Positions 1 through 64,000 of a stretch of 64,000 nt of DNA are shown one piece after another. The stretch comes from Trypanosoma brucei. Its lineage: Eukaryota. Both the position numbers and the translations under genes were made by a program. How positions within the stretch are numbered: the stretch's first letter is position 1; every line of letters starts with the position of its first letter. The stretch is taken from the NCBI GenBank assembly GCA_000002445.1, contig CH464491.1, positions 544,001-608,000 of the forward strand, written 5' to 3'. The notes beneath the pieces were generated by a model. It saw only the letters and a program-made list of their open reading frames with translations, ran no database searches and was not told the origin of the DNA.

Positions 1-3000
1 AACCTGTTTCCTCGGTACAAAACTGAAGAATCGGAAAGGTAGTGCGCTAACGCGGGGAATGGAAAGCACTTATACATTCGCCACTAAATGAACGGGGAAG
101 GAGTAAACCCCCACATTCTTCACGGCACCCCAATATATTGGTAAATGCGTCCAGTTTCTATGATCCTGTTGGTATCGTCTTCCCAGGGTGACTCGACGAA
201 GGGTTTGCAGAACTCAGGTTTCAAAAGTGCGGTGCCTACGCGCCGGAAGAACCCCAACCCTGGCAGAAACGACGGATGTCTGGGGGTTGGCGAGAAAATG
301 CGCCTTATTCTGTGAACGCTTAAGAGCGGAACAAAGAAGTGTAGGCTTCCACTACAACTGGCGGTTATAGTATGGAGCAAAAAAAAGTTATAGTGAGTCG
401 AATCCGCAGCACGATGTAAAGTTTTCGATCGAGGGGAGGGGTTAAATTAAAACGCAATCCCACAAGTCCACATAGCTGGAAAGGGGTCAGATTAAATCCC
501 ATAAGCTACGATGCAACTAGTTTGGTCACTAGTTTTGCAGCCACATCGGCATTACGGCACTGAAGCAGTGGGAACAGCTACTGAATTTAGAGGCAACCCA
601 CTATGCACTATCGCGAACGACGGCCAGCAACAGAAAAAAAAATGAAGCAAATCTGGGGGGAGGGAGAAGAGAAAGTTTAGCGCCAGATCTGAAAGGATGG
701 CCTCATAACACGTGCTGTTATGATTTGAATTGGCCTCTTGTGTCTGAGATATCTCGTTGTGTTATCCAAAAGTTTGTTTGAGGTAAGGGAACCTGGGCAA
801 TCCACAACGGACAGTTCAGCAAAACAGAGAGGGGAAATCAATGGAAGATAATTCAAGGAGGAGAAAGAAGAATCAAAGGTGTAACTGAAACTGGATCCCA
901 AGAATGAACTTACGAGAAGTTGCAACGCGTCGAAGGTTCCCGGGCTGGTGGACAGCTCCTGTAACACACGCGGTGCGCGGGTTATATAAAACCAACAGTA
1001 CGCTCTTGGAGGTTGCCCGACGAACATGAAGAAGGGTTAAAGGCCTGTTTGGAAACCCATCGGCTTCCAAATTTGTACGGAACGTGTCAGTCGTATCGGT
1101 CTGACAGTGGACCCGACAAATGGGATGCACCGATAAGAGGGTAAACGCCCATACATATTAAAACTAGGATGTAAAAGGCTTTTCGGCTACATGTTAGGAT
1201 GGGACACCTTGAATCAGGAGGGGTAAGAAATCAGAATCTTCTTTTGACACTCCTTGGGGTGGTGTGGCACGTAAACTAGAAACTGTAACTGGGCAATTGA
1301 GGGTTCTATACGGGGAAAAGAGGTGCCACACTTGTTCCCTCATCTCAATTAAAAGCTTTTCCACTTCTATTACGGCCAGCACTACCCTCGCCCGCCCCAA
1401 TGGTTGAAATGGCGCCACCTCAGCCGGGGAACTCGGCTCTCTTCGAAGTGTCGCATTCTTTTTCCTCCGCTTGTCCATACAATACCTACTCGCAAGCTGG
1501 TGAAAATTAAGCCGCCAAGTCCCTCTCAACGGTATGCGCATAATCCGTGCCTGGCAAAATCAACTATTCTGAAACACTGTCTGTAGACACAAAGGGCGGT
1601 TAAGGCGCTCATTTTCATCTTCCATTTACTCTTCCTCCATCACACAATCAAACAAAAAACTTTCTCATTTTAGTGACAATGCCATTCGAACGGCGTCTTC
1701 GAGTATGCCAAAGCGGACCCATGTGCCCTACTCGGGCCGCAACGCCAGCAGCGCGTTATGGCCTTTACCAAGGGTTTACTGGGGAGTATAGTCGTTTCTC
1801 CATATTCCTGCATCATAGTTCCCTCTGGTTGTATTTCCCACTTTCTTTCTATAATCCTTCTGCGTTGGTTGACGAATGGATGTGTTACGTGGGCAGTTGC
1901 TCCATCACTGCGAAATGGTAGAAGGTGGGGGTGATAAACCTTGAGGTGTCGGGTGAAAGCAACCCTTTTCCACGTTCTGTACCGCCACATTCTGTATTCG
2001 GGTGCGCCAACCGCCGGCTTGAGTGCTTTTTCGTCCACATTGGCAGAAACGGGGTGCAGGTTGCAGAGTCCTTTTATTTATTTATTTTTGTGGGTGCCAT
2101 ACTTTTCAAGACTTCTCAAACAATTTCCTCTGCAATGCCGTCAGCCGCCTATTCGAGGTGAGTTTATCTTAAGGGAAATGAGGCGCATGACAACGTTGTT
2201 TTTTTTTCCACTTTACCCACAGCGAGGGCCTTCGCAGGGGCCGACGCATTGCCTGCGACAAAATGCCCAACTTTTGATATGCTTCGTTTCTTGTTGGGGA
2301 AAGATTTCAGTGCGAGCTTCGTTTGAAGAGCGAAAACAATTATGTATCTACGCTTTAAAGGGCATTTGATCAAAAGAAAATACCTTTCCACAGAGTTTCT
2401 CGTTGTCGTTAGTGTGTCCGATGTTCCGGTTAAGGTTAACAACTGGAGTGTGGATGTTTCCCGCAACGCGAAGCATTTTCACTTGGTAGTGGAAGCGGTG
2501 GCGTCGTCGGAACATGTCTTTTCGTGAGACTTTCGAGGTGTGATAAGGAGTTGTGTAGCGGTTCCGCGCCTATGCGAGTGTAAAGCCTGCAGGCTGTTTT
2601 CTTCCCGCCGCCGCGGTTTCCTGCTATGTTCAAGTGAGGTTGTCTCGTTCCGTTCGAATGTTGTTGTGGAGTTCACCCCTGGTGACCGGCGTTCCCTTTA
2701 GGCAGTGCAATTCACCTTAGTTATCTGACTACTAGCCTTATTTTGCTCTGTTATTTAAATATATATTTGATTGCCGTTACAATCTGACACTGTGCTGAGG
2801 AAGGTAATTGGGAGACATCTATGATAAAGTTCGCTTGTGTATTGAAAGGATGCAAGCTCCATTACAAAATAGGTAATGTGTTTTATTTTAACTGGTCGCT
2901 CGAGGCATGCTATCTCGTGCTTTAAATATTTTCTCAGCCTTATTTTTTCTAGTGTTCAACACCTGAAGTTGTTGCTGCTACTTTTCGTCGGAAGGAAGGC

Positions 3001-3006
3001 GTGGGT

Positions 3007-4671
3007 ATGTCCTTTTTCCAGTTGGATTGGGAATGTTCATATCAAGAGTATATGAAAATGATCTATCATCACGCAACGAACTATGTTCCGCCACGGGTTT
3101 CACAAGAGAGGCACCTCATCACTTGTAGGGAGCTGCTGAATGAAGCTCAGAGGGAATGCAAGGGAGGCAAGTATGATCTTTCCTTCTTTCACTACCTTCG
3201 GTGTGTGGAGATTCTCACTAAGGTGGGGATACCCTCTACATACAAAGATTCAATGGTTTTGAAGAAGCAGTGTATGGATGCCATTGAAGCCCTCATGAAT
3301 GGCGCTCTTAAAAATCACTATGAAAAAATGGTTGAAGAATTAAACTCGAAGAAGGAAGGAGTTGATGTTTTAAGTGTAGGGGATCCCTCTGTAGTTAATG
3401 TGAACAATGAGGAAGCTGAACATTTGAAGCGTAGGGAGGTGCTTCTGAAAAATGAGCGCGGTACTTTGGATAGTTGGAGGGGAGAGATAGGAGAAACGCG
3501 TATACCCTACAATCAAATCTATAATACCACTGTGGATTATCAGTATTGGAATCGTGATGTTGCAGCAACCGTGGCATCAGATGGTGTAGTTGTTCCGCCA
3601 CGATCCATACCGTGTGCTTCCCCTAACGCTTACTGCAAGTGGACATATAACTCTAGTTTTCAGGGTAAGTGGAACCCTAGACGGGGAATGGTTAATCTTG
3701 GTAATACTTGCTATTTGAATAGCGTCGTACAGACGCTTGTTTCTACACCATTGGGGGCTTATTTTCTGGGTGACAAGTATACGCTTGATGTCAGTACTGC
3801 TGGGAGGCAGACTTGTAGGCTGGTCAACTCTTTCACTTTCATTGTTCGAGAGTTGAACCGCAGGGACTGCGCTGCCCCTGTGAGTCCTTCACCATTTAAA
3901 AAAGCGATGGGAGAGGTTAATGAAGCGTTTTCTGGTTTTGGGCAACAGGATGCAAATGAGTTTCTGAGAGTCCTTCTTGAGGGGATACACGACGGGTTGA
4001 ATGATCGAAGAACGGTCAAAGCCGTTCCGAGTGACGCAGACACTATCGAATTCAGTGATGCGGAGTTGGCGAAACGCCACTGGGAGCAATACACGCAACA
4101 AAACAATTCTGTTGTCGTTGATAACTGTGCATTTCAAGAGCGGAGTTCTATTATGTGTTTAGTATGTCGAAGAATTAGTAGGTCTTTTACATGTTCGTTG
4201 GGAATCGACGTTCCCATTCCTGCCGGGACTGGGAACATTTGCCTGGAAGACTGCTTCAGACTATATTGCAAAGAAGAGGAGTTGGATCTTGATTCAGCGT
4301 ATCACTGCCCTTCGTGCAAGCAAAAGGTCAAAGTATCGAAACAGCTTTTGTTGTATTCACTACCGACCCTGTTGTTTGTAACGATCAAACGTTTTCGAAG
4401 CGATGGCGCTATATCGATGAAATTAAATGACCCCGTTTTCTTTCAGAAAAAGATTGACTTAAAACCCTTCTTGTGTTCGACAGAGAAAAACACCATATAC
4501 GATTTAGTCGGTGTGGTGAACCACAGTGGGAGCACGACCGGCGGCCACTACACTGCTGATTATTATGATAATCATTGTGGGTGGTCTTCAGCTAGTGATG
4601 AGCGAGTCTCTAGGGCGGACAAACCTGACTATCGACTTGTTTATATTCTGTGTTACGTACGTTCTGCTTAG
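3007..4671 (+). CDS. Ubiquitin carboxyl-terminal hydrolase (USP / peptidase C19 family)
   Basis: Cys-box GMVNLGNTCYLNSVVQTL and His-box GGHYTADYYD signatures of USP deubiquitinases. ORF-track start 3001 is GTG, so the start is moved to the first ATG at 3007. Confidence 0.85.
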   Translation: MSFFQLDWECSYQEYMKMIYHHATNYVPPRVSQERHLITCRELLNEAQRECKGGKYDLSFFHYLRCVEILTKVGIPSTYKDSMVLKKQCMDAIEALMNGALKNHYEKMVEELNSKKEGVDVLSVGDPSVVNVNNEEAEHLKRREVLLKNERGTLDSWRGEIGETRIPYNQIYNTTVDYQYWNRDVAATVASDGVVVPPRSIPCASPNAYCKWTYNSSFQGKWNPRRGMVNLGNTCYLNSVVQTLVSTPLGAYFLGDKYTLDVSTAGRQTCRLVNSFTFIVRELNRRDCAAPVSPSPFKKAMGEVNEAFSGFGQQDANEFLRVLLEGIHDGLNDRRTVKAVPSDADTIEFSDAELAKRHWEQYTQQNNSVVVDNCAFQERSSIMCLVCRRISRSFTCSLGIDVPIPAGTGNICLEDCFRLYCKEEELDLDSAYHCPSCKQKVKVSKQLLLYSLPTLLFVTIKRFRSDGAISMKLNDPVFFQKKIDLKPFLCSTEKNTIYDLVGVVNHSGSTTGGHYTADYYDNHCGWSSASDERVSRADKPDYRLVYILCYVRSA

Positions 4672-4928
4672 GAAGTTGCTTAGCGAGGGATGTACTCAAG
4701 GTGGAGTTGAATGAGCAGTAAAATACCGCTGGTAAAGGTTTAATTACCATCACATTTATCTACTTCCCTCTTTTGAGAGCATATGAAGCTGTAAATGCTA
4801 TTTTGTCTCTATAATTTATATTGTGGGTTTTGCCTCCTGACAGCAACAAACCTTATTGTTAATGATATGTTGGTGCTTGTTTGTGTGATATGCTCATTTC
4901 GTATAGGTGCTAGGCTGTTATTACTCTG

Positions 4929-6323
4929 ATGGGCTCTGAATGCTCAAGGCATTCGAACCAAACCGAGCTGCGGGATGAGCGATTTTGCAGCAAGCGTAGG
5001 CAGGTGTTAGATGCAACACTTGCGCAAGCTCCACGCCCACCATCCTTTGTAAATTTGTCGAATGACTATCGTTGTTGCTGTGGTGCAGTGGGACCAGGTG
5101 GACTTAGATTTGCAGAACCGCCCAATAGGGGCAGCACCACGGGTCCACCCCGCGATCACCGGCCTGGTATCACGGGGAACCGTCGGTCAGAAAGACCCGG
5201 TAATTTGGGGCAAGTGTCTTCCCTTTATCCGGCCGTGGAGCCACACAGGGGGTTACCCTCACGTGACCAGCCTAAATCCACTCTGTTCCCGCAGTCGTGT
5301 CCGAAGGCTTCCACATCAAAGGTCAATACTCATGTGCGTGCGCGATCTGAGCCCCACACACGCGGTGGCCGAAGAGCAGGGTCGAAAATATCAGTGGCAA
5401 ATGCCTCAGGGAGCAGATCGAAAAGGTCAAAACTGACGTCATATGTTGATGATAATGAAAACGTACAGGGGGTGCACGAATTTCGAAAGAAATTAATTTT
5501 TCTCTCTCTGGAGGAAGAAAAGGAGCGCTTGCAGATCTCAAACGAGAGATTAACTGGGTTCTGTAACATGGAAGATATTTTTGTGCGTTCCATGAAGGGC
5601 ACACCCCATTGCAGCGCCGAACTAAAGTTGTTTTCGTTGCAGGGGAGGAGGAGAGAATTCATACGGGAGCAGGAGCACAATGAATGGAGACAGCTTTTGT
5701 TTTCGGTTAACCAAACACTACTCAATAGTTCTTTGGACGGTAAAGCGAAGGGATTTGCTTACTCCCATCTAGATGAAAATTCACTGTATTGGCCGTCGCC
5801 AACTTCGGAACGCGGATGTATTAGACGACCCTTCACCGCAGCTGAGCTGAATCAACTGGCCAGATCAAACTCTGAAACGGATTTTTACGTATCCAGCGAC
5901 GGATTGAAGAAACCGACATCTCACGCTACTAAGATGTGTGCGTTGTGTGAAGTTGCTCTGAAGAATGTACTAAGTGAAGACATTATAGATATTGATAGAA
6001 TAAATAGAAAGATAGCGCGACAAATTTATCTGCTAAATGAAATTTCTTCTTATTGCAGCCCGACAGACTCTGGCTCTTCTGCCTGCAGCAAGGAACGGGT
6101 TGCAGGTATGTGTCCTTTAACTACCAACGATAATCTACAGTCGGTGGCGTGCCGTCCCCTTCGCTTACCGCCTCGTGCCTCCACAACCACATGCACATCG
6201 TACCCAGTGGGGCACTCATGTTGTGGGTCGGTAAGTTCCACATCAAAAGGGTTGCCGGACTATTTAAGAAAAGAGTGTAACTTCGCTACAAGAAAAAGAC
6301 TAGTATCGCTTCTACAAGAGTAA
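4929..6323 (+). CDS. Hypothetical protein with N-terminal MGSECS (possible N-myristoylation/palmitoylation motif)
   Basis: 464 aa ORF with an ATG start and an upstream polypyrimidine tract. No recognisable catalytic domain. Gly2/Ser6 plus Cys5 at the N-terminus. Confidence 0.6.
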   Translation: MGSECSRHSNQTELRDERFCSKRRQVLDATLAQAPRPPSFVNLSNDYRCCCGAVGPGGLRFAEPPNRGSTTGPPRDHRPGITGNRRSERPGNLGQVSSLYPAVEPHRGLPSRDQPKSTLFPQSCPKASTSKVNTHVRARSEPHTRGGRRAGSKISVANASGSRSKRSKLTSYVDDNENVQGVHEFRKKLIFLSLEEEKERLQISNERLTGFCNMEDIFVRSMKGTPHCSAELKLFSLQGRRREFIREQEHNEWRQLLFSVNQTLLNSSLDGKAKGFAYSHLDENSLYWPSPTSERGCIRRPFTAAELNQLARSNSETDFYVSSDGLKKPTSHATKMCALCEVALKNVLSEDIIDIDRINRKIARQIYLLNEISSYCSPTDSGSSACSKERVAGMCPLTTNDNLQSVACRPLRLPPRASTTTCTSYPVGHSCCGSVSSTSKGLPDYLRKECNFATRKRLVSLLQE

Positions 6324-6613
6324 GTTACTTCTCAATTGTCTTGTTCCAAATTTAACTTTCGTGGTGTTGTTATTGTACATTTCCCCTTTGTTATCGTGCT
6401 TCTTTTCGGATGTTGTCACGCTATCTTCCATTAATATTCCATGGACGGGGCACCTTAACATTAAGCATGGCTTTTTTCCCTTGAAAATTTTCTATGTTCG
6501 TTGATAACATCTTTTTCAGTCATTAAAATCGCTGTTGTGACAGTTTTATTGTGGTTTATCTTCTTCGTATCGCACATATATACCAAAGGCATCTGACTAG
6601 GCAAGCATCAAAC

Positions 6614-7282
6614 ATGAAGCGTACACGCAATGCTTTGTTGTCATCAGAACTACTATGCAAGGTTATGAAAATTACAGAAGAACCACGCGTTGTGAAAGAG
6701 CTGAGTGATATTTTACTCTTTCCCCGGGTTAAAATAAACTCTTTGCCCTTCGTTCCACCTCCCAAGTGGACTACAGAGCTCAATCGCAGACTGCAGAAGA
6801 GGTTTCCGGAACTTAGCCGGAAGCGACACATTTTATTCACACGTGCATTTATTCATCCTAGTTTTACCGCACCAGAGGCAGCTTCATCGACTATGAATGC
6901 ATCTATTGGGTTGGGCGAGTCCTTACTGCTTTCTGTTGGTGGGCGTTTAGTTGTCAGTATATTTGATGACCTGAGACGTGATGAAGTAATTTCGTTGGTT
7001 TCATTTCTATCCTCCGATGCAGCCCTCAGCCACCTTTTGCGTCACCACTGGGAGTTGGAAGATATGGTATTAACAGATGCATCAGTACAACTGTTCCAAC
7101 CAAAAGCAACGCCCTCTGCCTCTAACATTGTATCGTGGCTGCCAGATCAGAGGGGAAAACAGGTCCCTGATCAGTATTGTGCTGGAGCAGTAAAGGCAGT
7201 GATTGGAGCAGTGTTTTTAGATGGGGGCCTGTCGTTAGCCACGCAGTTCATCTTCCAACACGTTCTTGAGGCACTAGAATAG
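6614..7282 (+). CDS. RNase III-like domain protein (degenerate, probably non-catalytic)
   Basis: C-terminal GAVKAVIGAVFLDGGLSLATQFI resembles the RNase III domain motif AxxAxIGAIYLDxG. The ERLEFLGD catalytic signature is replaced by ESLLLSVGG. ORF-track start 6551 is GTG; the first ATG is at 6614. Confidence 0.55.
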   Translation: MKRTRNALLSSELLCKVMKITEEPRVVKELSDILLFPRVKINSLPFVPPPKWTTELNRRLQKRFPELSRKRHILFTRAFIHPSFTAPEAASSTMNASIGLGESLLLSVGGRLVVSIFDDLRRDEVISLVSFLSSDAALSHLLRHHWELEDMVLTDASVQLFQPKATPSASNIVSWLPDQRGKQVPDQYCAGAVKAVIGAVFLDGGLSLATQFIFQHVLEALE

Positions 7283-7427
7283 TGGTATACATTACGGTTA
7301 GTGCAACGCTGGGTTACTGTCTATTTTGTTCTCAAATATTTTTAAAGAAGAGTTTTCAATGAAGGAGTTGTTTTGCTTATTTACCTATTTCTCTTTTTAT
7401 TTGTTCAATTTTTCCTTTAGAGCTTCA

Positions 7428-8606
7428 ATGAACCACCCTGATGAACTTGAAGGGTCGGCGACCTCTGGGGTTCTCTGCCCACTGACAGCATATGAGGAGG
7501 TTCCCCCGACGAAAACAAGGAGCCAGATAATTAAGGAACAACTGTTAGATTTAGAAAATTACTCGTTCGAAATCCCTGACCGGCCGGAAGGTGATCCGTC
7601 AGGGAAATTGGCCTATCTGGACATGTGTGAACAGCTACACAAGGAGTCATTTATGAAGTTTCCTACCCACAGCGTCGCGAACAGTCTTTGCGAGGGCAAA
7701 GAATCATTGGACGTCAGTTTTTTTGCCCTTGGAAAGAAAGGAAGTGCTGCGTTGGCTGCCGCTCTGCGAGTTAATCTTACAATCAGAAAACTTTCCCTCT
7801 TGAGGAACCACATTACTCCTTCGGGTGCCATGGAGATTGCACGGGCGCTTTCCGAAACGAAGGTAGTCTCCGATCTTGACTTAAGTGAGAACTTGCTGGG
7901 GCTGACAGATGCAGATGATATCCAAGGGGGTGCCGTGGTAGCTGAGTTCCTTAAGCCAGGAAACGTTTTGAAGACGCTATCCCTCCGGGACAACAAGTTA
8001 AGTGACCAGCATGTCACTGAGTTTGCGGAGGCGGCAATCGACAACACTGAATTGCACTCTCTTGACCTGAGCTTCAACAGGATTGGTTACATTGGTGCCA
8101 TTGAATTAGCAAACATTCTTTCTAAGAACGCAGACCTTCAGGAAATAAATCTAGAGTGGAACCAATTTCAAACGATTGGTAGCCGCCATATACTTGCCGA
8201 AGGACTTCTTTTGAACAACACAATCAAGCGCTTCAACATGAGTTGGAATGGATTAGATGATGCTTGTGGGGTGCTTGTAGGTCGTATTATTAGTGAAAAT
8301 GATATTGAAGAGATTGTTGTCGCTCACAATAGAATTGGACCGGCAGGGGCGGAAGCTATCGCAAAGGGACTTCTTAATACATCTGCGCTAACCACACTAA
8401 TCCTGGACGACAATCCCATGCAAAACGAGGGTTGCGCTGCAATTCTTCGTGTCGTCGGGGAGGCAGCTACTCTTACGAACGTTAGCCTTCAGCAATGTCG
8501 ATGTGACTCCAGCGTTGTGCTAGAAGCCGATCGAGTGATGAAGGAGGTTCGCCCGGATTTGGATATCCGAATATCTGAAGGTTGCTGTGCCAAGGTAGTG
8601 ATGTAA
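7428..8606 (+). CDS. Leucine-rich repeat protein (ribonuclease-inhibitor-like LRR)
   Basis: Repeated ~28-residue LxxLxLxxNxIgxxGaxxLaxxL units such as LHSLDLSFNRIGYIGAIELANIL and LTTLILDDNPMQNEGCAAI. The track start (7326) is TTG. The polypyrimidine tract 7381-7420 followed by AG favours the ATG at 7428; an alternative ATG lies at 7359. Confidence 0.7.
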   Translation: MNHPDELEGSATSGVLCPLTAYEEVPPTKTRSQIIKEQLLDLENYSFEIPDRPEGDPSGKLAYLDMCEQLHKESFMKFPTHSVANSLCEGKESLDVSFFALGKKGSAALAAALRVNLTIRKLSLLRNHITPSGAMEIARALSETKVVSDLDLSENLLGLTDADDIQGGAVVAEFLKPGNVLKTLSLRDNKLSDQHVTEFAEAAIDNTELHSLDLSFNRIGYIGAIELANILSKNADLQEINLEWNQFQTIGSRHILAEGLLLNNTIKRFNMSWNGLDDACGVLVGRIISENDIEEIVVAHNRIGPAGAEAIAKGLLNTSALTTLILDDNPMQNEGCAAILRVVGEAATLTNVSLQQCRCDSSVVLEADRVMKEVRPDLDIRISEGCCAKVVM

Positions 8607-8853
8607 ATAATCATATGTGGAGGCATTGGCGGAGTGTACTCGCCTGTGGTTAAATGGAGAGGTTACGCTGGCAGAGATTTCTCTTTTTTTTTTTTTTGAA
8701 AGCTTAGTGTGTGTAGGGATGCCTATCGATGATGCACACCCTTCTTACTCCACAGTGACCCTCTTTATTGTATTTGTTGCTAAGCAGCTTTCGTTTCCCC
8801 GAGTTCTTCTAATTCCACCCATTAGGCAGATTTGAAAGGAGCTGACCTCGGAA

Positions 8854-9678
8854 ATGGTCGATCGAATTGAAGCAACACTTAATCGTCTCATAGCATTCGG
8901 ACCAGGTACGGCGTCTTATACAGATGATGCTGCCTTTTTGCAAAATGTTGCCTCTGCCATGGAGGTGGCAGGTGAGATTCCCGTTCTGACGGAAGCGTGC
9001 ATGTCACTTTCTGTAGATCTACTGGAGAACTCGTCACCACAGTCTGCTGCTACTCACGCTGTGTTGACACTTCTCGCATGCTGTTGTATGCGGGATGACA
9101 ACAGGGAACTAGCATCACGTTTCGGTATTTTTTCGTTATGTGTTCTTCTTCTTCGGAGCAGTGAGTTGTTGTGCAAGGACACTCTGTTGACTATTTTTGA
9201 CCTGATAGGGACCCTCTGCATGAGCAGTGCTAGCACGCGACAGATGATGCGCCCATGTATTCCTTATGTCCTCGGGGTGATGAGAACTCATCCCGATTGC
9301 TTTCAGTTGTGCTTCAGCGGGGCCGTCGTGATCGGCACGTTGGTCATGCTGGATGCTGCGAACGCGGAATTGGCTGCGGAAAACGACTGTGTTCAGATTC
9401 TTCTCACGGCTTTTATGCGTGGACATGACAAACGAAAAGAGTTGCTGAATCGCAGACGCACATCTTATTCCCTACGTTGTCAAAGAGAGGAAGATGAGTC
9501 ACGACGTCTATGCGACAACGTCATACGCTGGACGGAGGATGCATTGCAAAAACTTGTTCTGGCTCCATCTCCCGTGATTGATGCTAAACTAGAGGCTGCT
9601 GACTTTGGAAATTATGGGGACAGGGTAGAGGTTGACGAGCTCATGTGGAAGTTGAAGTTTGGGCGAGGAAAGATGTGA
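8854..9678 (+). CDS. Hypothetical protein (helical/ARM-like composition)
   Basis: 274 aa ORF with an ATG start, in the cluster orientation, with trypanosomatid codon usage. Confidence 0.5.
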   Translation: MVDRIEATLNRLIAFGPGTASYTDDAAFLQNVASAMEVAGEIPVLTEACMSLSVDLLENSSPQSAATHAVLTLLACCCMRDDNRELASRFGIFSLCVLLLRSSELLCKDTLLTIFDLIGTLCMSSASTRQMMRPCIPYVLGVMRTHPDCFQLCFSGAVVIGTLVMLDAANAELAAENDCVQILLTAFMRGHDKRKELLNRRRTSYSLRCQREEDESRRLCDNVIRWTEDALQKLVLAPSPVIDAKLEAADFGNYGDRVEVDELMWKLKFGRGKM

Positions 9679-9975
9679 AGTTTCAGCGATGCTTCAACTG
9701 TTCGTGTGTTGTGAACATGGTCACTGCTATCATTCGTGCGCATTCGCATTGTATGTGTTCGCCGTGATCAGTTTTTCGAGAATTTGTGTGAGCTGAGGGG
9801 TAGCTGTTGATGTTATCGACGTGAAGGAGATAAGATCTGTTTCTAGTGTTCATACCTTCTTTTTCATTACACTGTTGTTAATTCTTCTGCACAAAGAAGG
9901 AAGAGCAATAGGGTAATAACAATAACACTTTCCGTTGCGGGAAGAAGCAAAGGTAAGAAAGTTTACACCAGCACA

Positions 9976-11529
9976 ATGAGCAGCGCGGTAGATTCCCTGC
10001 TTGTACGCCTCAAGATTCCGGACCTAATCCCAAAGTTTAGGGAGATGAACGTTGATCGCATCATCAGCCTGCGCAAACTAAGTGAGGAGGAGCTTCGGAC
10101 TGCCGTTCCCGATGATGACCAGCGAAACCGAATAATCGAAGCCATTAAGAACCGTGGGAGTAGTGAGAAGAGGACACAGGCCCCGGCTGCAAGCATAAAT
10201 CCACCTCGTTCTACGGATGATGGAGGTCGCGGTGGCATGTCATACCCTCGTGGAGCACCCCGCGGTGGTGGTCCAGTGCGAGGACGAGGTCGCGGCGGGA
10301 CTGGCAGCGCAGGCGAGGGTGGATTTCACGGTAGTGGCAGCAATAACGCTAACATGTTTCCTTCTCGCCAGCGAGTGTGCAACCACTTTCTTAATGGTGA
10401 CTGCAGGTACGGTGACTCCTGCCGTTATAGCCACAACAAGGCACTGTGCCAGGAGGCGGCGGAAAGTGTGCCTCGACGCAACCACGATGCGACATCGTTG
10501 TCTGAGGATTTCAGTGAAACGTGTATTATTCCTACACACCGCATAAAGTATCTACTTGCGAACAGGGCTGATCGCCTTCGGAGTATACACAGCAAGAATC
10601 GCACACACAACAAGTCATTTCAACACATTGACCCCACCATCGAAAAATTCGAGCTCGTAATTTACGGGGCCGACCAGCAATCTGTTCAGGAGAGCAAGAA
10701 AATGATTCTTGCTTGTATTGGTGTGACACGTGAGGAGGAGCAGAAGAATCGTGTGCAGTACACAATGAACGAGTTGAGCAGTAATCAACGCGCGGCTAAA
10801 TTTTTGGCAGCATGCAATATGAAGAACGAGGGGACTGTTCGTGAACTGTCGGAGGCATCACTGAGGAATATCATTTCGTTCTTCCGCTTTGAGAAGCAGC
10901 AGGATATACGTCACTTTTGGGTGAACACCAACAGCGAACACAGTAAGCTGGATATCATCGCCAACATAGTTGCCCAGCTACAGGGAGTACAAGCCATCAT
11001 GTTCTGTGACCAGAAGCGTGTTGTGGATATGAGCAAAGTGGCATCTAAAATCACTCGCTATTTCAACGGTGTCTCCCCCCTGTTTCTCCACCGTGCCATC
11101 CCGAAGGAGGAGCGCATGAAGATGCTCCAAACTTTCAAAGACGGTAAACCTAATGAAAATGGTATTCGAGAACGTCTGCTTGTTACTAATGAAGACTATG
11201 CCAAACTGGCTCGGAAAACAATTGTTCCGTATGTTAATCTTGTCATTAACTACTCAGTCCCACGCTCTGAAGAATACTACCTACTTCAATCTCTTGTGGC
11301 GGGGCGCAGTGACACGGTAGGAGTTTCCATTGTGTGTGTTTTCCCGCACGAGCAGTCCCTATTTCAAGAATTGCAGCGGAACATCCCGTTTGAAGAGCTT
11401 GAGGAGGAAGGGAATTTCAAGGATGCCGCGGTGAAGCTGGTGTACGACACTGTGGACGAACCATTAACAGGTGAGGACGCCGACCCCCCAAGCAACTGGC
11501 ATGAGCAACTGAAGCCCAAGACCCTGTGA
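9976..11529 (+). CDS. ZC3H41: CCCH zinc-finger / RGG-box protein with orphan DEAD-box-helicase C-terminal domain (ZC3H41-like)
   Basis: RGG/RG repeat block (GGRGGMSYPRGAPRGGGPVRGRGRGG) and a CCCH finger CNHFLNGDCRYGDSCRYSH. The C-terminal region (IMFCDQKRVV...RLLVTNEDYAKLARKTIVPYVNLVINYSVPRSEEYYLL) matches the helicase-C (HELICc) motif set. No Walker A/DEAD N-domain is present. Confidence 0.8.
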   Translation: MSSAVDSLLVRLKIPDLIPKFREMNVDRIISLRKLSEEELRTAVPDDDQRNRIIEAIKNRGSSEKRTQAPAASINPPRSTDDGGRGGMSYPRGAPRGGGPVRGRGRGGTGSAGEGGFHGSGSNNANMFPSRQRVCNHFLNGDCRYGDSCRYSHNKALCQEAAESVPRRNHDATSLSEDFSETCIIPTHRIKYLLANRADRLRSIHSKNRTHNKSFQHIDPTIEKFELVIYGADQQSVQESKKMILACIGVTREEEQKNRVQYTMNELSSNQRAAKFLAACNMKNEGTVRELSEASLRNIISFFRFEKQQDIRHFWVNTNSEHSKLDIIANIVAQLQGVQAIMFCDQKRVVDMSKVASKITRYFNGVSPLFLHRAIPKEERMKMLQTFKDGKPNENGIRERLLVTNEDYAKLARKTIVPYVNLVINYSVPRSEEYYLLQSLVAGRSDTVGVSIVCVFPHEQSLFQELQRNIPFEELEEEGNFKDAAVKLVYDTVDEPLTGEDADPPSNWHEQLKPKTL

Positions 11530-12187
11530 AAAGAGTGACGTCGTATGGTCTCTTCTAATCGCAGTTGCCATTTCGTTCTGTCCCAATTGTCCACACCATG
11601 CACTCACCTCCTCTAACTTTAATGCGTGGGTTTCACCCCCTTCTGGGTGACTACGCGGTTGTTGCCACTCCAAAGAGAAAAAAGAGAAGAATAAAAAAGT
11701 GTCTGCATCTTTCTTTCGTGTGTCTTCTGCTTCGGTTCGATAGCCAATCTCATTTTGACAGTCCTCCAGAACACTTGGTTCTGCCGAGTTTGTGAAGTGG
11801 TGATGATGGCTTCGGAGACGTGTGGCAAGGGGAAATGGAGGGAGACATGTGGTATCTTTTCTTCTTTTTGAGTAACCCCTCTTTCAGTTATTTTCCCTTA
11901 CGCATTGACGGTGCTCCTTCTAGCGATGGGGATGTTCTGCCGTGCCGTGTATATCGGGGCACTGTAGAGGAGGGCTGGGTGGCGATTTTGTTGAAGAACG
12001 TTTTATGATTGTGGGGAGGTGTGCTTGTTTACGCGTGTGTGCAGTGGGGGAAACGGAAAGGAAGGGAAATGCTTAGAGCCTCCACCAGGGACATTCAGCC
12101 TCTTTATTATTTACTATAACCACAGAAACAAGGGAGTTACGATAAAATCAACGCGGAGAAAAAATTTATATTGGTGTATCTGCACAC

Positions 12188-12211
12188 ATATATATATATA
12201 TATATATATAT
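12188..12211. repeat. (TA)n microsatellite
   Basis: atatatatatatatatatatatat within the ORF-free gap. Confidence 0.9.
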
Positions 12212-13588
12212 GCACCCTGAAAAGAATGAAAGAAAATTAATTAAATAGCAAGAAGGAAGGAATGAAGGTCATCACTGTCGTATAATTGTTTATACGTGGG
12301 TGCGAGGGGCGCTTCAGGGGAAGGAAGGGAAGAAAAATACACGAACATGTGAGACGGTAGTTGACGCAATAAGGCAAGAAGGTGAAGCACATTGGAAACT
12401 ACAGCGAGAGGTCATGCGGCTGGTGCTCGTATATACGGGACGGGGAAGGGAAAGAAGTGCGTATGTTTCCTTAGGTGTCGTGCCATGGAAACTTGTGGAG
12501 CAGAAGGAAAGAAGTATAAGGGAGGGGGGAGGAACTGTTATCAAGCGTAACGAAAGGATTATCGGAGGTAACTGAAGGTATGAGGTAGATTGAAGCCCAC
12601 AAACGAGCTTACTGAGCAGAGAGGAATCAAGTGGAGTAGGAAAGGAAGACGGACATGTATTATTCAGATAAATCCGAGGGGCTCGGTGTGGGATGCGTTG
12701 TGCTGGGACGAGCAAGAGATTTAGGTGGCTCGAACTTAGTGTTGACAAGCGAAGGCAGCACGTAATCTCGTGCGTGTGTGTGTTATGCGGTACAGGGGGG
12801 AAGGCATGTATAGGAAAACTCTCTAGTCCACTTGAAGAGGAGACGGTTAACAGAGTACGAGGGTGTTCCGCAGATGGTGGTGGCAGCAATACCCGAAAAA
12901 ACTTTACACGTATGAATCTGCCGCGGCTGGTGTCTTTGGGGAATTGAACACACGTCTCCTTCGTGTTCTCTGCCACTCATTCATCTATGCAGGCACGGGT
13001 AATCGGGGGGAAGGTGTGCTTCGCTCTGCAAGCCGTGATTTTTTCTTCCACTTCTTGCTAATTACTTCTTTCATTGCTGTTTTCGTTGTTTTAAGCCCGA
13101 CATTTCCTCCCTCCTGGATCCGAAGAGAAAAAAAAATTCCCCAGTAAATGCGGGTCCGAGCAGCGGAGCTTCCTGCCTTCCCTGTGAGTAAATGGCGAGG
13201 TGGTCGTACACGCGGAGATGGAACTAGAAAGTGGGTGTGACGAGAAAGGGAATGTTATAGCGGGATGCTGTGAGTTTTACATGCGCAAGGAAATGAGCTG
13301 AATGACGACCTTGCGAATCAGCAAACAGAAACGGAAGGCAGCGAGTGAGGATTGAAGTGAACTCCTGTTTGGCTGTTGTTTGCGTGTGGTTAATGTACGA
13401 GGGCCCCTTCCTTTTTTTTTAAACATCTGTTGAGGGTTCCGCTGCTGTTGCCGATTGCTTTTCCTTTCTTTGCCTCCAGCTCACCACTTCCGAGGCAGTT
13501 CTTTTGGTGTCAGACCCTTCCCGCTCAGTGGCCCCATCTCCGTAGCTCACTGCAGTACTCGTTTGCACGCGTTGCTGCGGTTGATCTC

Positions 13589-13603
13589 ATATATATATAT
13601 ATA
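13589..13603. repeat. (AT)n microsatellite
   Basis: atatatatatatata. Confidence 0.85.
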
Positions 13604-13840
13604 CTTTTTAAAACCTTTTTTGTATTCCCTACTATTTCTTTCGCCTTCTGGGCCCCACAAGGAGTACATGCGCCGCCGGGGTAACGAGCTCAAGTAACCA
13701 AAAGCAACACACCAGGGAACGAAGGTGTATGCGGGAGGGGACGCCTTGTCGGTGTGACCCTCCCCACAGTTCCCCTTTCTTTTGTGATGTCTTTCCACTT
13801 GCCTTTGGTGCTCTTGATGGGAGATTGGAAAGTACCTAAA

Positions 13841-13927
13841 GTCGCTCTTCTCTCTTTTGTGAATGATCTGTCTTTACTTTTCTCACATACGTATTTTTTT
13901 TTACGTGGCCTTTTGGCATTTATTGTG
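13841..13927 (+). promoter_or_regulatory. Polypyrimidine tract (trans-splicing / polyadenylation signal) upstream of ArgRS
   Basis: An ~85 nt C/T-rich run ending ~165 nt upstream of the ATG at 14094. This is the typical kinetoplastid SL-addition signal. Confidence 0.6.
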
Positions 13928-14093
13928 TGAGCGGGTGCCAAGTGAAGAGCAATCTTTCTCGGAACCAATCACCGTCATTGTCATCGAAGCCTGCTGAGCG
14001 TGTAAACAATATCTAAAGGAAGAGGGATATCAGACTACTAAGGTTAACTTTTTGTACAAGTGAGGACCGCCCTGCGGCAGTAAGGTAGTTGCC

Positions 14094-16172
14094 ATGGCGA
14101 AATATATCGCAGGGCCAAATGTCGAGCTATCGCTAAAGGAAATTGTGCACAGGGCCATTAAGAGGGCCTTTCCGTCTATAAACCCACCCGAGATTCTTAT
14201 TACTCTGGGCAAGACGACAGAATATCAATGCAACAACGCTATGGGTCTTGTCAAGCTTCTCTCTTCCGCTTCGCCGCCGATAAAGACAAGCCCGGCACTG
14301 GTTGGAGAGGAGCTCAAGAAGAATCTTGAAGAAAATGACATGATTGAATCCTTTGAGCCCACACCACAGGGTTTCATCAACATCACCATCAAACCAATGT
14401 GGGTTGCCGGTACCGTGGGGAAGGTGCTCCGGGAGGGAATTCGTCCACCGAACCTCCCCAAACAAAAGGTGCTTGTGGACTTTTCTTCGCCGAATATTGC
14501 CAAGGAGATGCACGTTGGCCACCTCCGTTCCACAATAATCGGTGAGGCCATTTGTCGCCTGTTTGAATTTTGCCAGTATGAGGTTCATCGCATCAACCAT
14601 ATTGGTGATTGGGGAACTGCGTTCGGGATGTTGATCTTATTCTTGAGGCGTAAGCACCCCAATTTCACTGAGGAGGTGCCAAACATTTCAGATCTAACTA
14701 CGTTTTACCGTGAGGCCAAGAAGTGCTTCGATGAGGACGCCGAATTCAAAGAACAGGCACGACTGCAAGTCGTGAAGCTGCAAGCCCTGGAAGAGGAATC
14801 CATGAAGGCATGGAAAATTATCTGCGATATTTCTCGAAAGGAGTTTCTTCAGATTTATGAGCGTCTTAACGTTACCATAGAAGAGCGGGGTGAGAGCTTC
14901 TACAACCCACTCATTCCTGAAGTGTTGAAACTGTTGGATGAGGCCGGCAAACTCGTGGAGAGCAATGGTGCGAAAATTACCGTTCTCTCTGACAAAAAGT
15001 CGATATCTGCACTGGACGCAAAGGACATGGCGAAGTTGGCCGCTCCGCACTTGTTGTGGGCCGGTAAGGACACTCGTGTCGAGTTCCACCCCAATATGAT
15101 TACAGCCATGCGTGAAGTCGGGGTTCTAAAGGGTGAAGAGGGTAATGAAACCGTTGCTTTATCTAAGAAAGATGCAAAACCCCTGAAAAACTTCGACATT
15201 CGTACAGACGTGGACAAACTAGTATCGCTTTTACAGCCACTCTTCAAGAATAAAATGTCTCCTCTTTTCCGCGAGGTTTTTGAGGCTGCGGGTATCGTTG
15301 ATGGGGAGAACATTACCATCCCCCGCTTCAGCTTCCCACTCATGATTGTGAAAAGCGACGGCGGTTACACGTATGACACAACCGATGTTGCGACTATGTA
15401 TCATCGATTTGTCTTGGAGAAGATGGACCGTGTGGTTTACTGCACGGATGTTGGGCAGTACGAGCATCTGCGCATGTGTGCCGATTTGGCGAAGGATATG
15501 GGGTGGATGGACAGAGGCACCTGGAGCCATGCTGGCTTTGGGTTGGTAACAGGAGCGGACGGAAAGAAGATCAAAACTCGCAGTGGAGAATCCGCGAAAC
15601 TAAAGGACTTGCTCGATGAGGCCGTCGAGCGGTCACGCGCTATTCTTGAAGAACGCGAGAAGGGTGACCGTGCTCAAGGCCACACAAAGGAGGACATTGA
15701 TGAACTATCGAAAAAAATCGGAATCGGTGCAGTGAAGTACTTCGACCTGAAACAGAGTCGGCTCAACGACTACGCTTTCAGCTACGAAAAGATGCTGGAC
15801 TTATCGGGCAACACGGCTGTCTTCCTTTTGTATCAGTATGCGCGTCTTTGCTCAATTGAGCGTAAGTGTGGCGTTGATAGGGAACAATTCCTGAGTTCTG
15901 AGGTTGTTATTGAAACTCCGCAAGAGAAGAAACTGGCCCTCTGTGTACTGCGCATGGATTCTGTCGTGATCAGGACAGTTGACGACCTTCTTCTGCACCA
16001 TCTAACTGATTTCGCCTACGAGCTGGTGTCGTGCTTCTCTGACTTCTTCCAGAATTGTAAGGTGATTGGGCATGAGCAGCAGAATAGCCGGCTTTGCCTT
16101 GTGGAGCTTACCCGCTTGACGCTGAAGCAAGTGCTTGATATCCTTAACATAGACGTCGCCGAGAAGATTTGA
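14094..16172 (+). CDS. Arginyl-tRNA synthetase (class I)
   Basis: HIGH-type motif PNIAKEMHVGHLRSTIIGEAICR. ArgRS catalytic-core and C-terminal DALR anticodon-binding regions are present (...FSYEKMLDLSGNTAVFLLYQYARLCSI...). 692 aa, typical for eukaryotic ArgRS. Confidence 0.9.
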   Translation: MAKYIAGPNVELSLKEIVHRAIKRAFPSINPPEILITLGKTTEYQCNNAMGLVKLLSSASPPIKTSPALVGEELKKNLEENDMIESFEPTPQGFINITIKPMWVAGTVGKVLREGIRPPNLPKQKVLVDFSSPNIAKEMHVGHLRSTIIGEAICRLFEFCQYEVHRINHIGDWGTAFGMLILFLRRKHPNFTEEVPNISDLTTFYREAKKCFDEDAEFKEQARLQVVKLQALEEESMKAWKIICDISRKEFLQIYERLNVTIEERGESFYNPLIPEVLKLLDEAGKLVESNGAKITVLSDKKSISALDAKDMAKLAAPHLLWAGKDTRVEFHPNMITAMREVGVLKGEEGNETVALSKKDAKPLKNFDIRTDVDKLVSLLQPLFKNKMSPLFREVFEAAGIVDGENITIPRFSFPLMIVKSDGGYTYDTTDVATMYHRFVLEKMDRVVYCTDVGQYEHLRMCADLAKDMGWMDRGTWSHAGFGLVTGADGKKIKTRSGESAKLKDLLDEAVERSRAILEEREKGDRAQGHTKEDIDELSKKIGIGAVKYFDLKQSRLNDYAFSYEKMLDLSGNTAVFLLYQYARLCSIERKCGVDREQFLSSEVVIETPQEKKLALCVLRMDSVVIRTVDDLLLHHLTDFAYELVSCFSDFFQNCKVIGHEQQNSRLCLVELTRLTLKQVLDILNIDVAEKI

Positions 16173-16605
16173 GAGAGCCGTTTGGGAAACGTTGCAACTA
16201 CCGCAATATCGTCGGACCAGAAACTGAATGCATAACCGCGCTCACAAGCATAATCTCTTGTAACAAGCGCGTTGGGTGCGATGATGCGTACGGACGGGAG
16301 TGTGGCAGCGATGTTGTTGAGATGGAGTAAGGCAACGTGGCGCTTTCCACTCGTTGGGTGCTTTCCCATGCGGTTGAAGCTTGATCTGACTCTCAGGGGG
16401 TTTGGCTGAAGAGCATGCAGATTCGGGTGAAAGCAAATGTTCGAGTGGGAGTGTGTAATAAAATAATGCTACAGAACCTAAGCTTCAGTAGATCTTTGAT
16501 AAGTATTTTCCTCCCCTTCCCGTAGCTGATCCGCAGTGCCTTGAGGGCGCAAGCAAGAGGTGTGTGACGTGTGAATAGTCTAGTTTCTCCCAAGGAAAGG
16601 TTGGG

Positions 16606-16617
16606 TGGGGGGGGGAG
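16606..16617. repeat. Poly-G homopolymer tract (G11-12)
   Basis: gggtgggggggggg in the intergenic region. Similar G-runs occur at ~37974-37982 and ~63411-63424. Confidence 0.8.
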
Positions 16618-16813
16618 TTAATGATTTTCCACGATTTAATCTTCCAGAAGCTGCTGATGATACGGAGGCTCGTGAGTTGTGAGCGATCTTAGTGTCATAA
16701 CATGGATTGCGTGTATATCTGTGCGTTGAAGAGATCTGTATCATTTTATTGGACATTAGGTCTTTTTTACTCTTGTCTACACGGTCTTATTTTTATTTTG
16801 AAGTGTTTCACAC

Positions 16814-18466
16814 ATGGCGCAGAGCTGGTTCAAGCGACATCCTCTTGGTATCTATCCGCGTGGTAATGCGAAGAATTTAGATGAGTTGGTCTCCCCGAGG
16901 TTCGGTATTCTCTCAACCCTCCAGTTTGCCAGCAAGGGTCGTGCTGGTAAATGTTGTATTCTTGGATCACAACCAGCAGAAGAGGCGTTTGTTGACGTGA
17001 TGCTCCACCTTCTTTCATTCGTCGCTGTGGATGATATGTGCAGGTTATCGGCTGTATGCACGGGGTGGTATTGCTTTATTCATGCATCAGATGCGTTCAA
17101 ACAGGCCCATGGGTTGCTTTCACCTACGTATACGTGCTTCGAAGGCAGCTGGAAGGAAACAGCCATTCGTCGCTTTATCAAATTACGCTCCAAGCAAAGG
17201 TTAAATACGGCAAAGCGGATGCGTCTGGAGGGTGGTACACCTGGGGTTGGGGAAACTGTGAACTTGTCCCATCGTCCGGTGATGGTGAAGCGCGCCTTTT
17301 ACAATGATCAGTTGTTTCAGGCATGGATGTGCACCATTCTTCCCTGCCACTACCATCTCCGACAATCAAGTATTGCCGGCACCGCAACTGCAAATCGGCA
17401 GCCAAGTGTATTGTCGGCTCGGGGTCGATATCGTAGTCCACTCAAGGAAGTTCCGCGGTGCAGCGGCTTGTCAGTAGACGAGTTCCGCACTCGATTCGAG
17501 GAGACTAATTTACCGGTTATTATAGCAGACGTGGCCACTGAATGGCCTATTTACAAAATATTGCAGGAGAAGTTTGAAAACCTTGCTGTAATGCAGAAAA
17601 AGCTCTTTCGCCCCGGCACGCGTCCTGACGTCCCAATGTGCTGCGAACACACAACCATGAGTGTCGCTGATTATGTTCGGTACGCTCGGGACCAGACCGA
17701 CGAGCGTCCTATCTACCTCTTTGACTCAGAGTTTGGTACTTTTATGGATGTAGAGTCGCTGTACACTGTTCCCGAGTATTTTAGCCGTGATGATTTTTTC
17801 AAGGTTCTTGGTGGTGCGCGGCCCAAGTACCGTTGGATAATTGCCGGACCACGCCGTGGTGGAAGCAGTTTTCATGTGGATCCCAACTATACCAGCGCTT
17901 GGAATGCTAACTTGACAGGGCTAAAGCGGTGGATTCTGCTTCCACCTGGTCACACCCCCGCAGGGGTGTTCCCCAGTGAAGACATGTCGGAGGTTGTAAC
18001 CCCCGTTTCTTTGACGGAGTGGTTGCTGAATCATTACGATGCCACAGTGGAGAAGTGGCGTGACGTTGCGTACGAGTGCGTATGTGGACCAGGGGATATT
18101 ATGTTCATTCCTTGTGGATGGTGGCACTTTGTTATTAACCTGGAGGACTCGGTTGCAATAACACAAAATTATGTGTCAAAGTGCAACCTCTCGAGTGTAC
18201 TGAAGTTTCTCTCTGTCATGAAGTCTTCTATCAGCGGGATTGATGAGGATGTGGACAATTGCGACACGAGCCGAATGGTAGAGACGCGCCGCGCTAACTT
18301 CGCTGAAGAATTTGCCGCGGCGATGCACTTGTCGTACCCCGAGTTGATGCAGACTGTTGCTGGCGAGGCTAAACGTGAGGCAGAGGAACGACATGAGAAA
18401 AAGAAGATGCGAGCTGCTCTTCCGTTGTTGGATGTTGGTAGCAACGGCTTTGCGTTCAGCTTCTGA
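16814..18466 (+). CDS. F-box / JmjC-domain protein (JMJD6-like 2-oxoglutarate/Fe(II) oxygenase)
   Basis: N-terminal F-box-like motif MLHLLSFVAVDDMCRLSAVCTGWY. The JmjC core HVDPNYTSAWNANLTGLKRWILLPPGH ... GDIMFIPCGWWHFVINLEDSVAITQNY closely matches JMJD6 ([20 protein letters not shown] ... [20 protein letters not shown]). Confidence 0.85.
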   Translation: MAQSWFKRHPLGIYPRGNAKNLDELVSPRFGILSTLQFASKGRAGKCCILGSQPAEEAFVDVMLHLLSFVAVDDMCRLSAVCTGWYCFIHASDAFKQAHGLLSPTYTCFEGSWKETAIRRFIKLRSKQRLNTAKRMRLEGGTPGVGETVNLSHRPVMVKRAFYNDQLFQAWMCTILPCHYHLRQSSIAGTATANRQPSVLSARGRYRSPLKEVPRCSGLSVDEFRTRFEETNLPVIIADVATEWPIYKILQEKFENLAVMQKKLFRPGTRPDVPMCCEHTTMSVADYVRYARDQTDERPIYLFDSEFGTFMDVESLYTVPEYFSRDDFFKVLGGARPKYRWIIAGPRRGGSSFHVDPNYTSAWNANLTGLKRWILLPPGHTPAGVFPSEDMSEVVTPVSLTEWLLNHYDATVEKWRDVAYECVCGPGDIMFIPCGWWHFVINLEDSVAITQNYVSKCNLSSVLKFLSVMKSSISGIDEDVDNCDTSRMVETRRANFAEEFAAAMHLSYPELMQTVAGEAKREAEERHEKKKMRAALPLLDVGSNGFAFSF

Positions 18467-18719
18467 TCAGTCTTACTTCACGTTTTTTTAATCTATGTTA
18501 AACAGTTAAGAGTACTAAGGTCATGATGTGTGAGGGAGGTTGGTGGGTATATACGTACCGTGGGTAGGGTGTGTTACCTCTGAACTTGTGTACGGTGTGT
18601 GAAAGCACCTTGATTTTTTTTTCTACTTTGAGTTTCGCCCCCTTTTTTTATTATGCGTGCATATTTATCGTTTATCACACGGATCTGGGGGTTGCCATAG
18701 GCGTGAATTTCCCTTGTAC

Positions 18720-20027
18720 ATGGGTCTTTTAACGAGGTATTATGAGAAACTGGCCGAGCAAGGTCGTTTGGAGCAACTGATCGTTTTTGGGATGTACGAC
18801 GAACGGGTGTATGAGGTTATCGACCGTCATAAACTGGCGGGGAGTATTACTGCGTTGCTTCCATCGTCTCAAGCAGCCGCGTTTCTCTCTCGAGGGATGG
18901 CATACGACTGTGTCAATGAAGAGGTGCTGAGAAATTTCATTAAGATATGCATGATGTTGTCCACCTACAAGACTGTCGAAGAGGGGGCGAGTCTTGCGGA
19001 GCTTATAGGGAGTTGTGGTGTGCCTGAACACTATCGAATGAGTTTGTTTAACTTTAGTGAGACGTACAGACACATGATATTATCCAAGTCGTACTTTCCT
19101 CAACGGGCCGTGTTGAAGCTTCTGTCGTACATTTTTTGTGATGATGTACTTACTGACGCGGTGGCGCAGTTGCAGTACAAATCAGATATATTGAACCACG
19201 TGAATAAAGTTTATGTCGATACCCCAGATTTCATCTCGTGGCGCTTCTCTGTGCGGGTTTTATCGTTGGCAGGGGGCTACAACGAGGACCGTAGTGATGT
19301 GGAATACACTGACGCATTGACCCGTTTGGTCACTCGTACTATCCCCGAGTTCATTGTCTACTTCGGTGCAACATTTATGTACGCTATGATACGCCACTAC
19401 CCCCGGCGTGTGCGTGGAATCACACCGCGATGGCTTGCCAGGCAGCGCGCCGTCTTTTCGGCCGCGTACTGCGCCTTTCTTGGGGTGTTTGTCAACTCCA
19501 TCTTAGAGTATCGTGTTCACAAACATCGTATGCTGTATGAGCTACGCAAAAGCCAAGAATGCCGTCGCCGCCGTGGCGCTGAGAAACGCGGCGTCGATTA
19601 CACTCCCAATACGTATTTTGACAGTCTTGAGGGTGTCACTCGCCACATTTACTCCATGCAGTTGACAACGTATGGTGCGTCCGCGTCGATGTTACTCCTT
19701 TCACTCGTTCCACTAGTGCCTGTGAAGTTCCCCAAGTGGATGGGTGACGTGGCATGGCGTCACCCATTTGTTCCACGACTGTTTCCGGCCATCCTTGGGA
19801 TGCACGCTGCATCGCGTTGCATGGTTCCGTTCGTGTTTGCCCCTTTCACTATTATGACAGCTCTGCGTTTCAATGGGTGGTCCACCACATTGTATGACCG
19901 TTACGTGGAGTTGCGAATGCGGCTCTGGCACAGGAAGGTGGAAGCTGTTTTTGACACATCAACAGATGTTACCGATCTTGACGTTACAAGGGAGTCGAAA
20001 AAGAAGGGAGGGCTGGCCGGAAACTGA
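18720..20027 (+). CDS. Hypothetical membrane protein
   Basis: The ORF carries several hydrophobic segments. Track start 18657 is GTG; the first ATG is at 18720, downstream of polypyrimidine tract 18612-18650. Confidence 0.5.
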   Translation: MGLLTRYYEKLAEQGRLEQLIVFGMYDERVYEVIDRHKLAGSITALLPSSQAAAFLSRGMAYDCVNEEVLRNFIKICMMLSTYKTVEEGASLAELIGSCGVPEHYRMSLFNFSETYRHMILSKSYFPQRAVLKLLSYIFCDDVLTDAVAQLQYKSDILNHVNKVYVDTPDFISWRFSVRVLSLAGGYNEDRSDVEYTDALTRLVTRTIPEFIVYFGATFMYAMIRHYPRRVRGITPRWLARQRAVFSAAYCAFLGVFVNSILEYRVHKHRMLYELRKSQECRRRRGAEKRGVDYTPNTYFDSLEGVTRHIYSMQLTTYGASASMLLLSLVPLVPVKFPKWMGDVAWRHPFVPRLFPAILGMHAASRCMVPFVFAPFTIMTALRFNGWSTTLYDRYVELRMRLWHRKVEAVFDTSTDVTDLDVTRESKKKGGLAGN

Positions 20028-20469
20028 TCCTGCTTGCCTTAAGGCGCAAACCCCCTGGTCGTTGTGTGCGTGCGCGTCTTTGTGTGAGTTGTAGGGATGT
20101 ATGAGACGAAAAGTAAAAAAGAATAAGAGGGGCTGAGGTGGGTGTGACAGTTTGTGTGTGTGTTACTATATTTACATGTGGTTTAATTCTATCGGAATTT
20201 TGCGTGCCGCCGGGGCATATCTGTTCTTTGAAGGACTTTCGGCATTTGTTGCGTGCAACGGTACCGCTGTTCACGTGGGGATTTTCTTTCTACTGCACCT
20301 CGTTGTGGAGAAGTGAAAGCGAGCACTGTGTGTGTGTGTGTGCATTAACCTTCACTCTTACTCGCTATTTTACATTATTTGTGCTCATTTGAATACATTT
20401 TTTTTTTTCGCTTCAACCGAGCGACAAGCATCACTCACTCCGCGAGGAAAGTTTTGCAGCGCGTGGATA

Positions 20470-21246
20470 ATGACTAGTGAGTGCGTTACCGTAAAGGTGA
20501 AACTAGGCGGTGCAGCATTGCCTGCCCACGATTTGATGCAACTGGAAAGGAGGCTTATCGGAGCGCGTTCCCTTATGCAAGCGACGGAGAAAACTTTGAA
20601 GGAGACGGTGGTAGTGGTGTCACCAAACCTCAGAAAGGATGGTGATGAACGCAGGGACCACATTCTTAATGATGGAATGGTGAGTAAGCATACGCAACTT
20701 TCTTGGTATATTGTCGAAGACGTTCTTGCTGTGTACTACAGGCTCTCAACTCTCATAGAGGAGGAAGAGCGACAAGCGCGAATCCGTGTTGAACGATTTC
20801 ACTCAAGCACTATCAATCAAATGCGTCGAAGACACAATGCAGACCACCTCAGTAGCGCTAAGTGTGTCTATGAGCGATCCTGCGTTGAAGAGGATGCCCA
20901 CTGGGCTTTGAAGCTTGTGGCGCAGGAACATTCAGATTACCTCTTCTCCATCAAGATATTAGAAGAGGATGAGCGTCAGGACATTGCACGCCGTGTGGGG
21001 CTACCGATGCAAAATTCAACCCCGTTGCTGGGCTGGTCGCGCACACCTAACACTGTGTGGCAGCAGCCAGAACTCGCACCCTGGTGGGATCATTTAGAGG
21101 GGCCAGCTGGTTATTTCTGGGGCGTATCACCGAGTGGCGGCGTGGAAATGCCTCAGTGGAGTCATGTACACTGGGGAGACAATCCAGCCAGTGGGGGTTT
21201 CCAGTGTGTACCTGGTGAGTGGTGCCACCGCAGTAATCTTCAGTAG
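20470..21246 (+). CDS. Hypothetical protein
   Basis: Track start 20332 is GTG inside a (GT)n/poly-T tract. The first ATG at 20470 follows a T11 polypyrimidine tract. Confidence 0.45.
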   Translation: MTSECVTVKVKLGGAALPAHDLMQLERRLIGARSLMQATEKTLKETVVVVSPNLRKDGDERRDHILNDGMVSKHTQLSWYIVEDVLAVYYRLSTLIEEEERQARIRVERFHSSTINQMRRRHNADHLSSAKCVYERSCVEEDAHWALKLVAQEHSDYLFSIKILEEDERQDIARRVGLPMQNSTPLLGWSRTPNTVWQQPELAPWWDHLEGPAGYFWGVSPSGGVEMPQWSHVHWGDNPASGGFQCVPGEWCHRSNLQ

Positions 21247-21898
21247 TGGTTGTTCCTTAGCTGCTCACTTTTATTCGTTTACCCAACCCCTTGTTATTTT
21301 TTTTTGGTTACATCACGCATTGTAAACATGCACATATATATGTATGTGCTTGTGTGTGGTTTTCGAATTGCCACCACACACTCGCTGTACCTGGAATAGC
21401 TGCTGTGCGGAGAGTTACAGGGTTTCCAGTCTTACCGAGAGGAACGGGACGGGCGCTCGACAGTAGGAGCGGATATTGGAAAAGAATTTATATACCTACT
21501 CGAGGCTTGAAGTTGAAAAGTAATCTTGTTTTTTCTTTTTCGTCGTACTGTGGTTGAGCCCACCGGGGTCAGGGGAGCGCGATTTCTGGCATTCTCAAAA
21601 TATATCTGTTCTCACACAAATGCTTGCAGCCATTTGAACTCGCTTAAAGGGTCAACCGAGAGGTTCTCTACGCGGCCTTCGGGTGTGGTTCAGGTGAGTG
21701 GGCATGCGTGCGACGAGGACCCCTTCTGCTGCATGCCTTGTCATTTGCCTCTTTCATCTGGGTTTATATAAAAAGTTGGTAGCAAGCGTAGGGCAGTTGC
21801 GTGTTTTTCTAACGTCGCGATAGCAACATCGCGATTTGTGTGCAGCCAGAGAAACGTGGTTTCCGCCCTCTGGACTCACTTCAGTTCGCGGGCGGTCG

Positions 21899-23605
21899 AT
21901 GTCTTCATCTTTCTTGGTTCCTTTCACACTGAATGTGCGGCTATCAGTTTCATGCAGCAGCCTGCACGATGGTTTGGGTGGTCTTTTGTCGTTATTACGG
22001 GCCGATGACCACAGTGTGAAGGCAGGTACAATGTCGCGTGACCCATGTGCCGATGGGGAGAGACAGGATGCATTACGTCATCTTCTCAGCAGGGATGCCA
22101 GCGTCCTCTCGGAAATTGACTTCCGCGGCGACATCCCCGCCATTGAGGATTTCGCGTCCACTATCCGCAGTGTCGACAGCTTCGAGAAGGGGTATATTTC
22201 CCTTATTTTTCGTGAATATTGCAAGCGGATGGGTATAATTAGTGAGTGGAAAGCGTCCCTACAGGCTGCCCAAAGGGAGAGTTCGTTTCCCATATCGGGT
22301 GCGTTGCTGGACACAGTGATTGCCGAGGAGGCGAGTGCACGAGCGGAACTCCACACGTCCCGCGAGCATTTCGTGGAGTGGGCTAAGGGGGTGGCCCCAC
22401 GGTGGTTGGAGACGGCTCGCAACATGGGAGCCTCGAAGAAAACAGAGGATGGGGCTGCTGAGAGGGCACAAAATCAATTGGAAACTGTGATTGCTCAGCA
22501 GTTTGGCTTCAGTGGCAACGACGTGGTGAACAGCGGCCCCCCGTCGTCTCCCAGGGTGACAGGGGCCAACAGTGACGCGTTGCGCCGACAGGCGATTGCG
22601 ATGATTGAGCAAGAGCAGTCGCTGAGGAGACAAGAGGCGAAGACAAGGGTGGCGAGTCTACTTGAGCAGGAGGAACAGTTGCGTTGTCAAATGGAGGAAA
22701 GGCGCCAGAAGCGGGAAACCGAGGAAAAGCGGCACCACCAGGCCAATATGGAGGCATTCTGCCGACAGCTTAGGCAGGAGGAGGAGTCATTCCGTCAACG
22801 CATGGAGGCACGCGAGAGCGAGCGACTCCAGTTGCTTGAACACATTGAAGCAGAGGAGCAGTGGCTTTCTCAACGACTTGCTGATCGGGAGAGGCAACGT
22901 GCGCTGGAAATAGAGGCCAAGGAGAGAGCCGAGCGCGAGCAGCGAGAGTTGTACCGCGAGCACGTGGAGGCTGAGGAGGAGTTGCTTCGCAACCGTCTAC
23001 AACAGTATGAAGCGTCTCGAAAGATGGAGGCTGAAAAGGCACGACAGAAGGAAAAAGAGGATCGTGAGGAACTCTACGAGCATGTGCTAGCCGAGGAGCA
23101 ATTAATTCGACAACGACTTGAACAGCGGGAGAAAGAGGCTGAGCGGAGGGCTAGGTACGAGCTGTACCATGCAGGAAGAGCAGACGCAGGACTAGGCAAC
23201 ACAGATTCGACCTTGCCGGAGCATTCCTTCGGTACGCAGCAGCTCGTAGGATACCAAGCAATTAACAATTCATATACGGGTGTAGGATTGTGTGGGGAAA
23301 GGCAGGCCTTCACATCGCCCCAAGGGCATCCCCATTCTTATCATCAGCAGGTGCACTCTCTGCCCCATGTTCAGCATTACCAGCAACAGTATCTCCCACA
23401 GGTGATCACATCCCCAGCTCAACCCAGTTGCTATCCCGTTGCGCCAGCCGTCCCACAGCCCGCCACCGTTTACTCTCCCCTTACACAGTCAGTTGTTACA
23501 CCACCTTACAATCACTACGTGTCTTATCACCCCCAGGGAGAGCTGCGATCTCCGCAGCCACCCCAAATGTTTCCTGGGAATCACCCATATTACTTGAACC
23601 GTTGA
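21899..23605 (+). CDS. Coiled-coil repeat protein with Q/P/Y-rich low-complexity C-terminus
   Basis: Track start is TTG; the first ATG is at 21899 (another at 22032). Central ~40-aa degenerate repeats (E.EEQ/ELL..RL..RE...) are followed by a QQ/PQ/Y-rich tail. Confidence 0.6.
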   Translation: MSSSFLVPFTLNVRLSVSCSSLHDGLGGLLSLLRADDHSVKAGTMSRDPCADGERQDALRHLLSRDASVLSEIDFRGDIPAIEDFASTIRSVDSFEKGYISLIFREYCKRMGIISEWKASLQAAQRESSFPISGALLDTVIAEEASARAELHTSREHFVEWAKGVAPRWLETARNMGASKKTEDGAAERAQNQLETVIAQQFGFSGNDVVNSGPPSSPRVTGANSDALRRQAIAMIEQEQSLRRQEAKTRVASLLEQEEQLRCQMEERRQKRETEEKRHHQANMEAFCRQLRQEEESFRQRMEARESERLQLLEHIEAEEQWLSQRLADRERQRALEIEAKERAEREQRELYREHVEAEEELLRNRLQQYEASRKMEAEKARQKEKEDREELYEHVLAEEQLIRQRLEQREKEAERRARYELYHAGRADAGLGNTDSTLPEHSFGTQQLVGYQAINNSYTGVGLCGERQAFTSPQGHPHSYHQQVHSLPHVQHYQQQYLPQVITSPAQPSCYPVAPAVPQPATVYSPLTQSVVTPPYNHYVSYHPQGELRSPQPPQMFPGNHPYYLNR

Positions 23606-24034
23606 GTCCGTGAGCGCTTGTTTCGAGTCGTGAATAAGAAGATGCTTTTTGGCCGTGGTCTGGTCACCACTGGCATTGCTCGCCTTTGCAAAAGCACAAA
23701 CTGGGTCTTTTTCTTAACTCGATTCTGGGCTGCACCGTTCTGCTTCCCGTTTTGTTTCTTTTAACCCATTTTTTTTGTTTCCACCCTTCTCATATCTAGG
23801 TGATAATTGTGCTTTGCCACGTGAAACTAGGAACATTTTTTTTGCCGCTGGAAGGTTGGTTTCCATAGCGACGGCGATTACTAGAGGGTTGTTGTCGTCT
23901 GGCAGGTATATATAAATAAAAAAAAAATATATATATACACTGGTTAAGTGTGCTCCACAGGGTGTCTGAAGAATTTATTACATTTTTAAATTTGCTCGGT
24001 TTGTGTGTGCGTGTGATACTTGCCCTCCGCTCGT

Positions 24035-26290
24035 ATGAAGCTGAGGGCTGACTCCCGTGGGGGTGGGGAGCAGGATATCAGGGCCAGCTTCGGCCACTCT
24101 ACCCCACGTGACACTGGTGAGAGTCCATCTATTCAACCCGTGGAAGGCCCGATCCCCCTAAATTTCCAATACGACCCGAAAGTCACATCATTAGAGGGAG
24201 CGCTGCTCTTTGTTGGCCGCACCTCCTCTGCGAACGTGAATAGTGTCAACCAAAAGCATCTTCACGGTAACTCCGGTGTTGCAATCCCGAATTCACCGGA
24301 GCTGGTTGGAGGAAACCAGCCGCTTGCGTCCGCTCGTTCATCGGTGGCTGACAATTCTGATCAAAGCAGCGGTAAGAAAAAGAGTGCCGTCGGTACGGGA
24401 TCTATAGGTGGCCGTCACCACGATCCAAACGCACCAGCAGCGAAAATCATAGTTAACGAGACGCAGGGGAGAACGTTGAATAAACCAAAGAGTGCCGCTG
24501 CCGACATCGTGAACGAGACTCCCCACGCTGAGGGCACTGGTGTGAAGAGTGCTTTTTGGGCTGTAGCGAAAAATGTAAGTGATAGAACTCCACTGAGCGG
24601 TCAGTCAAAGCCCCCACCTCGAAAAAATAGCAACGACGGCAGCCCAACCCCGGACCATGCGGGTGACGAGCCTATAGACGTGCGGGCGTGCAACTTTAAG
24701 TTCAAAATCATCCGAGAATTGGGTGGTGGAGGCTTTGGAAAGGTGTATCAGGCAATACTGGGTGACGGTAGGTTTGTAGCGGTTAAGAAGATGAAGATAA
24801 CATCCCACGATAAGGTGATCGACAGAGAGGTCCGCGTGCTGAGCACGCTTCCGCCGCACAAACACTGTGTCCGTTACCTTGGCTCGAAGAGGAGCAGTAA
24901 TCACTATTACATTTTCATGGAATACGTCAGTGGGGGTAGTATCCGTTACATTCGTAAAAGTGCTGGGGTGTTTGAGGAACCAGTGATGCGGCGCTGTGTG
25001 AAGATGGTTTTAGAGGGTCTTCAACACATTCACAGACACGACATCGTTCACCGCGATATCAAAGGGGAAAATGTTCTGCTTGACGAGAAAGGTTGCGTAA
25101 AAATTGTTGATTTCGGCGCATGCAAGGTTTTGAATAGCGGCCACAATACTGTGGGTAGTGTTGGCACACCGTATTGGATGTCCCCGGAGGTCTGCCGTGG
25201 GGAAGCGGCTACGGAGAAATCAGACGTATGGGGTGTGGGGTGCCTCTGTCTTGAGATGACAAATGAGTCGGGCATACCGTGGGAGTTCCATTCGACTGCC
25301 AACAATACGCAAGCTGTTCTCTATTCCATCGCGGCAGCAAAGAACCCTCCCAAAATCCCTCAACATCTTTCCCCAGCCGCTCGCGACTTCATTGCTTGCA
25401 CTCTGAGGGTCGACCCGAAGGATCGCCCTACTGTGGATAAGTTGTTGCAGCATCCCTTCTTTTCGCAAAGCTATTCCGCTGCGCAACCTGTTGAACGTGA
25501 AGCGGTGATGTCGAGGGTGGAGAGCTTCGACTTCGTCAACACTATTTCAACTCTTTCTCAACCGGGAGATGCAGCAAGTACCGGCAGCAAACCACCTGTC
25601 GTGAACATCGGACCCGTAATGATTAGCACAGGTTGTAAGACTGTGGCGCCGAGTAAAGACAAGGAGAAATCTCAGTCGCCGACCTATCAACTCAAGGCAG
25701 CAAGCAGCGACGACGATGATGATTACTGCAGGGTGCGTAATGTTATTAGACCTCAGGGAAATCTTGAACGGTATCCCCCGCCAGGTACCCCCGGAGATGA
25801 AGGTATCATCGGGAAGCGCAAGAAATCTGTTATTGCGACCCCCTCTCGCGTGGGTAAAGATGAGGTTAAGGAGATGCTAGAGGTGACCCCGGCACCACAA
25901 GCACGTGCGACTGGAGTGGGGCCCCCTGCTGATGTTCGTGTGTCGCCCCTTCCCAATCCAAGCAGCAGTAGCCCGGTGAGGGTGGTGAGGGCTCAGCCGC
26001 CTCCACGGCAGAGGCGAAGCACCGAAGCGTCTAATCCTTCTTCAACACGTGTAAGTTCTTCCTTAACTTCTGGAAAACCTGCCGGTGACCCCCCTGTGAC
26101 GAATTCGCTTGCCGAAGGAACAGCTAAGCGGAAAAAGACCAATGAGTCTGGCAAGTCGGCATCCGAACCCGGGCACAACGACGGCCGCCCAAGTAAGGAT
26201 AATCCTGGGCGCTCAAATAGTTCTGCGTGGTGGCGGCCCAAACAGGGATCTGACACCAACAAATCGGTGATCAAGTGGTTGATCAAATAA
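24035..26290 (+). CDS. Serine/threonine protein kinase (STE-like)
   Basis: Gly-loop LGGGGFGKVYQA followed by VAVKKM, the catalytic loop HRDIKGENVLL, DFG, and the GTPYWMSPEV activation segment/APE motif. Track start is TTG; the first ATG is at 24035. Confidence 0.9.
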   Translation: MKLRADSRGGGEQDIRASFGHSTPRDTGESPSIQPVEGPIPLNFQYDPKVTSLEGALLFVGRTSSANVNSVNQKHLHGNSGVAIPNSPELVGGNQPLASARSSVADNSDQSSGKKKSAVGTGSIGGRHHDPNAPAAKIIVNETQGRTLNKPKSAAADIVNETPHAEGTGVKSAFWAVAKNVSDRTPLSGQSKPPPRKNSNDGSPTPDHAGDEPIDVRACNFKFKIIRELGGGGFGKVYQAILGDGRFVAVKKMKITSHDKVIDREVRVLSTLPPHKHCVRYLGSKRSSNHYYIFMEYVSGGSIRYIRKSAGVFEEPVMRRCVKMVLEGLQHIHRHDIVHRDIKGENVLLDEKGCVKIVDFGACKVLNSGHNTVGSVGTPYWMSPEVCRGEAATEKSDVWGVGCLCLEMTNESGIPWEFHSTANNTQAVLYSIAAAKNPPKIPQHLSPAARDFIACTLRVDPKDRPTVDKLLQHPFFSQSYSAAQPVEREAVMSRVESFDFVNTISTLSQPGDAASTGSKPPVVNIGPVMISTGCKTVAPSKDKEKSQSPTYQLKAASSDDDDDYCRVRNVIRPQGNLERYPPPGTPGDEGIIGKRKKSVIATPSRVGKDEVKEMLEVTPAPQARATGVGPPADVRVSPLPNPSSSSPVRVVRAQPPPRQRRSTEASNPSSTRVSSSLTSGKPAGDPPVTNSLAEGTAKRKKTNESGKSASEPGHNDGRPSKDNPGRSNSSAWWRPKQGSDTNKSVIKWLIK

Positions 26291-26605
26291 AATGCGACAT
26301 GGACTCAAGTTACTTGCCTGAGGTTTATTAATTTTAATTTACCTCGAAAGCGCCGTATATTCAGGCCTCTTTGTTTTATTCTCTCGTACCCCCCTAGCAC
26401 CTGCCAACCGCCTGTGGCGAGACTTGGATGTACGCAGTGCGTATGCGTGTATATGCTTGCTATTGCTGCACCCATGTGGGAGCGTACTTTTTTTGACATT
26501 TTGGCGTGTGGTCATACGCCCTTTCGACTATCAAAAAGTGAGAAATCGTAGCCGAGGGCAGTGTGGTTCCCCGAGCTCAGCCCACAGCGGGAATGTTTGG
26601 GTACA

Positions 26606-26652
26606 ATGTATACATATATCTGTATATATATATACATATATGCATATACATT
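26606..26652. repeat. AT/TA-rich compound microsatellite
   Basis: tacatatatctgtatatatatatacatatatgcatataca. Confidence 0.8.
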
Positions 26653-27015
26653 GTGTTCATGCAGGCTTTTAATATATGTTTGTAGTGATGGTATATTCTA
26701 TGTTCTTTAGTACATATACGGTGGTTAGTGCTAACTATACGTCCAAAAGCAGGCGTATTTTTCTCCCTACCCTGTTTTCTTTTCTTTTTCTTGCTCGTGG
26801 CGGTGAAGACATTGTGTTATTCCCCCTGCAACCTCTCAGGTAGTAGTTGCAGCGATGCCACCACCACCTTTGCCAAGCTGATACGGCGGTTCATTCATCG
26901 GAACAAAAAAGACTGAAAAAAGGGCAAGTTCATTTGGTGTCTGATGGAACTTGTTGATAATTATGGTTAACCATCACTCATTGCCGATGCCACATATCTT
27001 TTTTTAAGATTCAAT

Positions 27016-27060
27016 TCCTTCTCTTTCTTCTCTTTCTAAACTATTCTGTGCGAACTGCAG
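27016..27060 (+). promoter_or_regulatory. Polypyrimidine tract plus AG acceptor immediately upstream of P0 copy 1
   Basis: cttctctttcttctctttctaaactattctgtgcgaactgcag ends ~22 nt before the ATG, implying a very short 5'UTR, as is common for ribosomal protein mRNAs. Confidence 0.55.
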
Positions 27061-27081
27061 GCTCCGTTGTAACAAACAGTT

Positions 27082-28056
27082 ATGCCATCCGTTTCCCAGG
27101 AGAAACGTGACTATGAGGATCGCCTCAACGGCTGCCTCACGAAGTACAGCCGTGTGCTCTTCTGCCTGATGGACAATGTTCGCTCGCAGCAGGTGCACGG
27201 TGTACGCCGTGATCTCCGCGGTAAGGGTGAGCTGGTGATGGGAAAGAAGACGTTGCAGAAGAAGATCGTGGAGAAGCGCGCTGAGGGCAACAAGGCCACA
27301 GATGCTGATAAGCTGTTCCACCAGGTTTGCACCGATAAGCAGCTTCTGTGTGGCAACACATCGATGATATTCACGAACAGCGAAGTGTCTGATATCACCA
27401 GCGTGTTGGACAGCCACCGTGTTCAGGCGCCTGCGCGTGTTGGTGCCATTGCCCCATGTGATGTTATTGTGCCCGCCGGTAACACGGGTATGGAGCCGAA
27501 GGCAACGGCGTTCTTCCAAGCGTTGAACATCGCGACGAAGATTTCCAAGGGTACTGTGGAGATTGTGAGCGACAAGAAGGTACTGAGCACTGGTGACAAG
27601 GTGGATAACTCCACGGCGACGCTGCTGCAGAAGCTCGACATCTCACCTTTCTATTACCAGGTCGAGGTGCAATCCGTGTGGGACCGCGGTGTGCTGTTTA
27701 CCCGTGAAGATCTCTCCGTCACCGATGCGGTTGTGGAGAAGTACCTCCTCGAAGGAATCAGCAACATCAGCGCTATGTCACTGGGTGCTGGTATCCCAAC
27801 TGCCGCTACACTGCCGCACATGATTGTCGACGCCTTCAAGACTCTTCTCGGCGCCTCCGTTGCCACGAATTACGAGTTTGAGGAATACGACGGAAAGAAC
27901 CTGCGCACAGCCGCCTTGGAGGGTAAACTCGGTGGTGGCGAAGCTGCTGCCCCCGCCGCTGCCGCTGCTGCCGCCGCCCCCGCCGCCGCTCCCGCTGCCG
28001 CCGCAGCTGAGGAGGAGGAGGATGATGATGACTTTGGCATGGGTGCTCTCTTCTAG
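27082..28056 (+). CDS. RPLP0: 60S acidic ribosomal protein P0 (copy 1)
   Basis: 324 aa with the uL10/P0 N-terminal domain, an Ala/Pro-rich hinge and the conserved P-protein C-terminus [15 protein letters not shown]. Stop codon is TAG. Confidence 0.95.
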
Positions 28057-28313
28057 TGATTTGAATGGAGTCTTCACTTATTTTTCTTATTTTTCATTTT
28101 CTCGTTGCTATGCGTCCATAGTTAATTGAATGTTTTGGTTTCATTCGTTTGTTGCAGACAGCCAAACCAACAGAAACGTTTGTGAACCAGTTTTTCGTAT
28201 TTGAAACGTTCTATTTTTCTTTTTCTTCTGTTGTTCTCCTCCCATCATAATCGCAAAATTTAAATTCCGTCTGAGCCGGAGAGAGCCGGATTGACCTACT
28301 ATAAAACGTAGTT

Positions 28314-29288
28314 ATGCCATCCGTTTCCCAGGAGAAACGTGACTATGAGGATCGCCTCAACGGCTGCCTCACGAAGTACAGCCGTGTGCTCTTCTGCCTG
28401 ATGGACAATGTTCGCTCGCAGCAGGTGCACGGTGTACGCCGTGATCTCCGCGGTAAGGGTGAGCTGGTGATGGGAAAGAAGACGTTGCAGAAGAAGATCG
28501 TGGAGAAGCGCGCTGAGGGCAACAAGGCCACAGATGCTGATAAGCTGTTCCACCAGGTTTGCACCGATAAGCAGCTTCTGTGTGGCAACACATCGATGAT
28601 ATTCACGAACAGCGAAGTGTCTGATATCACCAGCGTGTTGGACAGCCACCGTGTTCAGGCGCCTGCGCGTGTTGGTGCCATTGCCCCATGTGATGTTATT
28701 GTGCCCGCCGGTAACACGGGTATGGAGCCGAAGGCAACGGCGTTCTTCCAAGCGTTGAACATCGCGACGAAGATTTCCAAGGGTACTGTGGAGATTGTGA
28801 GCGACAAGAAGGTACTGAGCACTGGTGACAAGGTGGATAACTCCACGGCGACGCTGCTGCAGAAGCTCGACATCTCACCTTTCTATTACCAGGTCGAGGT
28901 GCAATCCGTGTGGGACCGCGGTGTGCTGTTTACCCGTGAAGATCTCTCCGTCACCGATGCGGTTGTGGAGAAGTACCTCCTCGAAGGAATCAGCAACATC
29001 AGCGCTATGTCACTGGGTGCTGGTATCCCAACTGCCGCTACACTGCCGCACATGATTGTCGACGCCTTCAAGACTCTTCTCGGCGCCTCCGTTGCCACGA
29101 ATTACGAGTTTGAGGAATACGACGGAAAGAACCTGCGCACAGCCGCCTTGGAGGGTAAACTCGGTGGTGGCGAAGCTGCTGCCCCCGCCGCTGCCGCTGC
29201 TGCCGCCGCCCCCGCCGCCGCTCCCGCTGCCGCCGCAGCTGAGGAGGAGGAGGATGATGATGACTTTGGCATGGGTGCTCTCTTCTAA
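28314..29288 (+). CDS. RPLP0: 60S acidic ribosomal protein P0 (copy 2, identical CDS)
   Basis: Its translation is identical to copy 1. All overlapping spurious ORFs in the other frames are also identical, which implies nucleotide identity. Stop codon is TAA. Confidence 0.95.
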
Positions 29289-29479
29289 GCACGATGTTTT
29301 ACCTGATGGTCTCCGGCATCCATTCTTTTTTACTTTGTTCTTTTTTTTTTTGCCTTGGTGGTGATCAATACCTTGGTAGACTGAAATGTTCTGCAGTGTT
29401 GTTGCACCTGTTCGTGGTTTAGCGATGGTTAACCACTAGTTGGTGTTTTTGTGCGTGTGTTGAAACCTATTGACAGGCC

Positions 29480-29570
29480 TCTCTCTTCCGTTTACTTCAC
29501 TTTTCTTTTTTTGCTAACAACTTCCAACCCCCTATCGACCCCCAACAACTACTATATTTTTAAACTTAAG
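29480..29570 (+). promoter_or_regulatory. Polypyrimidine tract between P0 copy 2 and the downstream gene
   Basis: A long C/T-rich run followed by AG dinucleotides, positioned to direct polyadenylation of P0 copy 2 and SL trans-splicing of the 29651 gene. Confidence 0.5.
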
Positions 29571-29650
29571 TATGTTCGTGTGTGTGGTAAACGGAAGGAA
29601 CTGACATCCGTTTGAACTACCCCTGCACCTTTGAAAGGCTCTGTTCCACA

Positions 29651-30055
29651 ATGGTGCGCTCGCTTGTTGTGTTGCTGACTTATGATGAACCAGAATGTGG
29701 TGGTGCAGCCGACGCACTTGTTGTTCACCTTCAACGGGACTGCGCAGCACTCGCGGATAGATGTCAGTTATCGGCTCGGCCAATATCTATTCTCCAGAAT
29801 TCTTCCCACCGTGACGCACTGTACAGGACACTGCAGGACCTTATTCAAGTGAAACCGCAAGATATTTACGCTATCAGTTTTTTAAAAGACAACAACCCTG
29901 ATGAATACCGCAAAATCCGAGAACTTTGCAACGGTGTCAAGCCACGACGTATCAAGCACCAGATACTTACACACCTCGCGAACTACAATGATGTGGGGCT
30001 CATTATAAGAAACCTTGTGCGGCTAGTGTTGGATGAGATGTCCCGTGACGTATGA
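29651..30055 (+). CDS. Hypothetical small protein
   Basis: Track start is TTG; the first ATG is at 29651. A long polypyrimidine tract lies at 29480-29570 upstream. Confidence 0.4.
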   Translation: MVRSLVVLLTYDEPECGGAADALVVHLQRDCAALADRCQLSARPISILQNSSHRDALYRTLQDLIQVKPQDIYAISFLKDNNPDEYRKIRELCNGVKPRRIKHQILTHLANYNDVGLIIRNLVRLVLDEMSRDV

Positions 30056-30424
30056 TGGCTCTGTGTGTTGTTTGTAGTGTGCGAGTTTGTGGGAGGGGAG
30101 GCAGGGTACGCTGTGGCCAAGTTGGAGGCGGTGACGCCAAATGAGTGCCTCGGGATGTTTGTACTGACTGGGGCACAGACAGAAGTATGGTTCATGCGTG
30201 TTGGTTATCCTTGTGACTATGTGGACGGGGCTCATTAAGACACAGGGCCTTTGTTGCGCTTTTATGAGTTGGTTGCTGAGTGGGCGTATGAATATACACA
30301 TAATGCACACATGCTTATATTCAAACTCTCTTTCTTGTTCTTCAGTTTTCTCCGCTTTCGGTTTTTTGCCTGTCTTTATATGTACCGCTGCTTGTTCACT
30401 CCAAATCCTGTATGTTGGCACGCG

Positions 30425-30448
30425 CGCACACACACACACACACACACA
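30425..30448. repeat. (CA)n microsatellite
   Basis: gcacacacacacacacacacacag. Confidence 0.9.
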
Positions 30449-30567
30449 GAAAAACACATAGTTGCTTGCTTTGTTGTTACGCTTGACTGAACTGCTATTC
30501 ATGTATGCTTCCCAGTTTCTATTTCATCCCCGTTGTGTGTTAGTTTGTTGTCGGCGGGGAGTTTGTT

Positions 30568-31557
30568 ATGAATGATTGGATTACTAAGGCTTTGGAGGAG
30601 AAGCAGATCTTATCTCTTCCATCTCTTGCAGATGTAAAAGGGGTCTTCTGTGTGGCACGGGAGCATGAGTGGTATGATGATTGTGTTGTGATGGACTGGA
30701 CGGCCCTGCACCGTGGACTCCGGCCGAGTACCTCCTCATTTAATCCCACTGTTGCAGTGGCTGAGGTAATGCGTTTTGGATGTGAGTTGGAGGGGGATGG
30801 AAGTCTGGCGACAGCGTTGGAATTGCGCACCCCGTGGTGCGTGGTGCCACTCGCCGAGCAGGCGCAGCGACTCAGTGTTTTTTTACATCCATCTGGTGCG
30901 AATGTTAAGCCATACATGTTTTGCCGTGGACCACCTGGGCAGCGTAGCGTTCGTGATGACCTTCACTCTGTCCTTCAAGGGGTTCAGCGGCAGCTGCGGG
31001 ACTCGGGCATCAGGTGTCATGTGTTCTTTGGAAGTGTCATCGTGGTGTCAGATGACTTTGAGCATTTGATGCACCTCACGGCGGCGGTGTATCGGGCGCT
31101 GAAGAGTGCCGGCATCGAGTTAAACGCAAATGCCTCGTCATTTGAGCCGAGACGAGTCTTTAGGACTGCTGGTGGTTTGTGTTGGAATACATTGAGCCCC
31201 ATATCTTTGAAGAGTGTTGATAACATGGCTGCGCTTCTAGTTGATTTGTTTTACATGTGGTTGGGAGACTTCTACCTGTGGTTGTGTGTAACACCACCGG
31301 AATCGTTGCTGGGTGTGGCCGGGAGGGACGAGGACAAAATGAAGGTGTTTCGTGACTTCATTGTGAAGAGGGTGGTGCCGAACTGCGAATGTATTGAGTT
31401 TAACGGTTTAGCTGACGTGGACGTGGAGGAACTGCTTACAGCTGCTAAGCCCCTCCTGAAACGGAAACTACCACTTGTTGGACCGCAGAAGTGGAGTGCA
31501 CTTGAGTTGCGATTGTGCCTTGCGGCTTTGAAAGCTTACGAGCACCCGCCCCCGTGA
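30568..31557 (+). CDS. Hypothetical protein
   Basis: 329 aa ORF with an ATG start, in the cluster orientation. Confidence 0.5.
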   Translation: MNDWITKALEEKQILSLPSLADVKGVFCVAREHEWYDDCVVMDWTALHRGLRPSTSSFNPTVAVAEVMRFGCELEGDGSLATALELRTPWCVVPLAEQAQRLSVFLHPSGANVKPYMFCRGPPGQRSVRDDLHSVLQGVQRQLRDSGIRCHVFFGSVIVVSDDFEHLMHLTAAVYRALKSAGIELNANASSFEPRRVFRTAGGLCWNTLSPISLKSVDNMAALLVDLFYMWLGDFYLWLCVTPPESLLGVAGRDEDKMKVFRDFIVKRVVPNCECIEFNGLADVDVEELLTAAKPLLKRKLPLVGPQKWSALELRLCLAALKAYEHPPP

Positions 31558-32026
31558 TTGGTTGGCCGCCTAAGTTAGAAGTTGCGCTCCTTCATCCTCT
31601 TTACTTTTACTTTTTTTCCCCACGGCAGTTGATCCTTTCTTTTATTTTCTCCCGGGCATCCGTGGCGTGCTGGTCACATTTGGTGATTATACAGCGATGG
31701 GATATTTAGTCTTTTTTTTTTTAAATGTTATCTCTACTTTTCATATTCCGCAAGAAGTGCATATAAAGGGGAGGTGACATTGATGACCCTATTTATTTTT
31801 TACACTTTGTTCTTTTCTTCTTTTGCGTGTGTGAACGACATTGACTGGTCGAAGGGTGTCCCTCAAAAATTTGTGAAGTAGAGACATTTAATAAGTGGGC
31901 GAAAACTTACCCAAGAATCAGTAGAGGAGAGAGGGGGAAAAGGTTAATAATAATAATAATAATAATTGCTGGTGCTAGGACTGCATACGGGTATATAATT
32001 AAATATACATATAATTGAAGCGCGCG

Positions 32027-33322
32027 ATGGAGGTGGCTGTGGGGCACGTCCGTCATGTGCCGTGCACGGTACCCGACGATCCTGCGAGCCGTATGAGAGC
32101 TATTCGGGAAATCGTTGCTCGGCACTGTGCGCTTTTCATGCAAAAGGGTGGCGATGTAGGCCGATCTCAATGTGCTTCAAATCTGGGCAATAATATTACG
32201 AGCGGCACGTCAAATGGATTCGATGCAGATCGTTTGCAGGTGGTGGCCTTTTCTGGCGGAATAACGAATGAGATGTACCATGTATACTGCGAAGGATGGG
32301 AGGCCCATTCTGTTGTGATGCGTATCTTTGGAAAGGAGACAGAGCGCGTCATATCCCGTGGGGATGAGCTTTTCTACCAGTCATTATTTATTCCGACTTA
32401 TGTTCGCGGCCAGAACTTTTTAGTTTACCAGTACCTTTATCAGTACGAGCCCCTTCCGTTCGTGGAGATGGTAAAAGAGTACGAAAAGATAGCGCGTGGG
32501 ATTGCCTTCTTCCACGTCCGGGCGACACTTGAGGCAAGAAGTGATTATAGTGTCACCCCCGTCGGTGGGGTGGTCGGCGCGGGTGGCGCAACCGTAGGCC
32601 CAACGAATACCTGTTCGCGCTTCGATTTGGAGGAAAATTATATTGTCCATTCCCTCACCGAGTGGGTGGAGCAGGCCCTTTCGGAGACTGTGCAGGAGAA
32701 GGTGGACGCCACAAAACGGGCGACTTATGCATCTGTAGCGCAACAGCTGAAGGAGGAGGCCCAGTGGCTGCTGCCATTGATGCAGAGGCACTCACCTGAG
32801 TTGGGCGAGAGTACGTGCCACAATGACCTGCTCAGCGGCAATATCATGAGGCAGAAAAGTGATGGCGCACTGAAGATTATTGACTTCGAGTATGCAAAAC
32901 GTAATTACTTTCTGTTTGATATAGCCAATCACTTCAACGAGTACACGGGGCTCGAGTGTGACTACGCCACATATTTCCCCTCTGAGGAGCACATGAAAAA
33001 GTTTGTGACCACTTATATGTGTGCTATGCGGGAGGAGCTCGAAAAACATGCTGAGGAGGCGAAGCGTCGGCAACTAACGGATATTATACCGGGACAGCAG
33101 CATTTCTTCATGTGCGATGTGGGAGGTGTTGAGGGGGATAAGCGGATCCATCGCATGGTTCAGCTTGTCAAACTCCTTACCCTCGCTTCTCACCTAAGTT
33201 GGAGTGTTTGGGCCTTACTTCAGGAGGCGGTGTCGAAGACGGACATGGACTTCCTGCGGTACTCGCAGCTCCGACTGTCGCGGTACCTGGAGACGAGGAA
33301 GGAGTTTAGTGCATCTTCATAA
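32027..33322 (+). CDS. Choline/ethanolamine kinase
   Basis: Brenner phosphotransferase motif HNDLLSGNIM and the choline-kinase motif IIDFEYAKRNYFLFDIANHFNE. Track start is TTG; the first ATG is at 32027. Confidence 0.85.
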   Translation: MEVAVGHVRHVPCTVPDDPASRMRAIREIVARHCALFMQKGGDVGRSQCASNLGNNITSGTSNGFDADRLQVVAFSGGITNEMYHVYCEGWEAHSVVMRIFGKETERVISRGDELFYQSLFIPTYVRGQNFLVYQYLYQYEPLPFVEMVKEYEKIARGIAFFHVRATLEARSDYSVTPVGGVVGAGGATVGPTNTCSRFDLEENYIVHSLTEWVEQALSETVQEKVDATKRATYASVAQQLKEEAQWLLPLMQRHSPELGESTCHNDLLSGNIMRQKSDGALKIIDFEYAKRNYFLFDIANHFNEYTGLECDYATYFPSEEHMKKFVTTYMCAMREELEKHAEEAKRRQLTDIIPGQQHFFMCDVGGVEGDKRIHRMVQLVKLLTLASHLSWSVWALLQEAVSKTDMDFLRYSQLRLSRYLETRKEFSASS

Positions 33323-33522
33323 AGGAGGCATAAAGATGTCGGGGTGGTGGTGTAATTGCCTTGCTGAGAGAATCGCACCAACCGTTTGACAGTGATTGCG
33401 GTGTGTCGTATAACGCAACTTGTCGCGGTAGCATTAGCGTAGCAATTATGGTTGCTATCATTACATTTTCTTTTCCCTCTGTTACGTAGCGTCCAAGGCA
33501 CGGCTACACTCCCATATTAAGG

Positions 33523-33542
33523 ATATATATATATATATATAT
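33523..33542. repeat. (AT)n microsatellite
   Basis: atatatatatatatatatat. Confidence 0.9.
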
Positions 33543-34475
33543 GTTGTGTATGAGGGTGCGTCAAGATGTTGCGGTATTAATTGACGGTACCATCTGAATG
33601 TGTTTTGGGCTGCTTCTAAATTTGTCCTTGTTTACGGCTTCTCTGCCATCTCCCCCCCTCAAGGCGGTTCCCCCTTTCCGTATTTCTCATGTGTTGCTCG
33701 TCCCTTTCCTTCCCTGGAGCTATTGGATACCGGTGGAAGGGTTGTTGTGGGGTTGCAGGTGTGTTTCCGTTGGTCATGCAAGGGAAGGGTGAGGAAAAGA
33801 GAGGATAGGAGAGCGGTGGAAGTGAATTGCAATGGTGCCACGTTTGCACTTTTTTGCGCTCTCTTAACATTTTTTTTGTTGATCCTTAGTTCGTTTCTTT
33901 TTTTTTTTTTCGTGCCTACGTCGTGTTAGTGATCGCCACCGCACACCAACTTAGTGTCCCAAATGATACTTCATGGAGGCGGGACGAGTGCCTCGTTCCC
34001 TCCCGTTGCATTTGTGTGATTTTTTCTTCGTGGTAGTTCGCGGGTGTTGAAAACATGTGGAGTGGGGGTGTATATGGAGAAGCTGGTGGGTAACGCAACT
34101 GTTCTGGTGAAAAATTGGTAAAAAGAAGCAAAAGAAGGTTCTGTTTGGGCAATGGCTGTAGAATGTCAAGGATAAGTAAAACGTGCCGTGTGCTTGTGTG
34201 CATTGTAAAGGTTATCATTAAGTACCGTAAATGAGATGTTGGATGAGGGGATACTTCCTTGGCTATGTAGGGCTTCTCATTTTTCTCATTGTTCATTTTT
34301 ATTGCATCAATGACATGTGAATTTTCAACTTTTTTGTGCGCCTTTTGACAACTATAAGGAAGGGAGGGGTGAAGCTACACACAGGTCGCACACAGCGACG
34401 CGTGCCGACTGCTGGCGCGTTCCGGAGGAACGCAGCGAAGAATCGAATAGGGAAAAAGAAGGATCAACTTTTTAC

Positions 34476-36380
34476 ATGTTTCAAATTGATGTCACCGACG
34501 TTTATTCCGCTCAAACGGAAACAGAGATAGCAAGGCTGTTTGCTTTAGCTGCAAACAGCGATTTCCCCTCCGAGACTCCCACCATCGAAGTGCGTTTACT
34601 GCTGCAAACAGAGAAGGATGGTTCTCAACCGACAGGTGATGTATGGACCCGGCAGGAGCGTGACACGCTGCTACTGTGTTTGGATCGCTCCGTCTCGCGT
34701 GTTTACCCTCCGCTCGACCCACTACAGTACACGCAACCACCACCGGAACTGGAGGTGCGTAACGGGAAACGGGTGGCGCGTATATACGTTACACCAACAG
34801 TCCGTTTGTTTTCCTTTCATTCAACTCCACACTGTGTTGAGGGACGCATGGGTACAGCAAATGGGACTCCTCCTAGTTTACTCACTCCCTTCGCTGAAGG
34901 TGAAGGTGTTAAAGCGAGCGGGGAATTCGAAGACTTTGCCGTTTCTCGGAGTCGGTGGAGGGTTGCTGCGTGGCTGACTGCCCGATTGTTCAATGAGAGT
35001 AGTTGGGTTTCTACCTGTCCCTGTGGTGGACTAAACAATGGGGATGGCACTGTCGCCGTACCTGCTGAGAGGTGTAGTGACGTTATTGATGCTGCAGAGT
35101 GTGACGGGCAAAAGCGGTTGCTTCATGTGGATGTGGCAGGGATGGAGTTCGTTGGGCTCATCACAGCTGTTACGTCACGGTATGCATACGTGGCTGTACC
35201 ACATGAAGAGGAAGGCCAACTGGCTACTAAGTGGGTCCTTGTCAGCCGTGTTAGCGTACCGCCCGCGCTGGAACGCATTGTGGGAAGAGAAACTGTGAAG
35301 AGGCCGAGGGAGGACAGTGAAAGGTCCCGGAGAGAAGAATTTGTGTATGAAAGGGAAGTTATATCTCATGACAACACCCCTTTCAGAGTGCTGCGTGTGG
35401 AGGAGCGTTTGTTGGTCACGCTGCGTGCGCACAAAGTGTATTGCACAAAGCAAAGGCCGGTGTTAGGTCTTCCTAGGGCGGTTTCCGTCTTATTTGAAGA
35501 CGTGGCTGTGGTGAAGAAGGTGGCTGACAGTCTCACTGATGGCGGTGACAGTACCAAAGTTATTCACAAATCATGTTGTAATTCATTTGCGGACGTCCTT
35601 GAAATTGTGAGGGGAAGCTGCAAGCGTTTTCTGCGGGGTTATACCAAATATAAGTTAAACACCAACGGACCTGCGGTCGAGCGCTTATTTAGCGCCCTGA
35701 CCGATACCGTCTCGGTGCAGTCTGTCTGTCACGGTGCGGGGACCCGGCGGCGGCGGCAGCGGCCACCCGTCACTGTCTCGTCTCCACGGGACATCTCTTC
35801 GCTTTATGAGGGAACTTGTGTTGAGTTCAAGGCGAAGGCGAACAAATGGGAGGCCAACTCTATTGAGGATTTCGTTGAGACGGATGTCTTTGGTGATGCG
35901 AGCGCAAGTGCCGGCGGTAATTACCGAAGCACTTCGAGGAAAACGGGCTGCATGAATATGGAGCGTATTCGGCACACCATTGCTGCCATGGCGAGCACGC
36001 TGGGCGGTGTCCTCCTTGTGGGTGTAAGCGACGACGGTAAGGTGTTGGGCCACAGTCCCGATGCGCTGAAGGAACTTCGACTGACTGGCTTCTGCCCAGC
36101 AATGCCGAAGGGCACGGTACAATGTACAACGATGCGAGCTGTGTCGGAAGATGCCCCAGTGACGTTACCAAAGGAATGGTGGAAGAATAAGACTCAGAAT
36201 ATTGGGCAGCGGGTTAATCAGCAGACCAATCTTGTGGTAACAGTGATCACGGTTTCCAGAGGACCAGCCCCAGTCTATACCGTGGCGCGCCACTCTGTGC
36301 CATACATCCGCGGGTTTGCCAGCACCCTCCCACTACATGTCATTTCCGTTACGCGACGTATAACTCCTCTACTGCCATAA
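34476..36380 (+). CDS. Hypothetical protein with C-terminal Schlafen/AlbA_2-like domain
   Basis: CVEFKAKANKW ... IRHTIAAMASTLGGVLLVGVSDDGKVLGHSP matches the AlbA_2 (PF04326, divergent AAA/Schlafen) consensus E..EFK ... iaAfaNt.GG.lliGV.DdG.v.G. Track start 34317 is GTG; the first ATG is at 34476. Confidence 0.55.
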   Translation: MFQIDVTDVYSAQTETEIARLFALAANSDFPSETPTIEVRLLLQTEKDGSQPTGDVWTRQERDTLLLCLDRSVSRVYPPLDPLQYTQPPPELEVRNGKRVARIYVTPTVRLFSFHSTPHCVEGRMGTANGTPPSLLTPFAEGEGVKASGEFEDFAVSRSRWRVAAWLTARLFNESSWVSTCPCGGLNNGDGTVAVPAERCSDVIDAAECDGQKRLLHVDVAGMEFVGLITAVTSRYAYVAVPHEEEGQLATKWVLVSRVSVPPALERIVGRETVKRPREDSERSRREEFVYEREVISHDNTPFRVLRVEERLLVTLRAHKVYCTKQRPVLGLPRAVSVLFEDVAVVKKVADSLTDGGDSTKVIHKSCCNSFADVLEIVRGSCKRFLRGYTKYKLNTNGPAVERLFSALTDTVSVQSVCHGAGTRRRRQRPPVTVSSPRDISSLYEGTCVEFKAKANKWEANSIEDFVETDVFGDASASAGGNYRSTSRKTGCMNMERIRHTIAAMASTLGGVLLVGVSDDGKVLGHSPDALKELRLTGFCPAMPKGTVQCTTMRAVSEDAPVTLPKEWWKNKTQNIGQRVNQQTNLVVTVITVSRGPAPVYTVARHSVPYIRGFASTLPLHVISVTRRITPLLP

Positions 36381-36919
36381 CATAAACCTTAAAAAAGCAA
36401 CAACAACAACATATCATTCGTTTACTTTTCGTTATTCACTAATCGACCGCTATGGTGGTACGTTCCGTTTAAATATGGTGTGGTGGCAGCAGACCCGTCC
36501 GAGGCTTTGTTGTGAGAGTGCGGCACTTGGCTCTGTTGAGTTTTTTCTGTTCTGTGATTTCGGTAGTGCTCGCACCGTCTGGTAAGTACGGTACTTTGCG
36601 TTTATTTTTTTAAATTATACTTCCACCACCCCTACTGTTTTTCTTTGAGGGAACAAGGTCATTAAGGATAGCTTGTAGTTGTTGCACCCAGCGGCCTGCA
36701 CACACGAGGGCACACAGGGTTTTTTTAATTTTTCTTCCACCATAACTTTTTTCACAATTTGCGAGTTGGGTGCCCCTTTTGGTTGCCACTTAGGTAACAT
36801 TCTTGTCACCGCATTACACAACATTGGTGTGGAAGTGGCGTGGAAAGATCAGTTTCCATTTCTGTAAATTATTTGTGAACCTCAGAGCGTGTAAGCGTAT
36901 ATTTTCGTTTTTGGGAGTG

Positions 36920-37564
36920 ATGTCATTCATGTCATTGTTTCAGCGTGAGAGGCCGGAGGAAGCAATGCGAAAATACAAACGTGGTCTAGACCGAACAGTG
37001 GTCGAATTAGACAGAGAGAGGAACAAACTCCAGCAGCAGGAAAGCCGTACAACGATCGAGATGAAGAAAATGGCCAAACAAGACCAAATTGATTCGGTCC
37101 GCATTCTTGCCAGGGATTTGGTACGCACACGAAAGTATCAGCAGAAGTTATACCGTATGCGAGCACAGATTCAAGGGGTGGCGCTGCGCATTCAAACTAT
37201 GCAATCCACCGCTCAAATGGCCAGCGCAATGAAGGGTGTGGCCAAGTCTATGGCTAGTATGAACCGGAGTATGAATCTACCGCAGATGCAACGTGTCATG
37301 CAAGAGTTTGAGAAACAAAACGAATTGATGGGGATGAAAGAGGAGATGATGAATGACATGATAGACGATGTGATGGATGATGAGGGTGAGGAGGAGGATG
37401 AAACTGAATTGGAGATTCAGAAGGTTATGGACGAGGCGGGGTTGGAGTTCAAAAACAAGGTTGGCGTGGCAGACAGCGCTCTGCCGAAACAGGGAGCCAA
37501 TGACGTAGGTGAAGATAAAGAACTTGACGCGAGGGTAGCTGCTCTTCGGGCGGCTATGAAGTAA
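36920..37564 (+). CDS. VPS2: ESCRT-III subunit Vps2/CHMP2 (Snf7 family)
   Basis: Near-collinear similarity to CHMP2A: LDRERNKLQQQE...MKKMAKQDQIDSVRILARDLVRTRKY...MKGVAKSMASMNRSMNLPQMQRVMQEFEKQNELMGMKEEMMNDMIDDVMDDE. Track start is TTG; ATGs lie at 36920 and 36929. Confidence 0.9.
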   Translation: MSFMSLFQRERPEEAMRKYKRGLDRTVVELDRERNKLQQQESRTTIEMKKMAKQDQIDSVRILARDLVRTRKYQQKLYRMRAQIQGVALRIQTMQSTAQMASAMKGVAKSMASMNRSMNLPQMQRVMQEFEKQNELMGMKEEMMNDMIDDVMDDEGEEEDETELEIQKVMDEAGLEFKNKVGVADSALPKQGANDVGEDKELDARVAALRAAMK

Positions 37565-38113
37565 CTCACGGTTTTTCTCACTCGTCTGCTTATGACACTC
37601 CTGCTTTACGTGTACCCTATTCCCCCTTCTTTTTGCCAGTGCTTCCCCTAATTCTCATCAGTTCACTTTCCCTTCTCCTTATTAGCTTTGAACGTTTGCT
37701 GCAGACGATGTTTTTTTTTTGTTTTGCGCTACGGGAAATAGTAACTTGCAACGTTTCTCCTTCACCGCTTTGTTTAAAATGTGTACTGAGAGGGGAATGC
37801 CGGTGGGGTGTCCATAGGTTGTGACTTTGTGCGTTTTTTTTCTTGTTGTAGGAGGAAGTCGAAACTTTACAACTTCACTGTGCAGCATTTTTGACTTTTA
37901 TTGTTTCAGCTCCCGGGAAGAATTAGCTGTCCCATAAACTTCTCATTATGGTGCATACGCGTGCGATTTGGTTGGGGGGGGCAAAGGGAGAATTTGATGC
38001 GTGTGTGTTGGGTTTGGTGACCGACAGTTTTTCATAGGGAGAGCGTTTTACTAAATGGGTTGAGTTTGCTGCAGCATGTTAATTTAAGCACAGCATGCAC
38101 AAATATACATAAG

Positions 38114-38140
38114 TATATATATATATATATATATATATAT
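38114..38140. repeat. (TA)n microsatellite
   Basis: tatatatatatatatatatatatatat. Confidence 0.9.
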
Positions 38141-38429
38141 GCATTTGTCCGGCGTTGCTCCCCTTAATGCTGTTGCTGTACTTTACGTTTTTTCCTTCCC
38201 ACCAGTGTTCCCATAGTCCGCTGTCCAACCCTTCTAGGTGTGGCACCGACAAAAGGTGAGTCAGGAGTACAGGTGCTGCTTGAAGGGAGCGCACCTCACA
38301 GTTTACGAACAAGCAGCGAGAAAAAAAGGGACTCCCAAACATTTAGAGGGCCACCAGCTTTTCCTTATATAGGTTCATCGTTAGTTACGCACAGATACCT
38401 AAAATAGGCATATAAACATCCCTTAAAAA

Positions 38430-40796
38430 ATGACTCGAGAAGAGGAGGTATTGGATCTGGGAAAACGATGGTATGAGCGGCCACTCCCTCTACGGGTATG
38501 CAGCCTGAAGGAAGTGGCCAACGACACCACAACGAAGGAGGAGATGGATGCCATGTTCAGTGAAGCGCGGGATATACTCAACCAAGCTACCAACAGGGGT
38601 CACTCAGACAAGGGGCGGTGGTACAACACACAGTTTATCTCACGCGGTACAACTTCGGACAAAATCGCTTCTGCTGCCGTAAAGTTGAGTGACACGGACT
38701 TTATGTTCTTTCTTGAAGGTTTTAATCTTCTGTTTGACACCGCTCGTACGGATACCCACCACTACGAGGCCGCACTGAAAGCACTTGCAGTCATTTGGAC
38801 GAAGCTAATGCCCCGGCGGCCACTGAAGCGGTTTTTTTCCCAGTTCTTTGCCACGCTGCCAGCGAACCCCGCGGATAGGAAAGTTGTTCTTGTATATTGG
38901 TATCTCGAGGATTACCTGAAGCGCACATATGCGCAGTTTCTTTCGCTCGCAGAGGCGATGCTGAAGGATCGTCTGCAGCAGCGTCGCGAAGCATGGTTAG
39001 ATGTGGTTGGAAAGCTTATATGTAACGTTGCCGAGAGCCGCCACGTAGCGATGGCATTAATGGTGGATAAGTTGGGAGATCCGGCGGCACGTGTTGCGCA
39101 CAATGCCTACCATCACCTGCTTGCCCTTCTGCGTGACTCTTCCATTCATCAGGGGGTACTCTTTGTCGAACTTGAGAAGGTAATTTTTATGAAGAACTGC
39201 CCCAAATCCACAATGAAATATGCAACCAACGTTATGAATCAGTTCGTTTACAATAAGGATGAACGGAAACTTGCCTTAAAAGCTATCCAAACATATCTTT
39301 CCATTTTCCGTCAGCTGGCAATCAGTGGTTCTGTGGATCTCTCCGTGACGACAGCTACCATCGTTGGCCTTCGGCGTGCCTTTCCTTATGCTGGCACAGA
39401 TGTTGCCTCGCTAGAGGAGCACCTTAACGCACTATTTGTCATCGCTAACACCGGGAACTTTACACAGCGTGTCACTACGATGTCCTTACTGCAGCTTGTC
39501 GCACTTGGGAAAAGCGCTACGGAGGAGTTTCGTAACCGTTGGTACAGGGCTCTGTACAAGCTACTGCTCATTTCACCAAAGCAGGTATCTCACTCTGCTC
39601 ACATAACGGGTTTCTTCTCGATGCTGCATAAAGCAGTGCGCTTGGACACTAATGACGACAGAATAGCAGCATTCATTCATCGCCTTCTCCAGCGGGCATT
39701 GTTTTTCCATGAATCAATGATATGCGCCATTCTTTTGTTGGTTGGTGACGTGCTGCAAGCTCACCCTCGTCTCCGCTCAGTAATCTTGGGATCCCGCAGA
39801 CCGCCGGTCGTACCAGCAGAGGAGCGTTATGACGTGAAACATCGCGAACCGCAGTATGCGCGGGCAAAGAACGAGTGCTTGTACACACTGGGTGTCCTGG
39901 CGCGCCATTCGCATCCCTCCGTAGTACAGTTGGCTGTGATGTTACTTTTCGGTGAGGAAATTATTTTTGACAGCCACCCTCTAGATGAGCTCACACTAAT
40001 AAACTTCCTGCAAATGTTTGTGGATGCGAAGGCCCACACCCAGCATGGGATAGACAGCGACGTAGCCGCGGCCGAAGCCGTAGGTAAGGCGGGGTCCTCA
40101 GTGTTCCGTCGCGCAACTCACCGGGCGAACCTCCCCAGCGCATCGGATCCTTTTTTTATCAACTCAAGCGTCCAACAAGTTGATGTGTCGGCGTTATTTC
40201 TTCACCGCTACGCCGTGCAACGTCAACGCTTCATTGATGGCCTTTCCCGGGTGCGGTCCACGTGGGGTGACGCGAGTGGCGAGGCGGACGTGGCACTCCG
40301 CGTGTCGGATGTGGACGCATCACTTTTTGGACCTTCTGGCGTGCTTGGGGATCCAGCAGTATCCAAGAAAAAGAATAAGCGTGCAAAGAAGAAGAAGGAA
40401 CGGTTGAAAGAGAAACTTAAGGAAGGAGCTGTGCTCGACGAGTGTGTGGAGGCCATTGGTAGCGAAGAGGTTGAAGGCGGCGAGGATAATTTTTTCGATA
40501 TGGAAGGTAGTGAAGGCGACTTGGAGTGGGGAAGCGGGGATGAGGGAGTAATGATGGACGATGATGAGGATGGGGATGACGGTAATGAAAGGGACGATGA
40601 TGGCGTGGGTTTGGCGCTTAGTCGTCGGGAAAATGCTGATGTTGATGATGGAGAGGACCTTGCAGAGATGCTGGAGGCTCACCGTAACGTTGCGTCTAAG
40701 AAGCGGAGGCGTGAAGAGGCTTGGTTGGAGCGAGTGACGTCGGCAGCAGGTACTAAAGGACCAAACCGAAGGTCCTTTGTGAGCAGAAGGCGGTAA
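38430..40796 (+). CDS. CBF/Mak21-family nucleolar protein (Noc1/CEBPZ-like)
   Basis: CBF-domain signature RWYRALYKLLL...FFSMLHKAVRLDTNDDRIAAFIHRLLQRALFFHESMICAILLLVGDVLQAHP, an acidic D/E-rich C-terminal tail and a KKKNKRAKKKKERLKEKLK NLS-like block. Confidence 0.65.
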   Translation: MTREEEVLDLGKRWYERPLPLRVCSLKEVANDTTTKEEMDAMFSEARDILNQATNRGHSDKGRWYNTQFISRGTTSDKIASAAVKLSDTDFMFFLEGFNLLFDTARTDTHHYEAALKALAVIWTKLMPRRPLKRFFSQFFATLPANPADRKVVLVYWYLEDYLKRTYAQFLSLAEAMLKDRLQQRREAWLDVVGKLICNVAESRHVAMALMVDKLGDPAARVAHNAYHHLLALLRDSSIHQGVLFVELEKVIFMKNCPKSTMKYATNVMNQFVYNKDERKLALKAIQTYLSIFRQLAISGSVDLSVTTATIVGLRRAFPYAGTDVASLEEHLNALFVIANTGNFTQRVTTMSLLQLVALGKSATEEFRNRWYRALYKLLLISPKQVSHSAHITGFFSMLHKAVRLDTNDDRIAAFIHRLLQRALFFHESMICAILLLVGDVLQAHPRLRSVILGSRRPPVVPAEERYDVKHREPQYARAKNECLYTLGVLARHSHPSVVQLAVMLLFGEEIIFDSHPLDELTLINFLQMFVDAKAHTQHGIDSDVAAAEAVGKAGSSVFRRATHRANLPSASDPFFINSSVQQVDVSALFLHRYAVQRQRFIDGLSRVRSTWGDASGEADVALRVSDVDASLFGPSGVLGDPAVSKKKNKRAKKKKERLKEKLKEGAVLDECVEAIGSEEVEGGEDNFFDMEGSEGDLEWGSGDEGVMMDDDEDGDDGNERDDDGVGLALSRRENADVDDGEDLAEMLEAHRNVASKKRRREEAWLERVTSAAGTKGPNRRSFVSRRR

Positions 40797-41452
40797 ATAC
40801 GAATGCAGAGGGAAAATTGGAGGGGCTGAGGAAGAGGAAGCGGCTGCGAAAGCGCTGCTGCAGTGTCGCCAATGCAGTCGTTTTGGGTGAAGGTGCCTCA
40901 TTCATTAGGCTAACTTTCCTCCACTTTCCTCGTCGCTGTGACTTTTGTGGTTCCGTGGTCTCTCGGGGGTTACAATACTAGTTCGATGCGGGTGGTTGGG
41001 GTTAGGTGTGGTAAAGACTCCATTTTTAGGAGGCATGAAAGGCCAAGTAATTTTAAGAGAAAAAATTCTCACAAGAGAGTAAACATAAAGAGATATTGCC
41101 TAGTTGATCGGTTAAGTTGGTAACGCATGCAAAATTAGTGTTGAATATCTAATTGTTAAAAAATAAGTTACCCTTCACCTACGATTAAGTCTCATTGTCA
41201 TGCGCTGTGGCATATTCGTGTGCACCCGAAAGCGGGTAAATCCACACTTTAATTTTACCCCATGTATCTGTCCTTATCTCACTTTCGCCTCTTATTTTTT
41301 TTTCAATTTTCGGATTTAGTGACCCGCATCCAAACAAACTATATTTTGCTTCCGTTTTTTCTTTATTCCCCTCGCGTTTTTTTTTGTATAGCTTGTTTTC
41401 TCGCTTTTTCGTCTCGAGTAACGAAGAAACCGAATACGGATCTTCAGGAGTG

Positions 41453-42457
41453 ATGCAAACGACCGGTGAGCTTACCCTGAAGCAGCAACTGCAACAGTCC
41501 GGAAGCAAAGGAAATGACGAGTTGCTTGGACGTCTCATGAGCCTTTACCGAGCTCTTTGCGTTCGCCATGATGAAGTTGGACAGGAGATGTTGCTCAATG
41601 ATATTCTGGCACTGCTGACACTCAACCATCAACACGACCTGGCAGAGCGTGTCATTGCCACATGCGAGATTAGTCTTCCTCATCGCTCTAATAACCAGGC
41701 CGCACGTTACTTTTATTACGTTGGCTTGACCCATGCACTGCGGTTAGGATACGTTGAAGCCGACCAGTTCCTTCAATACGCCCTGCGTAAGGCCCCGGAA
41801 CGGGCATCTGGCTTTCGCGTTGCAGCAACCAAGTTGTCCCTTGTTGTCCAGTTACTCCTTGGTGAGATCCCGCCGCGCTCTGACTTTCTCCAGAAGGATA
41901 TGCGTGAGTGTCTATCTCCCTACCTACAACTCACATCTTGCGTGCGTTTCGGACAGTTAGGTCGTTTCATGTCCATTCTTCAGCAGCATAAGGCCATCTT
42001 TGAGCACGATCGTACGTACTCTCTCATACTGCGCGTGAGGCAGCACGTGATCCGTACAGGTCTCCGCCGTATCTGTCAGGCATACAGCCGCATTAGTATT
42101 CCCGACGTCTGTGCCAAGCTATCTATGGAGAACCCAGATGATGCAGAATACATCATTGCAAAGGCTATTCGAAGCGGTGTAATAGATGCTGTTATTGATC
42201 ACGAGCAACGGCACCTAATCAGCAGCGAAACGGTGGACGTGTACTCTACCTCCGAGCCACTTCTTGCCCTTCAGCGTCGCATACAATTCCTGAATGCCAC
42301 CCACAACGAAGTGAAACGGTCTATGCGGTACTCTGCTGCGGACCCGGATTTGGAGGAGGAGCGACGCAAGGTGGATCGTGAGGAAATGGACAGTCTCCTA
42401 AGGGCCATAGAGGATGAGGAACTTGGTGGTGCTGACTTCGAAGACGGCCTACCGTAA
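41453..42457 (+). CDS. RPN3: 26S proteasome regulatory (lid) subunit RPN3 (PCI domain)
   Basis: AYSRISIPDVCAKLSMENPDDAEYIIAKAIRSGVIDAVIDHEQRHLISSETVDVYSTSEPLLALQRRI aligns closely with human PSMD3 [68 protein letters not shown]. Track start is TTG; the first ATG is at 41453. Confidence 0.8.
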   Translation: MQTTGELTLKQQLQQSGSKGNDELLGRLMSLYRALCVRHDEVGQEMLLNDILALLTLNHQHDLAERVIATCEISLPHRSNNQAARYFYYVGLTHALRLGYVEADQFLQYALRKAPERASGFRVAATKLSLVVQLLLGEIPPRSDFLQKDMRECLSPYLQLTSCVRFGQLGRFMSILQQHKAIFEHDRTYSLILRVRQHVIRTGLRRICQAYSRISIPDVCAKLSMENPDDAEYIIAKAIRSGVIDAVIDHEQRHLISSETVDVYSTSEPLLALQRRIQFLNATHNEVKRSMRYSAADPDLEEERRKVDREEMDSLLRAIEDEELGGADFEDGLP

Positions 42458-43226
42458 CCGCTAACAGCGGAGTGGCGCAGGACTGGAGGGAGAAAGAAAA
42501 GGTAAAGGGATGTGTATGGATAGGAGAAAACAAGGAAAGAGAATGAAACGTTGCAAAGGTGGTTTGCCACACAGATCGTTGGGTCGGGGCCTCTAGGTAC
42601 TAGTTGTGAGGTGTAACTCGTCGTGCTAAAGGTAATGTCCATATGAGATCACAAGACTTTTTTTGAGCGCGCAGAAGAAAAACCAGAAGGTGGTTTCAGG
42701 ATTTTCACCAAGAGTTGAGGTGCATCTCCCGCTTAGTCATTACATCGAAGGGAGGGCTGCTGTGCACTGAGCACTGACAAAAGGCTGTCAAACGAATTTG
42801 AGCTGTCACCACTTAGCATGTGTAGGCATACAGTTGAGCAGACATGCGTCAGCGTCAATGCGTTCTTATGTGTAAATTTCCTTTTGTTGCTACCTCCCAT
42901 TAACTACCCACGGTGTACTTTGAGTGACGCAAATCTCAGGAAGTCTGCACTCCTCTCTATTTGTCGATTCTTACCTTTGTTCCTCACACGAATGGGATTC
43001 TCATTTCCCCTGTAGCACGGGATTCAAGTTAAATTGCATTGTTCGACAGATGCAGCGGTACTATTCTCGTTTAATTTTCTTTTCTATTTTTCTTTTATCT
43101 CACCCCTTTCCCTACTCTTTCTGACACACACTTATACATATATATTCACGCAGTCGTTTCGGGATACCACAGACTGTGTGCAAACAAGTCTCCTTATTGG
43201 GGCGAATATAGATAGATCAGTGGGCG

Positions 43227-46200
43227 ATGAGCGACTCCATGGGTGAGGGACAGGACCTTGTTCCTATGACCCTTCCGGTGCCGGAGGTTATGCACGTCTC
43301 TGAACTTGATGTTACGGGACCGCTGCAACCTGGTGATGACTGCGCACAGAAGTCGCTCTCGGGTAATCTTCCGGATAAATGCATGTCTGTTTCATTTGCC
43401 AAAAGCTTGAGCGGCGTAGACCTCAGCATTTTGACACGTTCGGCGGGAAATGCGTCTCACACCTCTATCCGAAGTGGCAGTCGTGCGAGGGGGGGCAATA
43501 CAGAATCTTACGAACTCGCTGCTGTCATGGTTAGATCGTACCCACTCATGACCGTTGAGGGAACGGCGTTTTTAAACACAACACGGCCTCCAAGCTCGCT
43601 GGGGGGAACAGAGCCATCCGTGAGTCTTCGGCAAGATGCAGGCAGTCCCTCTGGGGTTGCTACCGACGATGAACCTCTGGGGGAGAGTTGCGTAAACTTG
43701 GCTGAAAGTGGTGAGCACAGTCGGACGTCCGCCAATGTGATGGCAATCGCCACTAGTCTCAAGCGTGCTTGCATGTGGCAGGTCATAATTACAAACTTTT
43801 TAGCGCACCGCGCGTGGATGGAAGCATTTCGCCGAAACAAACTGAGATCAGTTCTTGAGGTGCACCTTCTTCCCGTGATTCTCCGGAGACGTGGTAGAAT
43901 GAATTTGTCAGGACGGTTTACGCGGAGGGTCTGTGTTCAAAAGCCTGAGCTAGTGAGTAGAGATTCGACTGATTTATTGCAAGGCACGTACCTCTACGAC
44001 ACCGTGCCCATCCTAAAGACCTTGAGAAACGTAAAGTTCTGTGAAGCACTTACGGAGACTGTTTTGAAATACCGCTACAGCTGCGGCCAAGCAATAGCAA
44101 GCAGCGGGAATCCGGAGCAGAACGCTTTATATATTCTCGTCTCCGGCAAGTGCGATGCCATCACCCCAGCATCGGAGACAGGTGGAAAGGTGCGACGCCG
44201 ACGTCTCCAACCAGGTGAAACATTCGGTGGGCTATTTGGTGGTAAAGCGATATTCACAGATGTATATAGAGCCATATCTACCTGTGTGGTGTATGTTATT
44301 ACTAGAGAAAAGTTTGAAGAGTTGTTTTCTCAGTACGCTGACAGCAGTATGAAGGAAACATTCCTTGGTGCGTTACGCGACCACGAGATGGTGCGCCTAA
44401 AAAGGTTACACCCTCTACCCCAGTGCATAGCGCGCGTTCCCATATACCGTAAAAGTGAGCAGCTTGCAGGACAGGTCAACGAATACATTAAGGGGTTCAC
44501 ACCATTGGTGCTTTTACAAGGAGATGTGCTCTTTGAGCAGGGAGATCCTCCCGGCGATGTGTTTTGCCTCATTGAGGGGTATGTCCTGCGCGAGCAACTT
44601 GGTCCAGACATGAAGTACGAAAGCGGCACTCGGCAGGTTCTGGCACCGAACGAGCCGAACAATAACTTCGCACTGAGCACGCGGTTCCTGCTATTGGGAG
44701 AGGAGCCGCACATATTGCCGGGTCCGCTGCGCTACCGCTGCACTGTTGCCAGTCGTGCTGCTCTCTTTTTCAAGATCAATAGCGACAGCTTTGTGAATAT
44801 GCTACTGGATGACGCTAGTCTACTCATTAGGCTTCGGCAAAAGTACAAGGAACAACTGCAGCAGTGGATGCGAATTGCTCCCGAGGCACTCAGGCAAGTT
44901 CCCATGTTGGGGGAGATGCCACGACAAAATCTTAATACCATCATTCACGCTGCGGAACCGCGTGTGCTCGAGCGGTACGTTGCTGTGTGTGAGCCAGCTC
45001 GCGTCATCCGGGAGATTTATGTGTTAACGAAGGGCGATGTACGGGACCCGCGTCAATTTGATCATGTGCCAACGCAACCCCCCTCATTACCTCCCACGGA
45101 AAGCGAGTCTGTAGAGGAAGAGGCCGCGGGGAAGCAGCGAAAGGAAAAGGTCACCAAACGTGTGCCCTCCCCACGTGAAAGAAACTCTAAGGCTCAGAAA
45201 ACGGCCCAGCAACCTGTATCGCCGCTGAAGGAAGGCCGTCCGCGGAAAGGAAACAGGTCTGTTGCATCACTCGTTTGCAAATACACCGACGATAATGCAG
45301 TTCAATGGAGTTTTGAAGAGAATACCGAACTGCTGAAGGCTACAATTTATCCCGATGAGCGGCAGGAAATAACACCGCCACTTCCATTAAACCCGGAGAG
45401 GAATATTATCTGCACCATCGGTGGCGGATGGGAAGGCCTTCTACTGGAGAAGTGGCCTACCGGTTGGGAGACGACGACAACGGTGGAACTCTGGGCCATA
45501 CCGACACTGGCCATAAGGACGGAGTTCAACACTTTCCCCAAGGCGGCTCAAAATTCTATTCTTCGTTGCATTGGTGAAGTGCAAATGCGGGAGCTCGATC
45601 TTCCCACCCCGCCGAAGGTGAAGCTTCCACCAATGAGCATCTACACCCCAATCGAAAAGCGGCTAACGAAACCCGGTTTGAATGTTGACAGGGCCCCCCT
45701 TCGTTCACCGCGTAATGTTGGAGGAAGTGGAGCCTCGCACGACCGCTCCACCGCCGGAACCACAAGCAAAATTGGGCGGCAGCAGGCTGATGCTGCAAAT
45801 TCACAATCCAGTTTTACGACGAGGTCGTCGTCATTTTTCTCCGTTGACATCAGCACCGTGAAGCCTCCGCCTTCTGCGCTGACATCCAACAGGGATCCCA
45901 AAACCATGTCACCTAAACCGGCTGCAGTAGACACAAAGGTCCCCACGGTTCCGAAGACCCGCAAACAATTGGCACAGGTAACCGCGGCTGAGTCGGCGCC
46001 TGTTGAACCTCGCAAATCCAAGGCAGTGCCGGCCTCGTTGCTGTTGTTCCAACGGTTTTCCAAGAAAGTGACTGAGGAACCCCCAAAGATCACACCGGAA
46101 CTGCGAGCCATGTATGCTGGAGAGAAACCACAAAAAGGAATTGTACGTGAGTCGCCTCTCATAGAAGCTGACAAGCGACGAAGTCATAGTTGTCTGCCGA

Positions 46201-46568
46201 CGCTGCCCATAACAGCTTCTGCATGGCCGGTGTTGGCTGGAAGGAGGAAGCGGTGGTTTCCGATGGTACCCACGTTTGCACCCCTTCCGGGAACCCTGGA
46301 CAACGCGAACAACAAGGTGGATCCGCCTCATTTGGTCCCTAACACCTCCCACATGGTTATGCGTGAGAAGGGTTATAGGGATGTGCTGCAGTCACAAGTT
46401 GTTTATTTTACTTCGCTAGCAAATAGCAAAGCCTGTGAGGACCCAACGTACCTCTCGGTCTCCCCATGTACAACTGCAAGGTCCCGTTCCTCTCGTCATG
46501 GTGGGTCCACAGCAGCTCACATTGGTGCGGTACTGCCAACGCCTGGCCGGCATGCATACAGCTCTTAG
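43227..46568 (+). CDS. Large protein with tandem cyclic-nucleotide-binding-like (cNMP) domains and S/P-rich C-terminal half
   Basis: Two or three cNMP-binding-like modules: LYILVSGKCDAI...LQPGETFGGLFGGKAIFTDVYRAISTCVVYVITREKFEEL; VLLQGDVLFEQGDPPGDVFCLIEGYVLRE...LLLGEE...RYRCTVASRAALFFKINSDSF. No kinase or other catalytic domain was detected. Confidence 0.6.
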   Translation: MSDSMGEGQDLVPMTLPVPEVMHVSELDVTGPLQPGDDCAQKSLSGNLPDKCMSVSFAKSLSGVDLSILTRSAGNASHTSIRSGSRARGGNTESYELAAVMVRSYPLMTVEGTAFLNTTRPPSSLGGTEPSVSLRQDAGSPSGVATDDEPLGESCVNLAESGEHSRTSANVMAIATSLKRACMWQVIITNFLAHRAWMEAFRRNKLRSVLEVHLLPVILRRRGRMNLSGRFTRRVCVQKPELVSRDSTDLLQGTYLYDTVPILKTLRNVKFCEALTETVLKYRYSCGQAIASSGNPEQNALYILVSGKCDAITPASETGGKVRRRRLQPGETFGGLFGGKAIFTDVYRAISTCVVYVITREKFEELFSQYADSSMKETFLGALRDHEMVRLKRLHPLPQCIARVPIYRKSEQLAGQVNEYIKGFTPLVLLQGDVLFEQGDPPGDVFCLIEGYVLREQLGPDMKYESGTRQVLAPNEPNNNFALSTRFLLLGEEPHILPGPLRYRCTVASRAALFFKINSDSFVNMLLDDASLLIRLRQKYKEQLQQWMRIAPEALRQVPMLGEMPRQNLNTIIHAAEPRVLERYVAVCEPARVIREIYVLTKGDVRDPRQFDHVPTQPPSLPPTESESVEEEAAGKQRKEKVTKRVPSPRERNSKAQKTAQQPVSPLKEGRPRKGNRSVASLVCKYTDDNAVQWSFEENTELLKATIYPDERQEITPPLPLNPERNIICTIGGGWEGLLLEKWPTGWETTTTVELWAIPTLAIRTEFNTFPKAAQNSILRCIGEVQMRELDLPTPPKVKLPPMSIYTPIEKRLTKPGLNVDRAPLRSPRNVGGSGASHDRSTAGTTSKIGRQQADAANSQSSFTTRSSSFFSVDISTVKPPPSALTSNRDPKTMSPKPAAVDTKVPTVPKTRKQLAQVTAAESAPVEPRKSKAVPASLLLFQRFSKKVTEEPPKITPELRAMYAGEKPQKGIVRESPLIEADKRRSHSCLPTLPITASAWPVLAGRRKRWFPMVPTFAPLPGTLDNANNKVDPPHLVPNTSHMVMREKGYRDVLQSQVVYFTSLANSKACEDPTYLSVSPCTTARSRSSRHGGSTAAHIGAVLPTPGRHAYSS

Positions 46569-47795
46569 CAAATGAAGGGTTGTGGTTGTGGATATGAGTA
46601 GGCCGCAGCTGGTGGGGAGTGAGTGGGCCAGTGGAGGAAATGCCTCACAACATTTCCTGTAGATGTTCATAGGGCGATGGGTGTGCATTATGTTCGTCCA
46701 TCGTGTTGCCACTGCTCTTTTCTCCTCTCCCCATGCGCTCTCCTTGCCTTTCATTTTAGGTGTTTGCCTTTTCCCCCCTTACCTGTGCCGAATTTCTCAC
46801 ATGCGGGTGCATGCATTGTTCACTTTTTTTTTTTACTGTTGCTGATATCGGTTTTTGTTTTTAGCTGTGATATGGTTGGCACCTTTTCCCCCTTTCCACA
46901 AAATGTGCAACGGTGAACACCCTTTTTTTTGGTATTTATTAGTATTTGGCCTCTTCTTTTGTAACTTTTTTTTCTTTGGCGGAAAAAGAGAGAGAGGCAG
47001 ATGATGGTGTCGATGACGATTTGATAAGCGGCACAAGGTTACTGCATTGACCGTGTGTTTCATGTAAATGTCGAATTAGAGTGCGAAAGAAATGAGGTTG
47101 GAGTCGTGTGTTTGTATCCCCTTCTCCCCCTCAAAAAAAAAATCAATAAAAGAAAAAAGAGGAAGATGAAAAGAATATGATAACAGTGGCTTCACGCATA
47201 TATACATTTGTATTCGTGAGCGCCTTTCAACCTCCGTTTGTCGATATACTACTTAATATGTATACGTTGGCCCCTTCTCCCCTTTCCTGTGTTATGCATT
47301 GGCTTTTCAGCAGTTGCGTGTGCGTAAACGAGCACACTTGCGCTCACGCACGCAGAAGTGCTCTCTGTGGCATATATGTAGTGATACGTTGGGGGTGAGC
47401 GGTCCCCTCACAAGAAGAAAACCTTTCACTGATTCAGTGTGTGTGTGTGGGAGAGAATTTTTAAAGTTTATTTCCTCCCTCCCTCCTTCCCCCATCACGA
47501 CTCTTCCTAAATTGCTGGTGTTGTCTTTAGTAGAGTATTTCTTTGGTGGTGGACTATGTGCTTCATTAAGGGCCACACACACATGGTCTAAACGATCCTT
47601 AAACCAGTACCCATCATCAGGATATCAACATTGCGCTTCGCTGCTTTTTAACACATTATAGTGTAGGAAGACTGGGAAGAAGGGGGTTCCTTACGTATAA
47701 ATTGGCAGATATATACTTTTACTCACATATCTTTCCCTTACATAGAGTTTGTGGGATTTTTTAAAACTTAGTTGCTGTTGAGCATTTAGTAGTAG

Positions 47796-49283
47796 ATGCA
47801 GGACCTCAACTGGGCCCTGGCGGAAAAGGGCACAAAGGTTGTGGAGGTTTCCCACGAGGCTGCACATGTCGCTAGTTCCGCCACGAATCTTCTTGTGGAC
47901 CGTGAAGAATTACTTTGGATAACGGGAGATGCTCCGCAGCACGTAACGCTGAGGTTAGCGAATCCCCATCCACCACTAAATTATGTTGGATGGCACGTTT
48001 GGCACGATTACGTCACCAACCCCAAAACTGTGGAGGTGGCGACGGGTGAGTCTCCTGATGAAATGGTGGCACAAATCGTGTGTCAGGCAGTTGCCGGGGC
48101 TGGCACGCAGATTTGGAAATTGCCAAGTCCCATCCCCGCCAATCACTTATATGTACGCATGAAGATAGTTGAAACCTTCGGGCCGGGGCCAACTTACTTG
48201 AATAATTTGGTACTCTTCGCTGATGACCCCGGAAGTCGATTCCGCATACTCCGCGGCGAAGAGAGGGATAAATCAATGGCCGATCCGAGAAACTTGTCTT
48301 CGGGTAAAATGAGCGTTCTCCTTCAAGAGTTAGGTCAGGACATACGATCATTACATCCCATCAAGACAGTAGCTTCAAAAAAAAACATGCTACTTTACGT
48401 TCCCAAGGAACCGGATGCCGTCATACGTCCCCAGGGGGAAGAGGATGTTACCTTTCAATCGTCGTCCCAACACGCGAATAATATAACACCGCGGTGCGGA
48501 ACAGATAGCGCGAGGCAGTGCCATCTAGACTCTGGAAGTGGTTTTCAAGCTTCCAGTGACTTTCCAGGTGGTTTCAACGAACGGTTGTGTGCACTAGAGC
48601 AGGCGGTCGCATCTCTAACTCAAACAATGAATCATCAGCGTGAGGATCTTACGATGATTAAACGCCTTCTGCTTCAACAGGCTACAGACAGGCGGCGGGA
48701 GATAGAACGCCAGGGTAACGGCCCAGGCATCGCGTTGCCGCAACATGGCACCCACCCTGTGTCTCACCATCAGGTTTGCGTGGACTTTCCTGAACGAGCC
48801 CTTCGCACATTTGTGGAGGAAGTCGTGAGGCCGAAGCTGCAAAAGCACTCTAGACGGACTGAGACTCAAACTATAGCAAAGCTCGATGAATTCTTAAAGG
48901 ACGTTATTGGGGAAATGACCCAAGTAGTGGATGAACGAGTTCGGTTCCACATTCAGCGGGCCTCGTGCAATAGCAGCGTCAGTACAGGGTTTCATGCCTC
49001 GTGCAGCGGTGGGAGCCTCCAACCGTGCTCACCACACCTGTCGGTCAGCGGCGTGAATGCCAGCAGACCATCAGTCATTGCGGATTCCTCTATTCCCCAA
49101 ACTAACGGGTTCCCACCGGGATCCTTTTCATCTTCGGTTCATGGGTATTCTGCTGCGGCTAGGCATAATTCACCTGCAACCTCTTGTCACGATCCTATCA
49201 GCGTACCCTCTACGGCCGTGCGTGATGTGTCGTTCGAAGTGGATATGACCAGCACAAGGAACACGACACCCAGACCACAGTAA
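47796..49283 (+). CDS. Hypothetical protein
   Basis: 495 aa ORF with an ATG start, a central coiled-coil segment and an S-rich C-terminus. Confidence 0.5.
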   Translation: MQDLNWALAEKGTKVVEVSHEAAHVASSATNLLVDREELLWITGDAPQHVTLRLANPHPPLNYVGWHVWHDYVTNPKTVEVATGESPDEMVAQIVCQAVAGAGTQIWKLPSPIPANHLYVRMKIVETFGPGPTYLNNLVLFADDPGSRFRILRGEERDKSMADPRNLSSGKMSVLLQELGQDIRSLHPIKTVASKKNMLLYVPKEPDAVIRPQGEEDVTFQSSSQHANNITPRCGTDSARQCHLDSGSGFQASSDFPGGFNERLCALEQAVASLTQTMNHQREDLTMIKRLLLQQATDRRREIERQGNGPGIALPQHGTHPVSHHQVCVDFPERALRTFVEEVVRPKLQKHSRRTETQTIAKLDEFLKDVIGEMTQVVDERVRFHIQRASCNSSVSTGFHASCSGGSLQPCSPHLSVSGVNASRPSVIADSSIPQTNGFPPGSFSSSVHGYSAAARHNSPATSCHDPISVPSTAVRDVSFEVDMTSTRNTTPRPQ

Positions 49284-49650
49284 GAGTATTTTTTTTTTAA
49301 ATTTTCGTATCTGCTGTTTCTCCTCCCCCCCCCTGTTCTTTCAGTGTGTGTGTAGCGGGTGTTGCTGATCCACCCGCTGGTGTTTGGGTACTTCACGGTT
49401 TTTGTTCTTTGTTTTGAGACGGTTGTCGCCTTGAAGATCCAATGTCTAGTATACGAGCTTACTTCCTATCACTTCTCCCCGATTTATTTTTGTAGATTTT
49501 TTTCATTTTTATATGGCGAAGTACGGCATCGGGGCACGTTGTAGAGTGTGACACAAGTGGCACCGCATTTTGTCGCGGAGCCCGTCCCCCTTAAACTTTT
49601 CCCCCCTTTCTGTTTACTATACACATACATACATACCTTTGTGTGTGTGC

Positions 49651-49671
49651 ATATATATATATATATATATA
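49651..49671. repeat. (AT)n microsatellite
   Basis: atatatatatatatatatata. Confidence 0.9.
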
Positions 49672-50269
49672 GGGATGATTAACTGTTTCTGGGACCGCGT
49701 GTTCGTCCTTTTGGTTCCGCTCGTACGTGCACAAATTTCCATATATATTATGTTATGTTATGTCATAGGGTGTTTGCTTATCTTTCTCTCCTCCGGGGGT
49801 TATATGTCGTGCACCCGCATTCATATTCGACCCTATTTCGTTTCGCCTTCGTTCCTTTCGTTGCAAGAGATTTACTTTATTTATTTGTTTCTTGCCCCTG
49901 CTTACCATATGGGTGAGACCTCAGGTATATCCTATCGGTTTCCATCCCTTCTTGTGTTTTTATTGTGTCTGAATTTTTTGGAATGTTTGAGACGACGACC
50001 AGTCTCTCGTTTGCAATGATCTTCTTTCTTGCTTCCTCTAAATCAAGCATCCGCCTCTAGAAAAGATATTGGGCACCGGGTGTGAAGCCATTATTGTCTG
50101 GAATAGGAAGTAAGGTTGTATTCGTTTGTTAGGGGACAAGGAGGATAAGCGTGCCCGATTTTGTGGGTTGTAAGGGTTGACCGCGGGGAGTAACAACTGC
50201 AGGTGCAAGCAAAAAAAAAAACACTAGGCGGTGGCGAACTAATAAGAGGTCGAGTGACTCTTTTCTGAG

Positions 50270-50734
50270 ATGCAGTCGCGGCGTAACTCGATGATGAATC
50301 GCGTCTGCCGTAAATACGCTCGAGTACCTGGTCAACACGGTGACGGTAATGTACCTGCATTTTATCCCATCGCTATCAACCCCGGCTGGTGGGGACAGCC
50401 TTTCGGTAAGGTGAAGGACGCCAAAGGGCAAATTCTTTTTTTCTACGGCCTTGTGTTACCAATCGCTCTGTACTGGATATTTGATGTCACGTTCGCCCAG
50501 CGCACACGTGTCGGCAACGTCGGCAAGCGGCCGATGTACTCTAACTTCTTTTTTAGACAAATGGACCTGGATGACCCAGATCACGCCATCAAGTATGAGA
50601 AACTGCGGCAGGAAATAGCGGAGAATAAGTTAGAAGTCCGCTGGGGCGGGACGAACTTCTTGGCAAGTTACTTATGGGAGCCCGGTGATCCGGAGCCCGA
50701 CATACGCCGTCGTGAGGTACATGCACATCACTAA
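50270..50734 (+). CDS. Hypothetical small single-pass membrane protein
   Basis: 154 aa with an ATG start and one hydrophobic segment (ILFFYGLVLPIALYWIF). Confidence 0.4.
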   Translation: MQSRRNSMMNRVCRKYARVPGQHGDGNVPAFYPIAINPGWWGQPFGKVKDAKGQILFFYGLVLPIALYWIFDVTFAQRTRVGNVGKRPMYSNFFFRQMDLDDPDHAIKYEKLRQEIAENKLEVRWGGTNFLASYLWEPGDPEPDIRRREVHAHH

Positions 50735-51623
50735 TCCGAGAATGAAACGGCATATTTTGAAATGGCGGTGGTGGGACACATATATGTGTACATGCCATGG
50801 TTTCGTGATTATTGTGGGTGTCGCATATTTTTTTTTTTTTTTTAGGATAGCAGATGAAACTTTTTTTGAAAGTTTTGGTGTGGGGGCGTATCTTTGATTT
50901 CTCCGACGTTGCGAGAGGCGGTAAGCAGTCAACAGTTGTCGGTGTGGTAGTAGGGTCGGCGTTAATTTAGTGATTGTGACATGACATTACCTTTCTTTCC
51001 CCATTTCTGCAAGTGACCTGCTACTTATGTGGCGGCGTTGCTTTTAACAGTAAGAGGGCACGTGCGTAGGATCACCCTTGTGTTGTTGTTAGCTATGGCT
51101 GCGGTAATCCCGTGTTTTTTATTTTATTTTATCGTACTTGCTTGTTGTCACGGTTGTACACAATCATTGGCGTCGTAGTAGTACGGGTACAGCTTCGCCT
51201 GTTTGTGGCTGCAAGCAATGGAGCGAGTAAGCGTACACGTTTATGTCGTTGTTCTTCCCCTCTTTTCCCCTCTTGTGCTGTCAGTATTATTGTTATTATT
51301 ATTGTTTTTTTTAAAGTTTCTTCTCATCCGCTCAATATCACGTGCTGGGGGAAGGCCCCACGTGAGACGGTTGTTGGTGGTGTGTCGGTACCTTTCATAA
51401 ACGCAGTGCCGCGACAACCTTTTTGACCCTTTCTTCTTCTTCTTTCCTCAACCTTTCTTTTCTTGTGTGCGAATGCGCTGTATTGTCTCGCACCTCTTTA
51501 AGCTGGTATGACTGGGAAATTATAAAGGTAGGGAGACGAACTGTGTTGTGTGTCTTTTCAGGCGTGACAAAGTGAGATACCGTTCGTTTAGGGCCACCGA
51601 AGTAGTTGTTACGGAATCAGTGA

Positions 51624-52892
51624 ATGATGGAATTAATCGGCTGCCCTGCGGTTGCGGTGTTGACCTGTTTCTACTGGGTGGCTTCCCATTTGGTCCTTCT
51701 TCTTCGCGTTGCTTTGCCGCGCTTCAGCGTAATCGTGCGCTACGGTGGTCGCTGTGTTACGTCCGAGAGTATTTGCAGTGGCTTTGCCTCTTGGATTCAG
51801 TCATCTCGGGATTATGCAAAGCGCACAGTCGGCATGTGGAAGTCTGAGAGACTATCGCGGGCCGTCTTTCACTGTACTGCCATTCTTGAGGGTTCGATCT
51901 TGTGTCGTATACGAGTTAGCAGAAAGCTTAGCTTCTGCGCTTTTTATGTTGCAGGTATTGTTTCCATCGTTTTGATACTCATTCTGATGGATGGCGGCCA
52001 TTGTTCTCCCATTGTGGAGGGGATGACAGTATATTCTGACGGCCTCAATCACTCAGCTGTCGCCTTCCTGGTTTCTTATGCCGGTCGACCGCTGCTTGCT
52101 TTTCTCATGCACTGCACCGTCCGATTATTGGAGTGCCTTTTTTTGCATCGCTTCAGGGGCGGGTCCGATGACTGTGTGACTGGCTTCGCCGCCGTTGCTG
52201 GATGCTCTTTCTACGTATTTGCCTCGTGTTCCAGCGGCATTATTCTCCCCTGTACAGAACGGTCGCCACTAGTGATTGGTGGGCAGAGGGTTGTTAATGG
52301 TATGACGGAGGCATCACCTTTTTTCCCTACGTTCGCGTTGGCCGTGGATGCCTTATTTGTTCTGCATATGGTTTTTCAAGTAACACAGGTGTACCATCAC
52401 TGGGTCCTGGCGGAGCTTCGGAGAAAACCTGTCGGCACAAGTGTCCTTAAGGGGGAGCACTGTTCCGTTGGCAGATGCAAGACCACACCGAAGGGCGTGA
52501 GCGAGGAAGGGAGAATCGGCGACGGTTCAGCGGTGCTGTACCATTTTCCTCGTATCGCACTCTTTAAATATGTGCAGGAGCCGCACTACGCGTGCGAAGT
52601 CGCGATGTATGCCGTCAATGCAATCAGTATCTGCCTCATAGTTTACAATAGGTCATTGCCCTCCGGTGGCACTGGAAGGGAAATAGGGGATGAGTTTTCC
52701 GTAGGCAGTGAGGTGGTGCCGTTGTTGTGCGCGACGTGCTTACCGCCGCTAGGCGTGTTGTTTTTCTCGTTGTTTAATCTCGCCATTACCGCGCGTGAGC
52801 ACCGCCGGTTTTGGGAGTGTGTGAATGCTAGGCGAGGCGACGGGGAGCGGGAGCTAATCCCCAAATGGGATTTGTTCTATGGCGTGTGGTAA
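51624..52892 (+). CDS. 3-oxo-5-alpha-steroid 4-dehydrogenase family protein (polyprenol reductase / TECR-like), polytopic
   Basis: C-terminal FPRIALFKYVQEPHYACEVAMYAV matches the steroid-5-alpha-reductase C-terminal motif (...Y.yVrHPnY.gE...w.g). There are multiple TM segments and an N-terminal extension relative to canonical ~300 aa members. Confidence 0.5.
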   Translation: MMELIGCPAVAVLTCFYWVASHLVLLLRVALPRFSVIVRYGGRCVTSESICSGFASWIQSSRDYAKRTVGMWKSERLSRAVFHCTAILEGSILCRIRVSRKLSFCAFYVAGIVSIVLILILMDGGHCSPIVEGMTVYSDGLNHSAVAFLVSYAGRPLLAFLMHCTVRLLECLFLHRFRGGSDDCVTGFAAVAGCSFYVFASCSSGIILPCTERSPLVIGGQRVVNGMTEASPFFPTFALAVDALFVLHMVFQVTQVYHHWVLAELRRKPVGTSVLKGEHCSVGRCKTTPKGVSEEGRIGDGSAVLYHFPRIALFKYVQEPHYACEVAMYAVNAISICLIVYNRSLPSGGTGREIGDEFSVGSEVVPLLCATCLPPLGVLFFSLFNLAITAREHRRFWECVNARRGDGERELIPKWDLFYGVW

Positions 52893-53316
52893 CCCAGCCT
52901 CCCTTCCCCATTCTTCGCTGTTTGTTTGGGTGCCACGGGGGTCTTTTTTGGCTTGATAATCGCAGCTGTTGACCCGGGAGGGGGACAGTGGCCTGCACGA
53001 CAGTGTTGAGTAATATGAGGGAAGGGCGTTTTGTACGCCCTATATCAGGGTGGATATGACTTTACCTTGAATTGCTGCCCTAATGGCTGCTCGTGCGTAT
53101 TTATATCCGTACGTGCGCCTGAACTCCGTTGTCTCAGGTTGTCGTTGATTATTCTATCACTTTTTGCCGTGACCTTTTTGTTGCCGTTGTGACACTGTCT
53201 CCTGTTGGCATTTCTCTTACTTTCTATTTTTTGTATTGTGTTCGGGTGAACAACTAATTGCGCATATGCTTGTAGGCGTTTTCTAAGCGTCGCACTCAGA
53301 AGCATCATACTTAGCC

Positions 53317-55245
53317 ATGCCGTCTGCTAGTTCCGGCTACACCTTTGCGGACTTCTTGCGGCGGTTGGAGCGCAGTCCCGACTCCCACATGGCGCCCCTA
53401 TACCACGAGCATCGTGAGCTCTTTGTGCGGCGCCATGATATGTTTGCGCGGGTTATTAGCAGTGTCACATGGTCAAAAGGTGTCGCACTGGTTGCTGCCG
53501 CGGGGTACACACAAGCCGTCAACGTGACGATCTATAGGGCGCTGCTGGCACGTATGTTGTTACATAACCGGCACGTACGGCAGTGCGGCGCTGGCTCCGT
53601 TGTTCCGTGGTCGGCTGCGCTGCGCACTTACAGTGAGGCCATTGCCACGCACGGAAATGCTGTGCCAACCCGGATGACGCTATCGGCGCTGCGGCTCTGC
53701 ACGCCAGCACGTCAATGGGTTGCCGCCATATCGTTGTTAATGTTGAGTCAAGCGAACGACAAATTGACGCTCCCGATGTTAATTGATGCAGCGGGGTGCT
53801 GCGCCACACCAGCTGCGTGGGAAAAAGCGATGACATTACTCGGAAGATTTCACGCGCAGTCACTTCAGGTTCTTCCGGACTCTATACAAAGTCTTAGACC
53901 TGTTGGAACAAGCGCTTCAACCGTGGATGCGGCAGCCCACGCTCTGTTGCCCCGCAGCGAGGGTCCTACGCCGGAGCAGAAGCACATATTGACGGTTATC
54001 AACAAGGTCGTGTCAGCTGTGCCGTGGCAGGTGGCATTGTCAAATGAAATGTGCAGGTCTTATCTCACTCACCTTGTGGCAAGTACAACACTGCGACCAA
54101 CGGAGAAGACGGCTTCTCTCACAACTGCTGTGCAACAACTTCCGTGGGAAGCTTTTGTTACACTGATGAAGACAGTTACGGCGACTGTTCAGGAAGGGTC
54201 GCAGGGTGTCTTGGGATCTCGTTCGACTCCCCAACTCCCACCGCCTCAGGATGGAATGGAGCGAGGGGACGTTGCCAAATCCCTGTTGAGCAACAGCATT
54301 ATTAGGGAGGGTGTAAACCTGCTTCAGAGCGAACCAGAAACCGCTATTCCCTTCATCACAACTATTCTTCACAAGCTACCATCTGCAGAGGCTGCGGCAC
54401 TGTTCCTCAGTGAGGCAACCTCAGCCTACCGGAACAGTTCAAGCGCCGTTGTGGCCGCTGCCATTCGCCATCCTGTTGTTGTGGGAGCTTTGTTGAAAAG
54501 GTGCGCTGATAGTAACTCATGGTACCTCGCAGCATCAATATTTAAATCAACCTCACCGACAGCAATTCCTTGTGACGTGGCTAGCGACCTTGTAATCCAA
54601 ATGCGGAGGGCAAATCAGGCACCACTGGTGGTGGATGTTCTGCAAAAGTACATTGTGCCATCGAGGACCAAACTAACGGAAGAGGCGATTGAGGCAGCGC
54701 TATTGTGTGTGCTGGTGCACAATCGGGCACTCGCGAAAGCCTCAGCCGTCGTCGCCGGCACTTCCCCCGACAATCGCACTGGAAAACCTAACGGAATCGG
54801 TGTTGCCAATGGTGTGCATTGGATATCAGCACTTAGTTGGGCCACTGACCTTTTGGAGGAGGGTGTGGAGTCGAGAATACTTCAGACCGGAACAACCCCT
54901 TCGGTAGGTGGTGTAAATCATGAAGACCCCACAGTGTTACTGCGGAAAAAGACATTATCGCCACGCATCCTGAGCCTTCTCATTTACATATGCGTAAATG
55001 CTGGGAGTCCACGTGGGGGTCTGTTTGCGCTGGGATACGCACGCACCGTCAGCAAAACGGAGCTCGAACTCTCAGAAGAGATTACAGCACTGTTGTATTG
55101 CATGATGTACGACCGTCCTCGTGAAGCGGAGAGTATCATTCAACACGCTGTGAAGAAACACGGGGAGTACAAGGGGAAATACCTTGGTAGGTTACTGGTG
55201 GCTTCGCAAGAGGCAAAGGGGTCCGCGCTGAGGAATCAAACTTGA
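53317..55245 (+). CDS. Hypothetical protein (alpha-helical repeat-like)
   Basis: 642 aa ORF with an ATG start. Ala/Leu-rich helical composition. No confident domain match. Confidence 0.55.
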   Translation: MPSASSGYTFADFLRRLERSPDSHMAPLYHEHRELFVRRHDMFARVISSVTWSKGVALVAAAGYTQAVNVTIYRALLARMLLHNRHVRQCGAGSVVPWSAALRTYSEAIATHGNAVPTRMTLSALRLCTPARQWVAAISLLMLSQANDKLTLPMLIDAAGCCATPAAWEKAMTLLGRFHAQSLQVLPDSIQSLRPVGTSASTVDAAAHALLPRSEGPTPEQKHILTVINKVVSAVPWQVALSNEMCRSYLTHLVASTTLRPTEKTASLTTAVQQLPWEAFVTLMKTVTATVQEGSQGVLGSRSTPQLPPPQDGMERGDVAKSLLSNSIIREGVNLLQSEPETAIPFITTILHKLPSAEAAALFLSEATSAYRNSSSAVVAAAIRHPVVVGALLKRCADSNSWYLAASIFKSTSPTAIPCDVASDLVIQMRRANQAPLVVDVLQKYIVPSRTKLTEEAIEAALLCVLVHNRALAKASAVVAGTSPDNRTGKPNGIGVANGVHWISALSWATDLLEEGVESRILQTGTTPSVGGVNHEDPTVLLRKKTLSPRILSLLIYICVNAGSPRGGLFALGYARTVSKTELELSEEITALLYCMMYDRPREAESIIQHAVKKHGEYKGKYLGRLLVASQEAKGSALRNQT

Positions 55246-55797
55246 ATCTTGAACCGTATCGTTTGTTGCGAACATCACTTATGATGTTCAGTTTGTGGGT
55301 ATGTGAAGGAAGGGAGGGGTATCATGGGTTTAAAAAAAGGCATATAAGCGTACTATTCCCCAGCCGACTCCCTTTGCGTGTTCTTTTCTTCTTGTCACTC
55401 AGTTCATTTGTTTGTGCCTGTGCTTGTGTGCCACGGTGGTGGCGATTGGCTAACTCGGGGTTGAAGCATCATCAACACGGAGGCCACGACATGCGACGTT
55501 GATGTCATTTCACCATGTTGTCATGTTGATAAGTCGCTTTCAAGGTCCTGTTTTCATCTCGTTTCTTGCCTTTTCTTCTTACTTTTGTAACTTCCTCTTT
55601 TCCTGCTGTTGGTTGCTGGTGTGGGTAAAGCAGAGGTTAGGAAGAGGTGAGACAAGGTAGCACCATTATCCAAGTTTGTGTGTGGATTTTTGAAGGCTGC
55701 GCTCTAGTGAAAGCGAGGAGGAAAATAAAAAAATACACACACACACATATATATATATACATCAAAACGAAGGACGTGTAATCGTGCCCAGTAACAG

Positions 55798-56097
55798 ATG
55801 AGCGAGCAACGAGTTTCACAACCCAAAACTCCGGTAAGCAATGAGGAGAAGTGGGATCATAGTTTGGAGAATTTTTTTCGCAAGACAACACTAGGACTCG
55901 CCTACAGCATCTTGCCTGCATTTCTGCTGGCTCGGTCTGCAGCTGCCCGCGGAGCCATTCTCATGTTCGCCACCGGTATCGGCTCAGGTATTGCTTATGG
56001 TGAGGCGCGCTATCTTTTTGACCACGATGTTGTGTTTGACAGAAGACATTTAGTACATATCGAGCTACTGAAACCCAAGGAGTCGAAAATCAATTAA
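55798..56097 (+). CDS. Small two-TM protein with glycine-zipper (GIGSGIAYG), possible Mic10-like
   Basis: 99 aa with two hydrophobic segments. The second contains a GxGxGxxxG glycine zipper reminiscent of the MICOS Mic10 GxGxGxG motif. Confidence 0.35.
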   Translation: MSEQRVSQPKTPVSNEEKWDHSLENFFRKTTLGLAYSILPAFLLARSAAARGAILMFATGIGSGIAYGEARYLFDHDVVFDRRHLVHIELLKPKESKIN

Positions 56098-57311
56098 GAA
56101 AAGTGACGTATGAACGTTTCACATCCGAGTTTTGTTTGTAACTCCGATGTGTCGGACGCCAAACAGACTTATGGGGGTAATGCAAGGCGAAGGTCAGTGT
56201 GAAGAGGCCATTGAGCAGGGGAGGGGGACGCACATGTTGAGTGGTGTGTGCGTGTGTGTGGAGTGAAGTAAAGGAATGCATAAACGGAAGAATATGATTC
56301 CCACCAACAATGCGCTCCAGAATGTTTTTTTGTTTTTGCGTGTGTGTGACAATGAACGTGCCGAGTGGCATGGGGGTGTTTTACTTTTTAGTCCGCGCGA
56401 AGGCAACTACCACCGCGAACAGCAATAGTCTCACCCCTCCTTTTCATTTTGTTACTGTTCTTTGGTGTCGTTCCTGTGTGACCGATGCCTGCCTTGTATG
56501 CCGGTAATGTACACCGCAGAGGGGGATGCAAAATGTGTTTTGACATTCTGTTAGTTAGGGAAATTACCGGTGCTGTTCTGCAAAATTTCGAAACACTTGA
56601 CCGCCGGTTCTTTGCAACGGGGTTATTTATTCTGTCTTCTCTCCCTCGGTCTTTATCCACTCTTCTTTAGGTATTACCCGCTGTTGCATATAGTCTGAGT
56701 AAACTGTGGACGTGAAAATGTAAAAGCAACTACAAATGTTTCTCCATGTAGAATTAAAAAAGACGCCACAAGTGTTAGAGATGCGCATTCCCAGTAGCAG
56801 GTAAAGGGGTGGGCTGTTGGTTCTCAATCTGGGTTGTTCCCCCATGAGTATCTGCCTTATTATTATTATTATTTTTGCTCTGTGTTGACCCTTCTCTCAC
56901 ATGCGGGCTACAGTTTCTGCACTGTTGTCTTATGGTGGCGGTGTGTTCATGCGTGCTCGTGACGGTATCGTGTGTGGGAGCAACGCTGCTCTTATAAGCC
57001 GATCTGTCGGTGCTTGTTGTGTTATTAATGTTTTACCCCCCAAAAAATATTTGATTAATTATCTGGCTTTGTGGGAGGTTTATGGAGGAGCGAAGGAACC
57101 GCGCCAACACTCATGGATGCAAAGGAGACAAGAAATTCCTCTCCTTTCCCTTGCCAATTTTTGCACCATTTTGCTTCATTTAACTTTTCATTCCCCATGT
57201 TTCGCCTCCTAATTGCGCATTTTTTACCTTTATAAATGATTTCTCAACACTCAGGGGCGGACAGGCGTTTCAAAAACAACAACAACAACATACAGGAAGG
57301 AAGGAAGGGAA

Positions 57312-57710
57312 ATGTCCACCTCACATGGCATGCTGATTTACAACAATGATATCACTGCTGATAGCCTTCTGGACACGAAGGACTGCCGTAAAATTGTGGA
57401 GGAAGTGTCCAGTAAGATGCCCAACTCCTCCCTTTTCAAACTGGACAGAGAGGACCACACTTTAGCCAACCTTCTTCGCATGCGATTGCACGAGAACCCA
57501 CTTGTGCATATTGCAGGTTATCGCGTGCCACATCCCACGCAACACCGTGTAGAGCTACGCGTTCAGACATCCTCCGATGGCACCGGAAAGCCCATTCCAA
57601 CTCCGAAGGAAGCACTCCTGGAGGCGGTCGGATCGTGCATGAAAGACCTTGAGGAATTTGAAGGGGCGTTCCTTCGCGAAGCGCAGAGCAAAGGTTTGGA
57701 TGTTGAATAG
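57312..57710 (+). CDS. RPB11: DNA-directed RNA polymerase subunit RPB11 (RBP11/AC19 family)
   Basis: LFKLDREDHTLANLLRMRLHENPLVHIAGYRVPHPTQHRVELRVQT matches POLR2J [47 protein letters not shown]. Confidence 0.85.
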   Translation: MSTSHGMLIYNNDITADSLLDTKDCRKIVEEVSSKMPNSSLFKLDREDHTLANLLRMRLHENPLVHIAGYRVPHPTQHRVELRVQTSSDGTGKPIPTPKEALLEAVGSCMKDLEEFEGAFLREAQSKGLDVE

Positions 57711-58696
57711 GGGGAGCGGTTCTTCCCATCTGTAGCATCAACTCTGATCTCCTCGTGCCTACATGAGTGCACTCGTATATGGCCCAGAGATAAAAGAGTT
57801 TCTGGGGAGTGATGGATAATGGAAGCAGGAGGTATTTCCTTGCAACTCTTTGTCTTTTCCGTTTTCTCCTTCCCTCCACAAAGTTCTCGCGTAGGTGTTG
57901 CTGCGCGTGAGTGCCACGCAGTACGCGTGCAATGGGGTAGGGTTTGCCTAGATGTGCGAATGCCAGTGTGCGATTGAGAGTTGCTTCGTTACCCCTGCCT
58001 CCGTTAGTTGATACTATTTGTGAACCAAGTTCATTTTCCTTTGGCCTATATTTCCATATTCTTGGTGAAGTTGTAGTGCCATTAGTTATCTATAGGAATC
58101 CGCGCATAACTCAGCTGCCGTTGCGCATTTTTTTGGGTTTAGCTTGTTGAGTGAACAAACTATTATCCCTCCGTGCCGCTACCAAATCCACAAGCGAAAG
58201 TGAGGCGCAGAAACTTGTGTTGAAATTGCTGCGTGACTTTTCTTGTTTTTCATTTTGTGCTAAAATATACACAGTAACGGCGCCAATGAGTTGAAGGTGA
58301 TTTAAGTTCGATCTGGATACTCTTGCTTGCAACTCTCGGAACTTTATATGACGGCAATTGTGTTCGTGTGCGCGATCAGGACATGAAAGTGTTCACATGG
58401 AAGCAAGGGTCACGCTACCAAATCATAATTAGTTAAGAGCACACCCTGAAACAAACAGCTATGAAGATAAAAATATATGTTTACGGTTAATATCTGGACT
58501 CACTCAGCGCATACACTGGCGTACCAACAGGTTGTACTTGGCATGCGCTTGATTTGACGTTTATTTGCACTTCCTCTTGTTGGGCGACGCTGCTCTTCAC
58601 CTTGCTACTGCATTTCTAGGTTGTTTTTAGTTCCGCCGGCTTTGTGTGGTTTCTGTTACATCGGTAGCCTTGCGTTCGTGCGGTTGGACGAGTGTG

Positions 58697-61600
58697 ATGG
58701 CTGGAACCCAGGCAGCAGTGGACTACACCAAAGTGTTGGTGAAGAATACAGTAAGGTTCATCCTCTTAGTTCTGTTTCTCATATCTCTCGTTGTCTCGTT
58801 ACTCCTATGCATGCTTGCTGACATCTTTCAAGCCTACGCCCCCGTCTTCCCATTGTGGCCAATGGTTTTTGCGAGCGTTGCGCTAAACGTTGCGTGTGCT
58901 GTTTCGACTTCGTTGTATCATCGAGTAACGTGCAAGGCTTCTCGTTCTTATAAGAGCTCCGGAAGCAACCATGCATATTTGGCAATGCAAGGTTTCGGGT
59001 ACGGTTTGCTTTTTATTTGTCCGGCGGTGCTGTTCTTATATATTGAACTTTTAGCTTCCCCTGTTGCCGTCTACCGCTACGGATTGATAACAGCACTGGG
59101 TGGTTCATGTGCCGTGGCAAATGGGCTATTGATCGCATCTTTGCGGTACTCCGAAAAGACTCAGCGGCGAGTGAAAGAAGGTGGACTTGGGGGAGGCGAG
59201 AGGCCACAGCGCGACTCCGGTCTGTGGAGGAGACGTTTGTTATTGCTTCCAGACGGCGAGACAGCCATTGTCGTTTTGCTTTGTATCATTGCTCTCACGT
59301 GTTCTATTATTGCGGAGTATTTTACGCACCTGCGCCGTGCGTTGACCATTGTGGGCATGTTGCTTCTCGTAGTTAGTGCGGCTATCACTCGTGTTGGCAC
59401 TGGGTATCGGTCTGCTACCGGCGAGCACCCCTTCTCGATCTCTAGGTGCAGCTTCAGAACGGGTATTGTTCAAGGGCTTGGTTGGTTTCTGGGTGGGGCA
59501 ACGTTGTGTTTCGATTTGGTTTTGTGTAATTCAGGTGCGGGCGCACCTCCGTCTTGGCATATCATCAGTGGGTTAAGTTCGATGGTGAGCGTTGCTGCAC
59601 TCCTGTTTGCAAGGTTTCACCGCTTCACAGAACCTACATTCAAACAAGGCTTGCAGTTGTCCAGTGATGGACCCTACGTAATGACAGCAACAAGTCTATT
59701 TCAACTTACTTTTGTGTGGTGTTTAACGTTACTACTATCTACGGAGTACTGCGAACTAGGTATGCAGTTGAGGCAGGGGCTGATTACGTGTCAAACCCTC
59801 ACAGCGGTATCCATGTTTGCCCTGCCTCTTTGCACTCACTTTCTTGGCCGTGTTGTGTTCGGCAAGGAGTACGGAATATGGATAAGTCTTGACTGCCGGT
59901 TAGAATTCGCAATCTTGCAGCGGTTGGCGTGGTTTTGCTACAGCATAGCCATTTTCTTCGCCGTACTTCACATGACGGAGTCCAACCACTTCAGGTTCGT
60001 TGTCATACAGGCCCTACTGGTCGGAGTTTCTCAATGCCTTGTACATGCGTCGCTTTGGGCATTCGGTGGGGGAACATTGGGGAGATATTCAAGCGATGTT
60101 GAAGATCAAGAGTCTTTATCACGTACTACTTCCACCAAATCCACTTCACAGGAGGAAGACTCAGAGGGGGAAGCCTCCGTATCTTATGAGGGCGGTCGCT
60201 CTGCTCTACCTCTAGTACTGAATGCAGAGATGGTCACCGCCATTGCGGTCTGCGTGTGCGGGATTGCTCTTCGGCTTGTTGCCGATGTGGAGTCCATGGA
60301 TGGCGCATTTGTCGGTGCTCTGTTGGGTGTTCCCCGGAAATCGCTTCTGAATCTTGCAAGGGTCATGGCCACTGTTGCGGTACCGCTTGCTCATATTTCA
60401 TCCAGGGACCGTGTTCCTTTGTGGCAGCCATTTGTTGGCTGTGGTGGTTATGTTTCTATGCAAGCGGTGGGGTGGTCCGTTTACGCGATCAATACGTTGA
60501 TTGAGGCCGCCAATTACTTTCATGAGGAACGCCGGAGTCTTGCGTCTCCGGTATTTGGAACTCAATCTATGCCATTGGAACACACAGTGGATGGTGTATG
60601 CGCTACCGTCCCGTTTATTTGCATATTCCTGGGCTCCTTATTTGAAACATGGGCCCAACAAAGCGAGAAAATTCATCAGCGGAAGATGCAACAGAAGATC
60701 GTGGAGCTTAACAGCTTACTACAGCATGTCATTGCCGATCCGGAGGATCGGGAGCGGACGAAGTCACTTTTGAAGGTTGTAATTGGCCCTCGGTGGAAAG
60801 ATTTGAGAAGTAGCGGAAGTTCCGACGAGGACGAACGCGCCGAGGAGGTGGAAACAAGAAAGGAGGGCATGAGAAATATCGTAGCCATTCTCTGCGTCTG
60901 TGTAATGATGTTGTTTGCGACTTCCGCGTTTTCAGCAACGCACCAACCCGCCTTTACACTTATATTCGGGATATCAGGTATGATGATGACGAGTGTATCG
61001 TGTTTTTCGCTGCAACTTTTTTACGGATCGATCGTGCACGGGGCCACCGGAACCTATTCGTACTTTATGCCATTTTCTGGTGGGCAAAAGTTTGTTGCAT
61101 TCCAGACTGCTGGGTGGTCTTGTTACGCGGCTGCACTATTGTTAATTCTAATAAGTTGTCTCGAAGGTCGCGGTTCGCCCACTGCCTTCGTTTGCATGGG
61201 TTTCTTTAGTGTCGCGGCACAGTTTTTGATTTTGAATTCTATTCCGCATTTTGATTCCACTCCGAGACCGGCTTCGTTGTTGGAACAAAATGCGGAAGCG
61301 GCGCTTGCCGTGTTTGCGCTCGTTGGTTCCTTTACTTTTGGTGTTGTATGGAACGCCTACACAGGCGGTGGCATTCCAGGGCAGGCGCCATCCCCGCTCC
61401 CCATTATTGTTACAGCTATTGCCGCATCGTGTGCTGCACCATTGGGAATCGTGTCTTTGAAGCGCCACATGGAGCGTTCCGCCATGTTCGCCGTCGCTGA
61501 TGGACTGGAAAGTTCCTCCGAGGCAAGTGACGGTGAAGAGGAAATACGCAGTGATGGCCACACGGATGCAATCGCCCATGTAAGTAATGGGAGTGGACAC

Positions 61601-63271
61601 CAGTTCCCCTCTTCATTGATGCAGGGCCAAGTAAACACCGGTGTCGACTCGGAGCGAGGGACAAATGATTCCTTCGACACCCAAGCATCCCGCTCCTTTC
61701 CAGGATCCACCGGATCGTTCGGGAGTGGCAAGCGGTGCCGCTCAGTGCAGCACATGGAGGTCATACCGGGCACATTGTACACGATTTGTCTCATTTTGGC
61801 GCTGCTTGCTACACTGATTTGGGTTATATTCGTCCCGATAGTTCTCTTCTATATGTTCTACTCGTACGCCTACAGTGGACTTGCCGTATTTCACATGACG
61901 TTTACGACATTTCACATTGTGTTGTTCCTGCTTTCCATTGCGGTTGTTACCCCGGTGCTCGTCCAAATAATTTACGACAGACGATGTAAGGGTCTTCGGG
62001 GGAAGTTCTGGAGCCCTCTAGTTGCTTTTACTGTGTACTCCCTACCAACAATTGTGGTTTCAACGGTGCTTGTTGTCTGGACTCAGGTGGACACAATGGG
62101 GGCCGAGGTTTTTGCCCTAAACATGGTATTCATGAGTTGCCTTTCGTTCCTTTCGTGTGCTTATCTGGTGGCGTCACTCTTTAACACATGTTTCCTCGGA
62201 TATGTGCTGCACTTTTATCTCTACACATGTTTGGTTCAGGGGTTGGCGCCTCTTGTCGTTTGGAAGTGCGTCACGGACGTCGGGTTTACAGTGTTTTGGT
62301 TGTGGTACTTACGAGGTTACGGTAAGCTCCCTCACATCACTGGATGCATGTGCGGTGCCAAATCGCGGGACTTGTTCCGTACCTATTTATCACCTGCCAT
62401 TGTCGATTACTTCAGTGCGCGTCTTATTGTTGATGGGAGGGGGAAGGCTGGAAGGGGTAAAACGGTTATATACAGTAATTCCGAGGGGGAGGAGGAAAAT
62501 GCTGGACCTGATCACAATGATCCGTCAAACAAATACATTTATTCCTTTCATCCGCATGGTGTTTTCCCCGGCACCGCACTCTGGTTGCCGATGTCACCGC
62601 AGTGGGAGGAACTGATCGGCCGCAACGAGGAGACCATTGTCACAACACACGGTGCAGATGTGATTTTTGCCGTCCCGTTCATGCGTGACGCGCTTATGTC
62701 AGTTGGCACCATGAGTGTATCGAGGAAAGGAATTGAGAACTGTCTTAAGCAAAACAACAGCCCTATTATTGTGACTGGTGGGATGGCGGAAATGGTGTAT
62801 CAGAAGGGTAGTGACACCGAAATGCACATCGTCATGCATCACAGCGGGTTTGTTCGAATGGCTCTGCAGCATGGGGTGCCTATTGTGCCTATCCTTTGTT
62901 TCGCCGAGCAAAATGTAATGATGAATGTTCCCTTTCCACGTCTACAGAGACTCACCTCGAGAAAGCTTGGCTTTCCATTTCCCACAATGCCGTATGGGAG
63001 ATGGTTTCTTCCCCTTCCACATGCACGGCCACTCACCGTAGTGGTGGGTAAACCAATTCTTCCAGATCCTGCGATGTGCAATGCTGATGACCCTGATCAT
63101 GTAGTACACTACAGACTCCGCTATTTTGGTGAATTGCAGCGGCTTTTCTTCAAGTATCGTGATGAAGCCGGATACCCCAACATGGTGCTTCATCTCCACT
63201 GCCACAACGAGACGCATATTGTGACAGAATTTAAAGGGTCGGAATCAGTTAAAGATGATCAAAACCAATGA
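58697..63271 (+). CDS. Giant polytopic membrane protein with C-terminal DGAT2-type (diacylglycerol O-acyltransferase 2/MGAT family) domain
   Basis: C-terminal ~300 aa carry the DGAT2-family signatures FHPHGVF, a GGxxE-type GGMAEM, and RSGFVRMALQHGVPIVP (compare the RxGFVKLAL region). The preceding ~1200 aa contain four blocks of multiple TM helices separated by S/D/E-rich linkers. Track start is GTG; the first ATG is at 58697. Confidence 0.8.
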   Translation: MAGTQAAVDYTKVLVKNTVRFILLVLFLISLVVSLLLCMLADIFQAYAPVFPLWPMVFASVALNVACAVSTSLYHRVTCKASRSYKSSGSNHAYLAMQGFGYGLLFICPAVLFLYIELLASPVAVYRYGLITALGGSCAVANGLLIASLRYSEKTQRRVKEGGLGGGERPQRDSGLWRRRLLLLPDGETAIVVLLCIIALTCSIIAEYFTHLRRALTIVGMLLLVVSAAITRVGTGYRSATGEHPFSISRCSFRTGIVQGLGWFLGGATLCFDLVLCNSGAGAPPSWHIISGLSSMVSVAALLFARFHRFTEPTFKQGLQLSSDGPYVMTATSLFQLTFVWCLTLLLSTEYCELGMQLRQGLITCQTLTAVSMFALPLCTHFLGRVVFGKEYGIWISLDCRLEFAILQRLAWFCYSIAIFFAVLHMTESNHFRFVVIQALLVGVSQCLVHASLWAFGGGTLGRYSSDVEDQESLSRTTSTKSTSQEEDSEGEASVSYEGGRSALPLVLNAEMVTAIAVCVCGIALRLVADVESMDGAFVGALLGVPRKSLLNLARVMATVAVPLAHISSRDRVPLWQPFVGCGGYVSMQAVGWSVYAINTLIEAANYFHEERRSLASPVFGTQSMPLEHTVDGVCATVPFICIFLGSLFETWAQQSEKIHQRKMQQKIVELNSLLQHVIADPEDRERTKSLLKVVIGPRWKDLRSSGSSDEDERAEEVETRKEGMRNIVAILCVCVMMLFATSAFSATHQPAFTLIFGISGMMMTSVSCFSLQLFYGSIVHGATGTYSYFMPFSGGQKFVAFQTAGWSCYAAALLLILISCLEGRGSPTAFVCMGFFSVAAQFLILNSIPHFDSTPRPASLLEQNAEAALAVFALVGSFTFGVVWNAYTGGGIPGQAPSPLPIIVTAIAASCAAPLGIVSLKRHMERSAMFAVADGLESSSEASDGEEEIRSDGHTDAIAHVSNGSGHQFPSSLMQGQVNTGVDSERGTNDSFDTQASRSFPGSTGSFGSGKRCRSVQHMEVIPGTLYTICLILALLATLIWVIFVPIVLFYMFYSYAYSGLAVFHMTFTTFHIVLFLLSIAVVTPVLVQIIYDRRCKGLRGKFWSPLVAFTVYSLPTIVVSTVLVVWTQVDTMGAEVFALNMVFMSCLSFLSCAYLVASLFNTCFLGYVLHFYLYTCLVQGLAPLVVWKCVTDVGFTVFWLWYLRGYGKLPHITGCMCGAKSRDLFRTYLSPAIVDYFSARLIVDGRGKAGRGKTVIYSNSEGEEENAGPDHNDPSNKYIYSFHPHGVFPGTALWLPMSPQWEELIGRNEETIVTTHGADVIFAVPFMRDALMSVGTMSVSRKGIENCLKQNNSPIIVTGGMAEMVYQKGSDTEMHIVMHHSGFVRMALQHGVPIVPILCFAEQNVMMNVPFPRLQRLTSRKLGFPFPTMPYGRWFLPLPHARPLTVVVGKPILPDPAMCNADDPDHVVHYRLRYFGELQRLFFKYRDEAGYPNMVLHLHCHNETHIVTEFKGSESVKDDQNQ

Positions 63272-64000
63272 ACTGGTGATTGTCACAATCGGGGTTCAAT
63301 ACACTCTAATCCTTTCATGCTGTAGTTGTAAGGGGGGAGGTGCAGTGGTGAGCGCTTCGGGTAAGTAAGTACACAAATAATGTAATTTTTTTTTTTCGGT
63401 GAGGGGGAGAGAAGGGGGGGGGGAAAACGCTAGCATGGCGGCCGAGGTTTATTTTTGTAAAAAGCTGGAGTTAAGCCCGTGTGTGTGTGTGTGTGCGGAC
63501 GGTGGCGGCTTTTGTGGCGGTCATGCTGTTTTGTTTCATCGCATCTCCGCGTTTAACTTCTTTTATTTTCTTTTTTTCATTCATTCCTTTCCTATTTTTC
63601 GCCGCCGTTACCACCTCCACCATTTTTGTCCACTTCCCCCAATACTGCCACTGTTAATGTTTGTTCCTCTCCACATCGAAACATCTTCCTGCTTGCATTT
63701 ACTTGTCCCTTATGTTTTGCGCTGCTCTTGTTGTTCATTATTGTGAGGACAGTTGCATATTCATCTCATGTTTCGTTTTTCTTGTGCTGTCGTCCATTAC
63801 TTTTTTGTTTTGTTATGTTTTGTTTGTCTTATTTGTCCTTCTGTTTATTGTTTGTTAACTCTGTTTTTTTTTTCCGTTTTGGAAACAATGCGGAGTTGCC
63901 GCCGAAAGATATTTTTCGCAAGTAGTGTTTTTCATTTTTCATTTTGTGTTTTCTTTCTTTTTTTTTTTGATTGTCTTCTTCTTGTAAATGTCTTGTGTTT

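What the first reader, a model, noticed from the sequence alone, without database searches (positions are those of the whole stretch)
16814..18466. F-box fused to a JMJD6-type JmjC oxygenase
The JmjC core is strikingly JMJD6-like (HxD...H iron triad; WWHFVINLEDSVAITQNY). The N-terminus carries an F-box-like motif (LLHLLSFVAVDDMCRLSAVCTGWY). Metazoan JMJD6 has no F-box. An F-box N-terminal to a JMJD6-like JmjC is mainly known from plants and protists. It suggests an SCF-associated hydroxylase that couples substrate hydroxylation to ubiquitination, or is itself regulated through SKP1.
Basis: partly seen in the sequence, partly recalled or inferred. Interest (0 to 1): 0.55.

Follow-up and report, generated by a model that had tools for sequence, protein, structure and literature searches.

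The report
Trypanosome JMJ2: F-box plus JMJD6-like oxygenase
The gene is real and encodes Trypanosoma brucei JMJ2 (Tb927.11.2000), a nuclear JMJD6-like iron/2-oxoglutarate oxygenase with a divergent N-terminal F-box, but it belongs to a protist/plant enzyme family that is already described and is known to bind Skp1 in other organisms, so it is a correct but not a new observation.

Summary
The ORF at 16814-18466 (+) is real: 550 aa and 100% identical to T. brucei TREU927 Q386V9 = Tb927.11.2000 = JMJ2. The JMJD6-type catalytic domain is unambiguous. Cupin_8 and JmjC pass the Pfam cut-offs, JMJD6 is the best PDB match by sequence (E 1e-35) and by fold (E 4e-15), and the Fe(II) triad H354/D356/H438 and the 2OG-binding N364/K371 are conserved.

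The F-box is real but divergent. In T. brucei it scores below both Pfam cut-offs and has F59-V60 in place of the canonical Leu-Pro. Several lines of evidence still support it:
- Six kinetoplastid orthologues pass the PF12937 cut-off at the same position.
- A kinetoplastid-only profile finds FBXL5 and beta-TrCP F-boxes first in the PDB.
- The syntenic Leishmania infantum orthologue sits in a published Skp1 pull-down with 10 peptides, where it was not recognised as an F-box protein.

The architecture is already published: the JcdH/FBXO13/JMJ22 group of Boland et al. 2022 includes the T. cruzi orthologue, and Q386V9 itself has been listed as a putative F-box ligase. Substrate, enzymatic activity and Skp1 binding have not been tested in T. 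brucei.

The parts
16761..16803 (+). Polypyrimidine tract followed by AG: the probable trans-splice acceptor for this gene
   Evidence: Read directly from the sequence. Function is inferred from general knowledge of trypanosome mRNA processing and was not tested.
16814..18466 (+). Complete coding sequence of T. brucei JMJ2 (Tb927.11.2000, UniProt Q386V9), 550 aa plus stop codon
   Evidence: ORF listing. 100% identity to P0001 = XP_828284.1/Q386V9. Gene name and ID from the Staneva et al. 2021 supplement.
16820..16921 (+). Conserved N-terminal motif (aa 3-36: QSWFKRHPLGIYPRGN...RFGILSTL). It is shared with plant, chytrid and brown-alga homologues and includes the pre-F-box element G31-x-L33..L36.
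   Evidence: P15, G17 and N18 are nearly invariant and G31 is invariant across 29 and 79 sequences. pLDDT is 88-93 for aa 11-30 in the full-length model.
16922..16978 (+). Variable, low-confidence insertion (aa 37-55) present in kinetoplastids. It lies between the pre-F-box element and F-box helix 1.
   Evidence: Alignment gap relative to the plant proteins. Majority fraction is 0.34 for aa 32-55. pLDDT is about 52 for aa 41-50.
16979..17119 (+). Divergent F-box: helices 56-67, 72-79 and 83-91 plus following helix 94-102. The Pfam match covers aa 61-90, and F59-V60 occupy the canonical Leu-Pro position.
   Evidence: Pfam is sub-threshold here but above the cut-off in six orthologues. A kinetoplastid-only profile hits FBXL5, beta-TrCP, FBXL2 and FBXL3 F-boxes in register. 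The fold matches Skp1-bound F-box proteins. Conservation is 0.66 against 0.34-0.41 in the flanking linkers.
17150..17212 (+). Long linker helix (aa 113-133) that begins at the invariant W113 (the GSWK motif)
   Evidence: W113 is invariant in 79 sequences. Helix H113-133 has pLDDT above 90.
17294..17353 (+). Conserved segment FYNDQLFQAWMCTILPCHYH (aa 161-180) preceding the catalytic domain. It probably corresponds to the 'H1' homology domain of the F-box JMJD6-like groups.
   Evidence: D165, F168 and C173 are invariant. Majority fraction is 0.78. The assignment to 'H1' of PMC9485057 is inferred, because the defining figure could not be read.
17480..18175 (+). JMJD6-type JmjC/Cupin_8 double-stranded beta-helix catalytic domain (aa 223-454)
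   Evidence: Pfam Cupin_8 54.2 bits and JmjC 42.5 bits. JMJD6 E 1e-35 by sequence. Foldseek finds JMJD6 at E 3.7e-15.
17873..17881 (+). H354-V355-D356: the HxD part of the Fe(II) facial triad (= JMJD6 H187/D189)
   Evidence: HMMER alignment to 3ld8. Invariant in A1.
17903..17926 (+). N364 ... K371: 2-oxoglutarate-binding residues (= JMJD6 N197 and K204)
   Evidence: Alignment to JMJD6. Invariant in 79 sequences. The role of these JMJD6 residues is recalled from the JMJD6 crystal-structure literature and was not re-read here.
18125..18127 (+). H438: the distal histidine of the Fe(II) triad (= JMJD6 H273)
   Evidence: Alignment to JMJD6. Invariant in 79 sequences.
18266..18409 (+). Two long C-terminal helices (aa 485-532), the second being basic and acidic rich
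   Evidence: AF2 model helices H485-507 and H509-532, pLDDT 89-98.
18446..18463 (+). C-terminal GFAFSF motif (aa 545-550), shared by kinetoplastid, plant, chytrid and brown-alga homologues. Its function is unknown.
   Evidence: F546 is invariant and F548/F550 are nearly invariant in 79 sequences. pLDDT is low, about 56.

Best explanation
The ORF encodes TbJMJ2, a nuclear Fe(II)/2-oxoglutarate-dependent protein oxygenase. It belongs to the F-box-bearing branch of the JMJD6 clade, the JcdH / Toxoplasma FBXO13 / Arabidopsis JMJ22 group. Its C-terminal two-thirds form a catalytically competent JmjC domain. By analogy with JMJD6, this domain most likely hydroxylates lysine side chains of nuclear proteins. 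Its N-terminus carries a divergent F-box that docks the enzyme on Skp1. The most likely role of that docking is to keep the enzyme soluble and stable and to set its abundance through the SCF/proteasome system, rather than to make it a classical substrate receptor.

Shown here or in cited work: the domain architecture, conservation of the catalytic residues, the F-box fold, co-purification of the Leishmania orthologue with Skp1, nuclear localisation, and an RNAi fitness cost.

Inferred: enzymatic activity, substrate class, direct F-box-Skp1 contact in T. brucei, and the regulatory (rather than receptor) role of Skp1.
For: Catalytic domain:
- Pfam Cupin_8 and JmjC score above their cut-offs.
- JMJD6 is the best solved relative by sequence (E 1e-35, against 8e-7 for JMJD5) and by fold (E 3.7e-15, against 3.6e-8).
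- H354/D356/H438, W341, S351 (Thr in JMJD6), N364, K371, T450 and N452 align with JMJD6 H187/D189/H273, W174, T184, N197, K204, T285 and N287. All are invariant or nearly invariant in 79 homologues.

F-box:
- PF12937 passes its cut-off in T. conorhini, T. grayi, T. cruzi, Bodo saltans and two environmental kinetoplastids at the homologous position.
- 24 of 29 family members hit PF12937 at E <= 0.01.
- A kinetoplastid-only N-terminal profile ranks FBXL5 (E 0.0098), beta-TrCP, FBXL2 and FBXL3 first in the PDB, in register with their F-boxes.
- The AF2 model (pLDDT 85.8, pTM 0.86) has helices 56-67, 72-79 and 83-91.
- The helices are conserved (0.66) compared with the flanking linkers (0.34-0.41).

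Skp1 link:
- LINF_270019900 (A0A6L0XHL7) appears among 'Real targets LinfSkp1' with 10 peptides.
- It is the orthologue: same 90% cluster as P0026, 49% identity end to end, and conserved CCCH/helicase-ArgRS-JmjC gene order.
- Dictyostelium JcdI binds Skp1 through its F-box and needs Skp1 for solubility. Toxoplasma FBXO13 co-immunoprecipitates SKP1.

Family membership: the T. cruzi orthologue XP_821123.1 is listed as 'Fbox,1,3,4' among the JcdH-group rows of PMC9485057.

Biology: JMJ2 is predominantly nuclear and scores 0-0-0-0 in RIT-seq, meaning fitness loss in all four screens.
Against: - In T. brucei itself both F-box models fall below the Pfam gathering scores (20.4 < 24.3; 16.6 < 20.5). 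The canonical Leu-Pro is F59-V60. A roughly 20-residue insertion of low confidence precedes helix 1.
- The fold-search E-values for the small fragment are not individually significant (best 0.24).
- The Leishmania result is a co-purification that the authors did not validate or interpret, and it could be indirect. The protein is absent from their Cul1 list.
- No T. brucei Skp1 interaction data were found.
- No enzymatic activity or substrate is known for any member of the JcdH group. Only 2OG turnover by Dictyostelium JcdI has been shown.
- Whether kinetoplastids have the Skp1 hydroxylation/glycosylation pathway that modulates this interaction elsewhere was not established (one search found nothing).
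Confidence: 0.72

Rival explanations
1. Canonical SCF substrate receptor. The JmjC domain recognises nuclear substrates, and perhaps hydroxylates them. The F-box then delivers them to Skp1-Cul1-Rbx1 for ubiquitination, so that hydroxylation and degradation are coupled.
For: The F-box and the Skp1 link are as in the main explanation. Cul1 and Rbx1 are in the same Leishmania Skp1 pull-down. From general knowledge, metazoan KDM2A/B combine JmjC and F-box domains and assemble with SKP1; their F-box fragments appear among the fold hits.
Against: The Leishmania orthologue is not in the Cul1 interactome, although only two F-box proteins were. In Toxoplasma the FBXO13 immunoprecipitate contained SKP1 and one WD40 protein as the only high-confidence partners. 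Those authors explicitly propose that it is not a canonical receptor. In Dictyostelium the O2-sensitising effect of JcdI required catalysis but not the F-box.
Confidence: 0.15
2. Vestigial F-box. In T. brucei the N-terminal helices are an inherited structural remnant that no longer binds Skp1, and the protein acts as a free-standing JMJD6-like hydroxylase.
For: Pfam scores are sub-threshold, the Leu-Pro is missing, the terminal Trp of the F-box is replaced by Phe in trypanosomatids, and there is an insertion before helix 1.
Against: The Leishmania orthologue has even lower F-box scores (18 bits), yet it was recovered with Skp1 at 10 peptides. That is more than three validated F-box proteins in the same experiment. 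The helices are under clear constraint: C76, L78 and S79 are invariant, and F69, W85 and Y86 nearly so, across kinetoplastids.
Confidence: 0.08
3. Histone arginine demethylase, as has been claimed for Arabidopsis JMJ20/JMJ22. In this reading the protein acts on chromatin, and the F-box is incidental.
For: The closest relatives outside kinetoplastids are annotated 'arginine-specific demethylase JMJ22'. JMJ2 is nuclear.
Against: Database names are not tests. The literature read here describes the arginine demethylase activity of JMJD6-type enzymes as controversial. In the main text of the T. brucei chromatin-factor survey, JMJ2 is mentioned only for its localisation and not among factors enriched at transcription start or termination regions.
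Confidence: 0.05

Closest known systems
JcdH / Toxoplasma FBXO13 (JMJD6b) / Arabidopsis JMJ22 (At5g06550) group of F-box JMJD6-like oxygenases (Boland et al. 2022, PMC9485057; PMC11570480)
   Same: - Same order of parts: N-terminal F-box, conserved pre-catalytic segment, JMJD6-type JmjC, and a short C-terminal region without the i1-i5 extension.
- Collinear with plant members from N-terminal motif to C-terminal GFxFxF.
- The T. cruzi orthologue is already listed in this group.
- Nuclear and fitness-conferring, like Toxoplasma FBXO13.
   Different: - Kinetoplastid members lack the Leu-Pro (or Leu-Ser/Thr) entry immediately before helix 1 and carry a roughly 20-residue variable insertion there.
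- Trypanosomatids replace the terminal F-box Trp with Phe.
- The published table lists the T. cruzi protein without the accessory Hh1/Hh2 segments. However, the N-terminal HPYGxxPxGN and C-terminal GFxFxF motifs are shared with plants. Whether these motifs are Hh1/Hh2 could not be verified.
- No Skp1, activity or substrate data exist for T. brucei.
Dictyostelium JcdI / Fbxo13 (JcdI group; includes Arabidopsis JMJ21-like proteins)
   Same: F-box plus JMJD6-like JmjC. There is experimental proof that such a divergent F-box binds Skp1 directly, and that the enzyme turns over 2OG in an O2-dependent way.
   Different: JcdI-group proteins are much longer (about 120 kDa) and carry C-terminal homology segments i1-i5, which the 550-aa trypanosome protein lacks.
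Human JMJD6 (lysyl-5-hydroxylase; PDB 3ld8, 6gdy, 6mev)
   Same: It is the closest solved structure and sequence for the catalytic domain, with identical metal- and 2OG-binding residues.
   Different: JMJD6 has no F-box, and different flanking homology domains (H2/H5 instead of H1/H4, according to PMC9485057). Identity over the aligned fold is only about 26%.
Metazoan KDM2A/KDM2B (FBXL11/FBXL10)
   Same: Proteins that combine a JmjC oxygenase domain with an F-box and bind SKP1.
   Different: The domain order is the opposite: JmjC is N-terminal, and the F-box plus LRR are C-terminal, with CxxC and PHD domains. They belong to a different JmjC subfamily of histone lysine demethylases. No KDM2 catalytic domain appears among the sequence hits. 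This is an independent fusion.

Membership tests
F-box proteins (Pfam PF00646 / PF12937; Skp1-binding) | Sequence match to the F-box profile at or above the curated threshold | tested here: inconclusive
   The T. brucei protein scores 20.4 bits (cut-off 24.3) and 16.6 bits (cut-off 20.5), with E 4.5e-4 and 7.8e-3. Six kinetoplastid orthologues reach 25.8-28.9 bits on PF12937, above the cut-off, at the homologous position. Leishmaniinae and T. vivax fall below it.
F-box proteins (Pfam PF00646 / PF12937; Skp1-binding) | Conserved Leu-Pro at the entry to helix 1 | tested here: not met
   F59-V60 occupy this position. It is FV/FL in Trypanosoma, YL/FL/FI in Leishmaniinae and EL/EI in Bodo. Every Pfam match starts at profile position 7-10. 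Plant family members often have L-S/T here as well.
F-box proteins (Pfam PF00646 / PF12937; Skp1-binding) | Three-helix F-box fold | tested here: met
F-box proteins (Pfam PF00646 / PF12937; Skp1-binding) | Physical binding to Skp1 | not testable with these tools
   The evidence is indirect. The syntenic L. infantum orthologue LINF_270019900 is in the published LinfSkp1 interactome with 10 peptides. Homologues in Dictyostelium and Toxoplasma bind Skp1. No T. brucei data were found.
JMJD6-type JmjC 2OG oxygenases | JmjC/Cupin_8 double-stranded beta-helix domain above threshold, with JMJD6 as the nearest relative | tested here: met
   Pfam 54.2 and 42.5 bits. JMJD6 E 1e-35, with JMJD5 next at 8e-7. 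Foldseek gives JMJD6 E 3.7e-15 and TM-score 0.62-0.65 normalised to the target.
JMJD6-type JmjC 2OG oxygenases | HxD...H Fe(II) triad and 2OG-binding Asn/Lys/Thr | tested here: met
   H354/D356/H438, N364 and K371 are conserved. S351 replaces JMJD6 T184, a conservative change.
JMJD6-type JmjC 2OG oxygenases | Fe(II)/2OG/O2-dependent hydroxylase activity on protein lysines | not testable with these tools
In the F-box branch, only 2OG turnover by Dictyostelium JcdI has been shown.
JcdH / FBXO13 / JMJ22 group (PMC9485057) | N-terminal F-box + H1 + H3/JmjC + H4, without the C-terminal i1-i5 segments of the JcdI group | tested here: met
   Full-length collinearity with plant JMJ22-type proteins. 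The protein ends about 95 residues after the JmjC domain. The T. cruzi orthologue XP_821123.1 is listed as 'Fbox,1,3,4' among the JcdH-group rows.
KDM2 / JHDM1 (FBXL10/11) | N-terminal JmjC followed by CxxC, PHD, F-box and LRR | tested here: not met
   The domain order is reversed, and Pfam finds no CxxC, PHD or LRR.

The most novel reading that the evidence does not exclude
In kinetoplastids, Skp1-JMJ2 could be a stable, non-degradative nuclear hydroxylase complex in which Skp1 acts as an obligate chaperone subunit. Its essential, O2-dependent job would be to hydroxylate RNA-processing factors, by analogy with human JMJD6 acting on splicing factors. That would link oxygen and 2OG availability to trans-splicing or polyadenylation in organisms that regulate genes almost entirely after transcription. 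One observation is compatible with this reading but does not demonstrate it: the Leishmania Skp1 pull-down that contains the JMJ2 orthologue also contains several RNA-binding and RNA-processing proteins, for example a CPSF5-like protein with 10 peptides.
Probability: 0.15. Interest if true: 0.65.

Novelty: already known. Interest (0 to 1): 0.3.

Why it matters
The gene is a likely essential (RNAi fitness loss in all four screens), nuclear, oxygen-using enzyme of a human and livestock pathogen. Its F-box-bearing branch is absent from animals, so it is a plausible selective drug target and a possible oxygen or metabolite sensor.

This analysis adds four things to the literature:
- It shows that the sub-threshold T. 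brucei F-box is a true homologue.
- It describes how the kinetoplastid F-box departs from the canon: no Leu-Pro, and an insertion before helix 1.
- It shows that the Leishmania orthologue had already been pulled down with Skp1 but was filed as 'nucleic acid binding'. Meanwhile a different JmjC protein (Flp10) was listed as the F-box JmjC protein and was not found in the interactome.
- It shows that the statement in a 2023 review that these F-box ligases are exclusive to Trypanosoma is wrong.

None of this changes the category of the finding. It is a member of a described family.

Tried and rejected
- **Flp10 as the orthologue.** I first assumed that the Leishmania 'Flp10' JmjC protein (LINF_300017500), which is absent from the Skp1 interactome, was the orthologue. 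Accession comparison showed it is a different gene. The true orthologue is LINF_270019900.
- **CLD1 as this gene.** I guessed that 'CLD1' of Staneva et al. was this gene. It is JMJ2.
- **Glycosyl transferase annotation.** Several orthologues carry the name 'transferase, transferring glycosyl group'. Pfam finds no such domain. The name is probably inherited from the long Arabidopsis paralogue; that origin is recalled from memory.
- **KDM2-type architecture.** Rejected on domain order.
- **Gene context as a functional clue.** The neighbours are ArgRS, a CCCH/helicase protein, a kinase and two ribosomal P0 copies. They are unrelated, as expected for a trypanosome polycistron.
- **Literature searches by gene ID.** Searches for the gene ID in main texts, for the ArgRS gene ID, and for the Skp1 PhyA/Gnt1 pathway in kinetoplastids returned nothing useful.
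- **RNA genes.** Rfam and tRNA scans of the window found nothing.
- **Skp1 surface on the model.** The prediction tool returns no coordinates, so I could not check whether the Skp1-binding face of the modelled F-box is exposed.
Full report

The window carries an uninterrupted 550-codon ORF at exactly 16814..18466 on the + strand. It sits in a run of 25 same-strand ORFs typical of a trypanosomatid polycistron. Its product is 100% identical to a Trypanosoma brucei brucei TREU927 protein (P0001 = XP_828284.1 = UniProt Q386V9). The supplement of Staneva et al. 2021 (PMC8559703) names this protein JMJ2, Tb927.11.2000.

The start codon is supported in two ways. The N-terminal sequence is conserved from residue 2-3 in every kinetoplastid orthologue. 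A polypyrimidine tract plus AG lies 11-50 nt upstream (the splice-acceptor role is inferred).

The quoted JmjC string is exact. The quoted F-box string has a one-residue slip (MLHLL..., not LLHLL...).

**2. The catalytic domain**

Pfam Cupin_8 (54.2 bits, cut-off 27.4) and JmjC (42.5 bits, cut-off 24) cover aa 223-454. Against all PDB sequences, the four best hits are human JMJD6 (E about 1e-35, aa 218-460). JMJD5, FIH, KDM7 and PHF8 follow at 1e-6 or worse.

An AlphaFold2 model built on a 79-sequence alignment is confident (mean pLDDT 85.8, pTM 0.86). Foldseek places JMJD6 first (E 3.7e-15, TM-score 0.62-0.65 on the target) and JMJD5 seven orders of magnitude behind.

Reading the HMMER alignment to 3ld8 gives this residue mapping:

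| TbJMJ2 | JMJD6 |
|---|---|
| H354 | H187 |
| D356 | D189 |
| H438 | H273 |
| W341 | W174 |
| S351 | T184 |
| N364 | N197 |
| K371 | K204 |
| T450 | T285 |
| N452 | N287 |

All of these residues are invariant or nearly invariant in 29 and 79 homologues. The roles of N197, K204 and T184 in 2OG binding are recalled from the JMJD6 structure papers and were not re-read here. The 'JMJD6-type, catalytically competent' part of the finding is therefore fully confirmed.

**3. The F-box**

On the single T. brucei sequence the evidence is marginal. PF12937 scores 20.4 bits (cut-off 24.3, E 4.5e-4) and PF00646 scores 16.6 bits (cut-off 20.5, E 7.8e-3). Both cover aa 61-90 and only profile positions 7-36. 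The canonical Leu-Pro is F59-V60.

Five independent lines of evidence overturn that reading:

- **Orthologue scores.** Among kinetoplastid orthologues the same segment passes the PF12937 cut-off in T. conorhini (26.2), T. grayi (26.2), T. cruzi (25.8), Bodo saltans (26.1) and two environmental sequences (28.9, 26.4). T. vivax (23.3) and the Leishmaniinae (15-21) fall below it. In a 29-sequence family alignment, 24 members hit PF12937 and 23 hit PF00646 at E <= 0.01.
- **Full-length collinearity.** The protein is collinear from end to end with plant 'F-box protein At5g06550 / JMJ22' proteins. This includes an N-terminal HPYGxxPxGN motif, the F-box helices, GSWK, LFQxWxC, the JmjC domain and a C-terminal GFxFxF motif.
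- **Kinetoplastid-only profile.** A profile built only from kinetoplastid N-termini (A2) finds FBXL5 (E 0.0098), beta-TrCP, FBXL2 and FBXL3 as its top PDB hits, aligned in register with their F-boxes.
- **Conservation.** The helices are conserved among kinetoplastids (majority fraction 0.66), while the flanking linkers are not (0.34 and 0.41). C76, L78 and S79 are invariant, and F69, W85 and Y86 nearly so.

The alignment also suggests how the kinetoplastid F-box departs from the canon. The plant 'GLGxL..L-[PST]-D' entry aligns with R29-F-G31-x-L33..L36. A variable, low-confidence insertion of about 20 residues (aa 37-55) separates this from helix 1. In trypanosomatids the terminal F-box Trp is Phe (inference).

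**4. Evidence from elsewhere that the motif binds Skp1**

Boland et al. 2022 (PMC9485057) showed several things about Dictyostelium JcdI/Fbxo13, an F-box plus JMJD6-like protein. It binds Skp1 directly through its divergent F-box, since a VFxxF-to-ARxxA mutation abolishes binding. It needs Skp1 co-expression to be soluble. It also turns over 2OG with physiological O2 dependence. They defined two F-box-bearing groups (JcdI and JcdH) 'conserved across protists and plants'.

Their supplementary identifier table lists 'Tcruz1, XP_821123.1, Fbox,1,3,4, Trypanosoma cruzi' among the JcdH-group rows. XP_821123.1 (Q4E398) is a member of the T. cruzi orthologue cluster of the present ORF (64% identity over the full length).

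Toxoplasma FBXO13, which belongs to the same group, co-immunoprecipitates SKP1. It is nuclear and cytoplasmic and has a strongly negative fitness score. [quoted passage not shown]

The most directly relevant evidence comes from the L. infantum CRL1 study (PMC11285970). [quoted passage not shown] That is more than the validated F-box proteins Flp3, Flp5 and Flp6 (7, 5 and 7 peptides). It was classified as 'nucleic acid binding', however, and is not among the paper's 11 F-box-like proteins.

That protein is the orthologue of the ORF:
- It is in the same 90% cluster as P0026.
- It is 49% identical end to end.
- The gene order CCCH/helicase - ArgRS - JmjC - two unannotated genes is conserved between L. 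tarentolae and the window.

The JmjC protein that the paper did list as F-box-like is Flp10 (LINF_300017500). It is a different gene and was not in the interactome. The orthologue is absent from the Cul1 list, but that list contains only two F-box proteins.

**5. What is known about this very gene**

Q386V9 and Q4E398 are named as 'atypical putative F-box ligases' in a 2023 review (PMC11032742). That review follows a 2018 T. cruzi survey which noted F-box E3 ligases with JmjC domains (PMC5976635). The review's statement that these proteins are exclusive to Trypanosoma is contradicted.

In Staneva et al. 2021, JMJ2 is predominantly nuclear in bloodstream forms and in the nuclear lumen by TrypTag with either tag. 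[quoted passage not shown] Neither an interactome for JMJ2 nor TbSKP1 appears in the supplementary text held for that paper.

**6. Mechanism**

*Best-supported reading (confidence about 0.7).* This is a nuclear, probably essential Fe(II)/2OG protein hydroxylase of the JMJD6 clade, docked on Skp1 through a divergent F-box. Skp1 serves mainly to stabilise the enzyme and to control its abundance.

*Shown:* the architecture, conservation of the catalytic residues, the F-box fold, co-purification of the orthologue with Skp1, the localisation, and the fitness cost.

*Inferred:* enzymatic activity, lysyl specificity, direct binding in T. brucei, and a regulatory rather than receptor role.

*Rivals:*
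- A true SCF substrate receptor that couples hydroxylation to ubiquitination (about 0.15).
- A vestigial F-box (about 0.08). This is disfavoured because the Leishmania protein has an even weaker F-box score and still comes down with Skp1.
- A histone arginine demethylase, as claimed for plant JMJ22 (about 0.05).

**7. Novelty and score**

The architecture, the family, its taxonomic spread, its Skp1 binding, and even this specific protein's status as a putative F-box/JmjC protein are already published.
- homology-level validation of a sub-threshold motif;
- a description of the kinetoplastid F-box variant;
- the overlooked Leishmania Skp1 hit;
- a correction of the 'Trypanosoma-exclusive' claim.

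Interest is scored at 0.3. The residual upside is that an essential, animal-absent, oxygen-dependent Skp1-bound hydroxylase in trypanosomes remains without a known substrate.

Noticed in passing
window 27082-28056 and 28314-29288 (+): Two tandem 324-aa ORFs give identical Pfam results (Ribosomal_L10, RL10P_insert, Ribosomal_60s). This is a tandem duplication of the ribosomal stalk protein P0 gene.
   Followed up: partly
window 11530-14093: A stretch of about 2.5 kb between the CCCH/helicase gene and ArgRS has no + strand ORF of 100 aa or more. It holds only short ORFs and a 220-aa GTG ORF on the - strand (12314-12976). The syntenic L. tarentolae locus has a similar gene-free gap of about 3.2 kb (L001 1392-4613). 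It may be long UTRs or an unannotated small gene.
   Followed up: partly
window 16820-16864 and 18446-18463 (aa 3-17 and 545-550 of the ORF): An N-terminal HPxGxxPxGN motif and a C-terminal GFxFxF motif are conserved from kinetoplastids to plants, chytrids and brown algae (P15/G17/N18 and F546/F548/F550). The published table lists the T. cruzi orthologue without the accessory Hh1/Hh2 segments of the JcdH group. Whether these motifs are those segments, and what they do, is unknown.
   Followed up: partly
PMC11285970 S2 Table (external); orthologue of window 16814-18466: The L. infantum Skp1 pull-down that contains the JMJ2 orthologue also contains several RNA-binding or RNA-processing proteins at similar peptide counts, for example a CPSF5-like protein, RRB1 and other RNA-binding proteins. 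These could be indirect partners or candidate hydroxylase substrates.
   Followed up: no
window 18657-20027, 20332-21246, 21836-23605 (+): Three consecutive ORFs downstream of JMJ2 have no Pfam match at E <= 0.001. The first two have counterparts of similar size, also without Pfam hits, at the syntenic Leishmania positions. They look like conserved kinetoplastid proteins of unknown function.
   Followed up: no
window 9976-11529 (+): A 517-aa protein combines a CCCH zinc finger with a Helicase_C domain. It is conserved in synteny with Leishmania, where a weak KH_1 hit is also recorded.
   Followed up: no
orthologue annotations (P0003, P0004, P0005, P0008): Several Trypanosoma orthologues are named 'transferase, transferring glycosyl group' in NCBI, although no glycosyltransferase domain is detectable. 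This is probably an annotation propagated from an Arabidopsis paralogue.
   Followed up: partly

Follow-up and report, generated by a model that had tools for sequence, protein, structure and literature searches.

A tandem pair of genes in a 64,000-nt stretch of Trypanosoma brucei DNA (hereafter the window) raises the question of how two coding sequences (CDSs) can be the same to the base when the sequences on either side of them are unrelated, and of what places the limit between the identical and the unrelated parts so close to the start and stop codons.

The P0 gene pair and its identical block

The two open reading frames (324 codons each; Table 1) encode a protein with the Pfam domains Ribosomal_L10 (PF00466; 46.7 bits, cut-off 22.8), RL10P_insert (PF17777; 83.6 bits, cut-off 29.1) and Ribosomal_60s (PF00428; 55.9 bits, cut-off 28.1). 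At the end of both copies, an Ala/Pro-rich hinge leads into an acidic stretch and then into a hydrophobic C-terminal factor-binding motif; in P-stalk proteins, this motif has a role in factor binding. The protein is 100% identical to XP_828289.1 and XP_828290.1, adjacent annotated proteins of T. brucei brucei TREU927, and the pair corresponds to two annotated genes for the 60S acidic ribosomal protein P0 (uL10) on chromosome 11 of this strain. It shares 99% identity with the P0 protein of T. b. gambiense DAL972 (the best cluster representative) and 82–90% with the P0 proteins of other Trypanosoma species.

The genes of the window form a one-strand array, which is typical of a polycistronic unit. 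The neighbours of the pair, a protein kinase gene upstream and a conserved 134-aa ORF downstream, served as synteny anchors; the latter has no Pfam match, and its N-terminus aligns with those of its relatives at the same position. The GC content at third codon positions (GC3) is 0.675 in P0, the highest of the local genes, versus 0.47–0.60 in the neighbours, and the spacers have 36–43% GC. The high GC3 matches a highly expressed gene, and biased conversion could also contribute to it.

Table 1. Features of the P0 locus, with positions counted from the first nucleotide of the window.
Feature	Position	Strand	Basis
Upstream neighbour, protein kinase ORF (synteny anchor)	24020..26290	+	Pfam Pkinase, E=2.6e-64
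Polypyrimidine tract of copy A, putative trans-splicing signal	27015..27037	+	23-nt C/T run
First AG (27059-60) and alpha flank, predicted 5'UTR of copy A, about 21 nt	27059..27081	+	Position of the AG; UTR start predicted
Homogenised block, copy A	27078..28055	+	978 nt, 100% identical to 28310-29287
P0 (uL10) gene, copy A	27082..28056	+	324 aa, stop TAG; Pfam and protein identity
Inter-copy spacer, 257 nt: 3'UTR of copy A and 5'UTR of copy B (predicted limits)	28057..28313	+	Sequence
Homogenised block, copy B	28310..29287	+	Identical to the copy A block
P0 (uL10) gene, copy B	28314..29288	+	324 aa, stop TAA; Pfam and protein identity
Downstream spacer: 3'UTR of copy B and splice signals of the next gene	29289..29650	+	Tracts 29338-51, 29478-89, 29500-12
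Downstream neighbour, conserved 134-aa ORF (synteny anchor)	29651..30055	+	Conserved position

A base-by-base comparison at an offset of 1232 nt returned a single unbroken run of identity, composed of AGTT (the 4 nt before the ATG), the 972 nt of the 324 sense codons and the TA of the stop codon; an exact match of 978 nt cannot be due to chance. The third base of the stop codon differs between the copies, and the two translations are the same. At the same offset, the flanks share 24–29% identity over 50–258 nt, which is the random level, and a blastn search with a word size of 7, using the CDSs with their flanks, detected no flank similarity at E<=1e-3. No other repeat of 60 nt or more is present within the window. 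The earlier note on this DNA, made from its letters, had described two copies identical from 4 nt before the ATG to the second base of the stop codon, with unrelated flanks on both sides and a differing third stop base. Pairwise comparison, which revealed no substitution in the sense codons, agrees with this description, and only the size first given for the identical run, 975 bp, has to be corrected.

All assemblies considered here are haploid consensus sequences, in which repeats may come out too uniform or allelic differences may be wrongly phased. Since identity in such a consensus is uncheckable without reads, we used the independent assemblies of T. b. gambiense DAL972 and T. b. equiperdum as comparison. 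They present the same block boundaries, and their two copies differ from each other at just 2–4 positions, one of which is the third base of the stop codon.

Age of the pair and concerted evolution of its copies

The orthologous locus was compared in 11 other genomes: within Trypanosoma, those of T. b. gambiense, T. b. equiperdum, T. vivax, T. theileri, T. melophagium, T. cruzi and T. grayi, and beyond this genus, those of Leishmania donovani/infantum (three sequences), Leptomonas pyrrhocoris, Angomonas deanei and an environmental trypanosomatid (contig L014). The set does not extend to T. congolense, the outgroup nearest to T. brucei. A tandem P0 pair is present in all 11 of them, flanked by the kinase gene and by a gene encoding 134–145 aa wherever the contig permits. 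The Pkinase gene adjoins the pair on its 5' side in T. b. gambiense, T. vivax, T. theileri, T. grayi, T. melophagium, L. donovani/infantum and Angomonas, and the 134–145-aa gene is located 3' of the pair in T. b. gambiense, T. vivax, T. theileri, T. melophagium, T. cruzi, Leishmania and the environmental contig. At the edge of the T. cruzi locus, a candidate third P0 copy with a 323-aa product was rejected, as its translation corresponds to an unrelated Q/P-rich protein.

The 5' flanks were typed by ungapped comparison of their last 24–30 nt, anchored at the ATG, and fall into two types in Trypanosoma. The alpha flank (AG followed by GCTTCAttGTgAAAaACAGcT and the ATG) precedes copy A in T. brucei, T. 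cruzi and T. grayi and both copies in T. vivax, with 14–21 identities out of 24 within the group. The beta flank (AG followed by AAACCGGG...AAG...TTTTAcc and the ATG) precedes copy B in T. cruzi and T. grayi and both copies in T. theileri and T. melophagium (13–22 out of 24 within the group), and comparisons of alpha with beta flanks stay at chance level (3–8 out of 24). The copy A flank of T. brucei agrees with that of T. cruzi copy A at 20 of the 30 positions before the ATG, versus 4 of 30 in a control comparison of the same two species made on the 30 nt before the 134-aa neighbour gene. It also shares 16/24 positions with T. grayi copy A and 15/24 with both T. vivax copies, versus 3–8/24 with the beta types. 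The 5' flank of T. brucei copy B is a clean fit to neither type (10–11/24 with alpha, 5–7/24 with beta).

In Leishmaniinae, the copy A flanks of L. donovani and of the environmental contig agree at 17 of 24 positions, and the copy B flanks have a GATAGC..GGCTA motif in common. For longer flanks (120–250 nt), local-alignment z-scores between distant species were mostly noise; close species scored, as did a few other pairs, e.g., the upstream regions of T. brucei and T. grayi (z=5.2) and the spacers of T. cruzi and T. grayi (z=5.5).

The conserved two-copy synteny, together with 5' flanks that are specific to each position, makes the duplication older than the speciations compared. Judged by these characters, it is ancient, at least as old as the ancestor that Trypanosoma, Leishmaniinae and Strigomonadinae have in common and older than the split of the Trypanosoma and Leishmania lineages, and we conclude from the flank types that the ancestor already carried two copies bearing different flanks. 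A recent duplication in the T. brucei lineage, or a retro-insertion of the exact CDS, with copies identical because they are young, would agree with the 100% identity and with the abrupt loss of similarity at both ends, but it is scarcely credible when the pair has the same neighbours in every trypanosomatid examined, when position-specific flank types are common to T. brucei, T. cruzi and T. grayi, and when the UTRs, spliced leader and poly(A) that an mRNA copy would bring are not seen in the sequence.

Divergence at synonymous sites (pS) is 0–0.009 between the two copies of one genome, versus 0.28–0.64 between species, with a value of 0.30 for the close relatives T. theileri and T. melophagium. 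The three genomes of the T. brucei group (TREU927, DAL972 and T. b. equiperdum) reveal how the differences are distributed. Strain-specific states at CDS positions 438, 471 and 801, as well as a one-codon indel at 899–901, are shared by the two copies of each strain, the changes at 438 and 471 being silent. Positions 405, 621, 901 and 942 are singletons, each found in one copy of one strain, and no coding site separates copy A from copy B across the three genomes. The copies are stably told apart by their third stop base (G in A, A in B) and by their flanks: the 5' edge lies at -4 in three of three genomes, and each spacer is 97.5–99.5% identical to its counterpart at the same position in the other strains.

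Purifying selection and codon bias, acting without any recombination between the copies, could be put forward for a gene such as P0, which is essential and highly expressed and whose GC3 (see above) points to strong codon preference. This is highly improbable as the sole cause of the identity: synonymous sites that are identical within each genome differ by 28–64% between species, and the silent changes at 438 and 471 and the codon indel are found in both copies of a strain. Silent sites that vary between species and yet change jointly in both copies exclude, in our view, selection alone as well as a young duplication. These comparisons strongly support the view that the two copies evolve in concert, with gene conversion that would be confined to the coding block in T. 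brucei.

Exact identity still rests on consensus sequences, and it could in principle be an assembly artefact, the pooled reads of two truly different copies having yielded one consensus CDS twice. The repeat does disturb assemblies, and the risk of collapse raised by the earlier note proved real at orthologous loci: the T. grayi contig breaks off 80 nt into copy B, one T. cruzi assembly has 1841 N in place of copy A and the P0 genes of the Angomonas draft are found on contigs of 1.5–1.9 kb. Such an artefact is nevertheless very unlikely to account for the pattern, since DAL972 and T. b. equiperdum resolve 1–3 CDS differences with the same boundaries, which indicates that assemblers can separate the copies, and since at least 10 independent assemblies obtained with different technologies present the same near-identity, leaving room for a handful of hidden differences at most.

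Edges of the block and the mechanism of homogenisation

The earlier note had proposed a gene conversion strictly bounded by the CDS. Conversion is supported by the pS contrast, by synteny and by the changes common to both copies, and the T. brucei edges agree with the proposed boundary, but the rule is not general, as the blocks of other species end elsewhere. Counted from the ATG on one side and from the end of the stop codon on the other, the block extends from -4 to -1 in the T. brucei group, from -1 to +4 in T. cruzi (where the CDSs differ at two positions, 16 and 960, both close to the edges), from -2 to 0 in Angomonas, from -4 to +19 in the environmental contig, from -8 to +9 in L. donovani, from -33 to +28 in T. 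vivax, from -92 to +12 in T. theileri and from -142 to +56, at 97% identity, in T. melophagium; in Leptomonas pyrrhocoris, it starts at -1 and ends 4 nt inside the CDS. Because these limits vary by species, the edge is set by the end of homology, and the CDS, which is not a mechanistic barrier, is only an approximate marker of it. In T. brucei, the edge is now formed by the last shared bases. The presence of alpha flanks at both copies in T. vivax, and of beta flanks at both copies in T. theileri and T. melophagium, indicates that conversion sometimes overran the 5' edge, in either direction.

We propose that recurrent gene conversion between the two copies of the same chromosome keeps the CDSs identical, through homologous-recombination repair using the neighbour as template. 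A new mutation arising in a single copy would be lost again or else passed on to the other. Homology is a requirement of strand exchange and heteroduplex formation; the flanks diverged long ago, and conversion tracts would halt at the first unrelated base. The result would be a self-maintaining sharp edge, located in T. brucei at -4 on the 5' side and at base two of the stop codon on the 3' side. Base three of this codon (G or A) would be just outside of the convertible block, so that the TAG/TAA difference could persist. Homology-dependent repair, with tracts that would be unable to enter unrelated sequence, is the simplest mechanism in the light of general knowledge on recombination. A cDNA-mediated conversion was also considered as the cause of a CDS-limited block and rejected, since an mRNA template would bring UTRs.

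The conversion events themselves are deduced from sequence. If conversion needs a minimum of flanking homology, silent divergence is predicted in the outermost tens of bases of the block, whereas identity in T. brucei reaches the last base; the two T. cruzi differences, by their position, are consistent with such an edge effect.

Homogenisation could also proceed by repeated unequal crossing-over, the locus passing through one, two and three copies, instead of by non-reciprocal conversion. Direct repeats 1.2 kb apart are a suitable substrate, an exchange within the CDS would keep the outer flanks and the spacer, as seen here, and unequal sister-chromatid exchange followed by restoration of the copy number would homogenise the pair equally well, leaving the same data as conversion. 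We consider this route unlikely, since every genome examined has exactly two copies, none having one or three, and since the 5' overruns of T. vivax and T. theileri replaced tens of bases only, which fits short conversion tracts better. Taken together, the sequence comparisons indicate that the tandem P0 pair is very probably an ancient duplication homogenised by recurrent gene conversion with homology-limited edges, the recombination mechanism being the deduced part of this reading.

Separate untranslated regions and comparison with known gene pairs

In kinetoplastids, the splice signal is arranged as a polypyrimidine tract followed by the next AG (PMC2212663). Upstream of copy A, the first AG after the tract coincides with the exact start of the conserved alpha block. 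In the inter-copy spacer, tracts are present at 28214–28229 and 28234–28243 and AGs at 28274–28285, which predicts a 5'UTR of about 28–38 nt for copy B. This spacer has 98.8% identity with its counterpart in DAL972 and T. b. equiperdum and shows no relationship to the remaining flanks. As it measures only 257 nt as a whole, the 3'UTR of copy A must be very short. Each copy encodes the same protein on an mRNA whose 3'UTR and short 5'UTR are particular to that copy, the limits of these UTRs being predicted ones. On the 3' side, a CTCCGG motif about 20 nt after the stop codon is common to copy B of T. brucei, T. theileri and T. melophagium.

A copy-specific regulation driven by the UTRs is plausible by analogy with Leishmania ribosomal protein pairs, and given the conserved 5' flanks. 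One may go further and suppose that the pair was anciently sub-functionalised in expression, with UTRs retained by position that would serve two post-transcriptional programmes, e.g., stage-specific or growth-dependent ones, while conversion would keep the protein the same and selection would spare the UTR difference; we put this forward as a tentative and somewhat doubtful possibility. The better conservation of the alpha and beta flanks, compared with synonymous sites or with the flank of the neighbour gene (20/30 versus 4/30), points in this direction, and the positional retention of the 5'UTR and 3'UTR may date to before the split of T. brucei and T. cruzi. One of the 5' types is gone from T. 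vivax and from T. theileri and T. melophagium, which shows that the 5' part, at least, is dispensable. No P0 entry was found in the supplements of an expression-array study of T. brucei (PMC2771046).

The identity of the two genes has practical consequences. Reads, probes, RNAi triggers and peptides cannot separate them, the short UTRs alone can, and short-read assemblies are interrupted or left with gaps at the repeat. Concerted evolution limited by homology is seen here in very clean form, with edges that are sharp to the base pair and kept across the parasite family. With two copies at a spacing of 1.2 kb, the locus could be a compact model for the rate, tract length and edge behaviour of conversion in trypanosomes, and a possible test bed on which to ask whether dosage or separate regulation explains the retention of duplicated ribosomal protein genes.

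The P0 genes of Leishmania infantum (LiP0) were reportedly described as a tandem pair by Soto, Requena and Alonso in 1993 (in Mol Biochem Parasitol); a literature search of open-access scope retrieved no description of the T. brucei or Leishmania P0 pair, just vaccine or unrelated papers. The LiP0 locus is orthologous to the one studied here, and the CDSs of L. donovani/infantum are likewise 100% identical, with similarity ending at the limits given above. In Leishmania, the spacer is about 1.39 kb long and both stop codons are TAA, whereas the T. brucei spacer has 257 nt; the Leishmania flank types, common within Leishmaniinae, show no clear alignment to the alpha and beta types of Trypanosoma.

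Pairs of ribosomal protein genes, tandem or dispersed, whose CDSs are identical and whose UTRs diverge are a recognised feature of trypanosomatids (PMC3637525; bioRxiv 10.1101/2023.09.15.557908). In L. major, this is the case for RPS16 (LmjF.26.0880/0890) and RPL23 (LmjF.35.3790/3800), in each of which one member exceeds the other in transcript or protein abundance (bioRxiv 10.1101/2023.09.15.557908; PMC3637525). These are likewise tandem paralogues with identical CDSs and unrelated UTRs, but they concern other genes in another genus, and their differential expression has been demonstrated.

The concerted evolution of T. brucei tandem arrays was surveyed by Jackson (2007; PMC1855330), who found that paralogues cluster within species, proposed gene conversion and noted that flank heterogeneity limits it. 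This article does not include P0, and the term 'ribosomal protein' has no occurrence in it. In the arrays of that survey, non-coding sequences were usually as similar as the CDSs or more so, the histone arrays alone having more variable non-coding sequences (PMC1855330); the P0 pair is the extreme opposite, with identical CDSs and unalignable flanks.

A similar design in T. brucei itself is that of the VSP1 pair (Tb11.02.4910/Tb11.02.4930), a tandem of genes with near-identical CDSs and divergent 3'UTRs, reported to be reciprocally regulated (PMC2771046). The P0 pair follows the same scheme of identical CDSs and divergent 3'UTRs with a different protein, measured regulation being a feature of the VSP1 pair. 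The P0 pair shows no new mechanism; it is a clean textbook case, in genes already annotated, of a pattern that is well known in these parasites.

The Ala/Pro hinge and the P0 repeat in assemblies

In both T. brucei copies, an imperfect GCC/GCT repeat encodes the Ala/Pro hinge of the ribosomal stalk protein P0; the hinge varies in length by one codon among T. brucei strains (proteins of 324 aa vs 325 aa). In copy B of T. b. gambiense DAL972, the hinge carries an Ala-to-Thr change. The P0 repeat is also the point where assemblies break, as seen in T. grayi, T. cruzi and Angomonas (see table).

Positions of the P0 features discussed, in the T. brucei window or in the contig named
Feature	Sequence	Positions
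GCC/GCT repeat of the hinge	T. brucei window	27940-28010 and 29172-29242
Alpha flank before copy A	T. brucei window	27059-27081
Copy B 5' flank	T. brucei window	28260-28313
Contig stops 80 nt inside copy B	T. grayi (L010)	contig end
Copy A replaced by 1841 N	T. cruzi MKQG01002518 (L004)	3893-6001
P0 found on 1.5-1.9 kb contigs	Angomonas draft (L018/L019)	
P0 copy A	T. vivax SOPI01000099.1 (L002)	4712-5779
P0 pair and flanking genes	Leptomonas pyrrhocoris LGTL01000007.1 (L012)	4726-12971
P0 copy 2	Leptomonas pyrrhocoris (L012)	7779-8780
Copy-B flank with AGGCT-ATTG	L. donovani/infantum (L007)	5970-6000
Copy-B flank with AGGCT-ATTG	environmental trypanosomatid contig (L014)	2750-2787

Atypical copies in T. 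vivax and Leptomonas pyrrhocoris

In T. vivax, a single C is missing from copy A at CDS position 852/853 (CTTGG-GGTGG), and the gene is therefore called as a frameshifted product of 355 aa that has no acidic tail; this copy may be an incipient pseudogene or the result of an assembly error. Copy 2 of Leptomonas pyrrhocoris diverges from copy 1 at 4 bases ahead of the stop, and the protein terminates in ...GMGGLLLSKRNCAV rather than ...GMGGLF, which changes the conserved C-terminal factor-binding motif. This altered end may stem from a sequencing error or from erosion where the homology block ends. In the same contig, the kinase gene and the 144-aa gene that flank the pair lie on the strand opposite to both P0 genes; the pair is therefore inverted, in this assembly, inside an otherwise one-strand cluster. 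No N runs lie near the pair, and the inversion is either real or a misassembly.

Proximal 5' flanks of the two copies

Two types of proximal 5' flank, alpha before copy A and beta before copy B, are distinguished in T. cruzi and T. grayi. The T. brucei copy B flank matches neither type cleanly: its distal part (GAGCCGGAGAGAGCCGGATTGACC) resembles AGAAACCGGG, the motif of the beta type, with AGCCGG present twice, and its last ~24 nt are weakly alpha-like (10-11/24). An old conversion overrun that was only partial may have left this flank as a chimera. In Leishmaniinae, the flank of copy B (GATAGCCAAGGCTATTGCAAG) includes an AGGCT-ATTG motif similar to the Trypanosoma alpha flank (AGGCTTCATTGTG), a resemblance in sequence that could be due to chance or to a different order of the flanks in the two lineages.

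What the first reader, a model, noticed from the sequence alone, without database searches (positions are those of the whole stretch)
34476..36380. Schlafen/AlbA_2-like nucleic-acid-binding domain in an otherwise unannotatable 634 aa protein
The C-terminal segment CVEFKAKANKW...IRHTIAAMASTLGGVLLVGVSDDGKVLGHSP reproduces the two hallmark blocks of the AlbA_2 / Schlafen core domain. These are E..EFK and a small-residue-rich aiaAfaNt.GG.lliGV.DDG.v.G strand-helix. In metazoa this fold belongs to Schlafen RNases and restriction factors. In prokaryotes it is a frequent sensor/effector module in defence islands. Its presence in a kinetoplastid protein with a long unique N-terminal region and an extended insert between the two blocks is unusual. 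It could mark an RNA-processing or nucleic-acid-sensing factor.
Basis: partly seen in the sequence, partly recalled or inferred. Interest (0 to 1): 0.65.

Follow-up and report, generated by a model that had tools for sequence, protein, structure and literature searches.

The report
Nucleolar Schlafen-like putative RNase of trypanosomes
The gene is Trypanosoma brucei Tb927.11.2100, an unstudied nuclear protein found across kinetoplastid parasites, whose C-terminal domain really is Schlafen/AlbA_2-like and keeps the three acidic residues that mammalian Schlafens use to cut tRNA and rRNA, so it is a candidate RNA-cutting enzyme.

Summary
ORF 34476-36380 (+) encodes a 634-aa protein. Its C-terminus matches Pfam PF04326 (SLFN_AlbA_2) above the curated cut-off. 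A family profile hits only Schlafens at the top of the PDB (SLFN13, E = 3e-10). A confident AlphaFold model (pLDDT 79.5) matches Schlafens, DIP2311 and SAMD9 by fold.

E445, E450 and D519 align with the catalytic E205/E210/D248 of rat SLFN13. They are conserved in 36-37 of 37 family members.

The gene is Tb927.11.2100, already labelled "Divergent AAA / Schlafen AlbA-2 domain" in public databases. So the domain call is not new. I found no paper that studies it.

The family spans Kinetoplastea: Trypanosoma, Leishmania, Phytomonas, Leptomonas, Angomonas and a prokinetoplastid.

The "unannotatable" N-terminus is conserved and predicted to fold. It contains an alpha/beta domain and a DNA-ligase-type OB-like barrel carrying a KRPR nuclear-import motif. 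The "insert" is a disordered loop that varies between lineages.

Published proteomics shows strong nuclear enrichment. TrypTag places the protein in the "fibrillarin-like" pattern.

Best reading: a nucleolar, metal-dependent Schlafen-type endoribonuclease. The substrate is unknown. It is not a full Schlafen-core member, because the zinc finger is absent and a second lobe is unproven.

The parts
34476..36380 (+). Complete CDS of the 634-aa protein (stop included). [quoted passage not shown]
   Evidence: ORF and translation. No in-frame ATG lies upstream, and T-rich tracts precede the start. The gene ID follows from the neighbours: choline kinase Tb927.11.2090 upstream and CBF/Mak21 Tb927.11.2120 two genes downstream. 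The product name matches that of the 98%-identical T. b. equiperdum protein.
34476..34850 (+). N-terminal alpha/beta domain (residues 1-125) with beta-alpha-beta-alpha-beta-beta order. Family-wide motifs are 'cAaaN' (N27) and 'RD..l.c.DR...RvyPP.DP' (D63, D70, P78 and D81 invariant).
34917..35009 (+). Long connecting helix (residues 148-178) containing the conserved 'R.A.W...R..NE..W' motif.
   Evidence: AF2 secondary structure, pLDDT 84-94. Consensus.
35088..35525 (+). Central OB-like beta-barrel (residues 205-350) with order b1-b2-b3-helix-b4-b5. G222 and D342 are near-invariant.
35298..35309 (+). KRPR motif (residues 275-278) in a disordered loop of the OB-like domain. Probable monopartite nuclear localisation signal.
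   Evidence: KRxR is kept in about 27-30 of 34 family members. The loop is low-confidence. KRPR/KRxR is the motif most enriched in the T. brucei nuclear proteome (PMC5519215). NLS function has not been tested.
35586..35702 (+). Helical hairpin (residues 371-409) linking the OB-like domain to the nuclease-like domain.
   Evidence: AF2 model, helices 371-393 and 398-409.
35784..36371 (+). AlbA_2 / Schlafen C-lobe-like domain (residues 437-632).
35808..35831 (+). Block 1, EGTCVEFK. E445 and E450 are the predicted catalytic glutamates; K452 is invariant.
   Evidence: These align to E206/E211 of human SLFN14 and to E205/E210 of rat SLFN13. The E211A mutant entry 9jr9 shows Ala at exactly this column. 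The SLFN13 residues are experimentally essential (PMC5862951). E445, E450 and K452 are each 37/37 in the family.
35847..35951 (+). Variable, disordered insert (residues 458-492) between the two blocks.
   Evidence: pLDDT < 50. The stretch between the blocks is 41 aa here, 43 in T. congolense, 51 in T. vivax, 23-24 in the T. cruzi group and 11-25 in most other members.
35961..36050 (+). Block 2, ERIRHTIAAMASTLGGVLLVGVSDDGKVLG, a helix followed by a strand. D519 is the predicted third catalytic residue. R497 and R499 are conserved.
   Evidence: D519 aligns with SLFN14 D249 and rat SLFN13 D248. D519 is 36/37, G510/G511/G516/G521 are 37/37, R497 is 36/37 and R499 is 35/37.
36177..36185 (+). 'WWK' signature (residues 568-570), specific to the kinetoplastid family.
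   Evidence: W568 and W569 are 35/35; K570 is K/R in 34/36. Role unknown.

Best explanation
Tb927.11.2100 is a nuclear protein that concentrates in the fibrillarin-like (nucleolus/Cajal-body-like) compartment. I propose it acts as a metal-dependent endoribonuclease of the Schlafen/AlbA_2 type.

Proposed mechanism, with the status of each step:
1. The protein is made (shown by mass spectrometry). It is imported into the nucleus, probably through the conserved KRPR motif in a disordered loop (import shown; the signal is inferred).
2. It accumulates where box C/D snoRNP proteins sit (shown by TrypTag tagging).
3. The central ligase-type OB-like barrel, the N-terminal alpha/beta domain and conserved basic residues (R497, R499, R535, K570, R612, R628) hold an RNA substrate (inferred).
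4. E445, E450 and D519 coordinate a divalent cation and cleave the phosphodiester backbone, as E205/E210/D248 do in SLFN13 (inferred from homology and conservation).

The substrate is not known. Given the localisation, pre-rRNA spacers, snoRNA precursors or nuclear tRNA are the likeliest candidates.
For: - Domain identity: Pfam hit above the curated cut-off, present in 37/38 relatives. PDB profile hits to Schlafens down to E = 3e-10 cover both motifs. Fold matches come from a confident model with pLDDT 79.5 and pTM 0.83.
- Catalytic triad: residue-by-residue alignment to SLFN14 E206/E211/D249 and SLFN13 E205/E210/D248. Mutating those residues abolishes SLFN13 RNase activity (PMC5862951). The triad is kept in 36-37 of 37 family members whose overall identity falls to 17-25%.
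- Expression and localisation: 21 peptides, nuclear enrichment score 4.19 (log2), p = 2.7e-6 (PMC5519215 supplement). It is one of 25 proteins with the 'fibrillarin-like (potential Cajal bodies)' pattern (PMC9981465).
- Extra nucleic-acid-binding module: OB-like barrel with ligase and capping-enzyme fold matches.
- Long-term conservation from a prokinetoplastid to Leishmania and Trypanosoma argues for a core cellular function.
Against: - No biochemical or genetic data on this protein exist in the library searched.
- An intact triad does not guarantee RNase activity. To my recollection (not checked here), activity reports for some Schlafens that keep the triad, such as SLFN5, are inconsistent.
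- Many AlbA_2 domains are annotated only as DNA-binding.
- The CCCH zinc finger and bridging domain that shape the Schlafen RNA-binding valley are not present.
- A second lobe could not be shown.
- The best OB-domain fold matches are DNA enzymes, which would fit a DNA substrate equally well.
Confidence: 0.5

Rival explanations
1. It is a non-catalytic nucleic-acid-binding or scaffold protein. The AlbA_2 domain and OB-like barrel bind RNA or DNA in the nucleolus, for example as an assembly factor or regulator. The acidic residues serve structure or binding rather than catalysis.
For: PF04326 has historically been annotated as a putative DNA-binding domain. The structural neighbours DIP2311 and the RecG-related N-domain 2kyy have no assigned nuclease activity in their entry titles. 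The SAMD9 AlbA_2 domain was first solved as a DNA-binding domain (7ksp). The Schlafen zinc finger and bridging domain are missing.
Against: Three acidic residues in exactly the catalytic positions are kept in 36-37 of 37 sequences across the whole of Kinetoplastea. That is hard to explain by binding alone. The SAMD9 domain has since been deposited as a tRNase (9o0d).
Confidence: 0.22
2. It acts on DNA rather than RNA, as a nuclear ssDNA-binding factor or DNase in replication or repair at the rDNA. The ligase-type OB-like domain would engage DNA. This resembles the reported binding of SLFN11 to DNA at stressed replication forks (my recollection, not checked here).
Against: The fibrillarin-like pattern is that of snoRNP/RNA-processing proteins, not of replication or telomere factors, which TrypTag lists as separate classes. 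The protein was not found in the held supplement text of the RNA-DNA-hybrid interactome. No ligase nucleotidyl-transferase motifs or Pfam hits were seen. OB folds of this type also bind RNA in capping enzymes.
Confidence: 0.13
3. It is a stress- or defence-type tRNA nuclease like SLFN11, SLFN13 or SAMD9. It would cut nuclear tRNAs, for example to produce the tRNA halves reported in starved trypanosomes, rather than taking part in constitutive rRNA or snoRNA processing.
For: The closest characterised relatives are tRNA- and rRNA-targeting RNases (PMC5862951; SAMD9 tRNase entry 9o0d). From my own knowledge, not checked here, no nuclease responsible for trypanosomatid tRNA halves has been identified.
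Against: The protein is detected with 21 peptides in unstressed procyclic cells and sits in a nucleolar-type compartment. It is a single conserved gene across all kinetoplastids rather than a rapidly evolving, lineage-specific defence gene. There are no hits to defence-system models.
Confidence: 0.12
4. The similarity is a chance motif match and the region is not an AlbA_2/Schlafen-type domain.
For: The single-sequence Pfam score is only about 3 bits above the threshold and covers only block 2 and the region downstream. A single-sequence PDB search finds nothing.
Confidence: 0.01

Closest known systems
Mammalian Schlafen core (N-terminal) domain, C-lobe: SLFN13 (5yd0), SLFN11 (7zel), SLFN12 (7lrd), SLFN14 (9nyy), SLFN5 (7q3z)
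   Same: It has the same AlbA_2-type fold. It has the same two sequence blocks, and the E-x4-E...D catalytic triad sits in the same alignment columns. These Schlafens are the best sequence-profile matches in the PDB.
   Different: There is no CCCH zinc finger, no SWAVDL linker and no helicase domain. Between the N-terminal domain and the nuclease-like domain lie a long helix, an OB-like barrel and a helical hairpin, rather than the bipartite bridging domain. A pseudo-dimeric second lobe is unproven. The 'WWK', 'GFCPAM' and 'RG.AST' motifs are kinetoplastid-specific. It is a constitutive nucleolar-type protein rather than an interferon-induced factor.
Prokaryotic and giant-virus AlbA_2 ('Divergent AAA') domain proteins, e.g. 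Corynebacterium DIP2311 (3lmm) and Catovirus A0A1V0SAW2
   Different: The bacterial proteins pair the domain with other C-terminal modules; none of the Pfam scans here found any such module in this family. Here the domain is C-terminal, behind an alpha/beta domain and an OB-like barrel. There are no matches to defence-system models.
SAMD9/SAMD9L AlbA_2 domain (7ksp DNA-binding domain; 9o0d tRNase domain)
   Different: The sequence relationship is much more distant than to the Schlafens. The surrounding architecture is entirely different.
OB domain of ATP-dependent DNA ligases and mRNA capping enzymes
   Different: There is no nucleotidyl-transferase domain and no ligase Pfam hit. Identity is only 6-12%. 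The aligned residue ranges were not available, so the domain assignment is inferred.

Membership tests
Pfam PF04326 SLFN_AlbA_2 domain family | Score to the family HMM at or above the curated gathering threshold | tested here: met
   28.1 bits against a cut-off of 25.3, E = 3.3e-6. 37/38 homologues also match, best E = 5e-11.
Pfam PF04326 SLFN_AlbA_2 domain family | AlbA_2 fold (EFK strand, long helix, GG-hydrophobic strand, D-G turn, further beta-sheet) | tested here: met
Schlafen-type RNase (SLFN11/12/13/14) | Catalytic acidic triad E-x4-E ... D in the C-lobe (rat SLFN13 E205/E210/D248) | tested here: met
   E445, E450 and D519 fall in the same HMM columns as SLFN14 E206/E211/D249 and SLFN13 E205/E210/D248 (PMC5862951). 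They are conserved 37/37, 37/37 and 36/37.
Schlafen-type RNase (SLFN11/12/13/14) | Demonstrated metal-dependent endoribonuclease activity on tRNA or rRNA | not testable with these tools
   This needs recombinant protein assays. No publication on this protein was found.
Schlafen core domain (as defined by the SLFN13 structure) | Pseudo-dimeric U-shaped core: an N-lobe and a C-lobe of the same fold | tested here: inconclusive
   The N-terminal domain (1-125) has a beta-alpha-beta-alpha-beta-beta order and a 'cAaaN' motif reminiscent of Schlafen 'CALLNSGGG'. However, hhalign of N against C gives 0.7% probability, and the N-domain profile finds nothing in the PDB. Domain-wise structure comparison was not possible.
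Schlafen core domain (as defined by the SLFN13 structure) | Bipartite bridging domain joining the two lobes | tested here: not met
   Between the two domains the model has a long helix, an OB-like barrel and a helical hairpin, whose best fold matches are DNA ligases. This differs from the bridging domain described in PMC5862951.
Schlafen core domain (as defined by the SLFN13 structure) | CCCH-type zinc finger essential for folding | tested here: not met
   No set of four Cys/His positions is conserved across the family in residues 430-634. The best are C540 (25/37), H526 (20/37), H500 (20/37) and C448 (11/37).
Schlafen groups II/III | SWAVDL linker domain and C-terminal SF1 helicase domain | tested here: not met
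   The protein ends at residue 634, right after the AlbA_2 domain. There are no helicase or other Pfam hits.
ATP-dependent DNA ligase / capping enzyme superfamily | Nucleotidyl-transferase domain with the KxDG motif I lysine | tested here: not met
   No ligase or capping-enzyme Pfam family is reported even at E <= 10. No KxDG motif was seen in the consensus of the 38-sequence family alignment. Only an OB-like barrel resembles these enzymes.
Prokaryotic anti-phage defence systems containing AlbA_2/Schlafen modules | Match to a known defence-system protein model | tested here: not met
   PADLOC scan of the window protein and three divergent relatives gave no relevant hit.

The most novel reading that the evidence does not exclude
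Tb927.11.2100 and its orthologues are the missing kinetoplastid-specific endonuclease for a kinetoplastid-specific nucleolar RNA-processing step. The most attractive candidates are the extra spacer cleavages that split the large-subunit rRNA into six pieces, or the release of snoRNAs from polycistronic precursors. On this reading a Schlafen-type RNase, known in mammals as an innate-immunity or stress effector, has been built into a ligase-OB scaffold and used as a housekeeping ribosome-biogenesis enzyme.
Probability: 0.15. Interest if true: 0.8.

Novelty: new variant of a known kind. Interest (0 to 1): 0.5.

Why it matters
Schlafen-type RNases are known mainly as vertebrate antiviral and stress effectors, and as modules of prokaryotic defence islands. 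Here a protein with the same catalytic residues is a conserved single-copy gene of all kinetoplastids and sits in the fibrillarin compartment of the nucleus. That points to a housekeeping RNA-processing role for this nuclease type.

[quoted passage not shown] A parasite-specific nucleolar nuclease would therefore be a testable candidate for these cleavages. If it is essential, it is also a possible drug target without a close human counterpart.

The practical value of this work is that it turns a bare 'Divergent AAA domain' label into a specific hypothesis that point mutants can test.

Tried and rejected
- A single-sequence PDB search gave only noise, with MBF1 and flagellin at E > 1.
- The first AF2 run used only 9 Trypanosoma sequences and was unusable (pLDDT 40). 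It became confident only with the 38-sequence kinetoplastid alignment.
- The word-indexed homology search found only Trypanosoma orthologues, even with a profile. The exhaustive representative search was needed to reach Leishmania and deeper lineages.
- The idea that the N-terminal domain is an internal duplicate of the AlbA_2 domain (a Schlafen N-lobe) got no sequence support. hhalign gave 0.7% probability, although the 12 aligned columns were in the expected register. The N-domain profile found nothing in the PDB. I left this open rather than claiming it.
- No defence-system match was found (PADLOC).
- Literature searches for Schlafen + Trypanosoma, Schlafen + TriTrypDB, 'Divergent AAA domain' + brucei, and the gene ID returned nothing about this protein in main texts. 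The 'AlbA_2' search only retrieved the unrelated ALBA2 RNA-binding protein.
- The held supplement text of the cell-cycle RIT-seq paper and of the RNA-DNA hybrid interactome does not contain the gene ID. The TrypTag and nuclear-proteome listings show that some supplementary files are truncated when stored, so this absence may not be informative. No RNAi phenotype was obtained.
- The afdb50 fold library was unavailable.
- The antisense ORFs at 35685-36122 and 35860-36171 were disregarded. They lie inside a conserved, expressed + strand CDS, and every ORF of 200 aa or more in this stretch of the window is on the + strand.
Full report
**1. The observation**

The window is a trypanosome polycistronic unit. 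All but one of the 26 ORFs of 200 aa or more are on the + strand. The ORF at 34476-36380 (+) begins at the first in-frame ATG, downstream of T-rich tracts, and encodes 634 aa. They are EGTCVEFK at residues 445-452 and ERIRHTIAAMASTLGGVLLVGVSDDGKVLG at residues 496-525.

The Pfam scan gives one family, PF04326 SLFN_AlbA_2. It scores 28.1 bits against a curated cut-off of 25.3, with E = 3.3e-6, over residues 491-612. So the single sequence only just passes, and only through block 2 and what follows it. The first block lies 41 residues upstream of the matched stretch.

**2. Identity of the gene and of the family**

The protein is 98% identical to a T. brucei equiperdum protein named 'Divergent AAA domain containing protein'. 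It is 43-53% identical to orthologues in T. congolense, T. cruzi, T. vivax, T. rangeli, T. conorhini and T. theileri, several of which UniProt labels 'Schlafen AlbA-2 domain-containing protein'.

The gene ID follows from the neighbours:
- Upstream are two near-identical ribosomal P0 genes, a hypothetical gene and a choline/ethanolamine kinase. Downstream are an Snf7-family gene, a CBF/Mak21 gene and Rpn3.
- A published paper gives choline kinase as Tb927.11.2090.

This fixes the gene as Tb927.11.2100. No paper in the library mentions this ID in its main text. Searches combining Schlafen or 'Divergent AAA domain' with trypanosome terms found nothing relevant. The domain label is therefore already public, but the protein is uncharacterised.

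An exhaustive profile search of 1.84 billion representative proteins returned 51 hits at E <= 1e-3. Named members come from Leishmania (braziliensis, panamensis and others), Leptomonas pyrrhocoris, Phytomonas, Angomonas deanei and the prokinetoplastid Apiculatamorpha spiralis. Many unnamed environmental contigs share the same motifs. Only about two of the hits look like unrelated AlbA_2 proteins (P0050, P0055). The family is thus pan-kinetoplastid and well separated in sequence from other AlbA_2 proteins.

**3. Strength of the domain assignment**

- Of 38 aligned family members, 37 hit PF04326, best E = 5e-11. The exception is a fragment without the C-terminus.
- A profile of 25 diverse C-terminal domains searched against all PDB sequences finds rat SLFN13 (3.4e-10), SLFN14 (3.9e-9), SLFN12 (9.3e-9), SLFN11 (7.8e-8), SLFN5 (1.2e-7), DIP2311 (2e-6) and, weakly, SAMD9 (0.026). 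Apart from two chance-level hits (mL49, E = 0.2; an HNH endonuclease, E = 2.8) nothing else matches. The alignments now span both blocks.

**4. Catalytic residues**

In those alignments:
- E445 pairs with SLFN14 E206 and with rat SLFN13 E205 (SEQRES index 218).
- E450 pairs with SLFN14 E211 and with SLFN13 E210. The deposited E211A mutant chain has Ala in exactly this column.
- D519 pairs with SLFN14 D249 and with SLFN13 D248.

The SLFN13 structure paper shows that E205, E210 and D248 form the active site and that E205A and E210A are completely inactive (PMC5862951).

Across the 38-sequence alignment, overall identity to the window protein falls to 17-25%. Even so, E445, E450 and K452 are 37/37 and D519 is 36/37.

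**5. Structure of the whole protein**

With only the nine Trypanosoma sequences, AlphaFold gave a poor model (pLDDT 40). With the 38-sequence alignment the model is confident (pLDDT 79.5, pTM 0.83). It shows:
1. An N-terminal beta-alpha-beta-alpha-beta-beta domain (residues 1-125).
2. A long helix (148-178).
3. A barrel with OB-fold strand order (215-348). It carries a disordered loop that contains KRPR (275-278).
4. A helical hairpin (371-409).
5. The AlbA_2 domain (437-632), with a disordered insert at 458-492.

Fold searches gave the following:
- Foldseek against the PDB returns Schlafens, DIP2311 and SAMD9 as the top 25 hits. Weak OB-fold proteins follow.
- Against viral models, the best hits are a Catovirus 'Divergent AAA domain' protein and baculovirus and nudivirus DNA ligases. 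These include a 195-aa ligase fragment matched with TMt 0.51.

The tools do not report aligned ranges. I infer from topology and hit lengths that the ligase and capping-enzyme matches come from the central barrel, making it a ligase-type OB domain. No nucleotidyl-transferase signature or Pfam hit accompanies it.

The N-terminal 430 residues are therefore not a unique unannotatable region. They are conserved: D63, D70, P78, D81 and G222 are invariant across the family. They are also predicted to be folded.

**6. The insert**

The stretch between the two blocks is 41 aa in T. brucei, 43 in T. congolense and 51 in T. vivax. It is 23-24 aa in the T. cruzi group and 11-25 aa in most other members. 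It is predicted disordered. It is a lineage-specific loop expansion, not a defining feature of the family.

**7. Is it a Schlafen?**

The SLFN13 paper defines the core as a pseudo-dimer of an N-lobe and a C-lobe. These are joined by a bipartite bridging domain and stabilised by a CCCH zinc finger. Testing each feature here:
- **C-lobe-like domain and triad:** met.
- **Zinc finger:** not met. No four Cys/His positions are conserved in the C-terminal domain.
- **Bridging domain:** not met. It is replaced by a helix, an OB-like barrel and a helical hairpin.
- **Second lobe:** unproven. The N-terminal domain has a suggestive 'cAaaN' motif and a compatible secondary-structure order. However, profile-profile comparison with the C-domain is not significant, and its profile finds nothing in the PDB.
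- **Linker and helicase domains:** absent.

I therefore file the protein as a member of the AlbA_2 (PF04326) family, with a Schlafen-type active site in a new, kinetoplastid-specific architecture. It is not a member of the Schlafen family proper.

**8. Where it acts**

In the procyclic nuclear proteome the protein was identified with 21 peptides. Its nuclear enrichment score is 4.19 on a log2 scale that runs from -9.2 to +7.7, with p = 2.7e-6. The same paper found KRPR/KRxR to be the motif most enriched in nuclear proteins. The KRxR motif here is conserved in most family members and lies in a disordered loop, which makes it a plausible nuclear localisation signal.

In the genome-wide tagging project, Tb927.11.2100 is one of 25 proteins assigned the 'fibrillarin-like' nuclear pattern. 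The authors equate this pattern with potential Cajal bodies.

**9. Mechanism and rivals**

The best-supported reading is a nuclear, nucleolus-associated, metal-dependent endoribonuclease. It would use E445, E450 and D519 for catalysis, with the OB-like barrel, the N-terminal domain and conserved arginines and lysines as RNA-binding surfaces.
- **Shown:** the domain, the triad conservation, expression and localisation.
- **Inferred:** catalysis, the nuclear localisation signal and RNA as the substrate.

Rivals:
- A non-catalytic binder.
- A DNA-directed role, suggested by the ligase-type OB-like domain.
- A stress or defence tRNase like its mammalian relatives.

The most novel reading that the evidence permits is that this is the nuclease for a kinetoplastid-specific nucleolar cleavage. 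Examples are the extra spacer cuts that fragment the LSU rRNA, whose mechanisms are described as still to be investigated (PMC9841430). I give that about 15%.

**10. Verdict**

The bare domain call is already in public annotation. What this work adds:
- the conserved catalytic triad;
- the pan-kinetoplastid distribution;
- the folded N-terminal and OB-like modules;
- the link to published nuclear and fibrillarin-like localisation.

Together these make a specific, testable hypothesis for an uncharacterised, parasite-specific nuclear protein. Interest is moderate.

Noticed in passing
window 27082-28056 and 28314-29288 (+): Two tandem copies of the 60S acidic ribosomal protein P0 gene (Pfam Ribosomal_L10, RL10P_insert, Ribosomal_60s). 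They are 974/975 nt identical, with identical protein sequences. This points to recent duplication or ongoing gene conversion.
   Followed up: partly
window 38430-40796 (+): The CBF/Mak21-family gene (Tb927.11.2120) two genes downstream is also in the nuclear proteome, with a nuclear enrichment score of 2.45. So two nuclear-enriched proteins lie within 4 kb of each other. In a trypanosome polycistron this is probably coincidence.
   Followed up: no
window 33525-33545: A (TA)n microsatellite lies in the intergenic region between the choline kinase gene and the target. Long T-tracts follow at about 33860-33910 and 34280-34345, as expected for trans-splicing and polyadenylation signals.
   Followed up: no
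window 34476-34850 (protein residues 63, 70, 81): Three aspartates in the N-terminal domain (D63, D70, D81) are invariant in all 35-36 family members that cover the region. This matches the conservation of the catalytic triad. Whether they face the active-site cleft or form a second site could not be checked without model coordinates.
   Followed up: partly
related proteins P0023, P0024, P0027 (1266-1388 aa, unnamed Logan contigs): One sub-lineage of the family has doubled in length through long Ser/Pro-rich low-complexity insertions between the conserved domains. All core motifs are kept.
   Followed up: no
related protein P0050 (472 aa, unnamed contig): This non-kinetoplastid hit carries a Schlafen-like 'ACALLNSGGGVLEI' N-lobe motif followed by two 'GG..lLGV.dDGtvLG' repeats. 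It is a three-module Schlafen-like protein of unknown origin.
   Followed up: no
window 35685-36122 and 35860-36171 (- strand): Two antisense ORFs of 145 and 103 aa lie inside the AlbA_2-coding region. They have non-ATG starts under the bacterial table and sit opposite a conserved, expressed CDS. They are most likely spurious.
   Followed up: no
window 43227-46568 (+): A 1113-aa ORF whose only Pfam hit is a cyclic-nucleotide-binding domain (residues 283-370). The rest of the protein is unannotated by Pfam.
   Followed up: no

What the first reader, a model, noticed from the sequence alone, without database searches (positions are those of the whole stretch)
43227..46568. Tandem cNMP-binding-like domains without a kinase or channel domain
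Two, possibly three, cyclic-nucleotide-binding-like modules (with G-E-x-F-G-G-like phosphate-binding-cassette remnants: PGETFGGLFGG; and GDVLFEQGDPPGDVFCLIEGYVL) occur in the N-terminal half of a 1113 aa protein. Its C-terminal half is S/P/T-rich and basic. Trypanosomatid cAMP signalling is unconventional, PKA being cAMP-independent. The few cNMP-domain effector proteins known, the CARPs, are of high interest. This protein is a candidate non-kinase cyclic-nucleotide (or other ligand) sensor.
Basis: partly seen in the sequence, partly recalled or inferred. Interest (0 to 1): 0.55.

Follow-up and report, generated by a model that had tools for sequence, protein, structure and literature searches.

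The report
Annotated trypanosome flagellar triple-CNB protein
This is the already-annotated Trypanosoma brucei gene Tb927.11.2140, a flagellum-associated protein with three cyclic-nucleotide-binding-type folds and no enzyme or channel part; only the middle fold keeps the residues needed to grip a cyclic nucleotide, so it is an untested candidate sensor of a known kind, not a new system.

Summary
The ORF at 43227-46568 (+) encodes 1113 aa and scores 51 bits on Pfam PF00027 (cutoff 27.5). No kinase, channel, GEF or DNA-binding domain is detected. Its tail is basic and rich in S/T/P. The protein is identical to T. b. brucei TREU927 XP_828298.1, which is Tb927.11.2140 (UniProt Q386U5). [quoted passage not shown]

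Profile and fold comparisons show two firm CNB modules, A (aa 254-395) and B (aa 396-548). A third, module C (aa 549-800), is split and degenerate. Modules A and C have lost both ligand-contact residues: Glu became Gly and Arg became Phe343 or Trp743. Only B keeps a Gly-Glu...Arg arrangement (G491-E492/E493...R502).

It is not one of CARP1-11. A published phosphoproteome shows T814 (K-R-L-T) rising about 4-fold after specific activation of PKA. Relatives occur across trypanosomatids and more distantly.

Best reading: a non-catalytic axonemal scaffold or sensor with one possibly ligand-competent CNB, acting downstream of PKA. Ligand binding is untested. Interest is modest.

The parts
43070..43152 (+). 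Polypyrimidine tract followed by AG: the likely trans-splice acceptor region, about 75 nt upstream of the ATG.
   Evidence: Read directly from the sequence. There is no ATG between the AG and position 43227.
43227..46568 (+). [quoted passage not shown]
   Evidence: The ORF is listed. It is identical at 1113 of 1113 residues to TREU927 XP_828298.1 (P0011) and differs at 4 residues from the gambiense DAL972 entry. The gene ID is confirmed because the published peptide KLPPMSIYTPIEKRLTKPGLNVDRAPLRSPR equals aa 799-829.
43503..43577 (+). Conserved N-terminal short motif (aa 93-117; consensus E..L.RAV.MV.TYP.M.V.GTAFEN) inside an otherwise variable, acidic, probably disordered region (aa 1-167).
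   Evidence: 69% identity among Trypanosoma orthologues against 27-30% in the flanks. The motif is present in most of the 20 family members. AF2 pLDDT is below 50 for aa 1-182.
43728..43892 (+). Long basic amphipathic helix (aa 168-222; KRACMW..II...LAH..W...FR..RLR..LE..LLP.ILR+RG), pI 11.7.
   Evidence: AF2 predicts helix 168-220. Identity is 63% within Trypanosoma and 38% family-wide. The motif is conserved in all 20 members and in the distant members P0033 and P0035.
43986..44411 (+). CNB module A (aa 254-395): full CNB fold with a degenerate cassette.
   Evidence: Pfam 40.8 bits when scanned alone. HHalign 99.6%, E=1.5e-24. AF2 pLDDT 62-86 with the beta-sandwich and helices.
44223..44255 (+). 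Cassette of module A (aa 333-343; F-G-G-L-F-G-G-K-A-I-F). The canonical Glu position is Gly335 and the canonical Arg position is Phe343.
   Evidence: HHalign and hmmalign agree. AF2 places beta7 at aa 346-349, so R348 is on the strand. Position 335 is never Glu and position 343 is always F, Y or H in the 20 members.
44412..44870 (+). CNB module B (aa 396-548): one of the two most conserved blocks of the protein.
   Evidence: HHalign 98.5%, E=3e-15. A profile search of the PDB hits only CNB proteins, best E=2.4e-4. Foldseek aligns A and B together to tandem CNBs over 270-310 columns. Identity is 73% within the genus and 47% family-wide.
44694..44732 (+). Cassette of module B (aa 490-502; L-G-E-E-P-H-I-L-P-G-P-L-R). 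It keeps Gly491, Glu492/Glu493 and Arg502.
   Evidence: It aligns without gaps to E. coli CRP I70-G71-E72...R82. The CRP sequence was verified as identical to PDB 1I5Z. BLASTP against P0067 puts E493 and R502 opposite that protein's FGE...R. Across the 20 members, E492 is Glu in 16, E493 in 17 and R502 is Arg in 17. The register is uncertain by one residue, and AF2 pLDDT is below 50 here.
44871..45062 (+). Module C, first half (aa 549-612): alphaA to about beta3/beta4 of a CNB fold.
   Evidence: HHalign of this piece alone gives 96.9%, E=1.5e-10. Module B against module C gives E=6e-4 over the same stretch.
45063..45362 (+). Low-conservation, charged, hydrophilic insert (aa 613-712) that splits module C.
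   Evidence: 33% identity within the genus and 19% family-wide. GRAVY is -1.22 for aa 611-715. AF2 pLDDT is 24-29.
45363..45626 (+). Module C, second half (aa 713-800), containing the Trp-rich motif GGGWEGLL.EKWP.GWETT.TVE.WA.P (aa 732-759; nt 45420-45503). This is the best-conserved block family-wide.
   Evidence: 71% identity within the genus and 52% family-wide. G733, E736, K742, W743, W747, E748, W756 and P759 are invariant in 20 members. It is colinear with CNB beta6 to alphaB in the whole-module alignment but not significant alone, E=0.029. The canonical Glu maps to Gly734 and the Arg to Trp743, based on hmmalign of three distant members.
45621..45644 (+). K-L-P-P-M-S-x-Y motif (aa 799-806), almost invariant across the family; function unknown.
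   Evidence: Alignment of 20 members.
45666..45668 (+). Codon of Thr814, in K-R-L-T: a PKA-type phosphosite that responds to the TbPKA activator.
   Evidence: Supplementary Data 1 of PMC6440977: marked significant, -log10 p = 3.84, log2 difference +1.97, site localisation probability 1. Numbering checked. Conserved in 5 of the 9 full-length Trypanosoma orthologues.
45627..46565 (+). Basic S/T/P-rich tail (aa 801-1113), mostly disordered, with three conserved islands: aa 941-975 (PELCAIYAG.EPQKGII), aa 999-1024 (WP....KKQWF.VVP.FAPLPGT) and aa 1025-1066 (a predicted helix).
   Evidence: pI 10.35 and 31.9% S+T+P. AF2 pLDDT is mostly below 50, with a helix at 1040-1069. The islands have 61-69% identity against 28-44% in the flanks; motif 2 has 47% family-wide.

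Best explanation
Tb927.11.2140 is a non-catalytic, axoneme-associated protein. It is built from a basic helix, three CNB-type modules in a row, and a long disordered basic tail that carries short conserved docking motifs.

Shown here:
- Modules A and B have the CNB fold.
- Module C is a split, degenerate CNB-like module.
- A and C have lost both residues that hold the ribose and the cyclic phosphate (Glu to Gly; Arg to Phe343 or Trp743).
- B keeps a Gly-Glu...Arg arrangement.
- From published data, the protein is listed as axonemal/cytoplasmic, and Thr814 just after module C gains phosphate when TbPKA is switched on.

Inferred:
- A and C act as CNB-homology modules, with structural, allosteric or partner-binding roles.
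- B is the only pocket that could take a phosphate-bearing ligand such as cAMP or cGMP.
- Occupancy of B and phosphorylation at T814 together would change how module C and the tail motifs engage axonemal partners. The protein would then be a local integrator or adaptor in flagellar signalling rather than an enzyme.
For: Domain content:
- PF00027 scores 51 bits and no other domain is found.
- HHalign against 172 canonical CNB domains: A E=1.5e-24, B E=3e-15, C E=4e-9. Controls give E>=0.02.

Fold:
- Foldseek's top 50 are all tandem-CNB PKA-R or PKG structures.

Contact residues:
- Mapping for A and C comes, with AF2 strand positions.
- Module B aligns without gaps to the CRP cassette and to the canonical cassette of P0067.
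- The roles of the Glu and the Arg are as described in PMC10354285 and PMC10959531.

Conservation:
- It peaks in B and in the second half of C, and in tail motif 2.

Location and PKA response:
- Both come from Supplementary Data 1 of PMC6440977.

Precedent:
- Other trypanosome CNB proteins without catalytic domains are flagellar: CARP1 and CARP11, FLAM6 and pDAP1.
Against: - There are no binding data for any ligand.
- The cassette of module B contains three prolines (P494, P498, P500) and is modelled with pLDDT below 50. Its register is uncertain by one residue.
- The Glu and Arg of B are not universal. R502 is Pro in 3 of 20 members, including Leptomonas. E492 is replaced in 4 of 20.
- The gene is not among the hits of the genome-wide RNAi screens for resistance to raised cAMP.
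- The best-conserved block is the degenerate half of module C, which points to partner binding rather than ligand sensing.
- T814 is missing in several Trypanosoma species and in all members outside the genus.
- The T814 response could be indirect. The study itself says PKA acts directly or indirectly.
- The second half of module C is not significantly CNB-like on its own, and AF2 did not fold it.
Confidence: 0.55

Rival explanations
1. Pure pseudo-receptor. None of the three modules binds a small molecule. The CNB folds serve only as a rigid scaffold or as protein-protein interfaces, as in channel CNB-homology domains whose pocket is filled by the protein's own residues. Regulation would come from phosphorylation alone.
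For: - A and C lack both contact residues, and an aromatic residue sits at the Arg position.
- The cassette of B is proline-rich and poorly modelled.
- The Arg of B is lost in the Leptomonas-type members.
- The strongest conservation is in the degenerate half of C.
- The gene is absent from the CARP screens.
- Degenerate CNB domains already exist in trypanosome flagellar proteins, for example PGKL.
Against: - B keeps Gly-Glu and Arg at canonical spacing in 16-17 of 20 members.
- B is one of the two most constrained blocks.
- Deviant cassettes can still bind ligands: CARP11 binds despite its insertions, and TbPKAR binds nucleosides.
Confidence: 0.3
2. Module B senses a non-cyclic ligand such as a purine nucleoside, as trypanosome PKA-R does, rather than cAMP or cGMP.
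For: - Trypanosome PKA-R shows that CNB pockets in this lineage have changed ligand.
- TbPKAR and TcPKAR are among the structural matches.
- B has an extra acidic residue next to the conserved Glu (E492-E493).
Against: - In TbPKAR the switch depends on loss of the Arg and a Glu two residues after the conserved Glu (G-E-x-E). Putting an Arg back is enough to give a cyclic-nucleotide response.
- Module B keeps Arg502 and reads G-E-E-P, not G-E-x-E.
Confidence: 0.08
3. It is a divergent regulatory subunit that holds a kinase inactive through a pseudosubstrate upstream of module A, in the manner of PKA-R.
For: - The best structural matches are PKA-R and PKG tandem CNBs.
- A basic cluster, L-R-R-R-G-R-M (aa 219-225), lies about 30 residues before module A.
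Against: - The cluster is not a conserved R-R-x-S/A-hydrophobic site. It reads RKRGEKG in most trypanosomes and R-K-x-x-T-G-S elsewhere.
- No dimerisation/docking domain or LRR is detected.
- A and C cannot bind ligand in the canonical way.
Confidence: 0.03
4. It is one of the known CARPs, for example CARP8 (1108 aa, also on chromosome 11), or simply CARP1 under another name.
For: - Its size is close to CARP8, and both are on chromosome 11.
- Its three-CNB layout with a split third module resembles published CARP1.
Against: - The gene IDs differ: Tb927.11.2140 against Tb927.11.3910 (CARP8) and Tb927.11.16210 (CARP1).
- CARP8 has no detectable domain.
- CARP1 is 705 aa, and its first CNB has a canonical cassette with R320.
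Confidence: 0.01

Closest known systems
T. brucei CARP1 (Tb927.11.16210), cAMP response protein 1
   Same: Kinetoplastid, non-catalytic, with an N-terminal region of about 230-250 aa followed by three CNB-type modules. The third module is interrupted by an insert, only one module has an intact cassette, and localisation is predicted to be flagellar.
   Different: It is a different gene, 705 aa against 1113 aa. In CARP1 the intact cassette is in the first module (R320), whereas here it is the second. CARP1 binds cAMP (about 30 nM) and dominates the cAMP-resistance screen, while this gene is not a screen hit and has no binding data. This protein also has a 313-aa tail. A direct sequence comparison could not be made because the CARP1 sequence could not be obtained.
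T. brucei CARP11 (Tb927.7.2320)
   Same: A non-catalytic CNB protein with long inserts inside the CNB fold.
   Different: CARP11 has a single CNB with a canonical Arg (R520), and it binds cAMP at about 300 nM.
PKA regulatory subunits and PKG tandem CNB-A/B, including the cAMP-independent TbPKAR and TcPKAR
   Same: These are the best structural matches for modules A and B as a tandem pair. Trypanosome PKA-R is also the precedent for altered cassettes in this lineage.
   Different: This protein has no inhibitor or pseudosubstrate site, no docking or LRR domain and no known kinase partner. Its cassette changes are different: Gly plus an aromatic residue in A and C, rather than Glu plus a polar residue as in TbPKAR.
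FLAM6 and pDAP1 (Tb927.11.15730), axonemal CNB-domain proteins
   Same: Trypanosome axoneme-associated proteins with predicted CNB domains and no catalytic domain. They are implicated in control of flagellar beat.
   Different: They are different genes with different sizes. They have orthologues studied in Leishmania mexicana and a defined location at the proximal docking complex. No sub-axonemal location or phenotype is known for Tb927.11.2140, and it was not found in that paper's supplements.
CNB-homology domains of KCNH channels (hERG, EAG)
   Different: They are channel-attached, single domains. The idea that Phe343 or Trp743 fills the pocket here was not tested, because no model coordinates were available.
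E. coli CRP cAMP-binding cassette
   Same: The cassette of module B aligns without gaps, matching G71-E72 and R82 at a spacing of 10. The best PDB sequence hits of module B are CRP/FNR regulators.
   Different: There is no helix-turn-helix domain. The overall alignment is weak (E=0.005). Ser83 of CRP corresponds to Tyr503. The cassette here is proline-rich.
Unnamed euglenozoan family of about 650-810 aa with three CNBs (P0067, P0087, P0106, and the Euglena transcript P0107)
   Same: A colinear BLASTP match through A, B and the first half of C (E=8e-14). The upstream helix (W-x-V...LL.P...RR) and the [RK]L[HY]PL linker are shared.
   Different: These proteins are shorter, lack the long tail, and have a canonical first cassette (FGEFAL..EPR). 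Whether this is the CARP1 family is unknown.

Membership tests
CNB domain superfamily (Pfam PF00027 / SSF51206) | Profile match above the curated threshold. | tested here: met
   51 bits against a cutoff of 27.5. Module A alone scores 40.8 bits. HHalign gives A E=1.5e-24, B E=3e-15 and C E=4e-9, with clean controls.
CNB domain superfamily (Pfam PF00027 / SSF51206) | Eight-stranded beta-sandwich with flanking helices. | tested here: met
Ligand-competent (canonical) cNMP-binding CNB | Cassette Glu (ribose 2'-OH) and Arg (cyclic phosphate) present in module A. | tested here: not met
   The Glu position is Gly335 and the Arg position is Phe343. The same holds in all 20 family members.
Ligand-competent (canonical) cNMP-binding CNB | Cassette Glu and Arg present in module B. 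| tested here: inconclusive
   G491-E492/E493...R502 fits the CRP spacing and the canonical cassette of P0067. However, hmmalign shifts the register by one residue, the cassette has three prolines, and pLDDT is below 50.
Ligand-competent (canonical) cNMP-binding CNB | Cassette Glu and Arg present in module C. | tested here: not met
   Gly734 and the invariant Trp743 occupy these positions in the only alignments obtained.
Ligand-competent (canonical) cNMP-binding CNB | Measured binding of cAMP or cGMP. | not testable with these tools
   No binding data were found for this gene in the papers or supplements searched.
CARP (cAMP response proteins of T. brucei) | Knock-down gives resistance to the PDE inhibitor NPD-001/CpdA, that is, the gene is listed as CARP1-11. 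| tested here: not met
   Tb927.11.2140 is absent from Table 1 of PMC10354285 and from its supplements.
PKA regulatory subunit | Inhibitor or pseudosubstrate site (R-R-x-S/A-hydrophobic) upstream of CNB-A. | tested here: not met
   The basic cluster at aa 219-225 is not conserved in that form.
PKA regulatory subunit | N-terminal dimerisation/docking domain, or an LRR in kinetoplastids. | tested here: not met
   No Pfam hit in aa 1-253. AF2 models aa 1-182 as disordered.
PKG / EPAC / CNG-HCN channels / CRP-FNR | An attached kinase, GEF, ion-channel or helix-turn-helix domain. | tested here: not met
   Only PF00027 is found, even at E<=10. A sequence search of the PDB gives no other domain.
Substrate of T. 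brucei PKA | Phosphosite in a K/R-x-x-S/T or K/R-x-S/T motif that rises on specific PKA activation. | tested here: met
   T814 in K-R-L-T, log2 +1.97, FDR<=0.05. Direct phosphorylation by PKAC has not been shown.

The most novel reading that the evidence does not exclude
Module B is a working receptor for cAMP or another phosphate-bearing nucleotide on the axoneme, and the same protein is a direct PKA substrate at T814. Tb927.11.2140 would then be the point where two separate trypanosome pathways meet: cAMP from flagellar cyclases, and the nucleoside-activated, cAMP-independent PKA. The two degenerate modules and the Trp-rich block would pass the combined signal to axonemal partners that control beating.
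Probability: 0.15. Interest if true: 0.6.

Novelty: already known. Interest (0 to 1): 0.3.

Why it matters
Trypanosome cAMP signalling has few known effectors, because PKA in these parasites does not respond to cAMP. Every CNB-domain protein is therefore a candidate effector.

This one is already flagged in databases, so finding the domain adds nothing. What this analysis adds is narrower and testable:
- Of the three CNB-type modules, only the middle one could still hold a cyclic nucleotide.
- The best-conserved part is a degenerate Trp-rich half-module.
- The protein is axonemal and responds to PKA activation.

This tells an experimenter which residues to mutate (R502, E492/E493, T814) and which fragment to express. 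It also warns against assuming that a Pfam CNB hit means cAMP binding.

Tried and rejected
1. CARP identity. CARP8 has a similar size and chromosome, but a different gene ID and no detectable domain. Rejected.

2. R348 (in YRAIS) as the cassette Arg of module A. This was my first reading of the alignment. HHalign, hmmalign and the AF2 strand positions put it on beta7 and put Phe343 at the Arg position. Rejected.

3. PKA-R-type pseudosubstrate at aa 219-225. Not conserved. Rejected.

4. Obtaining the TbCARP1 sequence for a direct comparison. All routes failed:
- The homologue search with the 20-sequence alignment returned only the same ten Trypanosoma proteins.
- The search with P0067 and P0087 returned euglenid and unnamed sequences.
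- The afdb50 fold library was not available.

5. Modelling. The full-length AF2 model was poor, with mean pLDDT 38.5. The crop of aa 240-810 improved A and B but did not fold module C.

6. Module C against the PDB by sequence profile. No meaningful hit. Module-against-module profile comparison within the ten Trypanosoma sequences was weak, E=0.09-0.13 for A against B and A against C.

7. Literature. No paper holds Tb927.11.2140 in its main text. Old-style IDs and the product name gave nothing. Jager 2014 and Subota 2014 are not held. The supplements of the TrypTag paper, Bachmaier 2023, the axoneme-asymmetry paper and the eLife 2024 paper have no entry for the gene.

8. Genomic neighbours. They are unrelated housekeeping genes in one polycistron and give no functional clue.


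Full report
**What is there**

A strong polypyrimidine tract at about 43070-43135 is followed by an AG, and no ATG lies between that and position 43227. This fits a trans-spliced trypanosome mRNA that uses this start. Both quoted peptide strings are present, at aa 329-339 and aa 432-454.

The second half of the protein is basic and rich in S/T/P. The tail aa 801-1113 has pI 10.35 and 31.9% S+T+P.

**Identity**

The protein is identical at all 1113 residues to the T. b. brucei TREU927 entry XP_828298.1 (the same sequence is also found in T. equiperdum). It differs at four residues from the T. b. gambiense DAL972 entry. The window is therefore most likely TREU927 chromosome 11.

I first inferred the gene ID by counting from two neighbours with published IDs: choline kinase Tb927.11.2090 and the CBF/Mak21 protein Tb927.11.2120. 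I then confirmed it. Supplementary Data 1 of Bachmaier et al. [quoted passage not shown] Its peptide window, KLPPMSIYTPIEKRLTKPGLNVDRAPLRSPR, is aa 799-829 of this ORF.

**Is it more than chance, and how many modules are there?**

PF00027 scores 51 bits against a cutoff of 27.5 (E=1.5e-13) in two stretches, and no other family is found even at E<=10. Scanning the protein in pieces gives the following:
- aa 254-391 passes alone, at 40.8 bits over the full model.
- aa 392-548 matches only the start of the model, at 19 bits.
- aa 549-808 and the tail give nothing.

I compared it with 20-sequence family profiles of each module:

| Module | Residues | HHalign probability | E-value | Aligned columns |
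|---|---|---|---|---|
| A | aa 250-395 | 99.6% | 1.5e-24 | 124 |
| B | aa 396-548 | 98.5% | 3e-15 | 128 |
| C (insert removed) | aa 549-800 | 96.0% | 4e-9 | 120 |

Reversed modules, column-shuffled modules, the N-terminus, the insert and the tail all give E=0.02-0.65.

There is a caveat for module C. Its signal comes from its first half: aa 549-612 alone gives E=1.5e-10. The second half, aa 713-800, aligns in the right order but is not significant alone (E=0.029).

**Fold**

The full-length AlphaFold model is poor, with mean pLDDT 38.5, because most of the protein is predicted to be disordered. A crop of aa 240-810 gives pLDDT 62-86 for module A and 33-73 for module B, with the expected strands and helices. 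Module C is not folded.

- Foldseek against the PDB: all top 50 hits are tandem-CNB proteins. They are PKA regulatory subunits, including the cAMP-independent T. brucei and T. cruzi ones, and PKG. E ranges from 1.7e-13 to 3e-9 over 270-380 columns, which covers A and B together.

**Ligand-contact residues**

The cassette Glu binds the ribose 2'-OH, and the Arg binds the cyclic phosphate (PMC10354285; PMC10959531).

- **Module A.** HHalign and hmmalign agree across the family that the Glu position is Gly335 and the Arg position is Phe343. Position 335 is never Glu, and position 343 is always F, Y or H in the 20 members. R348, which looks like the cassette Arg at first sight, lies on beta7, which AF2 places at aa 346-349.
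- **Module C.** The only alignments obtained put Gly734 and the invariant Trp743 at these positions.
- **Module B.** L490-G-E-E-P-H-I-L-P-G-P-L-R502 aligns without gaps to E. coli CRP I70-G71-E72...R82. I verified the recalled CRP sequence as identical to PDB 1I5Z. BLASTP against a relative with canonical cassettes (P0067) puts E493 and R502 opposite its FGE...R.

Module B's case has limits. The register is uncertain by one residue, the cassette has three prolines, and it is modelled with pLDDT below 50. The residues are also not universal: R502 is Arg in 17 of 20 members, E492 is Glu in 16, and E493 is Glu in 17.

**Family and conservation**

A single-sequence search found orthologues only in Trypanosoma. 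An exhaustive profile search found 78 proteins at E<=1e-3 and 21 at E<=1e-30. They include full-length relatives in Angomonas deanei and Leptomonas pyrrhocoris and several unnamed, more distant sequences.

Conservation by region:

| Region | Identity within Trypanosoma | Identity family-wide |
|---|---|---|
| Module B | 73% | 47% |
| Module C, second half | 71% | 52% |
| Module A | 57% | 32% |
| Insert | 33% | 19% |
| Most of the tail | 28-44% | not given here |

Module C's second half contains the Trp-rich motif GGGWEGLL.EKWP.GWETT.TVE.WA.P. Short conserved islands also exist:
- an N-terminal motif at aa 93-117;
- the basic helix at aa 168-222;
- KLPPM[ST].Y at aa 799-806;
- three tail motifs.

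**Published experimental context**

The same supplementary row lists the curated location 'axoneme, cytoplasm'. It also lists Thr814, with site localisation probability 1, as significantly up-regulated 15 min after treatment with 7-CN-7-C-Ino, a specific activator of trypanosome PKA (-log10 p = 3.84, log2 difference +1.97). The table holds only sites passing FDR<=0.05. T814 sits in K-R-L-T, a PKA-type motif, 14 residues after module C. It is conserved in 5 of the 9 full-length Trypanosoma orthologues and is absent outside the genus.

The gene is not one of CARP1-11. No paper in the library mentions its ID in the main text.

**Interpretation**

The protein is a non-catalytic, axoneme-associated, multi-CNB scaffold or sensor. 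Modules A and C work, at most, like CNB-homology domains. Module B is the only pocket that could hold a phosphate-bearing ligand. The protein lies downstream of PKA. Which ligand binds, if any, is not known.

The main rival is that no module binds anything and the CNB folds are purely structural. This is favoured by the proline-rich B cassette, the loss of R502 in Leptomonas-type members, the absence from the cAMP-resistance screens, and the fact that the degenerate half of C is the most constrained block.

A nucleoside ligand as in TbPKAR is less likely, because B keeps its Arg and lacks the G-E-x-E arrangement. A PKA-R-like inhibitory role is rejected, because the upstream basic cluster is not a conserved pseudosubstrate.

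**Comparison with known systems**

In layout it most resembles CARP1. Both have a long N-terminal region followed by three CNB modules, with the third split by an insert and only one intact cassette. It is nevertheless a different gene. The intact cassette is in a different module, it carries a long extra tail, and it has no binding or screen evidence.

A shorter euglenozoan family (P0067, P0087, P0106, P0107) shares the helix, the linker and the colinear A-B-C arrangement. I could not establish whether that family is CARP1.

**Verdict**

The new increment is the residue-level picture (one possibly competent module and two degenerate ones) and the link to published data on axonemal location and PKA response. 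Interest is modest.

Noticed in passing
window 27082-28056 and 28314-29288 (+): Two tandem ORFs of 324 aa encode 100% identical ribosomal stalk protein P0 (Ribosomal_L10, RL10P_insert and 60s acidic domains). This is a perfect tandem gene duplication.
   Followed up: partly
aa 202 of the ORF (window 43830-43832): Arg202 in the basic helix is invariant in the 20 aligned family members, yet it is Cys in the T. b. gambiense DAL972 and T. b. equiperdum entries. This is a subspecies polymorphism at an otherwise fixed position.
   Followed up: no
P0010 (T. vivax orthologue, 638 aa): The T. vivax entry follows the family up to about aa 570 of the query. It then diverges into unrelated sequence and stops. 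This looks like a frameshift or assembly error rather than a truly truncated gene.
   Followed up: no
window 45621-45644 (aa 799-806): K-L-P-P-M-[ST]-x-Y, directly after module C, is almost invariant in all 20 family members, including the most distant ones. No known motif or function could be assigned.
   Followed up: partly
P0058 (998 aa), P0034 (532 aa) and P0032 (1437 aa): Some distant hits match only the Trp-rich second half of module C and the region after it, without modules A and B in front. In P0058 the match starts at residue 160. Either this half-module is an independent evolutionary unit, or these are partial gene models.
   Followed up: no
P0067, P0087, P0106, P0107: A shorter euglenozoan family of three-CNB proteins (about 650-810 aa for the full-length members). 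It shares the upstream helix and the [RK]L[HY]PL linker with Tb927.11.2140 but has a canonical first cassette (FGEFAL..EPR). The cassette Arg positions in P0067 (310 and 470) are close to those published for TbCARP1 (R320, R458/K459). It may be the CARP1 family, but this was not tested.
   Followed up: partly
Module A, beta4-beta5 loop (aa ~313-322) in alignment A5: Family members outside Trypanosoma carry variable inserts of up to about 40 residues at this loop. Module C has its roughly 100-aa insert at what may be the equivalent loop, and published CARP1 has a split third CNB.
   Followed up: no
window 45641-46174 (-): A 177-aa antisense ORF with a TTG start lies inside the gene. It is probably a by-product of the composition of the S/T/P-rich tail and not a gene.
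   Followed up: no
window 47796-49283, 51624-52892 and 53317-55245 (+): The three ORFs downstream have no Pfam domain. By counting gene IDs, the second would be Tb927.11.2160. That mRNA is reported to bind ZC3H11 and to rise on ZC3H11 RNAi. The assignment is by inference only.
   Followed up: no
window 58646-63271 (+) and 34317-36380 (+): A 1541-aa protein has a diacylglycerol acyltransferase domain only in its last 250 residues. A 687-aa protein has a C-terminal Schlafen AlbA_2 domain. Both have large unannotated N-terminal parts.
   Followed up: no
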